Assembly (NCBI GenBank): GCA_964016885.1
Contig: OZ024744.1
Location: forward strand, 31,062,001 to 31,126,000
Length of the DNA stretch: 64,000 nucleotides
Source: Eledone cirrhosa
Lineage: Eukaryota
Reading direction: 5' to 3'
The notes beneath the pieces are model-generated. The model was not told the origin of the DNA. It did no database searches and saw only the letters and a program-made list of their open reading frames with translations. The stretch's first letter is position 1; the number at the start of each line of letters is the position of its first letter. Of the stretch, positions 1 to 64,000 are shown piece after piece. Made by a program: the position numbers and the translations under genes.

Positions 1-770
1 GGTTTTTGGCAGTGGCTCCAGTACCAGATTTTTACTCAGTCCGGTGATGTTATGACTGACAAACACGATATCAGGATTGTAACCCGCTTTCCATCGTCCG
101 CTGTTGACGGACTTTGGTTGTTTGGCATCGTGGATCAAATCAAGCTGGTTGCTTTCAGCCCATGCTTCCACTGCATCTCCATCTGCATTGTTATTAGCAT
201 ATCCCCATTGTGTGTTGTGGCTGTTGAAGTCTCCGATGACAATCTTTGGTTTACCAGATGATGGTATTTCTGGCATCAGGAGAGGTGTGAGAGGTGGTTT
301 GTAGACTGAGGTGATGGTAATTCCTCTGAGCTCAGCAGTTTGGACTTCGATGTTATTATCATCGTTCTTTGATGATGATTCGATGATTGTCCCATTTTTT
401 GCTAGAATGATGCTGCCATATTTCTCATGTGGTCTTTCTATGAGGGGGGGGGGGGGGGGGTGTTTAGGTCCACAGTGGGTTTCTTGTAGGCAGAGAATGT
501 CACACTGATGCTCTCTGCAGAGTTTTGCAACAAGTTCTTCTTTAGTTGCAGATAGTCCTTCAATATTTAGCGATATGATGGTCAATGCTGGCCTTAGAGG
601 TGAGCGTTGGCCTCACTTCATGCATCGGACTGGTAGGCTACCGTCATTCGTTGAGCTTCTGGACATTGCTTGTCTTTCGGCTCGGCTTTGAAGTGTTTGG
701 TAGAATTCGCAAGTAAACGTGAGTATTACTTGACAGGGATCGCGACGTGAACGCTTCTACCTTGATCCCT
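1..770 (-). mobile_element. 5' part of an Ingi/Vingi-like non-LTR retrotransposon (AP-endonuclease domain, decayed; continues off the left edge)
   Basis: Manual minus-strand translation from ATG at 666: MSRSS...RPALTIISLNIEGLSATKEELVAKLCREHQCDILCLQETH...SVYKPP...IVIGDFNSHNTQWGY...DAKQPKSVNSGRWKAGYNPDIVFVS. One in-frame stop and a disruption at the poly-G run 443-460. No ORF1 upstream, as expected for Ingi/Vingi. Confidence 0.8.
699..770 (-). ncRNA. HDV-like (CPEB3-type) self-cleaving ribozyme at the element 5' end
   Basis: AGGGAUC-AA-GGUAGAA-GCG-UUCACGU-CGC-GAUCCCU-GU-CAAGUAA-UACUCACGU-UUACUUG-CGAA-UUCUACC. P1 7 bp, P2 7 bp, P3 3 bp and P4 7 bp are all Watson-Crick. J4/2 is CGAA, with the catalytic C at 709. 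Confidence 0.9.
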
Positions 771-1280
771 TAACAGGTAGTAATAGTGACAACTGGTACA
801 ATATGTGCAGTGTCAGTTCGACCTATGTAGACATAACTTAGACAGCATGACTTACAGGGAGTAAGGGGTTGGTAGGTAGTAATAACAACAGAAGAACGGT
901 GTAAAAAAACACCGAGACCATAGAGCGAGACATTAGTCACGTGATAAAAAGGGAGGTAAAATAGTGCAGCTCAACAAAAGAAGAAGAGGGGGAGGGGCCG
1001 TCGGATGAGTCATAGATTACATGACAACATTGGCAACATTTATGAAAGCTCTGGGGTAGAAATGGGAGACAAAGCTTCAACCGCTACCGAATTCGAGTCA
1101 AAGTTTCTGACGAAATCCTCAAGCCCTCGCATTGGAATATTCTATAAGACAAGAGGAAAAAAAAAAAAGAAATTTACGTGAAATTATATGTCGATAACAA
1201 AAGCCGATCAAAGTGTTAGATGCACAGAGTGACTTACAGTAAGGTAAAGGTTGAGTGGGCCCTATGTATGTGGGAGCAAA

Positions 1281-1482
<202 letters not shown>

Positions 1483-1835
1483 AGACATATCAATTAAAAC
1501 TAGCGACTAATCTAGTTAATCCTAGTTAATCGTGTGTTAAATATGTAAAATATATATACTGTACATTCTTACATGGGCATGAAAGAAAACTGTGAGAAAA
1601 TGTCTCATTAATAATGAGAAACAATTTATGATGCGTGAAAAAAATTTATAATCTTTTAAAAACATTTTGATCTATGCGCATAAAAATGCTTTCTCCTATT
1701 TTAAACAAAGAAAAGTAAGGTGTACTCCAAATATTAACAGATAGTGTTATGTACTTTTCTTTTGGCGGCTATTTTCCCGCATTACTAACGTAGTACCTGT
1801 CAAAAATAACGGTGGCATTGTCTGTCACATTATAT

Positions 1836-2031
1836 CTTCTTCTTCTTCTTCTTCTTCTTCTTCTTCTTCTTCTTCTTCTTCTTCTTCTTCTTCTTCTTCT
1901 TCTTCTTCTTCGCCCATTTATTCTTGAGAGGGTCGTGGGTGCAGAGCCCTCAAACACTCCTCCTGGAAGGAGTGTTTGAGGTCTCCGCCCCACGACCCTC
2001 TCAGGAATAAGTGGGAGTAGAAGAAGAAGAT
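1836..2031. repeat. Fold-back (inverted repeat) element flanked by (TTC)n and (GAA)n
   Basis: cccatttattcttgagagggtcgtggg...cctcaaacactcct-cctgga-aggagtgtttgagg...cccacgaccctctcaggaataagtggg; arms of about 50 bp plus complementary trinucleotide tails. Confidence 0.85.
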
Positions 2032-2090
2032 ATATAATTCCTGCGTTACAGAAGCGTTACACAAAGCAGAAATACTGTCTATCTATCTAT

Positions 2091-5000
2091 AAATACTAAC
2101 AATAGAACTTTAACAGACACCATATATAAAAACCCTTCGGTGGAGACCAAATGGAAAACTGTTACACACTCTTCGGAGAATCCTAATCTTAAAATGATTA
2201 GAATCTCCATGGACACACATAAACAGTTAAAAGAAAAATTTCCTAACGCGTAGGTAACCCCTGCGTCAAACCCTATAACTTCTTTTAACTTTTCAGCGGC
2301 AACATGGCCAATATAAGAGTTGGATGTGTGAATGTACGCGGTCTGGTATGCCCTGGAAACAGGGCAAACTCTTAAACCTCAGATCGCACAGTATGGATGT
2401 AGTAGCCATTTGCGAGTCCAGGATCCACCTGGACCTCGTAACAAAGACGGTACATCTGGACACGGAGGGTCGACTGGTGGTCCTAGACGTTGACGGTAGT
2501 GAAGGTGGAGACTTCAGGCTGGTGGCCGCATATGCCCCATCCGGGACACCGCGGCCAGACTTCTTCAAACGTCTAGAGACTTTTATGGGAACGTCCCGCT
2601 CCCTGCTGTTAATGGGGGACTGGAATGGAATCCTAGATGGACGTGTGGGACTATGTGGGAGCATGTCCCGATAGAGGGGGGTGTAACAGCCTCAAACAGT
2701 TAATCGGCCGATTTCAATTGGCCGATAGATATCGACTAGATTTTCCAACTGTACCACTGTCGACATGGACCAACCAGAGCGGAACATCTAGATCGTACCT
2801 AGAAAGGTTTCTAGATAGAGTTAGCGATAGGGACATGTTAAGCTGTCCACAAATGTTCATGGTTGACTATTCAGATCACAAACTAGTGGCCTGCTTAGTC
2901 AACCTTGACAGAACCCATAGAGAGGGACCCGGCTACTGGAAGCTGAACTTGTCGATACCGACATGCAAAGCCTATAGTAGACGGATTAGCACTTTAGTTA
3001 AGCAGCACTTGATGGTGGCCATAGTCAACAACAGATGGTGGTACTCTCTCAAGAGGGCAGTTAGATTAGATTCGATAGGTTTTAGTAAAGAATTAGTGTT
3101 AGATAGAAATAAGTCCGAAAAGGAACTGGTAGATAAAGTAGAAGAGGCAGTTAGGAGTGGCAACGTAACCAGCGTGCTAGCGACGAGAACGGCCTTGGAC
3201 CAGTTCTTCGACGCAAAGCACGAAGGCTGCGTTGTCAGGAGCAAAATACGTGCTCTGGGAAACGAGGGAGCCAAAGCTGTTAGCTGGGCCCGAGTGACAG
3301 GGGCGATAAGTGGCAACAGGTCCACGATTCGGTCTTTGAAGAACCAAGACGGACGCGTGATATGTGAGCCGAAGCAGATGTATGCAGCCTTTCAGTGGCC
3401 CTTTGCTCAACTGTTCGGGAAGGGCGGCGCGCCGGGAGGGGCTATGGATTTCAGTCCATACCTCGACGGCCTGCCGCGACTCTCGGACGGCGAAGTTCTG
3501 CGAAAGGCCGATTTCGGCCGCTGAGATAGGGGACGCGCTGAGCCAATGCGGCAAACGCAAATCTCCATGTCTCGACGGTCTACCCTACGAATTTTACGTA
3601 GCAATGCCGGACTTGTTCTCCGTCTCCTGGAAGCGGTCTACTGCAATTGGCAACAGAGCGGGAGAATTCCCAGTTCTGTAACCGGGGGCGTAGTCACGTT
3701 ACTCAAGAAGGACGAGAATAAGGGGGGGTGACATAGGCAACTTCCGGCCCATAACTCTGCTAAACAAAGTTACAGATTTTGGCCAAGGTGTTGGCAAAGT
3801 GGCTGGCGCTTGTCGTCGAAAACCTGGTGGGAGAAGCGCAGACATGCGCAATCCCGACCAATCCATACACGACAACCTCCACCTCATGCGATACATCATA
3901 GAGAGGCTAGGGTGTAAACCCGGCTTCGGTGGGGCCCTGTTCAACTTGGATCAGTCTAAGGCTTTCGATAGGGTTGACCATCGTTACTTGGAAGCGGTGC
4001 TCGAGGCAGCAGGCTTCGGACCCGTGTTCAGGGGCTGGATTGCTGCAATGCACAGCAGCAACATCTGCTCAAGAGTAAAGGTGAACGGCTACCTCTCGGA
4101 GCCGTTCCATATCACGCGATCCATCCAACAGGGATGCCCTCTCTCCTCCCTTCTGTAGGTACTGACTCTCGAGCCCCTACTGCGGAAGTTGGAGCTATTG
4201 CAGGTCATCCCTTTGGAACCTGGACTGCGTAAAGCGGCGTCGGCCTACGCCGACGACGTAACAGTAATAGGGTCGAGCACCTCGCAAATCGGGGAGGTCG
4301 GCACCTTACTGGAGGAATACGAAAGGCTCACAGGAGCGAAGCTGAACCGGGACAAATCCGTCGGTTTGCAACTCGGAACGTGGAGAGGCAAACCGATGCC
4401 TATCGATGGCGTCGACGGACGCTGGACGGAAGGACCAGTAAAGCTGCTCGAGGTCTGGTTTAGTCCGGACCTCCAGGTGGAGAAGAACTGGAACGAGGTG
4501 ACGGCCAAGGTGTAGCGCTCACCCAGAAGTGGGCCGAGTGCAAACTATCCTTGAAAGGTCGAGCGGAGGTGGAGAACACTTTTATAGCGTCCGTCATCTA
4601 CTACCGCTTGACCGTCGTGCCTTGTCCAGCCAAAACGCTCACCAAATTGGAGCGCGCGCTCTTCCATTTCCTTTGGAAGAAACGGGCTCCTTTGGTGAGA
4701 AGATCCATCTGCTGCCAAAACCCTTCAAACGGAGGGCTGGGGATGCCGTCGCTGACGATGCGCAAACATGCGCTCAGGCTGCGGCACCTCCACGTATTCC
4801 TCACCGGACAACCGGTGTGGTCCCCGTTCGTGAGGCGAGCCTTCCCACGACTCGTCTCGCTGACCGAGCTGCAGTCCTGGCTCAAGCAAAGACCGAGGAA
4901 AATGGGCGACTGGCACATCGAATGTGCTCAGGCGCTCACAGTCCTCTGGCAAACGGACCCGGCGATCAGTGGAGACTCCACTTCGACGTTCTATAGAGGG

Positions 5001-5861
5001 TTGGTCCGCAGCAAGTGCGACGACACGCTCGGAGAAACTCTAGGCTTAGAGGAGGACGAACTGGCCAGTCTGTTCGGTAGGACCTTCCGCCCGGGACCAA
5101 TGGATATCTTCCAAAAGTCCCTGGCCTGGCAGTGCTACTGAGGAGCTCTACCAGTTCGAGAAAGCTCTACAGACACGGGCGCCCGGGCAGGGACCCTTCG
5201 AAAAAGATCTGTCCGAGATGCGTGCGCGACGAGGAAACCGCCGCGCACGCATTTGTACACTTCCCGGGCGTTACCGACCTGTGGGGCTATGTAGAACGAC
5301 TATTGTCGCCTGTAGGACCAATCCAGTTGACCACCGAGTCCATTGTCATGATCAAACCGCCACCCTCCTTCGAAAACGAAGGAGAGGCGGTTTTCCTATG
5401 TGTTATGGCTATGGTGAAAGAGGTTATATGATGGACGAGGTTAAAAGGGTTGAGGTCAGACACCTTTCTCTCTGGAGAACAACTGATTGTTTTTTTAAAA
5501 TATCATTTTGGAAGAAGAATCAGGATGGAGAGAGAGGTGCTCTACCCCAGCAAATTTCATAAAAGGTGGGTGAATGTGGCAAAGATGGCCCGAGTGGTTG
5601 GGCCTTCTCCTTCTATATAAGCCTGTAGGTTGAGGAAAAAGAGGAAGAGAGGAAGGGAGTACTCACTCTTGGTGCTCCTGGAGATGAGGGTTGTACATTT
5701 TTTAGGGGTGTGTACAACCCCTGTGTAACGCTTCCTCCCTATTGGGGATTTCAATTGTTATTTGTTATTTTATTAATAGTTTTATTTTCATATACCTGTA
5801 TGCAAACTCCCCATTTGTATTTGACCCCTTCTTTTGTGCCCTTGTGGCTAATAAAGAAATT
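2091..5861 (+). mobile_element. Tx1-clade LINE copy A, 5'-truncated, ORF2 pseudogenised (ATG 2304 to TAG 5628)
   Basis: APE (GDWNGILD, SDH), RT (QSKAFDRVDH, QGCPLS, YADD) and CPRC zinc-finger motifs across several frames; 3' AATAAAG; TATC repeats on both sides (2076-2090, 5862-5885). Confidence 0.92.
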
Positions 5862-6088
5862 TATCTATCTATCTATCTATCTATCTTGATAGAGTAAGAC
5901 ACGCTTCACATCGGCTCCGCTATTCCATCGGGATTTACCCTTACTATTGTAAGTACCGGATAAATTTTTCAGTGCAACACATTTGGAACACTAACCCCTG
6001 TTATTTAGGGAAACATTTTTGCATTTACCCCCTTTTTAGGGGGTAAAATGAATATCTATTTTTGCCGAAAAATTTCTTTCTTGGCAGC

Positions 6089-7925
6089 ATGGCGGAAAAG
6101 ATGGCAGACATGTCTGCCATTAGCTCTGCCACGCCCCCCAAGTCTTAAGAACAAAAAATAATTACAACAAAATTAGACAACGAAACAAACAAAGAAAATG
6201 AAAAAACAAATGTTAAGGAAAATGAGCAAACGGAAAACAAACAAACAGAAAATAATACAAATAACAACAGGGCAACTTTCGCCCAGAAAACAAAACAATC
6301 CATTACATACACACCAATTGACCTAACTGCCGCCAGAGAAAAACTGGCCGCAGCAAAGAAACACATTGTTTTGGGGGAGAACGGAATGTTTTCCATTAAC
6401 CCCCCCCCCCCAGAATTCAAGAAAGCGAGAACAGAGAACACAGTTCTCTTCAGAACAATCCTAAACCAAACAAGAAAGCCAGCACAGCCCAGCCAAATGG
6501 AGATAGAGTTGGTCCTAAAAGACTATGTGAAGAATATTCTCTTCATACGAAAGGACCGACTCTATGGCAGCATTTCGGTCCTAACAAAAGACAAGGAAAC
6601 GGCGGAGAAGCTTTCCCTAAGCCCACTCTCATCGACAACATACAGCTTCTATCCCTCCTACATGGGTAGAAGAACACAGAGAGTAAAAGTAAAAACAATG
6701 CTGCCCACAATGGACTTCTGGTGGGCTATTGCTGGCTTCATAGATATGGGCGAAGACACAATGCTGTCAATGGGGAAGGCAACTGGAGATGCGTTCCTGG
6801 GAATGGGCCTCGACATACTAGTCCAAATGAGGCCCGAAAGAATAGCACAAATCCCGGATCGCATCTGGCTGGATGACCTTACCCCAATAGACATAATTGT
6901 AGAGGGGAGAAGACCAGCATGCTATTTATGCATGGAAAGGGGACACGTTAAGGCTAACTGCCCGAAACGTATCCCCCCAAAAGGACTATTGCCCACACCC
7001 ACCACAAACAGTACACCAACACCACCCACCTCCAAAAATACACTAATACCACACACAGCAAACAAAATACAGACACCACCAACCACAAACACAACACAAA
7101 CATCACCACCACCAGCACCAAACACAAGCACGACACAAAAATCACCACCACCAACCACAACACAAACATCACCACCACCATCACCAACCACAAGCACGAC
7201 ACAAACATTACCACCACCACCACAAAACCCATTCCAAACAAATAATAAAAAAAACAGTAACAAATCTACCCCTCCTGCAAAAAAAAAAACAACCACACAA
7301 CACGTCCCTCCCACCTAGCGCTGAAGAGTTTCCCCCAACTTCTGAAGAAGAAGGAGGAGAAGCCTTCAGACAAGTTAAAAGAAAAAAAAGAAAACACACA
7401 CCCAGCACACCACAAATAACCCACACACAAACACCAACTCCAATCAAAAACACCCCACCCTCAACAAACAAAAATAAATCTGCGCCTCCCCTCTCCGAAA
7501 CATTGACAGCATCACAAAAAAAGACGTTGCAATACACATATATAAATAAAGAAAACAAAAAACTGGTTAAATTAATAAACAATAACCCTATGGTGCAGAC
7601 CGAAGGGCCAAACTTTATCTCAACAGAGAACTTCACCCATTTAAAAATGATAAAGGTCCCTCTGGACCTTTATCGTTCCTTAAAAGAACAATTTAGACGG
7701 GACGTGAGCCCCCCCTGTTTAAAACCGTTAAATCGCGTCCTCTTGAAAGATTTCCCCATAACCGCCCCTCTCCCTGACACAACTCCAAATACCCCAACCC
7801 CACCACACACGGGTACCCCCACACCACCACAAAACATCCCTCCACCCAACACACCTGATGCCATGGAAATTACACAACCCGGAGAGGTAGGTGCTTTTCT
7901 TTCTTCACTTTCAACACCAAAATAG
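6089..7925 (+). pseudogene. Tx1 ORF1 of copy B (gag-like zinc knuckle), disrupted
   Basis: CYLCMERGHVKANC (CX2CX4HX4C); TAA near 6146; homopolymer frameshifts. Confidence 0.88.
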
Positions 7926-10900
7926 ATCAATTGAGAGTTGGCTGTTTGAACGCGCGTGGCCTGGGCTCAGCTTGGAAGCAAGCAAAGCTTCTAAATGACC
8001 TCAGGTCACAAAGTATAGATGTGATGGTTGTTTGCGAGAGTCGGATCAGCAGCGTGAGACAGCTGGCGCCCGCCTTCGATGACTTTGAGATGCACGCATC
8101 TCTCTGTCAACCCGGAGGCGGGGGGGGGGGGGGGGGTTTGCCGTACTGCTGGATAAACGTCTGGCTCTCGACGTACAGATTGTTCACTCTGACCCGGGGG
8201 GTCGATTACTGGTGCTGGACGTCGGGGGCGGTGAAGGCGGGGCTTTCAGACTGGTCGGTCTTTATGCCCCCTTCGGGGCGGAAAGAGCCGACTTCTTCCA
8301 GCGTCTGGAGACTTTTCTAGGAACGTCGCGTTCCCTGCTTTTAGTGGGGGACTGGAATGGAATCCTAGATGCGCGTTGGGACTATGCAGGGGCATGTCCC
8401 GATAGAGGGGGGTGTAGCAGCCTCAAGGGGTTACTCGATCGATTCGACCTGGTCGATAGATTTCGACTAGATTGTCCAACTGCGCCAACCTGGACCTGGG
8501 CAAACCGCAGTGGACAATCTAGATCGTACCTAGATAGGTTTTTGGTTAGGAGTAAGGATAGGGACGTATTTAGTTGTCCAGAATTGATCATGGTTGGCTA
8601 TTCAGATCACAAATTAGTGACCTGCGTGATCAACCTTGATAGAACGCATAGACAGGGTCCCGGTTACTGGAAGATGAACTTGTCCTTGCCGGCAAAGAAA
8701 GATTACAGGAACCGGATTAGTAGCTTAGTTAAGATGCGGTTGACGGGAGCGATCGTCAACAGTAGGTGGTGGATATCTCTAAAGAGAGAGATTAGAGTAA
8801 GTTCGATAGGTTACAGTAAGGAACTAGCGGCGAATAGAAATAGGAAGGAAAGGGAGTTAACAGATAAACTAGAAGAGGCGATTAGGAGCGGAGACGTAGC
8901 CAGAGTGTTAGCGGCGAGAACGGCGTTGAGCCAGTTCTTTGACGCGAAGCACGAAGGCTGCGTTGTCCGAAGTAAAATACGTGCTTTAGGAAACGAGGGG
9001 ACCAAAGCTGTTAGCTGGGCCCGCGTGACAGAAGCCAAGAGTGGGATTAAATCCACCATTCGGTCTTTGCGAGACCAGGATGGACGGGTGATCCTTGAAC
9101 CTGAGCGGATGTGCGAGGCCTTTCAAAGGCACTTTGCTCGACTGTTCGGAGGGGGCGGGGGGCCGGACGGGGATGTGGACTTCGGTCCATACCTCGACGG
9201 TCTACCGCGTCTTTCGAGCGGCGAAGCGGAGTGCTGCGAAAGGCCAATCACAGCCACTGAAATCGGGGAAGCGCTCAGCCAATGCAGCAGACGCAAATCT
9301 CCGGGTCTCGATGGTCTACCATACGAACTTTATTTAGCTATGCCGGTCTTGTTCTCCGAACTCCTCGAGGCTGTCTATTGCAACTGGCAACAGAACGGGA
9401 GAATTCCCTGTTCTGTGACCAAGGGCGTGGTCACGCTAGTGAGGAAGGACGAGAGCAAGAGGGACGACTTAAGTAACTTCAGGCCCATAACTCTGCTGAA
9501 TGCAGAGTTACAGATTTTGGCCAAGGTGTTGGCGAAGAGGTTGGCGCTTGTGGTGAGTGGTTTGGTGGGAGACGCGCAGACATGCGCTATCCCGTCCAGG
9601 TCCATTCACGACAACCTCCACCTCATGCGATACATCATAGAGAGGGTTGGCAACGAACCCGGCTTTGGTGGGGCCCTGATCAACTTGGATCAATCTAAGG
9701 CGTTCGATAGGGTCGACCATGGTTACCTGGATGCGGTGCTAGCGGCGGCGGGCTTCGGACCCGTTTTCAGGGGCTGGATTTCTGCCATGCACAGTGGCAA
9801 CATCTACTCTAGGATTAAAGTAAACGGCTACCTCTCGGAGCCGTTTCAAATCACCCGGTCCATCAGACAGGGGCGCCCCCTCTCCTCCCTTCTGTACGTA
9901 TTGACTCTCGAGCCACTGCTGCGGAAGTTGGAGTTGCTGCGGGGCATACCCCTGGAACCGGGATTGCACAAAGCGGTCTCGGCCTATGCCGACGACGTAA
10001 CAGTAATGGTGGCGGACGCCTCGGAAATCGGGGCGATCGCCACCCTACTGGAGGAATACGAAAGGCTGACGGGGGCTAGGCTGAACCAGGACAAGTCAGT
10101 CGGTTTGCAACTCGGAACGTGGAGGGGCAAACCGATGCCGTTAGACGGTGTCGTCGGGCGGTGGACGGAGGGCCCGGTGAAGCTGCTCGGGGTCTGGTTC
10201 GGACCGGACCTCCAGGTGGAGAAGAATTGGGGCGAGGTGACGAGCAGGGTGTTTGCGCTGACCCAGAAGTGGGCCAAGTGCAAACTATCACTGAAAGGTC
10301 GGGCGGAGGTGACGAACGCTTACATAGCGTCCGTCATCTACTACCGCCTGACCGTCGTGCCTTGCCCCAAGGAAAAGCTCACCATCATGGAACGCATGCT
10401 CTTCCAGTTCCTCTGGAAGAAGCGGCCTCCCATGGTGAGGAGATCCATCTGCTGCCAGCACCCTTCGAAAGGAGGGCTGGGTATGCCGTGGCTGTTGATG
10501 CGTAGGCACGCATTGAGGCTATGGCATCTACAGGTATTCCTCAACGGTCAGCCGGTGTGGGCCCCGTTTGTGAGGCGAGCCTTCCCACAGCTCGTCTCGC
10601 TCACCGAACTGCAATCCTGGGTGAAGCAAAGACCGAGAAAACTGGGCAACTGGCACACCGAGTGTGCCCAGGCGCTCACGGCTATCTGGCAAGCGGACCC
10701 GACTATCAGTGGAGAGTCCACCTCGACATTCTATAGAAGGTTGGTGGCTAGCAAGGGCGACGACACCCTTGGAGAGTCGCTAGGCATGGAGGAGGACGAA
10801 CTGGCCAGCCTGTTCGGTAGAACTTTCGGCCCGGGACCCATGGACAACTTCCAGAGGTCTCTAGGCTGGCAGTGTTACCGGGGGGCTCTGCCCGTTCGAG

Positions 10901-11223
10901 AAAAGCTCTACAGACACGGGCGCCCGGGCAGGGATCCCGCGAAAAAGATCTGTCCCAGATGCGTGCGCGACGAGGAAACCGAGGCGGTCTTTCTGTGCGT
11001 AATAGCCATGATCAAAGAGGTTGTGTGGTGGACGCGCCTGAAAGGTCTGAGGTCGGGTGACTTTCTCTCCGGCCATCACCTGGTTTACTTCTTCCGATAC
11101 CACTTCGGAAGAAGGATCAGGATGGAGAGAGAAGTGCTTGGCCCCAGACAGTTTTATGAAAGGTGGGTGAAAGAAGCGAGAATGGCCCATGTAAATGGGC
11201 CTTCTCTCTACATTGTTCTGTAG
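7922..11223 (+). pseudogene. Tx1 ORF2 of copy B (APE + RT), one frameshift
   Basis: ORFs 7931-8320 and 8212-11223 join into a protein matching ORF2 at 37817-41245. Confidence 0.9.
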
Positions 11224-11454
11224 GGGAAGAAGTGAAGAGGAAAGGGGGAGCGCCTCCTCTCTGGGCTTCCCCCGCGAAAAGAGTTGCACACTTTTCGGGG
11301 GTATGTGCAATCCCCAACACGCCCCCTCCCTTTTGAGGACTTTTTATTGTTATATTATTATTGTTATTCCTTTTTCTTTACTCGATTTATGTAAACTCCC
11401 CCACTGTGTAAATGTCCCCTTCTTTTGTGCCCTCGTGGCAAATAAATAGAAATT

Positions 11455-11499
11455 TATCTATCTATCTATATATCAATCTATCTATCTATCTATCTGTAT

Positions 11500-11534
<35 letters not shown>

Positions 11535-11535
11535 A

Positions 11536-11630
<95 letters not shown>

Positions 11631-11660
11631 CGTGTGTGTGTGTGTGTGTGTGTATGTGTG
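11455..11660. repeat. Compound microsatellite (TATC)n-(CA)n-(TA)n-(TG)n
   Basis: Direct reading. Confidence 0.9.
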
Positions 11661-11674
11661 CTGATATATATACA

Positions 11675-12930
11675 TCTCATACACAAGAAGAATTTTGAGT
11701 ATCTTCTTTCGGTCGATAGAATCAAACGCCCTCTTGATATCTATGAATAAAATTGATTCTTCCTTCTTGTGATTCCGACCCCTCAACAATCTTACTTGGA
11801 GTCATGGTGTTTGAGTTAGTAATGGCCGAAATCCCTCAAGTAGTGAATGCAATAAAAAATGATGTATGAGAATACTTCAGTATTTGTGATGATAGACGAA
11901 GGAAACTTTGGTCTCTGCACCTTTGATACCGGAGTCGTTCCAGGGAGATCTTCTCACTGCTTTCCTTTTTGTGATATGTCTTGATTATGCAGTGTATAAT
12001 GCCATTGCACCTTTAGAAGCAATAATTGTTTCTACATTTGCCACAGGGTCAGCAATTATCCAGTACATTACTGGTACTTTATTTCATCGACCCCGTAAGG
12101 ATGAAAGGCAAAGTTAACCTCAGCTGGATTTGAACTCAGTCTGTAAAGGGACTTAACTATGCTGGAAAGCATGGCATTTCACCTTCTACCGATTAGAAGA
12201 AATAATGCTGAAAAGTCAGCTTATAATCAACATCCAAAGGAAGTTCTACCTGAAATGGCTTAAACAGATGTCATAGCTTTCCTGGAAAACACTCGCGAAG
12301 AAGCCGAAGAGATGCTGCAGGATTCTTGAATGCCGAGGAAATAAATTCATGTATCTCAATGCAACGTCAAATAAACAAATGCATGCGCTGAACGGTTCTG
12401 AGATGGAGGATTACTTATTGTATGTTGGCAGTTTTATGAACACAGAGCACAATATGGATACCAGGATAGACAAGGCATTGAGGGGTTTCAACACCCTATC
12501 AGATGTGAGGGTATCTACAATGAAGAAAACAACGAAAATGAGGCTATTCAAAGCAGTGGTTGAGTCCATTCTCCACTAGGGTCATGGGCACTGATAAAAA
12601 CACTGCCAATGTGTATCAATATCACATTCATCCGGATGTTGAGAAAGGTCCAGAAAACACGTAGTAAAGAAATGGCTCTAAACCTCACACCTTCACCTTT
12701 CTGACATCATAAGGTGTAGGAAGCACACATTAGATGGATATATGAGACATCACATTTAACCTGCTGACATAATTCTTTTTGGGAAAGTTGATGTGTATAT
12801 ACGAGTTGAGAGGCCAATCATAATGTTGAAGGACGTCATTGAAGATGACACTGGGTTGGAAGCAGGGGCAATTCAGAGAGTAATACTAGACAGGGCGAGG
12901 GGGAGGAACTTCGGCCATGTCACTGGCAAC
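11675..12930 (+). mobile_element. Old RTE-clade LINE RT remnant with an inverted 5' segment and a SINE insertion
   Basis: Minus strand 11675-11790: [21 protein letters not shown]. Plus strand: QGDLLTAFLFVICLDY, YVGSFMNTEHNMDTRI, KMRLFKAVVESIL. Confidence 0.65.
12023..12192 (-). mobile_element. tRNA-derived SINE (partial)
   Basis: Shares ctggtactttatttcatcgaccccgtaaggatgaaaggcaaag...gatttgaactc with five other copies in the window. Confidence 0.8.
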
Positions 12931-12942
12931 GGATATATAGAA

Positions 12943-13265
<323 letters not shown>

Positions 13266-13316
13266 AATGCATGTTCGTTTGGTGTTTTTAAATATATATA
13301 TATATATATATATATA

Positions 13317-14070
13317 GAAAAATACTGCAGGTAGCACATGGATAACATGTAATAAAATGAGTCCCTCATCAGTGATTTGCCGACGATCATCGATATTTCA
13401 TTGCATTAAAAATCATATACCTCACGTCGGTGCAATAATAACCAAAATAAGTTATTAGGACAATTGAAACGCGTAAAGCTAGTGAGACAGGAGAACAACA
13501 AAAAGTATAGCTAACCGTACGGGAAAGAAACAAGCTTCAAAATTATTCTGTTTAGCATAAGCTAGGTGAATATATGAACGCTTTTAGAGAACAGACCTGA
13601 CACGAACTATGGCCATGTGAGAAGAGAGAAAAATAGCCTTCGTGGTGTACAGGATGAAATGAAGAGAAGAGAAACAGTGAGTGAGTGAAAGTGTGAGGAA
13701 GAGTTAACTGACATGACAGAGGGGGAGAAACAGAGAGACTGGGGGAGCAGTAAGAGAGAGAGAGAAAAAAAACACAGAATCGCAGTGGTAAATATATGTA
13801 ATAAAATATAGAGAAAAATACTGCAGGTAGCACATGGATAACATGTAATAAAATGAGTCCCTCATCAGTGATTTGCCGACGATCATCGATATTTCATTGC
13901 ATTAAAAATCATATACCTCACGTCGGTGCAATAATAACCAAAATAAGTTATTAGGAAAATTGAAACGCGTAAAGCGAGTGAGACAGGAGAACAACAAAGA
14001 GTATAGCTAACTGTAGCGGAAAGAAACAAGCTTCAAAATTATTCTGTTTAGCATAAGCTAGGTGAATATA

Positions 14071-14072
<2 letters not shown>
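13317..14072. repeat. 1.5-unit tandem repeat (period 496 bp) inserted in (TA)n; possible Penelope pLTR-derived element
   Basis: 13317-13577 recurs at 13813-14072; contains GAAACGCGTA, a minimal-hammerhead stem III signature. Confidence 0.7.
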
Positions 14073-14118
<46 letters not shown>

Positions 14119-14168
14119 ATTACTAACATAGTAACTTAATATATATATATGTAATAGGAACGAGTAGG

Positions 14169-14264
14169 ACCCCGACGGCTAAGCTCAAGCCGTTTCGACG
14201 GCTAATTCTGGACTTAATGAACATTTTTATCCTAGTATATGAATAGCCGAGCTTCTCAGGGGGT
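14169..14264 (-). ncRNA. Hammerhead ribozyme, inverted pLTR copy
   Basis: Reverse complement of the same motif with a few substitutions. Confidence 0.7.
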
Positions 14265-14854
14265 AATTCCATATATGGTAAAAGTGATTGTCACAAGGAT
14301 TAGTCAAAAGTTTGTTGTAAAGACACATAATTCTATCATGGCAATTTGTGGAGGGAAGGGGTAGCTGAAGGAAGTTGAAACAATAAGTAAAACCAATTGT
14401 TGACCCGTCACCATAAGATATACTCGGTTGATTACTTATACCTCTTAAAAGGGTCTCATTATAATTCCGTGCCACCTAGTAAACCTTTCTTTAGTCTAGC
14501 AGTATCAGTGAGAGACTTGATAGCTGTCCTTAGGTTATAGTAACCAGAAATTGTTTTTTACATTTAATTTTTTTTAACATTCTCGGTATTTTTCTATATA
14601 TTTACCCCATATTGTTTTACTTATTGTTTCGACTCCCCCCCTACCCCTCCCTAGTATACTTATTTGACCTCCTGCCCAGCTGTAGTTGGCACTATCCACG
14701 CACGACTGGGTTTCCTCCACCCCCTCTCCCTCTTTCTTCTACTGGCAGGTTCAGCTACCCCTTCCCTCCACAAATTGCCATGATAGAATTATGTGTCTCA
14801 ACAACAAACTTTTGACCAATCCTTATGACAATCACTTTTACCATATATGGAATT

Positions 14855-14950
14855 ACCCCCTGAGAAGCTCGGCTATTCATATACCAAGATAAAAATGTTC
14901 ATTTAGTCCAGAATTAGCCGTCGAAACGGCTTGAGCTCAGCCGTCGGGGT
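14855..14950 (+). ncRNA. Type I hammerhead ribozyme (variant core) in the 5' pLTR
   Basis: ACCCC-CUGAGAA-long stem II (CGGCUA/UAGCCG)-GAAA-CGGC-U-UGAGCUCA-GCCG-UC-GGGGU; GUC cleavage site at 14945. Confidence 0.75.
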
Positions 14951-15135
14951 CCTACTCATCCTTATTACCCACTCTATTACCCTAAGTATTGAGTACTTTG
15001 GTGCGTTATGGTCCACCTGGTTCCTTACCACATTTCCTTCGTTATCTAGCTCCTATTCCCGTAGTAGAGCACTTTCCGACCCTACCACGCCGTATCCAGA
15101 CTTTTCCGCTAAACTCAAGTTCTTTCACCCGCACC

Positions 15136-17270
15136 ATGCGAAAACACAACATCGACTTCTCTACCAAGAACATCCTAGTCCCACCGAAAAAACTTTACCT
15201 TCGGATGCTCACGCAAAAAATCGATCTATTTGCGAAAAGACTTAGATGGAGAACTTTTTTCTACGACAGATATTGCGACAATCAGGACTTCGGTACCAAG
15301 GAGAGATTCGGATTTATTACCTACAAATCTCCCCCTCCGAACCCTATGCTCTCACCCTTCGAGAATGACCTTTTCCAACTGGTCAAGAACATTAAATTCA
15401 AACCCAGACAGAATCGATTCCTACAAAAACTCCGTAGCAACTTAAAAGAGTATGATAACACCAATGATATCATGGTGCACTCAGATAAAACTGGTAACCT
15501 CTACTTTGTCAACCCCGACATATACCACACACTGATCAGGAGCAGCCTAAACTCCACCTATAAAAAAGCTAACCACTCATGCATCGAGGACATAAATCGA
15601 GATGGACAACAAATTACCTCCAGCCTCGGGTCGCCGACCGCACGGAATCCCTAGACCCACGGACACCCTACTTCACACTGAAGGACCACAAATCCGATTT
15701 CGACCGTAAACCTTCTATCAGGCTTATAAACCCAACGAAGTCCGACATAGGGAGAATCAGCAAAATAATCCTAGACCGCGTTATACCAAAAGTCAAGCAA
15801 CACGCCAGACTTAGCCTATGGGTCAACACCCAGGAAGTAATCTCATGGTTCAGCAATATGGAGGAAAAACGAGACACTAAATTCATCCAGTTTGACATAG
15901 AGAGTTACTATGCTTCAATTACCTTACCGCTACTTCCGGCTGCCTTGGACTTCGCCGAAACACTTGTGCCCATCACCGACCAGGAAAGAAACATCATCCT
16001 CCACGCCAGGAAGACAGTCCTACTCTTCGACAACTCCAAATGGATAAAGAGAGCTCCCGACTCACCCTTCACGTCAGCATGGCGCGACGGATTCGACGGA
16101 GGTCACAGATCTTATAGGATTATTCCTAATAGCTAAACTCACCGACATGTTTCCTGCTTTCGGTGGTGGATTGTACCGTGATGATGGGCTCCTTTCTCTT
16201 AAAGGGTACAACCCCAGTAGTACAGATCGGGTCCGTAAACAATTAATCAGCTTCTTCCGCGACTGGGGATTTAAAATAACCCTACAAACGTCCCTGACCC
16301 GAGCAAACTTCCTGGACGTTACCCTTGACCTCGATAATGATCTGTACTACCCATACAGGAAACCCAACGACAACCTGCACTACATCCACCGCCGGTCAAA
16401 CCATCCTAGGAACATCACCAATAACCTGGTTAAAAACATCTCCCTCCGCATATCTCGTTTGTCCGCTAATGAGCAGATATTCGAGGAACATGCGCCTTAT
16501 TACAACCAGGCCCTCAAGCGGAGTGGTTTCCGGGAGGAAATATCCTACTGTCCAGCTTCCATTAGCGGAACCAGCAGACGACACCGCCGCTCACGCAATA
16601 TAAGATGGTTCAATCCTCCCACAACGCCGAGTTGACAACTCCTATCGGGAAAATCTTCTTTAGGCTCATTGAAAAACACTTCCCACTACAACACCGCTAC
16701 CACAACATAATTAACAAAAATACCTTCAAACTCTCCTACAGTACCACACCAAACTTTGCACAAAACATCGTCTCCTCTAACAACAAAAAAATCAACCCCT
16801 ATGGAAGAAATAACTTAAATAGCAGTGGAGAGCCGACCAGGAGGTGTAACTGTCCTGATGGATCCATTTTCCCCCTCGACAACAGATGCAGAGATCGTAA
16901 TGTGATCTACCAGTGCAATGTGAGGACGGACACTTCCAACAAAGCTTATATAGGATTAACCGCATGTGACTTCAAGACCCGGCTATACCAACACAGACAT
17001 ACCTTCCGAAACCCGGCCCAGCGTCACACCACTACACTTTCGGGCCACATATGGGACCTCAAGGATAACAATATTACCTATGATCTCACTTGGAGCTTAC
17101 TGCCCAGAGCCAACTCTTACACGGGAGGACGCCGTCCGTGCAATTTATGCTCGAAGGAAACTTTACAAATGTTGTTTTCGACGGACCAACTCCTAAACAA
17201 GAAAGATGAATGGTAACTGCATGTAAACACAGATTGCGAAGGACTTACCTCGCCCTCAAACCCCATAATG
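15136..17270 (+). pseudogene. Naiad-type PLE polyprotein (RT + GIY-YIG endonuclease), frameshifted
   Basis: FSTKNILVP..RLRWRTFF, TLKDHK, RLINPTKS, FIQFDIESYY, GLYRDDGL, NFLDV, CNC...VIYQC...YIGLT...KTRLYQH, CNLC...LLNKK...CKH; about four frameshifts. Confidence 0.88.
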
Positions 17271-18407
17271 ACCCGGGGGGGGGGGGTAGACTAGGGCTAT
17301 AACACCCCACTTGCCGATTTTGTAATGGGTAACCCCCGCTTGCAAAGGTAGACGTAAGATCTTCTTTTATATATTTTTATCGCTTCCTCTATATTTCTTT
17401 CTTCCCCCCATCCCTCCCTAGTCCTTCCACCCCAGTCCTCTTTCTTTGTCGTCGTCCTTTTCACTTTCTCGCCCACCCGAGGCAGTCCCTCGGTCCTTTG
17501 TAGCCTCAGTACCCCCACTCCTTAGCTATTCTATGATAGATTTGCCGACTCCGCTTTTTATAGCAGATGTGTTAGACCTTGCCTTCTTATCCGATGGCTG
17601 CCCCTTTTCCGTGCTTTCTATATTTCTTAGTGGTATCTTTGCTTTAATTTCTCGTATATCAGTGTTTATTTTATTGGGGGGGGGGGGGGGTTCTGAATTA
17701 ATTTTCCGTATCAAATTTTTCATATACTTCGTACGAGCACTTTTGTAGTTTGCACTATAATTTTTGTATCGTGGCGGCACCCTTAGAGATAGTATTAGTA
17801 TTCTTTTTCGGGATTCTGAATTATTATTTCGTATTAGTTTTTTTTTTTTTTTTTTTTTTTGCACTGGGTGGTTGCTGGCCTTGTGCTTGGGGTAGAAACC
17901 TTTATTTCGTATTGGTCTCGGGACTCTCAAATATTATTTCGTGGTAGTTTCTTTAGTATTTTGGCCCCCCACTTGTTGACCCGTCACCGTAAGATATACT
18001 CGGTTGATTACTTATACCTCTTAAAAGGGTCTCATTATAATTCCGTCCCACCTTGTAAACCTTTCTTTAGTCTAGCAGTACCAGTGAGAGACTTGATAGC
18101 TGTCTTTAGGTTATAGTAACCAGAAATTGTTTTTTACATTTAATTGTTTTTTAACATTCTCGGTATTTTTCTTATTGTTTCGACTTCCTCCCCCTCCCCA
18201 TCCCTAGTATACTTCTTTGACCTCCTGCCCAGCTGTAGTTGGCACTATCTACGCACGACTGGGTTTCCTCCACCCCCTCTCCCTCTTTCTTCTACTGGCA
18301 GGTTCAGCTACCCCTTCCCTCCACAAATTGCCATGATAGAATTATGTGTCTCAACAACAAACTTTTGACCAATCCTTGTGACAATCACTTTTACCATATA
18401 TGGAATT

Positions 18408-18503
18408 ACCCCCTGAGAAGCTCGGCTATTCATATACCAAGATAAAAATGTTCATTTAGTCCAGAATTAGCCGTCGAAACGGCTTGAGCTCAGCCGTCGG
18501 GGT
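18408..18503 (+). ncRNA. Hammerhead ribozyme, 3' pLTR copy
   Basis: Identical to 14855-14950. Confidence 0.75.
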
Positions 18504-18668
18504 CCTACTCGTTCCTATTACCCACTCTACTACCCTAAGTATTGAGTACTTTGGTGCGTTATGGTCCACCTGGTTCCTTACCACATTTCCTTCGTTATAT
18601 ATATATGTATATACTTGACATTACAGTCGCTAAGTTTATGGCTTCTAATTTGAATAGAAAAAGACGTG

Positions 18669-18742
18669 TGATGTGTTGGTGTAAATGGTAGCACAGTGGT
18701 CCGGATAACCAAAGATGTGGGTTCGACTCCCATGTACGTCAA
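18669..18742 (+). pseudogene. tRNA-like sequence (tRNA pseudogene or SINE head)
   Basis: A box TGGTGTAAATGG, B box GGTTCGACTCC, acceptor-like tgatgtg/tacgtca; anticodon arm non-canonical. Confidence 0.55.
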
Positions 18743-19732
18743 TACTCATCTTTTTCCATTTCTCCGAGGGTTCTTAACCCCATTATCAGGCTAAATAATT
18801 TCTTTAATTTCTTTAGTCAAAATACGGCGATAGCTTACATTTATAATAATTTCAAACCCACTCGCTGTTTCGAAAATATTCTTACTTGATATATATATCT
18901 ATAAATTATTACTAACATAGTAACTTAACAAATGGTTCTAACATAAACTTATGATGGAAGATATTTATTTAAGTAAAAACCCTTTAAAATATGTGGTTTT
19001 GTTCCTTAGAATAAGAGCTAGTTTTGGTCACGGGGCGATCAAAAGCGTTAAACAATATTTAGAGTTTGAATTAAATTTTTTTTATTATATTTTTCGTTTT
19101 CATTTTGTGAGATCTGTCAACGGTAAACTGAGATTTTGATATGAATTACCGATCTACTGTACAAGACCCAGTCTGTCTACAGACAATGAAACTATGGACT
19201 GTTTTTTTTCCTTCTTCAAGGCCGTATATACATTAATAGGGGAAACACAAACACATACATTCTTTGAAATGCGTCAATATAAATATATACGCTGACATCT
19301 TACTCTTCTAAAAAAATATCAAATACTCACATATGTACCGTTTACGTTATAGCTAATTACTATTCATATTCTGGAGGCTGTTTTAAGCTATAAACATATG
19401 AGTTGCAGAGTGATATTAGCCTGTTGTTCGGCTCTGGTTGAGGGTAACATATCCGCTGATGGTTAAGCAGTTGTGAAATTGTCTGCGACTCACATGGGAC
19501 ATAAAAGGATATTAAATTGTAAAGTTTATCCATCCAATTATAAACGGTTATATAATTAATTTTGAGAGAACCGATTATTTAGTTATGATTTGGTGTAATC
19601 GGTAGCACGCCCAACTGACACATGGTGCATGTGTTGTTTGACTCGGTCAGCATCATCAGTTCTTTTTCTTGTTCTAGAATACGTATGTAAACCACTCTCT
19701 CACTCACTCTATCTATATCCCTCTCTCTCCGA

Positions 19733-19815
<83 letters not shown>

Positions 19816-19839
19816 AGTGTGTGTGTGTTCATTTTAGTA

Positions 19840-19932
19840 AGTCTTCTTACACCTATTTCACCTGTTTATCACAGGATCATCAGAGAAGTTCTTGATCCTG
19901 TGATAAACAATTGAAATAGGAGTAACAAGACT
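19840..19932. repeat. Short fold-back, probably a PLE pLTR remnant
   Basis: cctatttca..tgtttatcacaggatca / tgatcctgtgataaaca..tgaaatagg; followed by a tattgagtact tail resembling the Naiad pLTR end. Confidence 0.6.
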
Positions 19933-20083
19933 CATTGTTTGGCCTTAATAAAATATATATTAAAACTGTATTCGGTATTGAGTACTCTTTTCTCTCACCC
20001 GTCAACGACATACGGATATATATATATATTAGAATTGGTGCTCTGAAATAGCGATGTATATATGAATGTATGTATAGTAGATT

Positions 20084-20573
20084 TGGTAATATACCATATG
20101 TTTAATTAAAAGCATTTTGAAGACCTTACGCTATTGTTTTAAAGTAGTGACTATGTCACTTACTTCTTTTTTCAACAAAAAAGGGAGATAAGCTGACAGA
20201 TCTCTGTTTCATACTGTTGGTATTCTTGAGAGCTTAGCACTCCCCCTTGTCTATTGAATAATTATGAATGTTGGATCCTTATAGAATTCCAGTAATAATC
20301 AGGAACTGATTATACAGAGCGGTTGCCGATCCAGCAAAAATTGAAAATTAGAATTGGTGTATTACTGAAATTCTATAAGAATCGAACATTCAAAGTTTTT
20401 CAACAGAGAAGGGGAATGATAAGCTCTGAGGAATACCAATAGTATGAAACAGAGGTCTGTCAGCTTATCTCCCTTGGTTTGTTGAAAATAGAAGTAAGTG
20501 ACATAGTCACTACTTTAAAACAATAGCGTAAGGTTTTCAAAATGCTTTTAATTAAGCATACAGTGTATTACCA
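20084..20573. mobile_element. Inverted pair of PLE pLTR fragments (arms of about 215 bp)
   Basis: 20084-20298 is a diverged reverse complement of 20360-20573; each arm carries a hammerhead motif. Confidence 0.8.
20418..20469 (+). ncRNA. Canonical type I hammerhead ribozyme
   Basis: GAUAAGCU-CUGAGGA-AUAC-CAAUA-GUAU-GAAA-CAGA-GG-UCUG-UC-AGCUUAUC; 8-bp stem I and a GUC site. Confidence 0.88.
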
Positions 20574-20611
20574 CATACACTATATACAAATATAAATATA
20601 TATATATATAT

Positions 20612-20830
20612 ATAACGAAGGAAGTGTGGTAAGGAAATAGATGGACCATAACGCACCAGAGTACTCAATACTTAGGGCAGTAGAGAGGGTAATGGGAAGA
20701 TTGTAGCTGTCAAAAGGATTGGTCAAAATTTCTTGTAAACACAATTAAATCTTTCATGGCAGTGAGTGGGAGGTGGGGGTGACTGAACTTGCCTGTAGAA
20801 CAATGAAGGAGTGGGTGGAGCCGGTCAAGC
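20612..20830 (-). mobile_element. Diverged solo Naiad-family pLTR fragment
   Basis: Reverse complement resembles parts of 14700-15045 (ccctaagtattgagtact..gtgcgttatggtcca..ttccttaccaca..ttccttcgttat); the hammerhead region is missing. Confidence 0.7.
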
Positions 20831-21160
20831 GTTGAAAGTGAATTCTATAGAGCAAATTCTAGGGATATATATATATCAGACTGATTGTTGAATATGAAAT
20901 ATAAATTTAAATAATTTTAAAAGCCAAACAAGGCATTAGAAAATAAAAGGTGTCAAGATAACAATAGAATCTTACCTTAGCAAATTTAATTATCCCAAAT
21001 ATTTTCGGGTTTAAAAACCCATTATTAAGGGAGTATCGATGTGAAGGTCTTAAAGGATCGGTCGGAGACTAGTTGTTGTTAGGAAGGCAGATTTAATTTA
21101 AATGTATATATATATATATAGTAGAAAATGAAAGAAATTCCTTGTTACGGTGGGATGTAT

Positions 21161-21331
21161 TTGAAAAAAGAGAAGAACGACTTCACTGGAGGTTGGTGTT
21201 TTTAATAATGAAAAACTTTACAGTGCGTCGATATTGTTATTTCAGCTAAGTGTTTCTCGCATTCGGTGGCAATTGTCAAACTGGACTTTGTGGTATATTG
21301 AAGATGTGTATATATATATATATATACAGAG

Positions 21332-21412
<81 letters not shown>

Positions 21413-21502
21413 ATGAGGAAATATCAATATCGACTTACGGTAAAGATTTGAATCATTAAAGAACGCCAACTTCCAGTGAAGTCGTTCTTCTCTTTTTTCA
21501 AT
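21161..21502. repeat. Inverted repeat (arms of about 80 bp) enclosing (TA)n/(GA)n
   Basis: ttgaaaaaagagaagaacgacttcactgga / tccagtgaagtcgttcttctcttttttcaa. Confidence 0.75.
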
Positions 21503-21544
21503 CACACACACGCGCACTCACACACACACACATACATACGCACA

Positions 21545-21810
21545 CATATGAGGATTGCAGCGTCTTCACAGACGACTGCCGTCTCTTATTGATTCTTCAT
21601 TGTCATCCCATCTGCGTTCATGACTCCGTAGATGACTTTAGACCAGCTGTAGATATGCATGGTTTATGACACAGGTGACAGAAGAGAGTTGTGCTTTCCA
21701 CAGGATCGATGGGGACACTCTATGGAACACAATCCTTATGAACGACCATGTGTTTTTTTAGTCCGGAACTAGTTCTACACATTTTGTACGCACGTCGTTT
21801 CGCCACAAAC
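21545..21810 (-). mobile_element. 3' end of an RTE/BovB-like LINE
   Basis: Minus strand FCHLCHKPCISTAGLK(S)HLRSH (C-terminal C2H2-like motif, one frameshift), followed by a microsatellite tail. Confidence 0.6.
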
Positions 21811-22124
21811 ACATACACACATATACACACACACACATACATACATGATGGCTGCAAACTCTGCTAAGAGTTCTGCAATCGCCAGTCACACAAACCTGTA
21901 ATGGACCCTGAGCAAGCAATGCCTGTGCTTTGAAGGTTTTTTTAAGTGGGGAACGGCCTTGCTCTCGACCAATTCCACTCTCTCAGCATGGAAAACACTA
22001 CCCGAAAAGGAGAACTGGTCAACATCATCGGATGCTTCCGAAACCGCAGGTTTTTTTTTCCGAGTTTCCCCCTCCTAGAAAGGTGTTGTGACAACAACTG
22101 GGGGTCGTTACACATACATACATA

Positions 22125-25100
22125 AGTCAGTCAACGCGATCAGTCGCATATTTTGGCGTGGGAGACTATTTATTAAATTTAAGATGAATACTATCTCCGA
22201 CAGTAATGCCACAACTACAGCCAGGTTGAATAACTGGTTATTCTTCTAACTATCCCTTCTGAAGACACCTTTCATTCGAATTCGTAGAGATATCTGACTA
22301 AATACATAATTCATTTTACAACGATTTGCTACAAACAGCATGGCTGAACACAACATCAACAACAAAATTAAGGAAGTATCGAAGACAAATAACAAAGAAG
22401 GTAATCAAACTTTATTCAGTTGTAGCTACAGAAGAAACCGAAATTATAAATCGCATTTCTCTTGGAGTTGCGAACATAATAATGATTTATTTAATTGTTA
22501 TAAAATGGCAAAAAACAGTTCCTCCATTGGCTATATGAATAGAATGAAGCTACACTGGGACGAAATGCACCCAGAGCTAAATTATTTCACAGCGAAACAA
22601 TTACGCCAACAAGCGACGTTGGTTGAACGTAAAAATAAGATAAATATTATTAATTGTAAGTCCCCCACAACAAACATGGAATCAACAACACATGCTACAG
22701 ATCGCCATGCTACTAGACTTCCTAGCAGCCAGGTCGAACAGCGCCTTGAAACAACTATGCCTGTAAGAAATTTGACACCACGTGTACCATCTAAGTCTAC
22801 CTCGAATGCTGGGGAAAACACTATCGATAATAATAATAATCGAGGAAATAATAATAATAATCGAATAAATGTGACACCACGTATACCATCCGAGTCTACC
22901 TCGACTGTTGTGGAAAATATTATCGATAATAATAATCAAAAGTATAAACAATTGAAAATTTCCCTCAACGAAATCTTCCAGAGAGAAATTAACTCATGTA
23001 TAAATATCTCTCTTGCTGAACGTGTTAAAATGACAATGGTGAATAAAAAGCCAAATAATGAAATACTACGTGTTATTGACGAAATATATGTCTTAGCAAT
23101 GACAGTGAAGCATTATCTTGGTGATAGCAGAGATATTAACAAGAACAAAACACCACCAAAAATACCATCATATATAACTAAAATAGAAAAAAAGAGTGCT
23201 GACCTAAGAAAAAACATAGGACATGTGACAATGCTCCTTACATGCAAACAAACACAAAAAAACCTCACTCCTCACCAACAAAGAGTGAAAAATAAAATAG
23301 AGACGATGTTTGGTAACAGTAGAACCAGAACTCTCCAATATAAGCTGATCACCCTCAAACAAGAATTGAGAGCTGTTAGCGAAAAACGCCGATACCTGAA
23401 GAAGGTAGATGAGAGAAAAATGCTTAATAAAAGATTCAGACGAAACCAAACATCAGTCTATAGAGATATGAAGGGCAAAATAATAAGTGTCACTGAGGCC
23501 CCATCCCAGAAAGACAGATTCATTTTGGAGAAAAATATGGGGTGAAAAGAAGAATTTCAACCAAGATGCAGTGTGGCTAAGAGAAATCCGAAAGAACTAT
23601 TGCTCCCACACTACAACAAAAACATATGAAATAAGTGAGGGTACCCTTGAGTCTGTGATAGGAAAACTCCAAGATAAGAAAACACCAGGAAGAGACATGA
23701 TTGTCGGCTACTGGTACAAAAAACTGATATTCTATCGGAGGTATCTTACTGACCTCTACCAACAAGTTCTTAAGGGAGATACACTTATACCAGAATGATT
23801 GACATTAGCACAAACATTACTGGTCCCCAAGAACAAAGACACCCACTTGGCAAAAAACTACCGACCCATTGCATGCCAGAACCTGATGTATAAGATGTAT
23901 ACAGCCTGCCTGAACCTATTTCTCCAAGATCACTGTGAAAATAATAACATTATCACAGATGAATAAGCAGCTGGAAAGAAAGGGGTTTGGGGATGTGCTG
24001 AACAACTCCTAATCAACAAAACTGCGATGTCGGAGGTGCGACAACTTAGGAGGAATATGACTACAATCTGGCTGGACTACAGGAAAGCTTTCGATTCTGT
24101 TCCCCACTCTTGGATGATAGAGGCGCTCCAACTTGCTAAAGTCCCAGACATTATTGTCAGAGCCATAGAGAGGCTGTCTTCTTCTTGGTCTACTATCCTA
24201 AGGTTAAAGACAGAGAGGGAGGACTCTATATTCACTGATAAAATAAAATATTGCAGGGGTATATTTCAGGGGGACAGTCTCTCTGTGATATTGTTCATCT
24301 TGTCATTAAACCCCTTGTCCTTTCTGCTCAAGAAATGTGAGGGATACATCATTGGCTCACAGGAGGACAGAAATACGAACCTAACCCATAACTTATTTGT
24401 GGACGATCTGAAACTCTATGCCAAGAACATGGATGGGATGAAGAAAAACCTTGACCTGGTTACAACGTTCTCAAAGGATATAGGAATGGAGTTTGGCCAA
24501 GATAAATGCTCATACATGACTGTAAAGCGGGGAAAAACAACAACCCAATCTAGCAACATTGTCATCAATGGTCTAACTGTTTCACCGATAACTGATGAGG
24601 ACTGCTACAGATACCTGGGGGTAGATGAGAACATATCCTATAATGGTATCTGTAATAAAGAACGCGTAACCAGGGAATACTATACCCGATTAAGAAAGAT
24701 CTGGTCATCGGAACTCTCTGCGCAAAACAAAACAGTGGCTCACAATGTGTTTGCTGTGCCTGTCCTAACACCAACGTTTGGAATACTCAATTGGACGATA
24801 GATGAAATCCGAACAGTTGATGTTGGAACTCGAAAAATACTGAACAACACCGGAAACTTCCACATCAACAGTGACATAGACCTCCTTTACTTGAAACGTA
24901 AGCAGGGAGGCAGATGCCTCACATCAGTCCAGGCAACATTTGAATGTCGCATCATATCTCTCCGACAACATCTACGAACCTCGAAGCGTAGGAGCCCGTT
25001 CCTCGAGCAAGTCTATCTGCATGAAACAGATAAGATCATGAGAGTTGGGAAGGAATTCCTTGAGAGATATTCCCTGTGTGATAATCAAAACTCACACCCA

Positions 25101-26191
25101 GGGATGTCGCTCAGCAGTATCGCAGTTAATCCATGGATGATAAACTGCATGCCTATCAGCAAAAAATCATGCATGGATATGTTGCCAGGAAGCTCCAGAG
25201 TGAGAGTAATATAGATAAGGAAAGTAGTCTATCTTGGACCAACAACCGCTATATTGGCTCCCACTTTGAAGGATACGCTTTTGCAATCCAAGAACAGGAG
25301 ATTAGCACGAAATATCTGATTCACAAAAGAGATAGGGATGCAGGCAAAACACCTAGATGTGATAACAAGTGCAGACTCTGCAGAACTAACATCGAGGATG
25401 TTACCCATGTCATCAGCAGCTGCCCAAAGATGTCATCGCGGTACTATCTACCTATGAGGCATGATGTAGTGGCCAAAACACTGTACGATGCTGTTCGTAA
25501 AAAAGATAGCCCCGATAATAAACACATTAAAAGCTACAACAATGTGGAAGACATCCATGTACATAATATGAAACAGTACTGGTGGAATGTTCCACTAAAA
25601 ACCCCAATAAAATGCAGGCATAACAGACCAGATATTATGATATGGGACAGGGAGAAGAAAACATGCACAGTAGTGGAAATTAGCTGCCCAGCAGATGCTA
25701 ATATAATATCAAAGATTAGTGAAAAGGAGAATATTTATGCTGAACTGATGAGAAATCTGCAGATACTCCACCCTGATTACACCTTCAGATTTATGCCTGT
25801 GATTACTGGGGCACTGGGATATGTTAGTAACTGCCTCAATACAAATCTTGAGAAGCTAGGCTTCACAGGAACAGAAAGAACACAACTAGTTAGAAAATTA
25901 CAAGTACAATCCATTAATGGAACAGTAAAAATATGTAAAACATTCCAAACATTTTGCATCTAATAACTGGATATACACATGTACAGATACAAAGCATATA
26001 CACATGCACACATACAACTCAAAACATACACATCCACACATACAATAACATCCATATCTACACATGCATGCATACATACATATCTACCTAGTTGATGTTG
26101 TGTAAATTCCAATGAGAGAGTATTGTGTCTATGTTAGAAACCGACTCTCTCTCTATTGGTAAACATTTGTGAAATTATAAAACCAGAACAA
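22125..26191 (+). mobile_element. R4/Dong-like non-LTR retrotransposon with restriction-like endonuclease, between (CATA)n tracts
   Basis: Single long ORF, now broken; CATA repeats at 22112-22124 and 26192-26224. Confidence 0.85.
22340..25963 (+). pseudogene. RT + CCHC + RLE polyprotein
   Basis: WLDYRKAFDSVPH, GIFQGDSLS, LFVDDLK, YRYLG, CRLC..EDVTHVISSC, RHD, NRPDI..VEISCP..K; a few frameshifts and stops (e.g. 23796). Confidence 0.88.
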
Positions 26192-27170
26192 CATACATAC
26201 ATACATGCATACATACATACACATGTATATATAATTCATAGAGTAATTGGAAGACTGAGCGAAGGAAACTGTTAAAACAGCAAAATGCCGTCAGTGGTGG
26301 CGTCGGGTAAAATTTACTTCAGAGGACAGAAATCAGTGGCTAGAAGTGTGTTGACTCGTAGAAGTGATAGGAAGAAAGGAGAAAAGGATAAAATAGACAA
26401 GGTGGGATCTCACCAGCATTACATTTTCTCATCAGCTTTTATACCGCCTGTGGTTTCGACTATTTAACTAAAAGGACCACGTAAGATAGACGGCTCGTAA
26501 CAATGGAGAAATAAATACTCTCCGTTGGTATAATGTTTGTGGGAGAAACGAATAGATTGATAGGTAGGAGGACAGGTCAGAGAGAGCGAGAGAGAGAGAG
26601 AGAGAAAAGAATGAAGCGCGTCCACTCTTTGTAAGAAAGGGGAGAACAATGGCTCTCTGGCGGAAGTGACATGTATGAGTGGCGGCTAGGCGAAGAGAGA
26701 AAGAAAGAAAAATGCCGTAAGAAGAAGGGAAGAGTGAACGAGGGGGGAGAGAAAGAATAAGAGTTTCAAACTTGATATTCGAAATACATTTGTTTACATT
26801 CTCCATAGCTATCATACCCTTCTATTTCAGACTGATACCATGCCTGAGGGTTGTTGGCCTTTTTCTTCCCCTTCCTTTCATAAACTTTCTTTCATTCTTT
26901 ATCTCCCTCCCCGCTTGTTCTTTCCTTCCTCTTACTGCTTCTTTTCTTTCAATCACACTCAGAGCCGGATTAATGCAATTAGGGGTCCTCGGTTAAAGAC
27001 GAATTGGACCACTCAGCACTTGCACAGAAGAAACATTAACGGAACTAGAATACACATAAATCTAGTCCCATAAAATAGATCGATGCTGAGATTTCAATAT
27101 CGATCCATGCTGACGTTTAAAACTGATGTGTCAACGAATAACCAAAGAAAACTAAATATATTTAATAATT

Positions 27171-27355
27171 ATTTCTACTTTAGGCACAAGGCCAGCAATT
27201 ACCCAGTGCATTTCTGGTACTTTATTTTATCGACCCCGTAAGGATGAAAGGCAAAGTTAACCTTGGCGGGACTTGAACTCTAGCCGTAAAGGGCCGTAAT
27301 TCTATGCTGCAAAACATGGCGCCCGACCTTCTACCGATACTGCCAATCCTCCGCC
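27171..27355 (-). mobile_element. tRNA-derived SINE
   Basis: Minus strand GGCGG..TGGCAGTATCGG (A box)..GAGTTCAAGTC (B box), conserved core gcctttcatccttacggggtcgataaa, ATT tail. Confidence 0.85.
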
Positions 27356-27391
27356 ATATATTTAATAATGATTTAAATATATTTAATAATG

Positions 27392-27606
27392 GTTTCTCAT
27401 TTAGGTACAAGGCCAACAATTTTGGGGTGAGGGGAAAGTCGATTAAATCAACCCTAGTACGTTACTGGTACTTTATTTTGTCGATCCCTAAAGGATGAAA
27501 GGCAAAGCTAACCTCGGCGCGATTTGAACTTAGAATGTAAAGGGCCATAGCTCTATGCTGCAAAGAATGGTGTCCGATGTCTACCCATACTGCCAATCCA
27601 CCGCCT
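27392..27606 (-). mobile_element. tRNA-derived SINE, longer subfamily
   Basis: Same head and core plus a ttggggtgaggggaaagtcgattaaatc segment. Confidence 0.8.
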
Positions 27607-27784
27607 TTATAAATATATTTCATAACAATATTATTTTAAATTTTAACAAAAATGTCGTGTTTCATAGTGAGATATCAATATTTCGAAACGGGACAGAAGA
27701 AGAAGTAAAGGGATTTGGAATAATGATGTCCTGCTGCTGAAGTCCTGTTATTTTCTTGTAGTATGACATATTCCCAATAGTTAA

Positions 27785-28200
27785 AGAGAGGAAGGTTGAG
27801 ATTGGTGAGTCAGACCAAGGAGTCATTTGCAGTATTATGGTTTGCCTCCAGGCCGTCTGAGGGGACAATCTCGAACAACATTCAGTAATGTCAGGTCAGG
27901 GTGCCTACAGTCACATGCTGGGTTGTCTTTCATTTTCCATCGATGGAGATGATGGGCTGTCTTGGCATCTGTGGATCCAATTAAGTGACACCTATTGCTT
28001 TTTTGAAAGTCAACGCCGGCTGGTTTAGATGTGGGGGGTATTCGACCAGGTCTTGGTTGTCAAATTTGGACTTATTCCATGATCTTCGCCACTGTTCCTT
28101 CAGATGAAAGTAAAGGGTCTTCATGTAAATAAGATAATGGTCAAGTCAGTTGATTGAATAACAGAGATACTCACTACCGGAATCGACGGAGGACCCAGTA
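27785..28200 (-). mobile_element. Old Ingi/Vingi-like LINE 3' remnant
   Basis: Minus-strand fragments LKEQWRRSW, HLHRWKMK, NPACDC, VVRDCPLR, WLTNLNL (W mutated to stop) across frames. Confidence 0.55.
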
Positions 28201-28252
28201 ATGTGTAGCAAGCACAAGTACAGGCTATTCTGAAGTAAAAACAAAATATTAA

Positions 28253-28792
28253 ACACACACAACACACACACACACAATATATGCAGACACACAAACACAC
28301 ACACACCACACACATCACACACACACCACACACATACACACAAACACCACACATCACACACACACATACACAAACACACCATACCCACACACACACAAAC
28401 GCACACACACACACACACATACAAAACAACAACATAAGAAGACAAACATAAAGAGAGAAATAAAGAAGGAATTGTTCTGTACCATATGCTGTGCTATTTT
28501 TCTAATCTCTCCAAGAACAAAATTATATTTGGAATGTCTGATTGTAATCAACGGCCTAAAGCAGGAATTCTCTCAGATATATACATCTCCCTTACCACAC
28601 CCTTACCATCTCCCTTACCATCTCCCTTACCACACCCTTCCCTAGCAAAATATTCTTGTGAAAAGAACAAAAAATAGGTAAAGAAATGAAATAAATTAAT
28701 AGATATTTAAATGCACACGCGAGCGTAGACATATATACATGTACACACACGTGTGTGTGTGTGTGTATGTGAGTGAGAGTGCGTGTAACCAT

Positions 28793-28847
<55 letters not shown>

Positions 28848-28946
28848 CATATATATATATGCAATGATATATGTATATAGATATATAGAATACTATATAC
28901 ACACACATGAATACAACTATCTATATACCTGTGTACACTTGTAGAT

Positions 28947-29030
<84 letters not shown>

Positions 29031-29152
29031 TGTATGTGTGTATATATATATATATGTATGTGTGTAAGAATGTATATATACAAATATATATATATATATA
29101 TTTGTATATATACATTCTTACACACGCACACACATGTATATATATATCACAC
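28253..29152. repeat. Degenerate (CA)n/(TA)n microsatellite field
   Basis: Direct reading. Confidence 0.85.
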
Positions 29153-29356
29153 ATTTTTAATCATACATAAGAATAGAGTTTCGCATTTCTATTGAAGATT
29201 TAGAAGGGAATGCAGAAAGTATTAAATAAATTAAATTAATGTATATTCAAACATGCCGTGAGCCGTTGCATAAACGTGTATAACGTTTACTTCCCAATAT
29301 ATACATTATGTTTGTCTGTATGTCTGTCTGTCTGTCTATCTATCTGTCTATCTATC

Positions 29357-30550
29357 CTTTGGAAGAGGCGGGCTCCTTTGGTGAGAAGATCCATCTGCTG
29401 CCAACACCCTTCTAACGGAGGGCTGGGGATGCCGTGGTTGACGATGCGCAAACACGCGCTCAGGCTGCGGCATCTCTACGTATTCCTCACCGGACAACCG
29501 GTGTGGGTCCCGTTCGTGAGGCGAGCCTTCCCACGACTCGTCTCGCTGACCGAGCTGCAGTCCTGGGTCAAGCAAAAACCGAGGAAAATGGGCGACTGGC
29601 ACATCGAATGTGCTCAGGCGCTCACAGACTTCTGGCAGGCGGACCCGGCGATCAGTGGAAACTCCACTTCGTCATTCTATAGAGGGTTGATCCGGAGCAA
29701 GTGCGATGACGAGCTCGGTGAAACTCTAGGCGTAGAGGAAGACGAACTGGACAGTCTGTTCGGTAGGACCTTACGCCCGGCACCGATGGACAACTTCCAA
29801 AAGTCCCTGGCCTAGCAGTGCTACCGAGGAGCTCTACCAGTTCGAGACAAGCTCTACAGACATGGGCGCCCGGGCAGGGACCCTGCAAAATAGATCTGTC
29901 CGAGTTGCGTGCGTAACGAAGAAACCGTCGCGCACGCATTCATACACTGCCCGGGCGTCACTGACCTGTGGGGCTATGTAGAACGACTATTGTTGCGGGT
30001 GGGATCAATCCGGTTGACCACCGAGTCCATTGTCATGATCAAACCGCCACCCTCCTTCAAAAACGAAGGAGAAGCGGTTTTCCTTTGTGTGATAGCTATG
30101 GCGAAAGAGGTTGGACAAGGTTGAAAGGGCTGAGGTCAGACACCTTTCTCTCCGGCCAACAACTGATTCTTTTTTTTCAAATACCACTTTGGAAGAAGAA
30201 TCAGGATGGAGAGAGAGGTGCTGTACCCCAGCAAGTTTTATGAAAGGTGGGTGAAAGTGGCGAGAATGGCCCGAGTGAATGGGCCTTCTCTCTATATCAG
30301 CTTGTAGGTTGAGGAAAAGGAGGAGGAGAGGAAAGGAGTACAAACTCTTCGTACTCCTGGAGATGAGGGTTGCACATTTTTTCGGGGGAATGTGTTACCC
30401 ATATAAACTGACTCCCCCTATTGGGGAAAATCGACTAACTTTTTTAATTGCATTTGTGATAACATTTTACACGTTTTTATTGTATGTAAACTTCCCCCTT
30501 TGTATTTGTCCCCTTCTTTTGTGCCCCTGTGGCTAATAAAGAAACATATA
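29357..30550 (+). mobile_element. Tx1 copy C, 3' fragment (same subfamily as A)
   Basis: LWKRRAPLVRRSICCQHP... to TAG 30307 and 3' UTR; (TGTC/TATC)n upstream, (TATC)n at 30555-30655 downstream. Confidence 0.92.
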
Positions 30551-30552
30551 TG

Positions 30553-30620
<68 letters not shown>

Positions 30621-30621
30621 G

Positions 30622-30655
<34 letters not shown>

Positions 30656-30656
<1 letters not shown>

Positions 30657-33600
30657 AACAAAAGCAAAACACCAGCTCAACCATCACAGAGTGAGATAGA
30701 GCTGGTTTTAAAAGACGTCATGAAAGACATCACCTTCATTCAGAAGGATAGACTCTACGGGAGTCTATCCATTCTCATGAAGGACAGGGACACAGCAGTG
30801 AAACTGTCCATCAAACCAATCACATCCAGCGCATACACCTTCTACCCTACGTACATGGGTAGAAGGACACAAAAAATAAAAATCCACACCATCCTGCCGA
30901 TTATGGACATATGGTGGGTTTTGACAGGTTTCCTGAACCTGGATGATGACACACTAATATCCATGGGAAAGGCATCGGGAGACGCGTTCAGTGGAACGAG
31001 CCTCGAACTTGTAGTTCAAATGAGGCCCGAAAGGATCGCCCAGATCCCTGAACGCGTCATACTGGATGATCAAACTTTTATCAACATTACCGTTGAGGGT
31101 AGGCGGCCCTCATGTTACCTCTGTGGAACCAGAGGTCACCTGAGGGCTGTCTGTCCTCAACTTAATAAGAAAACCCCAATCCTGCCTACACCACCAACAA
31201 CTGCACAACCAACACAACCACCACAACCACCACTACAAAAACAACAACCACAGCTCAAACCAAAACAAAATAACGTCCAACCCATCCACCCACTCAAAAA
31301 AAAAAACAATTTCCAAAACACCCGCATCGCAAACACCACCCGAAAATCTACCCCTCCCCTCCAACGCGGAAGATGACCCTCGTTCGTCGTCAGACGAGGA
31401 GGAGCACTTCCACACAATCAAAAGAAACAAAAGAAAACACACCTCAGACACACAAATGAAAACAACCCCTCCCCAAAACATAACACTGACACCAACACAA
31501 AAGAGCTCACAACAACAGCAAACAAAAAACACCACACAAAAACAAAAACATACATACACATACATAAACACAAGAAATGAAAAACTGTTAAACATTGTGT
31601 ACAACAACAATTTGATAAAAACACCAAGGGCCTAACTTCACCTAGGCAGTGCATTTCCCCCACCTCAAAAGGATTAAGGCCCCAGAGGACACATATAAAA
31701 CACTAAAAAAACAACTTTAAAGAGGACGTGCCCCCCCCCCCCCTGCGCCGGGCCCATTAACCGCGTCCTCCTAAAAAAACTACCCCACCCCCACCCCCTC
31801 CCCAAACACCCACACGACTCCAAACTCCCCAACCACACAACACACTGATGCCCCTACACTTCCACAAACCACCACCCCACCCAACAAACCATCCCCACTC
31901 TCATGGAAATTGTGCAGCCCGATACCCGGGACGCAGAGAGGTAAGTGCCTTTTCTCTTCACCACCAACATGGCTATGCTAAGAGTAGGCTGTTTAAATGC
32001 GCGTGGCTTGGGCTCAACTTGGAAGCAAGCAATGCTTCTAAATGACCTCAGGTCATAACGTATAGATGTGATGGTTATTTGCGAGGCCCGGATCAGCAAC
32101 GTGCGACAGCTGGCCCCCACCTTTGATGACTTTGAGATGCCCGCATCTCTCTATCAGCCCGGAGGTGGGGGTGGGGTTGTCGTTCTGCTGCAAAAACATC
32201 TGGGTCTCGCAACACAGACGGTACATTTGGACCCGGAGGGTCGACTAGTGGTTCTGGAACTTGGCAGTGGTGAAGGCGGAGCGTTTAGGTTGGTAGCCGT
32301 CTACGGCTCTTTCGGGTCAATGCAGCCGGACTTCTTCCATCGTCTGGAGACTTTTCTAGGGACGTCCCGCTCCTTGCTATTAGTGGGGGACTGGAATGGT
32401 ATCCTAGATGCACGCTGGGACTACGTAGGAGCCTGTCCCGATAGAGAGGGGTGTAATAGCCTCAGAGGGTTAATCGGTCGATTTGACCTGGCTGATATAT
32501 ATCGACTAGATTTTACGACTGCGCCAACCTGGACTTGGGCAAACCACAGCGGATCATCTAGGTCGTACCTAGATAGGTTCTTAGTTAGAAATAAGGATAA
32601 GGACTCTATAAGTTGTCCAAAAATGCGCATGGTTGGCTATTCAGACCACAAGTTAGTGACCTGCATGGTCAACCTTGACAGAACGCATAGACAGGGACCC
32701 GGTTACTGGAAGCTCAACTTGTCCTTACCGGCAAGTAAGGCTTACAGGGACCGGATTAGCACTTTAGTTAAGGAGCGGTTGACGGGCGCCATCGTCAACA
32801 GCAGGTGGTGGGGATCTCTCAAAAGAGAGATTAGAGTAGTCTCTATAGAATTTAGTAAGGAGTTAGCCTCAAATAGAAATAGGAAGGAAAGGGAGTTGGT
32901 AGATAGTGTAGAAGAGACAATTAGAAGCGGCGACATGGCCAGGGTGCTAGCGTCGAGAACGGCCCTGGGCCAGTTCTTCGACCCAGAGCACGTATTTTGC
33001 TTCGGACGATTTAGCCTTCGTGTTTCGCGTCGAAGAACTGGCCTAGGGCCGTTCTTCGACGCGAAACACGAAGGCTAAATCGTCCGAAGCAAAATATGTG
33101 CTATGGGTAACGAGGGGACCAAAGCTGTTAGCTGGGCCCGCGTGACAGAAGCCAAAAGAGGGAGTAGATCCACTATCCGGTCTTTGCGAGACCAGGATGG
33201 ACGGGTGATCCTTGAACCTAAGCAGATGTGCGAGGCTTTTCAAAAGCACTTTGCCAGATTGTTCAGAAGGGGCGGGGAGCCGGTTGGGGAAGTGGACTTC
33301 GGTCCATACCTCGACGGCCTGCCGCGTCCCTCGGACAGGGAGGCGAAGTCCTGCGAGGAGCCGATTTCAGCCGCTGAGATAGAGGAAGTGCTGAGCCAAT
33401 GCGGCAAACGCAAATCCCCGGGTCTCGATGGTCTTCCATACGAACTGTATCTAGCTATGCCGGACTTGTTCCCTGATCTCCTCGAGGCGGTCTACTGCAA
33501 CTGGCAACAGAACGGGAGAATTCCCTGTGGTGTGACCAAAGGCGTAGTCACGCTAGTGAGGAAGGACGAGAACAAGGGGGACGATATAAATAATTTCAGG

Positions 33601-35746
33601 CCCATAACTCTGCTAAATACAGAGTTACAGATTTTGGCCAAGGTGCTAGCAAAGAGGTTGGTACTTGTCGTGGGAAACCTGGTGGAAGATGCGCAGACAT
33701 GTGCTATCCAGTCCAGGTCCATCCACGACAACCTCCACCTCATGCGATACATCATAGAGAGGGTTGGGAACGAACCCGGCTTTGGTGGGGCCATGATCAA
33801 CTTGGATCAATCTAAGGCGTTCGATAGGGTCGACCATGGTTACCTGGGTGCGGTGCTAGCGGCGGCAGGCTTCGGACCCGTTTTCAGGGGCTGGATCAAT
33901 GCCATGCACAGCAGCCGAATCTGCTCTAAGGTCAAGGTGAACGGCTACCTCTCGGAGCCGTTCGAAATAGCGCGGTCCATCCAACAAGGGTGCCCTCTCT
34001 CCTCCCTTCTGTATGTAATGACTCTAGAGCCACTGCTGCGGAAGTTGGAGTTGTTGCAAGGCATCCCGTTGGAACCGGGATTGCGGAAAGCGGTGTCGGA
34101 CTACGCCTATGACGTAACAGTAATAGTGTCGACGGCATCGGAAATCGGGGCGATTGGCAACTTACTGGAGGAGTAAGAAAGGTTTACAGGTGCTAAGCTG
34201 AACCGGGACAAGTCGATCGGGCTGCAACTCGGCACGTGGAGGGGCAGATCGATGCCCTCCATTGGCGTCGTCGGGCGCTGGACGGAGGGCCCGGTGAAGT
34301 TGCTCGGGGTCTGGTTCGGACCAGACCTCCAGGTGGAGAAGAACTGGGGTGACGTAACGAACAGGGTGTTTGCACTGACCCAGCAGTGGGCCGAGTGCAA
34401 ACTGTCCCTGAAAAGTCGGGCGGAGGTGGCGAACACTTATATCGCATCCGTCATCTATTACCGCCTGACCGTTGTGCCTTGCCCAAGGGAAACGCTCGCC
34501 AAAATGGAGCGCGCACTCTTCCAATTCCTTTGGAAGAAGCGGGCTCCTATGGTGAGGAGATCCATCTGCTGTCAACACCCTTCGAAAGAAGGGCTGTGGA
34601 TGCCGTGGCTAATGATACGTAGACACGCATTATGGCTACGGCACCTCCAGGTATTCCGCACCGGTCAACCGGTGTGAGCCCCGTTTGTGAGGCGAGCCTT
34701 TCCCAGACTCGTCTCACTCATCGAGCTGCAATCCTGGGTCAAGCAAAGACCGAGAAAATTGGGCGCCTGGCACACCGAGTGTGCCCAGGCGCTCACGGCT
34801 CTTTGGCAGGCGGACCCGGCAGTCAGTGGAGAACCCACCTCGTCATTCTATAGAGGGCTGGTGGTTAGCAGGTGCAACGACGCCCTCGGAGAAGCCCTAG
34901 GCATGGAGGAAGACGAACTGGCCAACCTGTTCGGTAGGACATTCAGCCCGGGACCCATGGATAATTTTCAGAGGTCCCTGGCCTGGCAGTGCTACCGAGG
35001 GGCTCTGCCCGTTCGAGAAAGGCTCTACAGACACGGGCGCCCGGGTAGGGACCCCTTGAAAAAGATCTGTCCCAGATGCGTGTGCGACGAAGAAACCGTT
35101 GCACACGCATTGGTACACAGCTCGGGCATTGCCGATCTCTGGGGCTGTATCGAACAACTGCTGTCAAGGGTGGGACCGATCCGGTTGACCACCGAGTCTA
35201 TTGTAACGATTAACCGCCTCCCCTCTTCAAAAAGGAAGGAGAGGCGGTGTTTCTGTTCGTAATAGCCATGGCGAAAGATGTCGTATGGTGGACGCGTCTG
35301 AAAGGACTGAGGTCAGACACCTTTCTCTCTGGCAAACAAGTGGTTCGTTTCTTCCGATATCATTTCGGAAGAAGGATCAGGATGGAGAGAGAGGTGCTGC
35401 ACCCCAGCCGTTTTTATGAAAGATGGGTGAAAGTGGCGAGAATGGCCCGTGTGAATGGGCCTTCACTCTACATCAGACTATAGGTGAGGAAGATGAAAGA
35501 TCAAGGGAGCACCCCTTCTCTGTCCTCCTGGGGAGAAGGGTTACACACTTTTTTCGGGGGTGTGTGCGACCCCCTAAGGCGCCTCCTCCCTATTGACGAT
35601 TTTGTTATAAAATTTATTTTGTTATATTTTATTTTATTTTTATACTTTGTTATTGCCTCCTCCTTATTGAGGACGCCTTTTCATGTAAACTCCCCCATTG
35701 TACTTGTTCCACTTTTTGATGCACTGGTGGCAAATAAAAAAAAAAA
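30656..35746 (+). mobile_element. Tx1 copy D, truncated within ORF1, ORF2 (ATG 31969 to TAG 35483) pseudogenised
   Basis: ORF1 knuckle CYLCGTRGHLRAVC; APE/RT motifs; poly-A then (TATC)n. Confidence 0.93.
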
Positions 35747-35975
35747 TCTATCTATCTATCTATCTATCTATCTTGATAGAGTAAGACACGCTTCGCATCG
35801 GCTCCGCTATTCCATCGGGATTTACCCTTACTATTGTAAGTACCGGATAAATTTTTTAGTGCAACACATTTGGAACACTAACCCCTGTTATTTAGGGAAA
35901 CATTTTTGCATTTACCCCCTTTTTAGGGGGTAAAATAAATATCTATTTTTGCCGAAAAATTTCTTTCTTGGCAGC

Positions 35976-37811
35976 ATGGCGGAAAAGATGGCAAACATGT
36001 CTGCCATTAGCTCTGCCACGCCCCCCAAGTCTGAAGAACAAAAAATAATTACAACAAAATTAGACATTGAAACAAACAAACAAAATGAAAAAACAAATGT
36101 TAAGGAAAATGAGCAAACAGAAAACAAACAAACAGAAAATAATACAAATAACGACAGGGCAACTTTCGCCCAGAAAACAAAGCAATCCATTACATACACA
36201 CCAATTGACCTAACTGCCGCCAGAGAAAAACTGGCCGAAGCAAAGAAACATATTGTTTTGGGGGAGAACGGAATGTTTTCCATTAACTCCCCCCCAGAAT
36301 TCAAGAAAGCCAGAGCAGAAAACACAGTTATATACAGAACTATACTAAACCAGTCAAGAAAGCCAGCACAGCCCAGCCAAATGGAAATAGAGTTAGTCCT
36401 AAAAGACTATATGAAGAATATTCTCTTCATACGAAAGGACCGACTCTATGGCAGCATTTCGGTCCTAACAAGAGACAAAGAAACGGCGGTTCAGCTTTCC
36501 CTAAGCCCACTCTCGTCGACAACATATAGCTTCTATCCCTCCTACATGGGTAGAAGAACACAGAGAGTAAAAGTAAAAACAATGCTGCCCACAATGGACT
36601 TCTGGTGGGCTATTGCTGGCTTCATTGATATGGGCGAAGACACTATGCTGTCAATGGGGAAGGCAACTGGAGATGCGTTCCTGGGAATGGGCCTCGACAT
36701 ACTAGTCCAAATGAGGCCCGAAAGAATAGCACAAATCCCGGATCGCATCTGGCTGGATGACCTTACCCCAATAGACATAATTGTAGAGGGGAGAAGACCA
36801 GCATGCTATTTATGCATGGAAAGGGGACACGTTAAGGCTAACTGCCCGAAACGTATCCCCCAAAAAGGACTATTGCCCACACCCACCACAAACAGTACAC
36901 CAGCACCACCCACCTCCAAAAATACACTAATACCACACACAGCAAACAAAATACAGACACTACCAACCACAAACACAACACAAACATCACCACCACCAGC
37001 ACCAAACACAAGCACGACACAAAAATCACCACCACCAACCACAACACAAACATCACCACCACCATTACCAACCACAAGCACGACACAAACATTACCACCA
37101 CCACCACCACAAAACCCATTCCAAACAAATAATAAAAAAAACAGTAACAAATCTACCCCTCCCGCAAAAAAAAAACAACCACACAACACGTCCCTCCCAC
37201 CTAGCGCTGAAGAGTTTCCCCCAACTTCTGAAGAAGAAGGAGGAGAAGCCTTCAGACAAGTTAAAAGAAAAAAAAGAAAACACACACCCAGCACACCACA
37301 AATAACCCACACACAAACACCAACTCCAATCAAAAACACCCCACCCTCAACAAACAAAAATAAATCTGCGCCTCCCCTCTCCGAAACATTGACAGCATCA
37401 CAAAAAGAGACGTTGCAATACACATATATAAATAAAGAAAACAAAAAACTGGTTAAATTAATAAACAATAACCCTATGGTGCAGACCGAAGGGCCAAACT
37501 TTATCTCAACAGAGAACTTCACCCATTTAAAAATGATAAAGGTCCCTCTGGACCTTTATCGTTCCTTAAAAGAACAATTTAGACGGGACGTGAGCCCCCC
37601 CTGTTTAAAACCGTTGAATCGCGTCCTCTTGAAAGATTTCCCCATAACCGCCCCTCTCCCTGACACAACTCCAAATACCCCAACCCCACCACACACGTGT
37701 ACCCCCACACCACCACAAAACATCCCTCCACCCAACACACCTGATGCCATGGAAATTACGCAACCCGGAGAGGTAAGTGCTTTTCTTTCTTCACTTTCAA
37801 CACCAAAATAG
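35976..37811 (+). CDS. Tx1 ORF1 nucleic-acid-binding protein (611 aa, CCHC zinc knuckle, Pro/Thr-rich linker)
   Basis: Open frame from gcagcATGg; CYLCMERGHVKANC. Confidence 0.9.
   Translation: MAEKMANMSAISSATPPKSEEQKIITTKLDIETNKQNEKTNVKENEQTENKQTENNTNNDRATFAQKTKQSITYTPIDLTAAREKLAEAKKHIVLGENGMFSINSPPEFKKARAENTVIYRTILNQSRKPAQPSQMEIELVLKDYMKNILFIRKDRLYGSISVLTRDKETAVQLSLSPLSSTTYSFYPSYMGRRTQRVKVKTMLPTMDFWWAIAGFIDMGEDTMLSMGKATGDAFLGMGLDILVQMRPERIAQIPDRIWLDDLTPIDIIVEGRRPACYLCMERGHVKANCPKRIPQKGLLPTPTTNSTPAPPTSKNTLIPHTANKIQTLPTTNTTQTSPPPAPNTSTTQKSPPPTTTQTSPPPLPTTSTTQTLPPPPPQNPFQTNNKKNSNKSTPPAKKKQPHNTSLPPSAEEFPPTSEEEGGEAFRQVKRKKRKHTPSTPQITHTQTPTPIKNTPPSTNKNKSAPPLSETLTASQKETLQYTYINKENKKLVKLINNNPMVQTEGPNFISTENFTHLKMIKVPLDLYRSLKEQFRRDVSPPCLKPLNRVLLKDFPITAPLPDTTPNTPTPPHTCTPTPPQNIPPPNTPDAMEITQPGEVSAFLSSLSTPK
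37770..37778 (+). promoter_or_regulatory. Putative 5' splice donor GAG|GTAAGT at the end of ORF1
   Basis: Consensus donor, conserved at the equivalent position in copies B (7887, GTAGGT), D (31941), H (55334 minus) and I (63091 minus). Confidence 0.7.
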
Positions 37812-40800
37812 ATCAATTGAGAGTTGGCTGTTTGAACGCGCGTGGCCTGAGCTCAGCTTGGAAGCAAGCAAAGCTTCTAAGTGACCTCAGGTCACAAAGT
37901 ATAGATGTGATGGTTGTTTGCGAGAGTCGGATCAGCAGCGTGAGACAGCTGGCGCCCGCCTTCGATGACTTTGAGATGCACGCATCTCTCTGTCAACCCG
38001 GAGGCGGGGGGGGAGTTGCCGTACTGCTGGATAAACGTCTGACTCTCGACGTACAGATTGTTCACTCGGACCCGGGGGGTCGATTACTGGTGCTGGACGT
38101 CGGAGGTGGTGAAGGCGGGGCTTTCAGACTGGTCGGTCTTTATGCTCCCTTCGGGGCGGAGAGAGCCGACTTCTTCCAACGTCTGGAGACTTTTCTAGGA
38201 ACGTCGCGTTCCCTGCTTTTAGTGGGGGACTGGAATGGAATCCTAGATGCGCGTTGGGACTATGCAGGGGCATGTCCCGATAGAGGGGGGTGTAGCAGCC
38301 TCAAGGGGTTACTCGATCGATTCGACCTGGTCGATAGATTTCGACTAGATTGTCCAACTGCGCCAACCTGGACCTGGGCAAACCGCAGTGGACAATCTAG
38401 ATCGTACCTAGATAGGTTTTTGGTTAGGAGTAAGGATAGGGACGTATTTAGTTGTCCAGAACTGATCATGGTTGGCTATTCAGATCACAAATTAGTGACC
38501 TGCGTGGTCAACCTTGATAGAACGCATAGACAGGGTCCCGGTTACTGGAAGATGAACTTGTCCTTACCGACAAAGAAAGATTACAGAAACCGGATTAGTA
38601 GCTTAGTTAAGATGCGGTTGACGGGAGCGATCGTCAACAGTAGGTGGTGGATATCTCTAAAGAGAGAGATTAGAGTAAGTTCGATAGGTTACAGTAAGGA
38701 ACTAGCGGCGAATAGAAATAGGAGGGAAAGGGAGTTAACAGATAAACTAGAAGAGGCGATTAGGAGCGGAGACGTAGCCAGAGTGTTAGCGACGAGAACG
38801 GCATTGAGCCAGTTCTTTGACGCGAAGCACGAAGGCTGCGTTGTCCGAAGTAAAATACGTGCTTTAGGAAACGAGGGGACCAAAGCTGTTAGCTGGGCCC
38901 GCGTGACAGAAGCCAAGAGTGGGATTAAATCCACCATTCGGTCTTTGCGAGACCAGGATGGACGGGTGATCCTTGAACCTGAGCGAATGTGCGAGACCTT
39001 TCAAAGGCACTTTGCTCGACTGTTCGGAGGGGGCGGGGGGCCGGACGGGGATGTGGACTTCGGTCCATACCTCGACGGTCTACCGCGTCTTTCGAGCGGC
39101 GAAGCGGAGTGCTGCGAAGGGCCAATCACAGCCACTGAAATCGGGGAAGCGCTCAGCCAATGCAGCAGACGCAAATCCCCGGGTCTCGATGGTCTACCAT
39201 ACGAACTTTATTTAGCTATGCCGGTCTTGTTCTCCGAACTCCTCGAGGCTGTCTATTGCAACTGGCAACAGAACGGGAGAATTCCCTGTTCTGTGACCAA
39301 GGGCGTGGTCACGCTAGTGAGGAAGGACGAGAGCAAGGGGGACGACTTAAGTAACTTTAGGCCCATAACTCTGCTGAATGCAGAGTTACAGATTTTGGCC
39401 AAGGTGTTGGCGAAGAGGTTGGCGCTTGTGGTGGGTGGTTTGGTGGGAGACGCGCAGACATGCGCTATCCCGTCCAGGTCCATTCACGACAACCTCCACC
39501 TCATGCGATACATCATAGAGAGGGTTGGCTACGAACCCGGCTTTGGTGGGGCCCTGATCAACTTGGATCAATCTAAGGCGTTCGATAGGGTCGACCATGG
39601 TTACCTGGATGCGGTGCTAGCGGCGGCGGGCTTCGGACCCGTTTTCAGGGGCTGGATTTCTGCCATGCACAGTGGCAACATCTACTCTAGGATTAAAGTA
39701 AACGGCTACCTCTCGGAGCCGTTTCAAATCACCCGATCCATCAGACAGGGGTGCCCCCTCTCCTCCCTTCTGTACGTATTGACTCTCGAGCCACTGCTGC
39801 GGAAGTTGGAGTTGCTGCGGGGCATACCCCTGGAACCGGGATTGCACAAAGCGGTCTCGGCCTATGCCGACGACGTAACAGTAATGGTGGCGGACGCCTC
39901 GGAAATCGGGGCGATCGCCACCCTACTGGAGGAATACGAAAGGCTGACGGGGGCTAAGCTGAACCAGGACAAGTCAGTCGGTTTGCAACTCGGAACGTGG
40001 AGGGGCAAACCGATGCCGTTAGACGGTGTCGTCGGGCGGTGGACGGAGGGCCCGGTGAAGCTGCTCGGGGTCTGGTTCGGACCGGACCTCCAGGTGGAGA
40101 AGAATTGGGGCGAGGTGACGAGCAGGGTGTTTGCGCTGACCCAGAAGTGGGCCAAGTGCAAACTATCACTGAAAGGTCGGGCGGAGGTGACGAACGCTTA
40201 CATAGCGTCCGTCATCTACTACCGCCTGACCGTCGTGCCTTGCCCCAAGGAAAAGCTCACCATCATGGAACGCATGCTCTTCCAGTTCCTCTGGAAGAAG
40301 CGGCCTCCCATGGTGAGGAGATCCATCTGCTGCCAGCACCCTTCGAAAGGAGGGCTGGGTATGCCGTGGCTGTTGATGCGTAGGCACGCATTGAGGCTAC
40401 GGCATCTACAGGTATTCCTCAACGGTCAGCCGGTGTGGGCCCCGTTTGTGAGGCGAGCCTTCCCACAGCTCGTCTCGCTCACCGAACTGCAATCCTGGGT
40501 GAAGCAAAGACCGAGAAAACTGGGCAACTGGCACACTGAGTGTGCCCAGGCGCTCACGGCTATCTGGCAAGCGGACCCGACTGTCAGTGGAGAATCCACC
40601 TCGACATTCTATAGAGGGTTGGTGGCTAGCAGGGGCGACGACACCCTTGGAGAGTCGCTAGGCATGGAGGAGGACGAACTGGCCAGCCTGTTCGGTAGAA
40701 CTTTCGGCCCGGGACCCATGGACAACTTCCAGAGGTCCCTAGCCTGGCAGTGTTACCGGGGGGCTCTGCCCGTTCGAGAAAAGCTCTACAGACACGGGCG

Positions 40801-41245
40801 CCCGGGCAGGGATCCCGCGAAAAAGATCTGTCCGAGATGCGTGCGCGACGAGGAAACCGTTGCGCATGCACTGGTACACTGCCCGGGCGTTGCCGATCTG
40901 TGGGGCTACGTCGAACGACTGCTGTCGCGTGTGGCGCCGATTCGATTAACCGCCGAGTCTGTGGTGAACATCAAGCCGCCTCCTCCCTTCAGAAATGAAG
41001 CAGAGGCGGTCTTTCTGTGCGTAATAGCCATGATGAAAGAGGTTGTGTGGTGGACGCGCCTGAAAGGTCTGAGATCGGGTGACTTTCTCTCCGGCCATCA
41101 CCTGGTTTACTTCTTCCGATACCACTTCGGAAGAAGAATCAGGATGGAGAGAGAAGTGCTTGGTCCCAGACAGTTTTATGAAAGGTGGGTGAAAGAAGCG
41201 AGAATGGCCCGTGTGAATGGGCCTTCTCTCTACATTGTTCTGTAG
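37808..41245 (+). CDS. Tx1 ORF2: AP endonuclease, reverse transcriptase and C-terminal zinc finger; non-AUG start
   Basis: LNARGL, VCES, GDWN, SYLDR, SDH; PGLDGL, FRPITLLN, DQSKAFDRV, QGCPLS, YADD, LLGV; CPRC..H...HC. ATA at 37808 aligns with the ATG of sister subfamilies. Confidence 0.93.
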   Translation: MDQLRVGCLNARGLSSAWKQAKLLSDLRSQSIDVMVVCESRISSVRQLAPAFDDFEMHASLCQPGGGGGVAVLLDKRLTLDVQIVHSDPGGRLLVLDVGGGEGGAFRLVGLYAPFGAERADFFQRLETFLGTSRSLLLVGDWNGILDARWDYAGACPDRGGCSSLKGLLDRFDLVDRFRLDCPTAPTWTWANRSGQSRSYLDRFLVRSKDRDVFSCPELIMVGYSDHKLVTCVVNLDRTHRQGPGYWKMNLSLPTKKDYRNRISSLVKMRLTGAIVNSRWWISLKREIRVSSIGYSKELAANRNRRERELTDKLEEAIRSGDVARVLATRTALSQFFDAKHEGCVVRSKIRALGNEGTKAVSWARVTEAKSGIKSTIRSLRDQDGRVILEPERMCETFQRHFARLFGGGGGPDGDVDFGPYLDGLPRLSSGEAECCEGPITATEIGEALSQCSRRKSPGLDGLPYELYLAMPVLFSELLEAVYCNWQQNGRIPCSVTKGVVTLVRKDESKGDDLSNFRPITLLNAELQILAKVLAKRLALVVGGLVGDAQTCAIPSRSIHDNLHLMRYIIERVGYEPGFGGALINLDQSKAFDRVDHGYLDAVLAAAGFGPVFRGWISAMHSGNIYSRIKVNGYLSEPFQITRSIRQGCPLSSLLYVLTLEPLLRKLELLRGIPLEPGLHKAVSAYADDVTVMVADASEIGAIATLLEEYERLTGAKLNQDKSVGLQLGTWRGKPMPLDGVVGRWTEGPVKLLGVWFGPDLQVEKNWGEVTSRVFALTQKWAKCKLSLKGRAEVTNAYIASVIYYRLTVVPCPKEKLTIMERMLFQFLWKKRPPMVRRSICCQHPSKGGLGMPWLLMRRHALRLRHLQVFLNGQPVWAPFVRRAFPQLVSLTELQSWVKQRPRKLGNWHTECAQALTAIWQADPTVSGESTSTFYRGLVASRGDDTLGESLGMEEDELASLFGRTFGPGPMDNFQRSLAWQCYRGALPVREKLYRHGRPGRDPAKKICPRCVRDEETVAHALVHCPGVADLWGYVERLLSRVAPIRLTAESVVNIKPPPPFRNEAEAVFLCVIAMMKEVVWWTRLKGLRSGDFLSGHHLVYFFRYHFGRRIRMEREVLGPRQFYERWVKEARMARVNGPSLYIVL

Positions 41246-41246
41246 G
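41222..41246 (+). promoter_or_regulatory. Putative 3' splice acceptor coinciding with the ORF2 stop codon
   Basis: ccttctctctacattgttctgTAG|G; all nine copies end ORF2 with TAG, and eight are followed by G. Confidence 0.65.
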
Positions 41247-41476
41247 TGAAGAAGTGAAGAGGAAAGGGGGAGCGCCTCCTCTCTGGGCTTCCCCCGCGAA
41301 AAGAGTTGCACACTTTTCGGGGGTATGTGCAATCCCCAACACGCCCCCTCCCTTTTGAGGACTTTTTATTGTTATATTATTATTGTTATTCCTTTTTTCT
41401 TTACTCGATTTATGTAAACTCCCCCACTGTGTAAATGTCCCCTTCTTTTGTGCCCTCGTGGCAAATAAATAGAAAT

Positions 41477-41540
<64 letters not shown>

Positions 41541-41560
41541 ATATCTATCTATCTATCTAT

Positions 41561-42019
41561 TGGACGCGTCTGAAAGGACTGAGGTCAGGCACCTTTCTCT
41601 CTGGCCAACAACTGGTCCGTTTCTTCCGATATCATTTCGGAAGAAGGATCAGGATGGAGAGAGAGGTGCTGCACCCCAGCCGTTTCTATGAAAGATGGGT
41701 GAAAGTGGCGAGAATGGCCTGTGTGAATGGGCCTTCACTCTACATCAGACTATAGGTGAGGAAGATGAAAGACCAAGGGAGCACCCCTTCTCTGTGCTCC
41801 TGAGGAGAAGGGTTGCACACTTTTTTCGGGGGTGTGTGCGACTCCCCAAGGCGCCTCCTCTCTATTGAGGATTTTGTTATAAATTTTATTTTTTGTTATA
41901 TCTTATTTTATTTTTATATTTTGTTATTGCCTCCTCCTTATTAAGGACGCCTTTTTGTGTAAACTCCCCCCTTTGTACTTGTCCCACTTTTGATGCCCTA
42001 GTGGCAAATAAAAGAAACA
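41561..42019 (+). mobile_element. Tx1 copy F, short 3' fragment (same subfamily as D)
   Basis: Matches about 35288-35740; (TATC)n at 41478-41560 and 42020-42111 flank it. Confidence 0.92.
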
Positions 42020-42111
<92 letters not shown>

Positions 42112-44632
42112 CAAGTGGCGAGATCGACACTAGACCAGTTCTTCAATGCGAAGCACGTAGGTTGTATTTTCAGAAGTAGAACACGTACTCTTTGAAACGA
42201 AGGACCGAAAACTGTTAGTTAGGCCCAAGTGGCAGAGTTCATTGGAAAACCGAGACAGACGCGTACTATTCGAATCTGTATAAATATCTGCGGCTTTCCA
42301 ACGGCACATTGCACAACTGTTCGGGAAGAGTGGTGTGTCGGGCGAGGTGACGGACTTCAGTTCGTACCTCGACGGACTACCGCGACTCTCGGATACGGAT
42401 GCGGAGATCTGTGAAAAGCCGATCTCAACTGGGAGAGACGCAAATCACGTGGTTTGCATTGTCTGCCTTATGAATTTTATGTTGGCATGACAGACTTGTT
42501 CCTATATGTCCCCGAAGCAGCCTACTACAACTAAAAGCAGAACGGGAGAATTCCCTGTTCTGTAAGCCGAGGCGTAGTAACCCTGATCAGAAAAGATGAG
42601 AAAAAAGGGAATATTATAAACAATTTTGGGCCCATAAGACTGCACGACATAGAGTTGAAGATTTTGGTCAAGGTGTTAGCGTGGAGGTTGGAGCTCGTCA
42701 CCACGAGCCTGGTAGGAGAAGCGCAAACATGTGAAATCCCAACCAGGTCTATACATGACCACTTCCACCTCATGCGATATATCATAAAGAGGGTGGGTGT
42801 AAACCTGGCTTCGGTGGGGCTCTGATCGATTTAGATTAATATAAAGCTTTTGATAGGATCCACTATCGTTACTTGGGAGCGGTGCTCACAGTGGCCGGTT
42901 TCGGTCCCGTCTTCAGAGGCTGGCTCACAGCCATACACACCAACATCTGCTCGACAGTCAAGGTGAATGGCTACCTATCGGAGCCATTCCAAATCATGCG
43001 TTCCATCTCTCAAGGATGCCGTCTCTCCTCCATTCTGTATGTGCTGACTCTCGAGCCACTATTGCGGAAGTTGGAGCTGTTGCAGGGCATCCCAGTGGAA
43101 CAAGGACTGGGAAATGCAGCGTCGGCTAATGCTTACGACGTGATCGTAATGGTGTCGAAAACCTCGGAAATCGGGGTGATCTGCAACTTACTACAGAAAT
43201 ACGAAACGTTGACAGGAGCAAAATTAAACCCGGACAAGTCTGTTGGTTTGCAACTCGTCACTTGGAGAGGCAAACCCATGCCATCCGACAGTATTGTTGG
43301 ACGCTGGACGTATAGACCGGTAAAATTTCTCGGGGTCAGTTTTGGTCAAAATCTCCAGGTGGAGAAAAACTGGAACGAGGTAACGGCAAAGAAATTTGCA
43401 CTCACCCAGAAGTGGGTTGAGTGCAAACTCCCCTTAAAAGGTCGAGCGGAGGTGGCGAACACTTACATAGCGTCCGTCATCTATTACCGCTTCAGGGTCG
43501 TGCCTTGTCCCCGCGATCACCTCACCAAAATGGAACGTCTTCTCTTGAAGTTCCTTTGGAAGAAACAGGCTCCGTTTGTGAGGAGATCCATCTGTTGCCA
43601 ACACCCTTCTAACAGGCCTGGGCATGCCATGTCTGAGGATGCATAAACACGCGCTGAGGCTACGTCATCTCCAGGTATTCATGACCTGTGAACCGGTGTG
43701 GTCGTCGTTCGTGAGATAAGATTTTACACAGCTAGTCTCGCTTTTGAGCTGCAGCCTTGGGTCAAGCGACGACTGAAAATGGGTGCCTGGCACCTAGAAT
43801 GAGCTCAGCTGCTCACAGTCCTCTACGGCAATCAATGGCAACTCCACGTTGATATTCTATAGGGGATTACTCAAAGCGACGACCAAGACAAACTGGCCAG
43901 TCTATTCCGAAGGAATTCTGATCCAGAGGCCTATGGATAACTTCCAGAGGTCACTGGCCTGGCAGTGCTACCGAGAAGCTCTACCAGTTCGAGACAAAAT
44001 CGACAGGCAAAATTCTTTAGGAAAATTGAAACCGTTCTGAACGCAATTTTTCATTGCCCAGGGGTGGCCGACCTGTGGAATTATGTCAAACAGCTACTGT
44101 CACATGTGGGACATACCCACGTGTGGGCAGCCGAGTCCATGGTGAAGATTACTCCGCCGCCTTCATTTAAAACCGAAGGAGAGACAGTTTTCTTCTGTTT
44201 GGTGGCTATGGCGAAAAAAGCGATATGGTGGGCTAGATTGAAAGGACTGAGGGCAAACACCCTCCTCTCCGGACAACAACACATCCTCTTCTTTAAATGC
44301 CACCTCAGATGAAATGTAAGAGTGGAGAGAGTGCTGCTACACCTCAGTAAATTTGCTGAAAGGTGGATGAATGTGGCGAAAATGGTCCGAGTGAAGGGGC
44401 CTCCTCTGTATATAAACCTGTAGGTTCAAGAAGACAAAAGAGAAGACGGCGGCATTACAAAAATCACTGTTGTAAAATCGTTGTTGTAAAATAATTCCGC
44501 ATTGAGGTTCCCCCCTATTGGGGACTTTTTATTTATCATCGTTAAATTTATTCACACGCTCCCACGTAAAACCCTCGCCGTCACGTCTTGTAATGCCCCA
44601 TTTCTTGTGCGCCCTTGAGGCAAATAAAGGAA
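42112..44632 (+). mobile_element. Tx1 copy G, older diverged 5'-truncated copy
   Basis: Decayed RT motifs, TAG at 44423, AATAAAGG then (TATC)n. Confidence 0.88.
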
Positions 44633-44698
44633 TCTATCTATCTATCTATCTATCTATCATTCTATCTATCTGAATTGCTATCCAACATATGCTTCGGT

Positions 44699-44936
<238 letters not shown>

Positions 44937-45219
44937 ACAAAGGTTGGAATTAAGAGTATTCCGCAGTTCGCTGTAATAATAATAATAGTATTAGCTCAAA
45001 GAAGAATAGAGAATTTTCTTCTGAGCTCAAATGCAAATATATTACACAAAGAGAAGTGTGTTACACAATGAGATATGTGTAAAGAATTATTACAAGTGAG
45101 TTTTACCGTTACTGTATAGAGAACAATATCTACAGGTTTAGCAATTAAATAGAAAAAAACTAAGTCAGAATCAAATCTCTGAATTAGAGTTTTAAATTGC
45201 TCAGGTGTGTGAGTGTGTC

Positions 45220-46742
45220 CTGAAATCATGGACGCTGTGAAAATTGAAGTAGTAGTAAAATCTTTTTTAAATTCTGGCATCAGTAATGCATTAGATGGTA
45301 CGGAAGATGACATTCTGTTTGAAGATAGTGACACTTCGGACAGTATTGACGACTGATGATTTTTCTGGTTTTGGAACTCTGGATGACTGCAGTCAGTTTT
45401 CAGAATTTGAAGAGTGAAATATTTTCCTTATACTCGTACGTTTAATATTTGCACACTTTTGAATCTTTTTCCATTGTAATTTAATTGTAACGTTTGTTTT
45501 GTCATGTCCGTGCGAACTTTTTACAAATGGTAATAACATGAGATATTTTCAGGATTTGAAGATTAAAATATGTTCTCTTATGTGTAATATTTCAACTGTG
45601 CAGATTTTAATCTCTGTTCTGTTTATATTTTGTTCTATTTGGGATGTGATGTCTGTGTGGTACTTCTATAAATGGTAGCAATAAGTAAAATATTTTCAGG
45701 ATTTTATGATTGAAATATTTTTTTATTGTATAGATTTTACTGTAATCTTTATTTTACTTTTATTGTTCTATTTAGAATGTGATGTTCATGTGGTGTTTTT
45801 ACAAAGTGTAACTGTGCAATAAAATGTTATTCCTTATTTCTCACAATCCTTTTTCTATTGTGGAGTTTAGTTTTTCCTTTGTCTGGGACAAAAAAAAAAA
45901 ATTACTGTATAAGTCTACTTCCAATAATACCAACATCTTAAAATACTGCACCAGCTGTAGCCCCGTCCACTTGCATGAACTGAGACACTATTGGCCAAGA
46001 ACCTTCCTGACGAAACACATAAAGATAAAAATCACTGCTGGACCGAACAGTTAATAGTCGAACTGGAGTATCGTATTGAAGGAGTGGATCCAGAGATTTC
46101 TGGTGGTGGGTGGGTCTGAGGTCTGATTCATTGCAATTGATCAATGAAATGACTGTAATATGTTCAGAGATACTGAAAAAGTTAATTTTTATACTGAACC
46201 CTTCAAGGGTTGTTTGGTGCTGGTACAAAAATATGCTTTTCATCATACATAATTAAACAAAACAGTCAAATTTGAAAAGTTCTCTGGTTTGTGGGCGTTG
46301 CATCCGCCCTATCCTCTCCTCTGAATCCATTCCTGTCGTAGTGTAGTTGCAGTATTACAGTGGGTACATAACGGTAGGCGGAAACTTTGAAAGTAAACTT
46401 ACCTTACCATGTCTCTGTCCTGATGGTCCCACAAAACAAATTGTTAAGGTAGGTGAGCACTGCCTTTTGTTATTTGGGGTCACAACGGGAGACAGTCATG
46501 GTTAGCCAACGTAAGGGATAGCGCAAATAAGCGTTAGACGAACAACCAAAATAAATGCTAGGAACATTTTAAGTGACGTGCTGGAGGTTACAGTGATCTT
46601 GTTTCATTGCATCTATAAAGGTAACAACACCTGGCGGGACCTTATCCTTATGTCCATTAATTTTTATTCAAATTTTTGGTTGTCAACATTAGGGTGCGTC
46701 TTCTAGGACGAAACGTCTTCGGGGCCGGGAAAAAATACGGTA
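45220..46742 (+). mobile_element. Tc1/mariner-superfamily (pogo/Tc2-like) DNA transposon 3' remnant
   Basis: WDAVKIEVVVKSFLNSGISNALDGTEDDILFEDSD-like C-terminus at 45225-45350; TIR-like end gggtgcgtctt...gaaaaaatacggTA at 46692-46742. The intervening sequence may include other insertions. Confidence 0.55.
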
Positions 46743-46821
46743 TATATATATATATTCTCCCGAATGAAATAGTTCTAGGCCTGTAGAACCCATTTCTATA
46801 TTAAATATATATATTTATATA

Positions 46822-47074
<253 letters not shown>

Positions 47075-47109
47075 TAGGAATAACCAAAGAGTGCTTAGAA
47101 ATACATTAT

Positions 47110-47168
47110 TTTATTACCTAACAGTGTTTCATCGATACCCTATGGCAGGAATCATCAGAGCCTATAAA
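47110..47168 (-). ncRNA. Possible minimal hammerhead in a PLE remnant
   Basis: UUUAUAGGCU-CUGAUGA-UUCCUGCCAUAGGGUAUCGAU-GAAA-CACUG-UU-AGGUAAUAAA; stems imperfect. Confidence 0.45.
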
Positions 47169-47806
47169 CAAGAGTATATCAATAGTTGCATGCTCCAACA
47201 AGCTGCGTCACCAGAACAAGGTTAAAGGACCAGCAGGGGGCCCGAGGCCAGCGCTATATAGAGAAAGACACAATACATGACGCACATACTGTCATAAAAT
47301 GTCATAAAAAATTACATGAAAATTTAAATCAAAAATTTATCATTTAAATGGTGCAATAGATTATAAGGAGATTGGGAGAGGGTAGCAAGGAATGAGTGAA
47401 GGTATTACTCAGCATGATCAAAAACAATAAAAAAAAATAATAAAAAAACAATTTAAAAAAACCCCCAAAAAATAAAAGAAAGCAAAGCATAGATACATCA
47501 AAGCACAAGCAATATATATATTACAAAAATATTGATCTTATTCAATTCAAGAACTCAACCTGCATTTTCCTCACAAAGTGAGGGAGTGTTTTTAGAATAA
47601 GGAAATACAAAGTTTAGATGATAAAGTCCTTTATTGATAAGTCCGTTATACATATTTCGAGGACGACAACTGGTTACGCAATACAGCGTAGAAGCTAGTG
47701 CATTGGTCTCTTCAGACAGCGTCTTACATAATAAAGTTACAATCAAGAAGGTAATCCAAAATTGAAGTGGCAAAGGGAACGGACAAACAGCAATGTTCGT
47801 TAATCG

Positions 47807-47863
<57 letters not shown>

Positions 47864-48204
47864 ATATAAACCCACTACTCATGTATATGTCAAATTTGTC
47901 AAAACTAATGCAAAATTGCGATGGGGCGAATAATCAGTAGTGACGGAGAGAATGATCATGTCTTATACGGATATATATATATATATCGTTTCTGAATTTG
48001 TTTAGCAAGATTCTTTATCTGAAAACTTGTGTTGAAACCGATATTGGTATACTTTGGGAGGGTCATGTTGCCAATAAGAAACACACGCACCAGTTCCTTT
48101 CACTCCAATTTATTATAAATTAAATTTATAAATTTAAGAATTTATAAATTTCCGGTTGGTTGGTTGGTTGGTTGGTTCCACAACCGGACGGTTGTTCATA
48201 TATT

Positions 48205-48247
48205 GTCAAAGTTCTTTCGTCACACATTCTGTGACCTCTTCAGTGAC
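48205..48247 (-). ncRNA. Minimal type I hammerhead ribozyme in the pLTR
   Basis: GUCA-CUGAAGA-G-GUCACA-GAAUG-UGUGAC-GAAA-GAAC-UU-UGAC. Confidence 0.75.
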
Positions 48248-50082
48248 TGGGATTATTTTCTTTGTTTTGTGCTTCTCCTTTGTTCTGTCCTACGCCATCT
48301 TGTTTCTGTGTGTGTTGTGTGCTTAGCTTGCGCATGTGTTACATCCGGGTGTCTGTGTGCGTTTTTATTTGTTTATTTATTTGTTTATTTACATGTTACT
48401 GGTTGGTTGTTTGTTCTATGTGTGTGTGTGTGTTTTCATTTTGTCCTTAATTGTAAGTTGTGATGTTGCTATTCCATTCATGTTTTCTATTTAATTTGGT
48501 TGGAGATCATTTATGTTTATTGCTTCTGTGATTTGTCTAAACATTGCGTCTTTTCTGTGTGTAGATTCTATTATTATTTCTATGTTCTCTAATTTACCCT
48601 TATGTTCTATTTTAGCATGTTGGTGGAGTACAGATGATTTCTTTCTATCTTGAAGCTCTCGCCAGTGTTCATTTATCCGTTCCCCTACACTACGAGCTGT
48701 CTCACCTATGTACACTATATTTTTGTCTCTACATTGTCCTTCAGTACATCTTATGCTATATACTACATTTCTAGTTTTACAGTTAATATGGGGGCTTAGT
48801 TTACATATTATGCATTTCTTATCTATGCAGGGAGGTCTTCGAAAAAGGTTTGTATTACTAATAAGGGTTTTTATGGAGGTACCTGGTCTTTCTACTATCT
48901 TAATATTAAGTTTATGTTTATCTAGTGCCCTTCTAAATTTGTAAGCTAATTCAACTCTAGGGGTTGTATTGATGAACATTGCACTCTGGTATTTATTGCT
49001 ATCATTCCATGAGTTTATTCTATTAACCTTATTCATAGTTCTCTCTATTCTATTCCAAAATTTGCTCCTATACAAGGGGCAATTCCCATTTGTATCATTA
49101 TTTACCATTTTTTCCCATTTGGTTCTGGTTCCTCTATATACTCTGATTTTATCTCTCTGGTTGTAACCAGAGAACTGCATACGGTGGATGAAGTGCTGTA
49201 TGTGTCTCTCTAGTTCTTTGGGGTTGCACATGCCGGACACGTTTCTCATCACCCGTACCAAATCCGCAATCAGTATGTTGATTTTTGTGTGATCCGAAAC
49301 AGCTGAGTTTAGGTGGATCAGATATGGAAGTCATGGGTTTGGCACAATGGGAATGGAGGATTTGTTTTTTGTTATTAATGGTTTCTAACCAGAGCTCTGT
49401 GTCTAGTACAGGTAATCGTTGGTTGGGTGTTTGCTTGGGTAGTCTATAGTAACTCTAATACTCTGATGGATGGAGTTAGCTATTTGCTGGTTGCTTTCCA
49501 TGGTGTTTTTCTCTAATTCCTGACTGTTCTCTAGTGGGGGTGTTTTTACTATGATGTTTATATCATCAACGTAGCGGGAGTACATTATCAGGGTTAAGAG
49601 GTTGATGTCTTCTAATTGTTCTTTAAGTTTAAGTTTAAGTTTATTGTCCCACCATACCATGAATAGGTTAGCTATGTCCCCTGCAATGCTAACACCAATG
49701 GCTCCTCCCTCCTCTTGGGCATATGTTTTTCCATTAAATTTGAACATATGTTCCTTAAGGGTTAGTTTTATACTAGCCCCCACCGCATGTGCAATCATTT
49801 TCTTTAGTTCATCGTGGTTTTCGTGGGTCCGTATGGCTCTGGTCCACCCGTTCCATCTTTCTGTGAGGGTTTTCTTGGCCATTAAGGACAAAATGAAAAC
49901 ACACACACACATAGAACAAACAACCAACCAGTAACATGTAAATAAACAAATAAATAAACAAATAAAAACGCACACAGATACCCGGATGTAACACATGCGC
50001 AAACTAATCACACAACACACACAAAAACAAGATGGCGTAGGACAGAACAATGGAGAAGCACAAAACAAAGAAAATAATCTCA

Positions 50083-50125
50083 GTCACTGAAGAGGTCACA
50101 GAATGTGTGACGAAAGAACTTTGAC
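50083..50125 (+). ncRNA. Minimal hammerhead, inverted pLTR copy
   Basis: Identical motif on the plus strand. Confidence 0.75.
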
Positions 50126-50911
50126 AATATATGAACAACCGTCCAGTTGTGGAACCAACCAACCAACCAACCGGAAATTTATAAATTCTTAAATTTATAA
50201 ATTTAATTTATAATAAATTGGAGTGAAAGGAATTGGTGCGTGTGTTTCTCATTGAAACATGTCCCTCCCAAAGTATAACAATATATATATATACTTGTGT
50301 ATAATGGTAGCTATGGTGCTTCCATAGGCGGTATGCCACAATTAGCACTCTATATTCATACAGAGTAGAGTGTGGATAATATAAAAAAACGAAAAATCAG
50401 TGATGCATCTGGACTCAGTTTATTGCGTGTTACAATTGTTTCGCCAGCAGGTAGCTCGAGACATGATCACTGCATGGATCTGGCTGATTCTATGGCTGCA
50501 GGTTCCTTCGGACACGGGTAGTTCGTTCGGAGCAAATTTTCTCACTGGGGTGTTATCGTCAAAAGAACACCTTCAAAAAACATCTTCCACTCTTGTCATG
50601 CCATTGGCTGTTGCTATTCCACGTCATCTTAAGTTCTGGTCACTATTTACTGCTATAGAGGTCATCAGCCATTTTTCGTCCGACACACTTCAATGGAGTC
50701 ATGCTGGGTTCGGTATCTCACACGTCTGTTCACACTCCAGAGTATGTACCCACACATACACACCCACACATATACACACACATGGGCAGGCACAGACACA
50801 TGCGTGTATACACAAATGTACGCATACATGCGTAGACACACATACCCCATGCACATATATATACGCACACACCCTCCTGCACACACATATATATATATAC
50901 AGAAAGAGAGC

Positions 50912-50970
<59 letters not shown>

Positions 50971-51169
50971 ATTTGTAGCCTCATATAGATACACAGTATT
51001 TATTATGTCAGGTATTTTCACCTGGCATGGCCCCGTGTCAGGCATTATGTAAAACATGTCAAATACTGTCTTACATGTTGACAGCTCACTTCAAGACACG
51101 GTGTTGTTATTACCGAACAACGTCAATAGGATTCCATTTCTCAACTTCGTTGATCATTTTATGACGGAA

Positions 51170-51171
51170 AC

Positions 51172-51204
<33 letters not shown>

Positions 51205-51224
51205 AACTACTGATGTTGCTGCAG

Positions 51225-51291
<67 letters not shown>

Positions 51292-51366
51292 TACTATTGC
51301 TGCTGCTGCAACCACTACTACTACTACTACTACTACCACTACTACTGCTGCTGCTGCTGCAACCAT

Positions 51367-51399
<33 letters not shown>

Positions 51400-51433
51400 C
51401 ACTACTACCACCACCACCACCACCACCACCACC

Positions 51434-51489
<56 letters not shown>

Positions 51490-51490
51490 C

Positions 51491-51547
<57 letters not shown>

Positions 51548-51548
51548 G
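51170..51548. repeat. (CTA)n/(CCA)n/(CTG)n trinucleotide microsatellite
   Basis: Direct reading. Confidence 0.95.
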
Positions 51549-51574
51549 CAATTAACAACAATAATGATAATAAT

Positions 51575-51753
51575 AATTGTTTCTACTTTAGGCACAAGGC
51601 CAGCAATTACCCAGTGCATTACTGGTACTTTATTTTATCGACCCCGTAAGGATGAAAGGCAGAATTAACCTCGACGGGATTTGAACTCAAACCGTAAAGG
51701 GACGTAACTATGCTGGAAAGCATGGCGCCCGACCCTCTACCGATACTGCCAAA
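51575..51753 (-). mobile_element. tRNA-derived SINE
   Basis: Same family as 27171-27355. Confidence 0.85.
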
Positions 51754-51766
51754 TCATAATAATAAT

Positions 51767-54700
51767 GATTTCTTTATTGGCCACAAGGGCTAACATGAAG
51801 AAAAACATTAGAGACGGCACAGAACGGTACAGGACGATACAAAGTGGGTTTTGGCCGTGTAAAAAAGGTTATAACAAGATAGATGTCTCAAAAATTTCAA
51901 ACAACAAAAATTCCCCTATAGGGGGGAAACTTCCGAGGGTCACTCGTGGCGAAAACCACACAAAAGACCACGGCCACCCTGACCACCAGGGCAAGCACCC
52001 TCTCTCAGTTTTCCACTCTTCAGTCTACAGGCTCATACTCAGAACAGGCCCGTTCACTCGGACCAGACTCGCCACTTTCACCCACCTTTCAACAAACTTA
52101 CTAGAAGACAGCACTTGCCTCTCCACCCTGATTTTTCTCTTCAAGTGAAACTTAATCAGGGATTCACCGAAGAGGAAAGTGTCCGTATTCAATCCTTTCA
52201 ACCTTGTCCACCAGACAATCACTTTCGCTATGGAAACCAGGCAGTTGAAAACTGCCTGCCATTTCGCCTCCTTAAAGGAGGATGGCGCGGCTATCTGCAC
52301 AATGGACTCAGTCGATAACTGGATCCGTCCACAAGTCAGCAATGCTCAGTCATTGAACTGGTGCGTGAACAACGGTTTCGTCGCTCTGTGTGCATCTCGG
52401 ACATGTCCGGCTGACGGTACTTCCGTGCCTGTACAGCTTATCTCGAACCGGCAACGCTCCCCGGTAGCACTGCCAGGCCATGGATTTCTGGAAGTTGTTC
52501 ATAGGCCCCGGGCTGAAATTTCTCTTGAAGAAAGCGAACAGCTGATCGTCATCGACACCCAGGTTCTCTCCGAGAACGTCGTCACTCTTCCATAGAACGC
52601 CGAGGTGGATGTTCCACCGATACTAGTGCCCAGCTGGTAGAAGGCTGTGAGCGCTTGGAGATATTCCAGCTTCCAAACGCTATCCCTCGGTCATTTCCTG
52701 ATCCAGGACTGCAGCTCCGTTAATGAGACGAGCTGGGGAAAAACAGGTCTGGCAAACGGTGACCACGCCTGTTCACCGTCGAGATGTCGCAGCCTCAGCG
52801 CATCTTTGCGCATCATCAGCCACGGTATGCCTAGCCCTCCACGCAACGGGTATTGACAGCAGATGGATGGTCCGACCATGGGAGCACGTACTTCCATAAA
52901 AAGCGGAAGAGGAGGCGCTCCATTTTTATCAGAGTTGGGCCGGGGCAAGGCACAACGGTTAGGCGGTAGCAGATGACGGATGCCATGAACGCATTCGCCA
53001 CCTCTGCCCGACCTTTCAGGGAAAGCTTCCTCACGGCCCATTGCTGGGTGAGAGAGGCCACCCTGTTCGTCACCTCGCTCCAGGCTTTCTCCATCTGGAG
53101 GTCCGGACCGTACCAGACCCCGAGCAATTTAACCGGTTCTTCCGTCCAGCACCCTACGACGCTGTCAGACGGAATCAACTTGCTTTTCCAGGTGCCGAGC
53201 TGCAAGCCCACCGACTTTTCCTGGTTTAACTTTGCTCGTTACTGCTTCATATTCCTTGAGAGCGGTGCCGAGCATCTGGACATGTACGGCGCTTGACACC
53301 ACCACGTTCGCGTGGGACGTCTCCCATCGCCTCCAATTTGTGCAGTAACGGTTCTAGGGCCAATACGTACAGGAGTGACGAGAGCGGACAACCCTGATGG
53401 ACCGAGCACATGATGCTGAACGGATGTGACAGATGACAGTTCACCTTCAGAATTGAACAGAAGTCGCTGTGCATCGCAGCGATCCAACCCCTGAAAATGG
53501 GCTTAAAACCAGCCGCGTCGAGGACCGCTGCCAGGTATCGATGGTCGACCCTATCAAATGCCTTAGATTGATCTAAGTTGATCAGGGCCAAACCCGTGCC
53601 AGGTTCCTTAACCACCCACTCTATGATGTATCGCATGAGGTGGAGGTTGTCATGGATGGATCTGCCCGGAATGCCGCATGTCTGCGCCTCTCCTACCAGA
53701 TTACCGACAAGTGCCAATCTCGTTGCTAACACCTTGGCGGTCAAAATCTTGAAATCTGTGTTTAACAGAGTTATGGGCCTGAAGCTGTCTATAACGTCCC
53801 CCTTGTTCGGGTCTTTTCTCAAACGTCCATCGCTTCCCGGCTCACAAAACTGGGAATGCTCCCGTTCTGCTACCAGTTGCAGTAGACGTCTGCAAAGAGG
53901 TCGCCGAACAATCTGGCATGTACGCATAAAGCTCGTAGGGCAGACCATCCAAAACTGGCAATTTACCCCTCGGACAGTCAGACATCACTTCCAGTATTTC
54001 ACCTGCTGTTATCGGCTTTTCGCAATAATGCACTGTATTCGTCGAGGGCTGCGGCAGTCCCTCGAGATATGCACTGAAGTTCATACTCTGATTCAGCACG
54101 CTGCCGCTCCCAAAGAGTTGAGTAAAGTGCTGTTGAAAAGCCGCACACATCTGCTCGGGTTCGAGTAACATGCGCCTGTTTTGATCAGACAAAGACCGAA
54201 TTGTGTACTTGTTGCCACATCGCGCCTCCACCACCCGGGCCCATTGAACCGCTTTCGTTCCCTCGTGTGTTAGAGCACGCGCTCTAGCTCTGACAACATA
54301 GCCTTCATGCTTTGCGTTGAAGAATTGGTCGAGTGCCAATCTTGCCGCAAGCACGTCGGTTGCGATGCCTGTCCTAAACGCCTCTTCTTGCTTTCTAACT
54401 ACTCTCCCTCTACTCTATTTTCCTCTATCACTACTCCTTTGCTAAATCTTATCGGTTCTACTCTAATAGCCATTTTCAGGGTAAACCACCACCTGTTTTT
54501 GACGATCGCACCCGTCAGAGCACGCTTAACTAATTGGCTAATCTGGTCTCTGTAAGCTTTGTGCGGCGCCGGGAACGACGCGTTCAGCTTTCAGTAGCCG
54601 GGCCCTTGCCTATGGAGTGTATCTAAGTCAACTTGACAGATCACAAATTTGTGGTCCGTGTAGTCGACTACTTTAAATTGTGGACAACTTACACTAGCCT

Positions 54701-57390
54701 TATCTGTTTCCCTACAGAATACCCTATCTAAATACGATCTGGATGACCCGATGCGGTTTGCACATGTCCAGTCTATACCTGTCAGACAGTTCAAAACGTC
54801 TGAGCAGGTTGATGAGGCTTTTACATCCTCCTGCCCTGTCTACTAGGCCCACATTATCCCAGCGTGCATCTAAGATACCGTTCCAGTCGCCCACTAACAC
54901 TAAAGAGCGGGACGTTCCAAGAAAAGTCTCTAGACGTCTGAAGAAATCTGGCCGTCCTGCCCCTGTTGGGGCGTAGACGGCTACTAGCCTGAAAGCATTG
55001 CCTTCGCTGCCGGTCACGTCCAGCAACACCGACTTACCTTCTGGGTCCAGGAAGATGGCCCGTATGGCGAGATCCAAGACACGGCAACCCCTCTCCCGAT
55101 CCTGGACAGCTGGGAGATGCGTATACATCGTAGCCGCCGAAGATCGCTGCGAAGTCTCGTACTTCGGAGATTCTGGTCTAACTAATGCCCACCACATCTA
55201 TGTTTAGTGATCTGAGGTCTTTGAGCAGGTGACTGTGCTTCCAAGATGACTCCAGGCCACGTACATTTATACTGCCTATTCTAAGTACGGCCATGTTGGA
55301 TGAGAAACGGGGTAAGTGAGAAAGGATCACTTACCTTGATCGTGTGGTGAAGGGACAGTAGAACCGTCCATTTGGCTGGTCATGGGTGTTTCCAAGAGGA
55401 TGTCGGTGTATATCCTTTTGGTAACCGACCCTCTGTAGTCTCCAACTGCGTTGGGGAATTTTTGTTTTAAATGTTTGTAATGTTCTATTGAGATTTCAAT
55501 GTTTATGTCTTTCGGGAGAGTTCTTGGTGTTGGTGGGGTGTAGTAGTTTTTTTCTGTGATGTCTGTGTGCTGCTTTATATGTTGTAAGAGTTCTTTATTT
55601 GCCATGTTTATGGCTGTGTACTTTTTTTTGGGGGGGGGGGGGGGGGGCATTTTGTTGCTGTTTTTATGTTGTTGCTGTTGGGTGTGTGTTTTGTTGTGTT
55701 TGCGTTGTTGGTGATTTTAGTGATGCTGGTGGTGATGTGGTTGTTGTTGGTGGTGATGCTTATGGTGATGATCGAGATGGTGGTGGTGTTGCTGCAAGGC
55801 TCCTTGCATCTTTTACCCCTCTTTGTCTGCCTTCGCTTTTGAAGGGTGAAGCTAAGTGGTTTTTCCTTTTTTGCTTTTTGTGGCAGACCGTTTGCCACTT
55901 CCCTCCCTCCTCACACTCCATGTCGGACCCCGCGACGTCCGGGAGGGGCATGAGCTCCACTGATGTTGGTGGTGGTAGTGGAGCCCGCTCCGGCGATTTT
56001 ACCGCCGGCGTAGCTACAGCGTCAGTTGGTGTTGCCGCCACTGCTGCCGCTGCTTTAGTTGTCCGTGGCCTTGGTATGGGTGCCACGGACGTTGCCTTCC
56101 TACTCACCATGAAAGGGTCTTCTGCCTCTGTTGCTTGCCTTGCTCTTGGTAGCAGCGGATCAGGCCTCGGAAGGAGGGAGACCCTCTTCTTGGCTGTCTT
56201 CTGCGATGCACTCCTGGTCAGTCTGTATTAGCATTCGCATGCTTATCCCTGACCAGTTCACTCTTCCCATTCTCTGTATTTGCAGTATGGTGGTCTTCTC
56301 CTCGATTCCAGCCAGTACAGACGCGGCCAACCAAGGTATGGGAACGTCGGCCGGGACCTGAGTCACTTTGACCCTCACAATTTTCTGCCCGCAGTAGGAG
56401 AGCACCAAGACTATCTCCTCACTCTTTAGGGTTTCCAAAGAGTGAGACTTCGCCTCTTGGGGGGTGGCGAAAAGTACGTCTACTTTGGCGTACTTTTTGC
56501 CTCGGGTGATGTGGGTTTTGCGCGCCCTGGCGCGCCCCAAGGCCTTTTGGATTTGAGACTCCGTGGCTCTCTCCACCCGATGAGATATTTTGCTTACGGT
56601 GCGGTATGTCACCGTGCGCAGCTGTGGTCTTTGAAGAAATCGGGTGGAGGTTTCAGGGAACCTCTATTGTCGTTTCTCGACACCATGGCCCATGCCACTG
56701 CCATCTCCTCCTCCGTGACTAGCACTGTCTCTATATTTTGGGCCACACCTGCGAAAGAAGTGGCCCCTGTTTTCAGCGGTACCATTATTGCTGCTGTTAC
56801 TGGTCTTGTTGTTGGTGCTGTTACAAACGGTGTTGTTGGTGTTGTTGTTGTTATCACTGTTGCAGTTGGTTGTGTTTTTGGTGCCACCGTTGTTGTTGTT
56901 TTCGGTGCAATTTGTATTGTTGCTGTTGGTGTTGTTGTTGTTTATTTATTGTTAGTGGTGTTAATATCGTTGTTGCATTTGTTGTCATTTTTTTCTGTTG
57001 TCTGTATTTTGGTTGTCGCTGTTATTGTTGTAGATGGTGTCGTAATTTTTTCAAAATTACTGTTCTCAGTGTTGTCTTTGTTCACGTTGTTTGTGGTGGT
57101 GTTTGTAACCCTCCTCTCAACGTTTACACCGTTGTCAGACGACAGCAGACATATTGATGGGGGGGGGGGGGGGATCAGCCATGTTTTTTTTTTTAAAAAC
57201 AAATTTTTTTAAAAAGTAAAATGTTCAGATATTTGGGCCAAAAGGCCCAAATATTATACTTTCCCCTTCACAGGGCAAAGTCTAAGGGCTTATATCCCTT
57301 ACACAACAAGAAATATTTAACAACAAATAATTATAACAGGCAAATAAAGCGACTTACTGGGAGCGAGCAAAAAGCGTCCGAACAGACCGA
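51767..57390 (-). mobile_element. Tx1 copy H, full-length decayed, distinct subfamily, in (ATT)n
   Basis: ORF1 remnants at about 57180-55327; ORF2 from ATG 55294 to TAG 52025 with many lesions; (TAA)n at 51757-51766 and 57391-57406. Confidence 0.88.
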
Positions 57391-57403
57391 TAATAATAAT
57401 AAT

Positions 57404-57493
57404 AATTGCTTCTACTTGTGGCACAAGGCCAGCAATCCACCAGTACATTACTGGTACTTTATTTTATCCATCCTGTAAGGATGAAAGGCAAAG
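57404..57493 (-). mobile_element. SINE 3' fragment
   Basis: Core and tail of the same SINE family. Confidence 0.75.
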
Positions 57494-57597
57494 ATAATAA
57501 TAATAATAATAATCTAAACTATAATAAAGTAAGAAGCGTGGGACTGCGTACAGTTTATCAGTTTTTATCCCCTTAGTAAAATAAGTTTGAATAAATA

Positions 57598-57783
57598 ATT
57601 GTTTCTACTTTAGGCACAAGGCCAGCAATTACCCAGTGCATTACTGGTACTTTATTTTATCGACCCCGTAAGGATGAAAGGCAAAGTCAACCTCGGCGGG
57701 ATTTGAACTCAGATTGTAAAGGGACGTAACTATGCTGGAAAGCATGGCGTCCGACCCTCTACCGATACTGCCAATCCACCGCC
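57598..57783 (-). mobile_element. tRNA-derived SINE, full length
   Basis: A box, B box GAGTTCAAATC, core, ATT tail. Confidence 0.87.
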
Positions 57784-57975
57784 CTTAAGTTTGAATAAAT
57801 AATGAATGAATATTACATAATTTATCTACTAAATTTCGTGGCTGTTCATTAAATATATTTTATTACTTATCACTTCTTTAACATTTTCAATTGTCAACAC
57901 TTCTGGTTAGTGATCGTTTAAATAAATATTCATATATTTATGTCACTAATTTTCTCCTAATGCAGTTTATATGTA

Positions 57976-59078
57976 ACTAGCAGCAGTACCCAGCGTTGCC
58001 TGGGTAGGTAAAATAATATCTGCTCTGATGAAAATGTGTTGATCTTAGCAACTGTGAGTTTCTTGAAAATCGCTCGCAAGGTGTAGCAAATGGCGAAATG
58101 TTGAGTGAAATCGTATGGAATATGTGGAAGGTGGAAAAAATCGTATTTTGAAGAGTTAAACGGCTGCACGCCGTCCCTGAACAAAAAATACAAAGTGTAA
58201 AGCTACTATAAGCTGTGCAATTATAGGTTCTATCGAAGTATAACAGTTGAACCAAATAAATTGATTTATGTGTGCGGTGGAGCCGAAGTTTCGAATTTGA
58301 ACGAAATCGGTTGAAAAATGTGGGAGCTAATGATAGGTCGCCATCCCTGAACAAAAATGCAAAGTGTAAAGCTACTATAAGATGTGCAAGGATAGGTTCT
58401 ATCGTAGTATAAAAGTTAAACCAAATAAATTGATTTATGTGTGAGGTGGAGCTGAAGTTTCAAATTTGAACGAAATCGGTTGAAAAATGTGGGAGCTAGA
58501 GTCGAAAAAGCGGAAATTTGAGCGAAAAGGTGGTATTTTCGCACATTTAAGCGGCTGCCACGCCGTTCCTGAACAAAAAATCCAAAATGTAAAGCCACTT
58601 TAAGACGTGAAATAATGATATCTAGCGTAGTGTAAAATTTGAACAAAGTAGGTTGATTAATGTGGGAGCTAGAGCCGAAAAATTTGAGTCTAAAAGTGGT
58701 ATTTTTGAATATTTAAGCGACTGCCACGCCGTCCCTGAACAACAAATGCAAAATATAAAACAATTACAGGATGTGCAATGATCAATTCTATTTTGCTTTT
58801 AAATTTGAACGAAATCGGTGGCAAAATGTGGGAGCTAGAGCCAAAAATGTTATTTTTCGATAACCCCCCAAAAAGGTGACCCCCCCCCCCTATCGATTTT
58901 TATCTGCAGCATGACCCCGGAATATAATAAACGATACGCTGATGTATGGAAAACACTCCCCGATGACTAATCTATGAGCCTGTAAAGTTTCATGAAAATC
59001 GGTCGTAAGATGTAGGCCCCTATAGGTAATACACAGACACACAGACACACACATACATAATTTCATACATATACAGAT
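57976..59078 (+). mobile_element. HINE/DINE-1-like non-autonomous Helentron-associated element with internal tandem repeats
   Basis: Start ACTAGC..cccagcgttgcctggg. Repeats of about 170-190 bp contain aatttgaacgaaatcggttgaaaaatgtgggagcta. End: aagtttcatgaaaatcgg...(cagaca)n...tacagat. Confidence 0.65.
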
Positions 59079-59456
59079 ATTCTCTTTTTTTAATGTATCA
59101 TGGATTACGTTACTAATTACATAACAGAGTGTAACGCCGACTTCGTTCAATTTCTACGATTTTTTTTTATCATATCTAGATGCATATATACTTGCGTATA
59201 ATATCAATATACACACTACACATGCTAACAGATATACAATATCGTCATTTTTTAATGTATCATGGATTACGTTACTGATTACATAAGAGAGTGTAACACA
59301 GTCTTCGTTCAATTTCTGTGTATATTGTCAATTACGATGTTATTTGATGTATCATATCTACATGTATATATACTTGCGTATAATATCAATATACACACTA
59401 CACATGCTAGCAAAAATCCACCCGACGGGTGGTTTTCTGCTAGTAATAATAATAAT

Positions 59457-62400
59457 GATTTCATTTATTAGCCACAAGGGCCGACATGTAGGGGACAATA
59501 CAAAGACAGAGACAGTGGGGGTTTACAATAAGGTCGAGTAAAAGTGCACAATGGCAAGACTAATTTAACAATGAAGATATAAAAATATAAAATAAACTAT
59601 GCATACATATAATAAAATAAATTCCCCGATAGGGGGTGGACGACCCTGGGCTGACTCGGGTACCCCACCAATCATGACCCACCCTGCCATTCTAGGGCAC
59701 CCAGGAAGAGCACCCCTCTCCTCAAGTTAGCTAGCCTATGGGCGCATTGTCAGAGTAGGACCATTTACACGAGCCATTCACCCACCTTTTAGCAAATGTA
59801 CTGGGGGGTAACACTTCTCGCTCCACCCTTACCTTCCTTTCCAAGTGAAACTTGAAGAAGTTGATGAGGGATTGGCCGAAGAGAAAAGTGTCTGTCTTCA
59901 GTCCTTTTAACCTGGTCCACCATATAACCTCTTTCGCAACTGCCACCAGACAGAGGAAAATTTTCTGCTCTTCCTCACCTAAGGAAGGCAGTGGGTCGAT
60001 CTTCACTATGGACTTGGCCGATAGCCGGATTCGTTCCACACGCGACAGTAGCTGTTCGACATAACTCCACAAGTCAGTAATGCACGGACATTGGACAAGT
60101 GCGTGCAGAACGGTTTCGTCGTTCTGTGCGCATCTTGGGCAGGTCCGTCTGACAGCACTTCCGTGCCTGTAGAGTTTATCCCGAACCGGCAGTGCCCCTC
60201 GGTAGCACTGCCAAGCGAGGGATTTCTGGAAATTGTCCATCGTCCCCGGCTCAAAAGTCCTCCGGTACAGACTGGTCAGTTCGACTAATCCTCTATAGAA
60301 CTCGAGAGTCGAAGTTCCACTGATCGCATTGCCAGCTTTGTTGCCTGGCAACATTCCAGGTGCCAGTCACCCAGTCTCGGTCTCTTCTTGACCCAGGACT
60401 GCAGCTCAGTCAAAGAAATGAGCTGCGGAAAGGCCCGTCTGATAAACGGCGATCACACCTGTTCACCGTTGAGGCAGAATATCTGGAGATGTCGCAGCCT
60501 CAACGCATGTCTGCGCATCATTAGCCACGGCATGCCCAGCCCTCCGCGTAGAGGGTGCTGGCAGCAGATGGACCGCCTCACCAACGGAACTTGTCCCCTC
60601 CACAAGAATTTGAAGAGGAGCCGTTCTAACTTGACGAGGCGCGGACGGGGGCGAGGCACGACGGTTAGGCGGTAGTAGATGACGGACGCGCGACCTTTCA
60701 GTGATAGCTTCCTCCCAGCCCATTTTTGGGTGAGACTAGCTACTCTGCTCGTTACCTCGTCCCAATTCTTTTTCACCTGGAGGTCTGGTCCGAACCAAAC
60801 CCCGAGCAGCTTTACCGGTCCGTCCGTCCAGCGCCCCACGACGCTGTTGGACAGCGTGGGCTTGCCTCTCCAGCTACAAGCCCACCGACTTTTCCGGGTT
60901 AAGTTTGGCTCCTGTCAACCTTTCATATTCCTCCAATAAGGTGCTGACCACCTCGATTTCTGAGGTGTTTGACACCATCATGGTGATGTCGTCTGCATAA
61001 GCCGATACTGCTTTTCACGTCCCGGTTCGAGCGGGATGCCCTGCAACAGCTCCAACTTCCGCAGTAAAGGCTCGAGAGTCAATACGTACAGAAGGGAAGA
61101 GAGAGGGCACCCTTGACAGACCGATCGGGAGAGCCGAAATGGTTCCGAAAGGTGGCCATTAACCTTGACCACCGAGCGTGTGCCGCTATGCATTGCAGCG
61201 ATCCAGCTTCTGAAGACAGGGCCGAAGCCAGCTGCTTTGAGGACAAATTCCAGATACCGATAGTCGACTCTATCGAATGCTTTCGATTGATCTAAATTGA
61301 TCAGAGCCCCACCGAAGCCAGGTTTACACTTACCCTCTCTATGATGTATCGCATGAGGTGGAGTTTGTCGTGTATGGACCTGGCTGGGATTGCGCAAGTT
61401 TGCGCCTCCCCAACCAAATCCTCGACGACAAGCGCCAATCTCTTTGCTAAAACCTTGGCCAAAATCTTAAACTCTGTGTTGAGCAGAGTTATGGGCCTGA
61501 AGTTCTCTAATGTATCCCTTTTGTTCTCGTCTTTCCTCATCAGCGTCACCACTCTCCTGCTCACAGACCTGGGAATACTCCCATTCTGCTGCCAGTTGCA
61601 GTAGAGTGATTCGAGGAGATCGGAGAACAAGTCTGGCATATTTACGTAAAGCTCGTAGGACAGGCCATCCAAACCGGGTGACTTGTGCATCATGCAGCCG
61701 AAAAGGGCGTCCTGAATTTCGGCTGAACTAATCGGCCTTTCGCAGCGCTCAGCGTCGACCGTCGAGATCCGCAGCAAGCCGTCAAGGTAGGGACTGAAAT
61801 CCGCTACTCTGACTCGCCAATCTCCCTGAACAACCGAGCAAAGTGCTGGCGAAAGGCCTCACACATCCGCCTGGAATCGCTTATCTCATGTCCGTCTCGG
61901 TTCGCCAAAGACCGAATTGTGGTTTTATTACCACGCTGCGCCTCCTCCACGCGGGCCCATCGAACAGCTTTGGTTCCCTCGTTTCTCCACGCACGCGCCT
62001 TAGCTTTGACAATGCAACCTTCGTGTTTCGCATTGAAGAAATGGTCTAATGCCATTCTCGCCGCTAGCACGTCAGTTGTAACGCCACTACAAATAGCCTC
62101 GTCTAACTTATCTACCAGCTCCCCCTCCTTTCTATTTTTCTCTAACGCTAGTTCTTTGCTGAACTCTATCGAAGTTACTCTAATCTCTCTTTTGAGAGCC
62201 CCCACCATCTGTTGTTGATGATCCCCCCTGTCAACTTTTGCTTAACTAAATTGTTGACTCCGTCCCTGTATCCTTACGTGCCGGAAATGACATGTTCAGC
62301 TTCCAGTAACCCGGTCCTAACCTACGCGTTTTATCTAGGTCGGCCGTACAGATCACACATTTGTGATCTGAATAGGCGAACGTTTTAAAAAGTGGGCAGC

Positions 62401-64000
62401 CCACACTATTTCTATCTATTTTCCTAATAAAGATCCTGTCTATATACGATCTAGATGGCCCCATTCGGTTGGTCCATGTCCATACTAGCACATTGGGGAA
62501 ATCTAGTCGATACCTGTCAGACAGTTGGAACTGGCTGAGGAGGTGCTTGAGGCTTTTGCACCCCCCCCCCCCCCCGCTCCTATCGGCTACTCCCACACAA
62601 TCCCAGCGTGCGTCTAAAATGCCATTCCAGTCCCCCGCTAACAGTAAAGGGCGAGACGTACCCAGAAAGGTCTCCAGGCGCCTAAAGAAGTCCGGTCGCC
62701 CGGACCCTGTAGGGACGTTGACGGCCAGCAGTCTAAAGGCACAACCTTCGCTACTGCTCACATCCAAGACCACCAACTTACCGTCCGAGTCCCGGAAGAT
62801 GGACCTTACCTCGAGATCCAGTCCTTTCCTAAACAGCTCTGCCACCCCACCTCCCATTCTCTGCCTGCTAACAGATGCGAAGATCTGATAATCGACGAAA
62901 ATGGGGGCTAGTGCGCGCGTGTCGGAAATTCTGGTCTCGCTGACGGCAATCACATCCATTTCCAGCGACTTGAGGTCGTTGAGCAGGCGACCCTGCTTCC
63001 AGGGTGACTCCAGGCCGCGAACATTTAAACTTCCTACTCCTAATATGGCCATGTTGGTAAGCTAAGAGAGAGAGAGGGAAGGTTTACTTACCTCCCGGGG
63101 TCTTGTGAATGTCGGGTGGTTCGACCTCCATGTTTGGTGGGGTTTCTTTTAGGAACCCCTTTAAAAATCTCGATGTGGGTTTCACATTCGGGGTTCCCAC
63201 GTCTTGAGGAAAGCTCTCTTGAATTTCTTTGAAGGAATTGAGTGACATTCGGACCAGAAGCAAATCTTCTGGCACGCAAAATGTGCTCATTTCAAAAATC
63301 TCCCCTTCTGTTTGAATGTCCTCGCTTCGTGCTAAGAGGGCCATCAGTTTATCGTTGGCCCTTCTGACAAGCACGAAGTTTTTAACATTTTGTTGGTGTG
63401 GTTTTATTTGTTTTCGTTTTGGTGACTGGGGTGGTGATGGGTTTGGTGGTGTTGTTTCTGGTATGTCTGTGTTTGTTGTAGGTGTGGTGTCTGCAATTTC
63501 AGGTATTTGTGTTTGTTTAGGTTGTTGCGTTTCGGGGATTGGGGGGTGGGTCGACGTTGCTGTTGGTGCTGATGTTATTGGGGAAGTGTTTGCGTTAGTG
63601 GTGTCTGTATTTTTTGTTGTGTATGTTTTTGTGTTTTATTGGGTTTTTTTGTTGAGTTTTCTCTGTTATTTTTTTGCATTTTTTGGTTTTCCTTCATCTT
63701 CGCTGCTGGAAGACAAAGGGTCTGAGTCTGTGAGTATCTCTGTGTCTGTGTGTGCGTTTATTGTTTTGTCTATGTGTATAATTGGGAGGGTAAGAAAAGT
63801 GGGAGAGCTTTCCTCGTTTTCCCCTTGGATTGGTTTTGGTGATCGTGGTGATCCGGCTGTTTTTGATGTTGGTGCCCGTGTCTTTGTTGGTGTTGTTTTT
63901 GGTGGTGGTGGTGGTGGTGCAGCTTTCCGTGCTGACACTGGCGTTGGCAACAAAGTAGATTTGCGACCCCCTGCATTTTTGTGCAAATGAAATTTGAAAA
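59457..64000 (-). mobile_element. Tx1 copy I, distinct subfamily, runs off the right edge; 3' end in (ATT)n
   Basis: ORF2 from ATG 63052 (MAILGVGSLNVRGL) to TAG 59736, frameshifted; ORF1 C-terminus at 63084-64000; (TAA)n at 59444-59456. Confidence 0.9.

Follow-up and report, generated by a model that had tools for sequence, protein, structure and literature searches.

Is the second open reading frame (ORF2) of an octopod LINE an optional spliceosomal intron, as its two ends suggest, and what then is the structure that encloses it? The question is raised by the window, a 64,000-nucleotide stretch of DNA that contains several copies of the element. In copy E the features are as follows.

35976..37811, + strand: ORF1, 611 amino acids from its first ATG, with a CCHC knuckle and a Pro/Thr-rich C-terminal half
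37720..37804, + strand: 5′ arm of the stem, comprising the ORF1 end, the donor and the inter-ORF spacer; well-supported core 37764–37804
37770..37778, + strand: splice-donor-like site GAG/GTAAGT, the element's best U1 match
37773–41245, + strand: proposed (predicted) intron, with ORF2 as the loop of the stem
37808..41245, + strand: ORF2, 1145 codons, encoding APE endonuclease, reverse transcriptase and zinc-binding domain; starts with ATA, not ATG
41223..41246, + strand: pyrimidine tract and TAG/G, the ORF2 stop codon being also the candidate splice acceptor
41245..41328, + strand: 3′ arm of the stem, where the 3′ UTR opens with purine-rich sequence; core 41245–41287
41267..41295, + strand: local 3′ UTR hairpin 1, which excludes the long-range stem
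41303..41335, + strand: local 3′ UTR hairpin 2, which excludes the outer part of the stem
41464..41560, + strand: AATAAA signal and (TATC)n tail/target

Four further copies, each with a duplex more stable than all internal windows compared, are:

7827..11333, + strand: copy B, of the E lineage; GTAGGT donor at 7887, stop at 11221, internal deletion; duplex −66 kcal/mol (16/16 windows)
31881..35593, + strand: copy D; donor at 31941, phase 2, stop at 35481; duplex −73 kcal/mol (17/17)
51915..55394, − strand: copy H; donor at 55334, phase 1, stop at 52027; duplex −66 kcal/mol (16/16)
59626..63151, − strand: copy I; donor at 63091, phase 1, stop at 59738; duplex −84 kcal/mol (16/16)

Judged by its sequence, the element is an active L1-group (Tx1-like) LINE family of the octopod genome. 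ORF2 matches the Pfam domains Exo_endo_phos, RVT_1 and zf-RVT (APE endonuclease, reverse transcriptase and C-terminal zinc-binding domain), its best PDB match is human L1 ORF2p (E 2e-49), and an upstream ORF1, a 3′ poly(A) signal or repeat tail, and 5′-truncated copies are all present, as in the L1 group. A reverse transcriptase tree, in which named Tx1 references were not included, places it in an octopod clade (100/99) with an Argonauta protein. The Pfam search of ORF1 gave one zf-CCHC match below the cut-off (E 0.019) and none to an RRM; ORF1 of the Tx1 clade carries a CCHC zinc knuckle and is of the RRM/zf-CCHC type (PMC5203782). Target preference in that clade, often for microsatellites, is described in passages of PMC4494074. 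Copies here end in (TATC)n or (ATT)n according to clade, and lie head to tail within each other's tails. The genome holds more than 10,000 ORF2-start copies of the family, the commonest subfamily being K (31/100 among the first ORF2 starts listed). Genome-wide comparisons used 19 subfamily representatives from two clades, 12 of them in clade 1.

Splice-like ends of ORF2

The preliminary description had assigned a donor to every copy that retains the ORF1/ORF2 junction. Donors were located exactly as claimed in B, D, E (37773), H and I, at 35, 28, 35, 40 and 39 nt from the ORF2 start, respectively, and in the three ORF1 codon phases described (0, 2 and 1); the exception is copy A, in which the donor region is deleted but the ORF2 start is kept. 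Across the genome, a near-perfect donor is found 25–52 nt upstream of ORF2 in 19/19 representatives, and in 18 of these no other site in the element matches U1 better, on an ad hoc score. The site is thus predicted to be complementary to U1, as in a U2-type intron. An equally good site falls within just 21 of 2071 30-nt intervals inside ORF2, and a donor before ORF2 was seen in none of 10 outgroup L1/Tx1-like loci. Conservation, profiled at sites chosen by motif search (found in 55 of 60 copies), is highest at −2 to +6, while the remainder of the arm drifts. The fixed variants GTAAGT, GTAGGT, GTGAGT and GTAATT are all usable donors, those in phases 0 and 1 included. The motif is retained where +2 to +4 are unpaired (D, O, P, P2, I2 and E), and its UTR partner differs from family to family.

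The motif had also been held to stand in unalignable flanks and to be unexplained by protein constraint. The flanks do in fact align within a clade, where they are constrained by RNA pairing, and the second argument fails in phase 2, in which the TAA, TGA or TAG of the motif is the ORF1 stop, so that coding constraint explains part of the motif. Because the ORF1 stop codon coincides with donor +2 to +4 in 12/19 representatives, and +5/+6 are paired with the UTR in most families (the sole +5 change, in J, is where +5 is unpaired), much of the donor conservation is explained by stop codon plus stem.

At the other end, all nine window copies terminate ORF2 with TAG, and eight with TAG/G, as described. 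Genome-wide, a general TAG stop does not hold: subfamily K ends in TAA in 11/11 copies with a located end, and still has donor and stem. Retention of the TAG (15/17) was discarded as evidence, since 33 of 64 two-fold synonymous sites do as well. As an acceptor, the stop AG is among the three highest-ranked of ∼260 AG sites in 9/12 clade-1 representatives, and ranks first in E, in which none of 49 internal TAGs scores as well; the clade-2 ranks are 4, 9, 12, 17 and 40. The pyrimidine 19-mer preceding the stop TAG belongs to the top 0.4–0.8% of ORF2 in E, P, M and A1; this tract sits in the loop of the stem and does not co-evolve with the UTR. Inspection of the alignment by eye 18–40 nt before the AG gave no clear branch-point consensus. 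Alternative acceptors, an AG 7 nt before the stop and a CAG ∼160 nt into the J and K UTRs (ranks 2–3), could rescue some mismatched families, but were not counted because they add free choices; no retrocopy using the CAG in the K UTR was found. Two further candidates were set aside: the shortage of AG in the distal UTR (14 observed, 36 expected, GA 22; 13/19 representatives) is not separable from composition, and the pyrimidine tract of the spacer is hard to credit with an acceptor role for an ORF2-only mRNA, since most families have no AG before the start.

Joining donor to acceptor had been said to close ORF1 almost at once in each subfamily. A stop follows within four codons in only 10/17 representatives (8/34 in the other frames; the representatives are related, not independent), and the other seven would gain tails of 27–101 amino acids. 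Conservation in related families is uneven, the donor being universal but the acceptor strong in one of the two clades. We conclude that reading ORF2 as an intron is weakened by K, with no AG at its stop, and by the 7/17 stop mismatches, but that both ends are splice-like beyond chance, so that for the E clade no other reading is as likely as the intron model.

A co-evolving stem around ORF2

The strongest feature, which the preliminary description had not noted, is a co-evolving long-range stem that encloses ORF2: one strand holds the pyrimidine tract that follows the donor, the other the purine-rich beginning of the 3′ UTR. The 5′ arm, which takes in the last ∼50–170 nt of ORF1, the donor and the spacer as far as the ORF2 start, is complementary, in antiparallel orientation, to a 3′ arm consisting of the ORF2 stop and the opening ∼90–130 nt of the 3′ UTR, giving 49–79 predicted base pairs. 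In 19/19 representatives the 5′ arm finds its best partner at the beginning of the UTR (z −2.6 to −8.4), as compared with 1/25 outgroup LINE loci; outgroup L167 passed the duplex test, but its pairing is AT-rich and loose and it has no donor. Spacers pair better with their own UTR than with others (clade 1, 0/50,000 permutations; clade 2, p 0.0004), eight-lineage exact tests of this cognate pairing gave 2, 1 and 14 of 40,320, and a purine/pyrimidine-preserving shuffle was passed at p ≤ 0.05 in 13/19. Within the ORF1 part, 88% of 260 cells are paired as compared with 42–52% in slid registers, and 8 of 26 pairs show two-sided changes; in E this part has shrunk to a 9-bp helix, not significant alone. 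The UTR offset tracks spacer length (rho 0.63, n = 19). The stem is part of the 3.9-kb minimum-energy fold in M and K and missing from that of E and of A1, and Rfam gave no match in 7.5 kb around copy E. The UTR arm also holds conserved local hairpins, which are exclusive with the long-range pairing. These data make selection for the stem as an RNA structure very probable.

Could the complementarity instead be selectively neutral, the remains of an ancient inverted duplication that protein and hairpin constraints have passively preserved, with splice-like motifs arising by chance? Non-cognate partners within a clade do pair nearly as well as cognate ones (22.4 versus 23.0 of 26), and of three five-lineage tests one fell short of significance (23/120). 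The changes on both strands of the stem, the indels of matching length and the advantage of cognate partners in the non-coding spacer speak so strongly against this explanation that we regard it as largely refuted and barely credible. A role in reverse transcription is also improbable. End pairing of RNA or cDNA, likened to the cyclization elements of LTR elements, would then favour complete ORF2 copying or strand transfer, and it is true that the selected arms involve the 3′ UTR, where priming starts, that one K copy carries an inversion and that two 5′-truncated copies start close to the donor. However, the 5′ arm lies mid-element and not at the 5′ end, and the G.U-rich sense pairing (167 of 1262 pairs; sense duplex more stable than antisense in 16/19) argues against a cDNA hairpin.

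Splicing or translation

Our main reading, to which we give roughly even odds (∼0.5), is that a long-range RNA switch enclosing ORF2 gates its splicing. The element RNA would fold in two ways, as the long-range stem or as the local UTR hairpins, and ORF2 would be an optional intron of 3.4–3.5 kb. With the stem formed, the donor, the AG/G and the purine-rich exon start would be covered and the intron kept, the retained RNA serving as ORF2 mRNA and template. Where the local hairpins win, U1 could bind and ORF2 would be spliced out to give an ORF1-only mRNA; for phase-2 families whose exon begins G-TGA, its ORF1 protein would be unchanged. After splicing, the ORF1 end could pair locally with the UTR hairpins; we propose that these would thereby be hidden from reverse transcriptase, so that no spliced copy is integrated. 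The full version, in which a two-state stem masks both splice sites, its release removes ORF2 and the UTR of the ORF1-only mRNA becomes invisible to reverse transcriptase, is held more tentatively and falls somewhat short of even odds.

The preliminary description had looked to ORF2-less retrocopies as a trace of splicing. Genome searches that included positive controls found none, with 0 as compared with 584 unspliced junctions for E/B, 0 as compared with 313 for M, and 0 for both D and K; six deviant matches proved to be local indels, an inversion or unrelated. For L1, such retrocopies are described as rare through cis preference in the relevant passages of PMC5860796. When the ORF1 tail was used as a proxy for splicing, a 90% database contained no near homolog of the protein, and the remote matches (115, of which 10 were read) are 22–36% identical over the domain with the C-terminus unaligned, and hence uninformative on splicing. 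An A-to-I editing footprint in the arms was absent from M (1/1199 versus 35/20,139) and E (3/1446 versus 22/18,793), and marginal in K (6/473 versus 39/7460, p 0.049 uncorrected).

The stem could equally serve translation control, and a translation/RNP switch that dispenses with splicing, although less likely than gated splicing, is the leading alternative. The stem would set the ORF2 stop beside the ORF2 start and hide the spacer; ribosomes ending ORF1 would melt it, permitting limited ORF2 reinitiation, after which the 3′ UTR would refold into local hairpins that the new ORF2 protein binds in cis, and the donor's appearance would be a by-product of stop codon and stem. The start and stop codons of ORF2 mark the inner end of the stem, and the donor falls midway along the arm, an arrangement that suits translation no less than splicing; in most families the pairing reaches the bases just before the ORF2 AUG and crosses the stop. 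The absence of an ORF2 ATG from 16/16 E/B copies read is as expected for coupled reinitiation, and both the stem of K, kept without an AG at the stop, and the lack of spliced retrocopies in the searched genome favour the same view. Recoding in plant RNA viruses is controlled by long-range 3′ UTR pairing. Termination-reinitiation in SART1 and L1 depends on RNA structure, according to passages of PMC5972666. A readthrough or frameshift version shared across the spacer is excluded, since the ORF1/ORF2 frame relation takes all three values. What translation leaves unexplained is the position of the element's best U1 match, given that only 26 of 3066 stop-like triplets stand in such a donor context, and the pyrimidine-rich 19-mer before the stop TAG.

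It is rather improbable, if less so than a role in reverse transcription, that the donor is a real U1-binding site that is not used in splicing, tuned or removed by the stem, with an incidental acceptor. Such a site might shield against premature polyadenylation in the A-rich ORF1 or act in nuclear RNA handling. The donor is universal and the acceptor is not, AATAAA/ATTAAA occurs upstream of the donor in the stretch examined in 16/19 representatives, and a U1 role of this kind is described for Evade (passages of PMC5580714). However, few such signals lie in ORF2, downstream of the donor (none in 12/19), and the acceptor-like stop of clade 1 would not be required.

Comparison with known systems

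Two long-standing questions about bicistronic LINEs, how they come to produce abundant ORF1 protein but little ORF2 protein and how ORF2 protein chooses its own RNA, are only partially answered by termination-reinitiation and cis preference. Whichever mechanism applies, the co-evolving stem is a defined target for mutation, open to disruption and repair. If the full version of our reading is true, a non-LTR element would possess a conserved, structure-regulated device for ORF1/ORF2 ratio and template choice; if splicing is gated, LINEs would have reached the copia solution independently, adding a structural switch. With a strong donor motif in each of >10,000 copies, the family could also affect host splicing. 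In tombusvirus readthrough, BYDV frameshifting and Ty1 CYC5/CYC3, pairing across kilobases links the 3′ end to priming or to the expression of the polymerase, but these are viruses or LTR elements, and splice sites are not involved.

Drosophila copia offers a close parallel: its subgenomic gag RNA arises when a ∼3 kb intron spanning the whole enzyme region, all of pol, is removed to leave an mRNA for the structural protein only (Yoshioka et al., 1990, as described in PMC5580714). Copia is, however, an LTR element with a single ORF and demonstrated splicing, whereas splicing of the octopod LINE is predicted, and the passages on copia in PMC5580714 mention no enclosing co-evolving stem. Arabidopsis Evade and the shGAG RNA of plant Ty1/copia elements likewise have a conserved U1 site after the structural gene, which determines how much structural protein is made relative to catalytic protein, and early polyadenylation is also blocked by U1; they differ in using a short intron around the protease with premature termination, leaving the element's 3′ end unused (passages of PMC5580714). 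Human L1, of the same group, has functional internal splice sites and cis preference, but the SpORF2 and SpIRE splices remove 5′ UTR or ORF1 parts, are called dead ends and, as far as the passages of PMC2896524 and PMC5860796 go, represent no conserved ORF1-only design. SART1 and L1 termination-reinitiation resembles our case in that structure at the junction of a bicistronic LINE RNA governs ORF2 expression; there the structure is local, and the passages of PMC5972666 mention no pairing with a 3′ UTR 3.4 kb away. Kibi and Koshi, of the Tx1 clade, share two ORFs, APE-RT organization and microsatellite insertion with the octopod family, which differs in its (TATC)n and (ATT)n targets and in its predicted splice sites and stem, features not reported for Kibi and Koshi in the passages of PMC4494074.

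A Tx1-like LINE family in the window and the genome

The window carries nine copies (A to I) of one L1-group LINE family, several of them head to tail inside each other's (TATC)n tails; the same letters, with others added, name the subfamilies. Copy E is complete:

35976-37811, + strand: ORF1 of copy E, with a weak CCHC match
37808-41245, + strand: ORF2 of copy E, with APE, RT and zf-RVT domains

Human L1 ORF2p is the closest solved structure to the ORF2 of E. The one close protein from a named species, of Argonauta hians (61% over the C-terminal third), falls within the tree of the family, so that an octopod host is probable. A degenerate start pattern gave 10,089 copies with an ORF2 start in the 3.0 Gb genome, and the E/B lineage a further 584. 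E is young: 301 nt were identical in 40 of 40 scored matches. Recent activity of L1-Tx1 families has been reported in Octopus vulgaris, the accessible part of that report making no mention of splicing (PMC13282606).

From the first 100 listed ORF2 starts, 60 elements were selected to cover distinct start sequences; 8 G-like, 16 E/B and 20 M copies were retrieved in addition. Nineteen subfamily representatives were hand-picked, one copy each and some of them old and mutated, in clade 1 (M, N, D, O, P, P2, Q, E, A1-A3, G) and clade 2 (I, I2, H, H2, J, K, K2). They are kin, so counts across them are not counts of independent events.

All copies share a conserved GCCC-N-GTGG-C-(A/T)-AATAAA 3' end (41445-41469, for example), and the distal UTR a conserved TTTAC(A/T)CG motif; tails are (TATC)n in clade 1 and (ATT)n in clade 2. 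Copy D (33024-35500) looks mosaic or carries short internal duplications, with extra pieces near 32990-33080 and 35214-35260. Four M copies (L081, L133-L135) have a common non-microsatellite sequence after the poly(A) signal or tail and form head-to-tail arrays near contig ends, which suggests that M has a different target, a satellite or another repeat. Three other broken elements lie in the window:

14986-17216, + strand: Penelope-like element, by resemblance only
22310-25963, + strand: RT-bearing LINE whose C terminus has a restriction-like endonuclease motif, which we take to be probably of the Dong/R4 type
48491-50083, - strand: Penelope-like element with RT and GIY-YIG matches

Splice-like motifs at the ends of ORF2

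The preliminary description had read ORF2 as an intron (37773-41245 in E) running from a GAG|GTAAGT-like donor to an acceptor in the TAG stop. As a sequence observation, the motifs at both ends are confirmed. The donor, 25-52 nt upstream of the ORF2 start, was found at 29 of 30 unselected ORF2-start loci and in 55 of 60 retrieved elements, the remaining misses being point changes or deletions. When the 181-331 GT sites of each representative were scored ad hoc against a U1 consensus, the donor came first or tied for first in 18 of 19; an equally good site occurred in 21 of 2071 ORF2 intervals and was absent before ORF2 from all 10 outgroup loci whose ORF2 start could be located. Conservation is 0.84-1.0 at positions -2 to +6 and mostly 0.4-0.7 in the flanks, a difference produced partly by construction of the motif search. 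In window copy A (2150-2310) the ORF2 start is kept and an internal deletion has removed the ORF1 end and donor. A second donor-grade site, in the endonuclease region of ORF2 at +295 to +317 from the donor (55037, minus strand, in the window), is conserved in part of clade 2 (H, H2, K, K2).

A constraint on the donor had been missed: where it lies in ORF1 codon phase 2 (12 of 19), its positions +2 to +4 are the ORF1 stop, and GTAAGT, GTGAGT and GTAGGT contain the three stop codons. Stop-like triplets occurred in a donor-grade context in only 26 of 3066 cases. The motif persists in phase 1 (five representatives) and phase 0 (two), and in B, of phase 0, GTAGGT is fixed without any stop constraint.

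Scored as an acceptor against about 260 AG sites per element, the stop AG of clade 1 took one of the top 3 ranks in 9 of 12 representatives and came first in E; in clade 2 it ranked 4 to 40. K and K2 have a TAA stop in all 11 copies with a located end (13 retrieved), and K-type starts make up 31 of the first 100 listed. Retention of TAG is itself uninformative, equal conservation being seen at 33 of 64 two-fold G sites. In clade 2 the acceptor may have been lost or moved. J, K and K2 (L104, L102, L092) have a strong T-tract with CAG in the distal UTR, about 160 nt past the ORF2 stop, and this CAG could serve K in place of the acceptor that its ORF2 stop has lost.

Joining donor to TAG had been said to close ORF1 almost at once in each subfamily. 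Closure within 4 codons was found in only 10 of the 17 TAG representatives, as compared with 8 of 34 in the other frames; in O, P, A2, A3, G, J and Q the join yields tails of 27-101 aa. Genome searches with exact or gapped patterns for the spliced junction of E, M, D and K gave 0 matches, so that the proposed check for processed ORF2-less copies came out negative for these four; unspliced junctions numbered 584 (E/B) and 313 (M) in the same genome. With patterns that let the donor be followed by anything else, 0, 1 and 5 matches came up, with no splice junction among them. Because of L1 cis preference, as described in the accessible part of PMC5860796, this absence is weak evidence, yet it counts against splicing. 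The predicted intron is supported in part, by the donor and the clade-1 acceptor, and is opposed by the lack of spliced copies, the TAA of K and the failed join stops.

The E/B lineage has no ATG at the homologous ORF2 start (37802-37811; 7916-7925 in B) in any of 16 copies read, and reached its 584 copies despite this. In its place, an A run leads into an ATA that overlaps the TAG stop of ORF1, and in E the ORF2 frame stays open upstream as far as 37745. This start fits reinitiation at AUA where the stop overlaps it, or a 'shifty stop' with a -1 slip like that of potato virus M.

Predicted pairing around ORF2

An inverted K copy showed a likeness of ORF1 ends to the reverse complement of the 3' UTR. 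In the stem so predicted (all stem and hairpin folding here is prediction), the ORF1 end, the donor and the spacer between donor and ORF2 start pair with the ORF2 stop and the first ~90 nt of the UTR:

37764-37804 with 41245-41287, + strand: stem core in E, predicted pairing

With the last 60 nt of ORF1 set against the first 120 nt of the UTR, 11 of 19 representatives had a z under -2.5 with both kinds of shuffle; over 180 by 140 nt, pairing was significant (p<=0.025) in 13 of 19, E not among them. Twenty-six anchored ORF1/UTR pairs were scored in 10 representatives of clade 1, with E and Q, like clade 2, omitted because of indels; 88% of cells were paired, compared with 42-52% in slid registers. 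Eight of the 26 have two-sided changes, and cognate arms paired better than non-cognate ones (p 0.006-0.007; 1, 23 and 2 of 120 in five-lineage tests). E has lost ~17 nt of the ORF1 arm; the 9-bp helix that is left shows a matching change.

Pairing extends across the donor and takes in all of the spacer, up to the bases that precede the ORF2 start; its partner is the stop codon together with the purine-rich beginning of the UTR. The spacer duplex, predicted at -17.7 to -44.7 kcal/mol, was bettered by no ORF2 window in 15 of 19 representatives, and purine/pyrimidine-preserving shuffles gave p<=0.05 for 13 of 19. In clade 1 its cognate advantage was reached by 0 of 50,000 permutations; in clade 2 the p value was 0.0004 (eight-lineage tests: 2, 1 and 14 of 40,320). 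The UTR position facing the donor tracks spacer length (rho 0.63), and its sequence varies by family: ACCTAC (M), ACTCAC (A2), ACTTGC (K). The whole duplex comprises 49-79 predicted pairs. The UTR start outpairs every internal window in 19 of 19 representatives versus 1 of 25 outgroup LINE loci (those, among 80, with a long ORF and both flanks), and copies B, D, H and I of the window likewise have it ahead of their internal windows.

From these sequence comparisons and folding models we consider the stem very probably a selected RNA feature; that it is a neutral relic seems most improbable. It is an addition to what the preliminary description claimed, and is better supported than the splicing reading.

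In one metagenome LINE (L167), the best duplex joins the pre-ORF2 region (2030-2125) with the 3' UTR (5855-5980; z -4.8); it is AT-rich and has no donor. A K copy (L254, 1460-1700) has an inversion breakpoint at the donor, and two elements (L070, L153) are 5'-truncated within ~35 nt of it; breakpoints may be clustered at the stem.

The UTR arm is also predicted to form local hairpins, mutually exclusive with the stem, that are conserved; of their 23 pairs, 4 have two-sided changes across 6 copies. Little energy separates the two folds: when 3.9 kb was folded, the stem won in M and K and lost in E and A1. In joined ORF1-end/UTR folds, most local pairs gave way to ORF1 pairing in M, O, H, H2, J and K, but not in A1-A3.

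Possible roles of the stem and known systems

We favour, at a probability of about one half, a splicing switch in which the stem would gate removal of ORF2. With the donor, AG|G and the purine-rich beginning of the exon covered by the stem, ORF2 would be kept, and the hairpin fold would free all three; because the spacer would be part of the intron, the stem would be relevant in unspliced RNA only. Such a switch would account for the splice-grade sites at the two ends of ORF2, a joint coincidence that we put, roughly and post hoc, at ~1% times 2% for one ancestral event. A switch in translation or RNP formation without splicing is a weaker candidate, though one to be taken seriously: the stem ends fall at the ORF2 start and stop codons, and the stem persists in K. 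The two switches are compatible with each other. U1 binding without splicing is unlikely, and a role in reverse transcription somewhat more so.

Among the entries and abstract openings listed by full-text searches, whose coverage takes in little of the subscription journals and Repbase Reports, we found no report of ORF2-removing splicing or ORF2-enclosing pairing in non-LTR elements. As far as the accessible parts of these papers go, L1 splicing in human cells gives ORF2-only or 5'-deleted forms (PMC2896524, PMC5860796), reinitiation in SART1 and L1 involves local structure (PMC5972666), and the present family, a putative member of the Tx1 clade, fits it by its targets and architecture (PMC4494074, PMC5203782). 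In Drosophila copia, the intron spans all of pol; the proposed LINE switch would work like that of copia, and partly like that of Evade, although the family is a member of neither (PMC5580714, in the part accessible).
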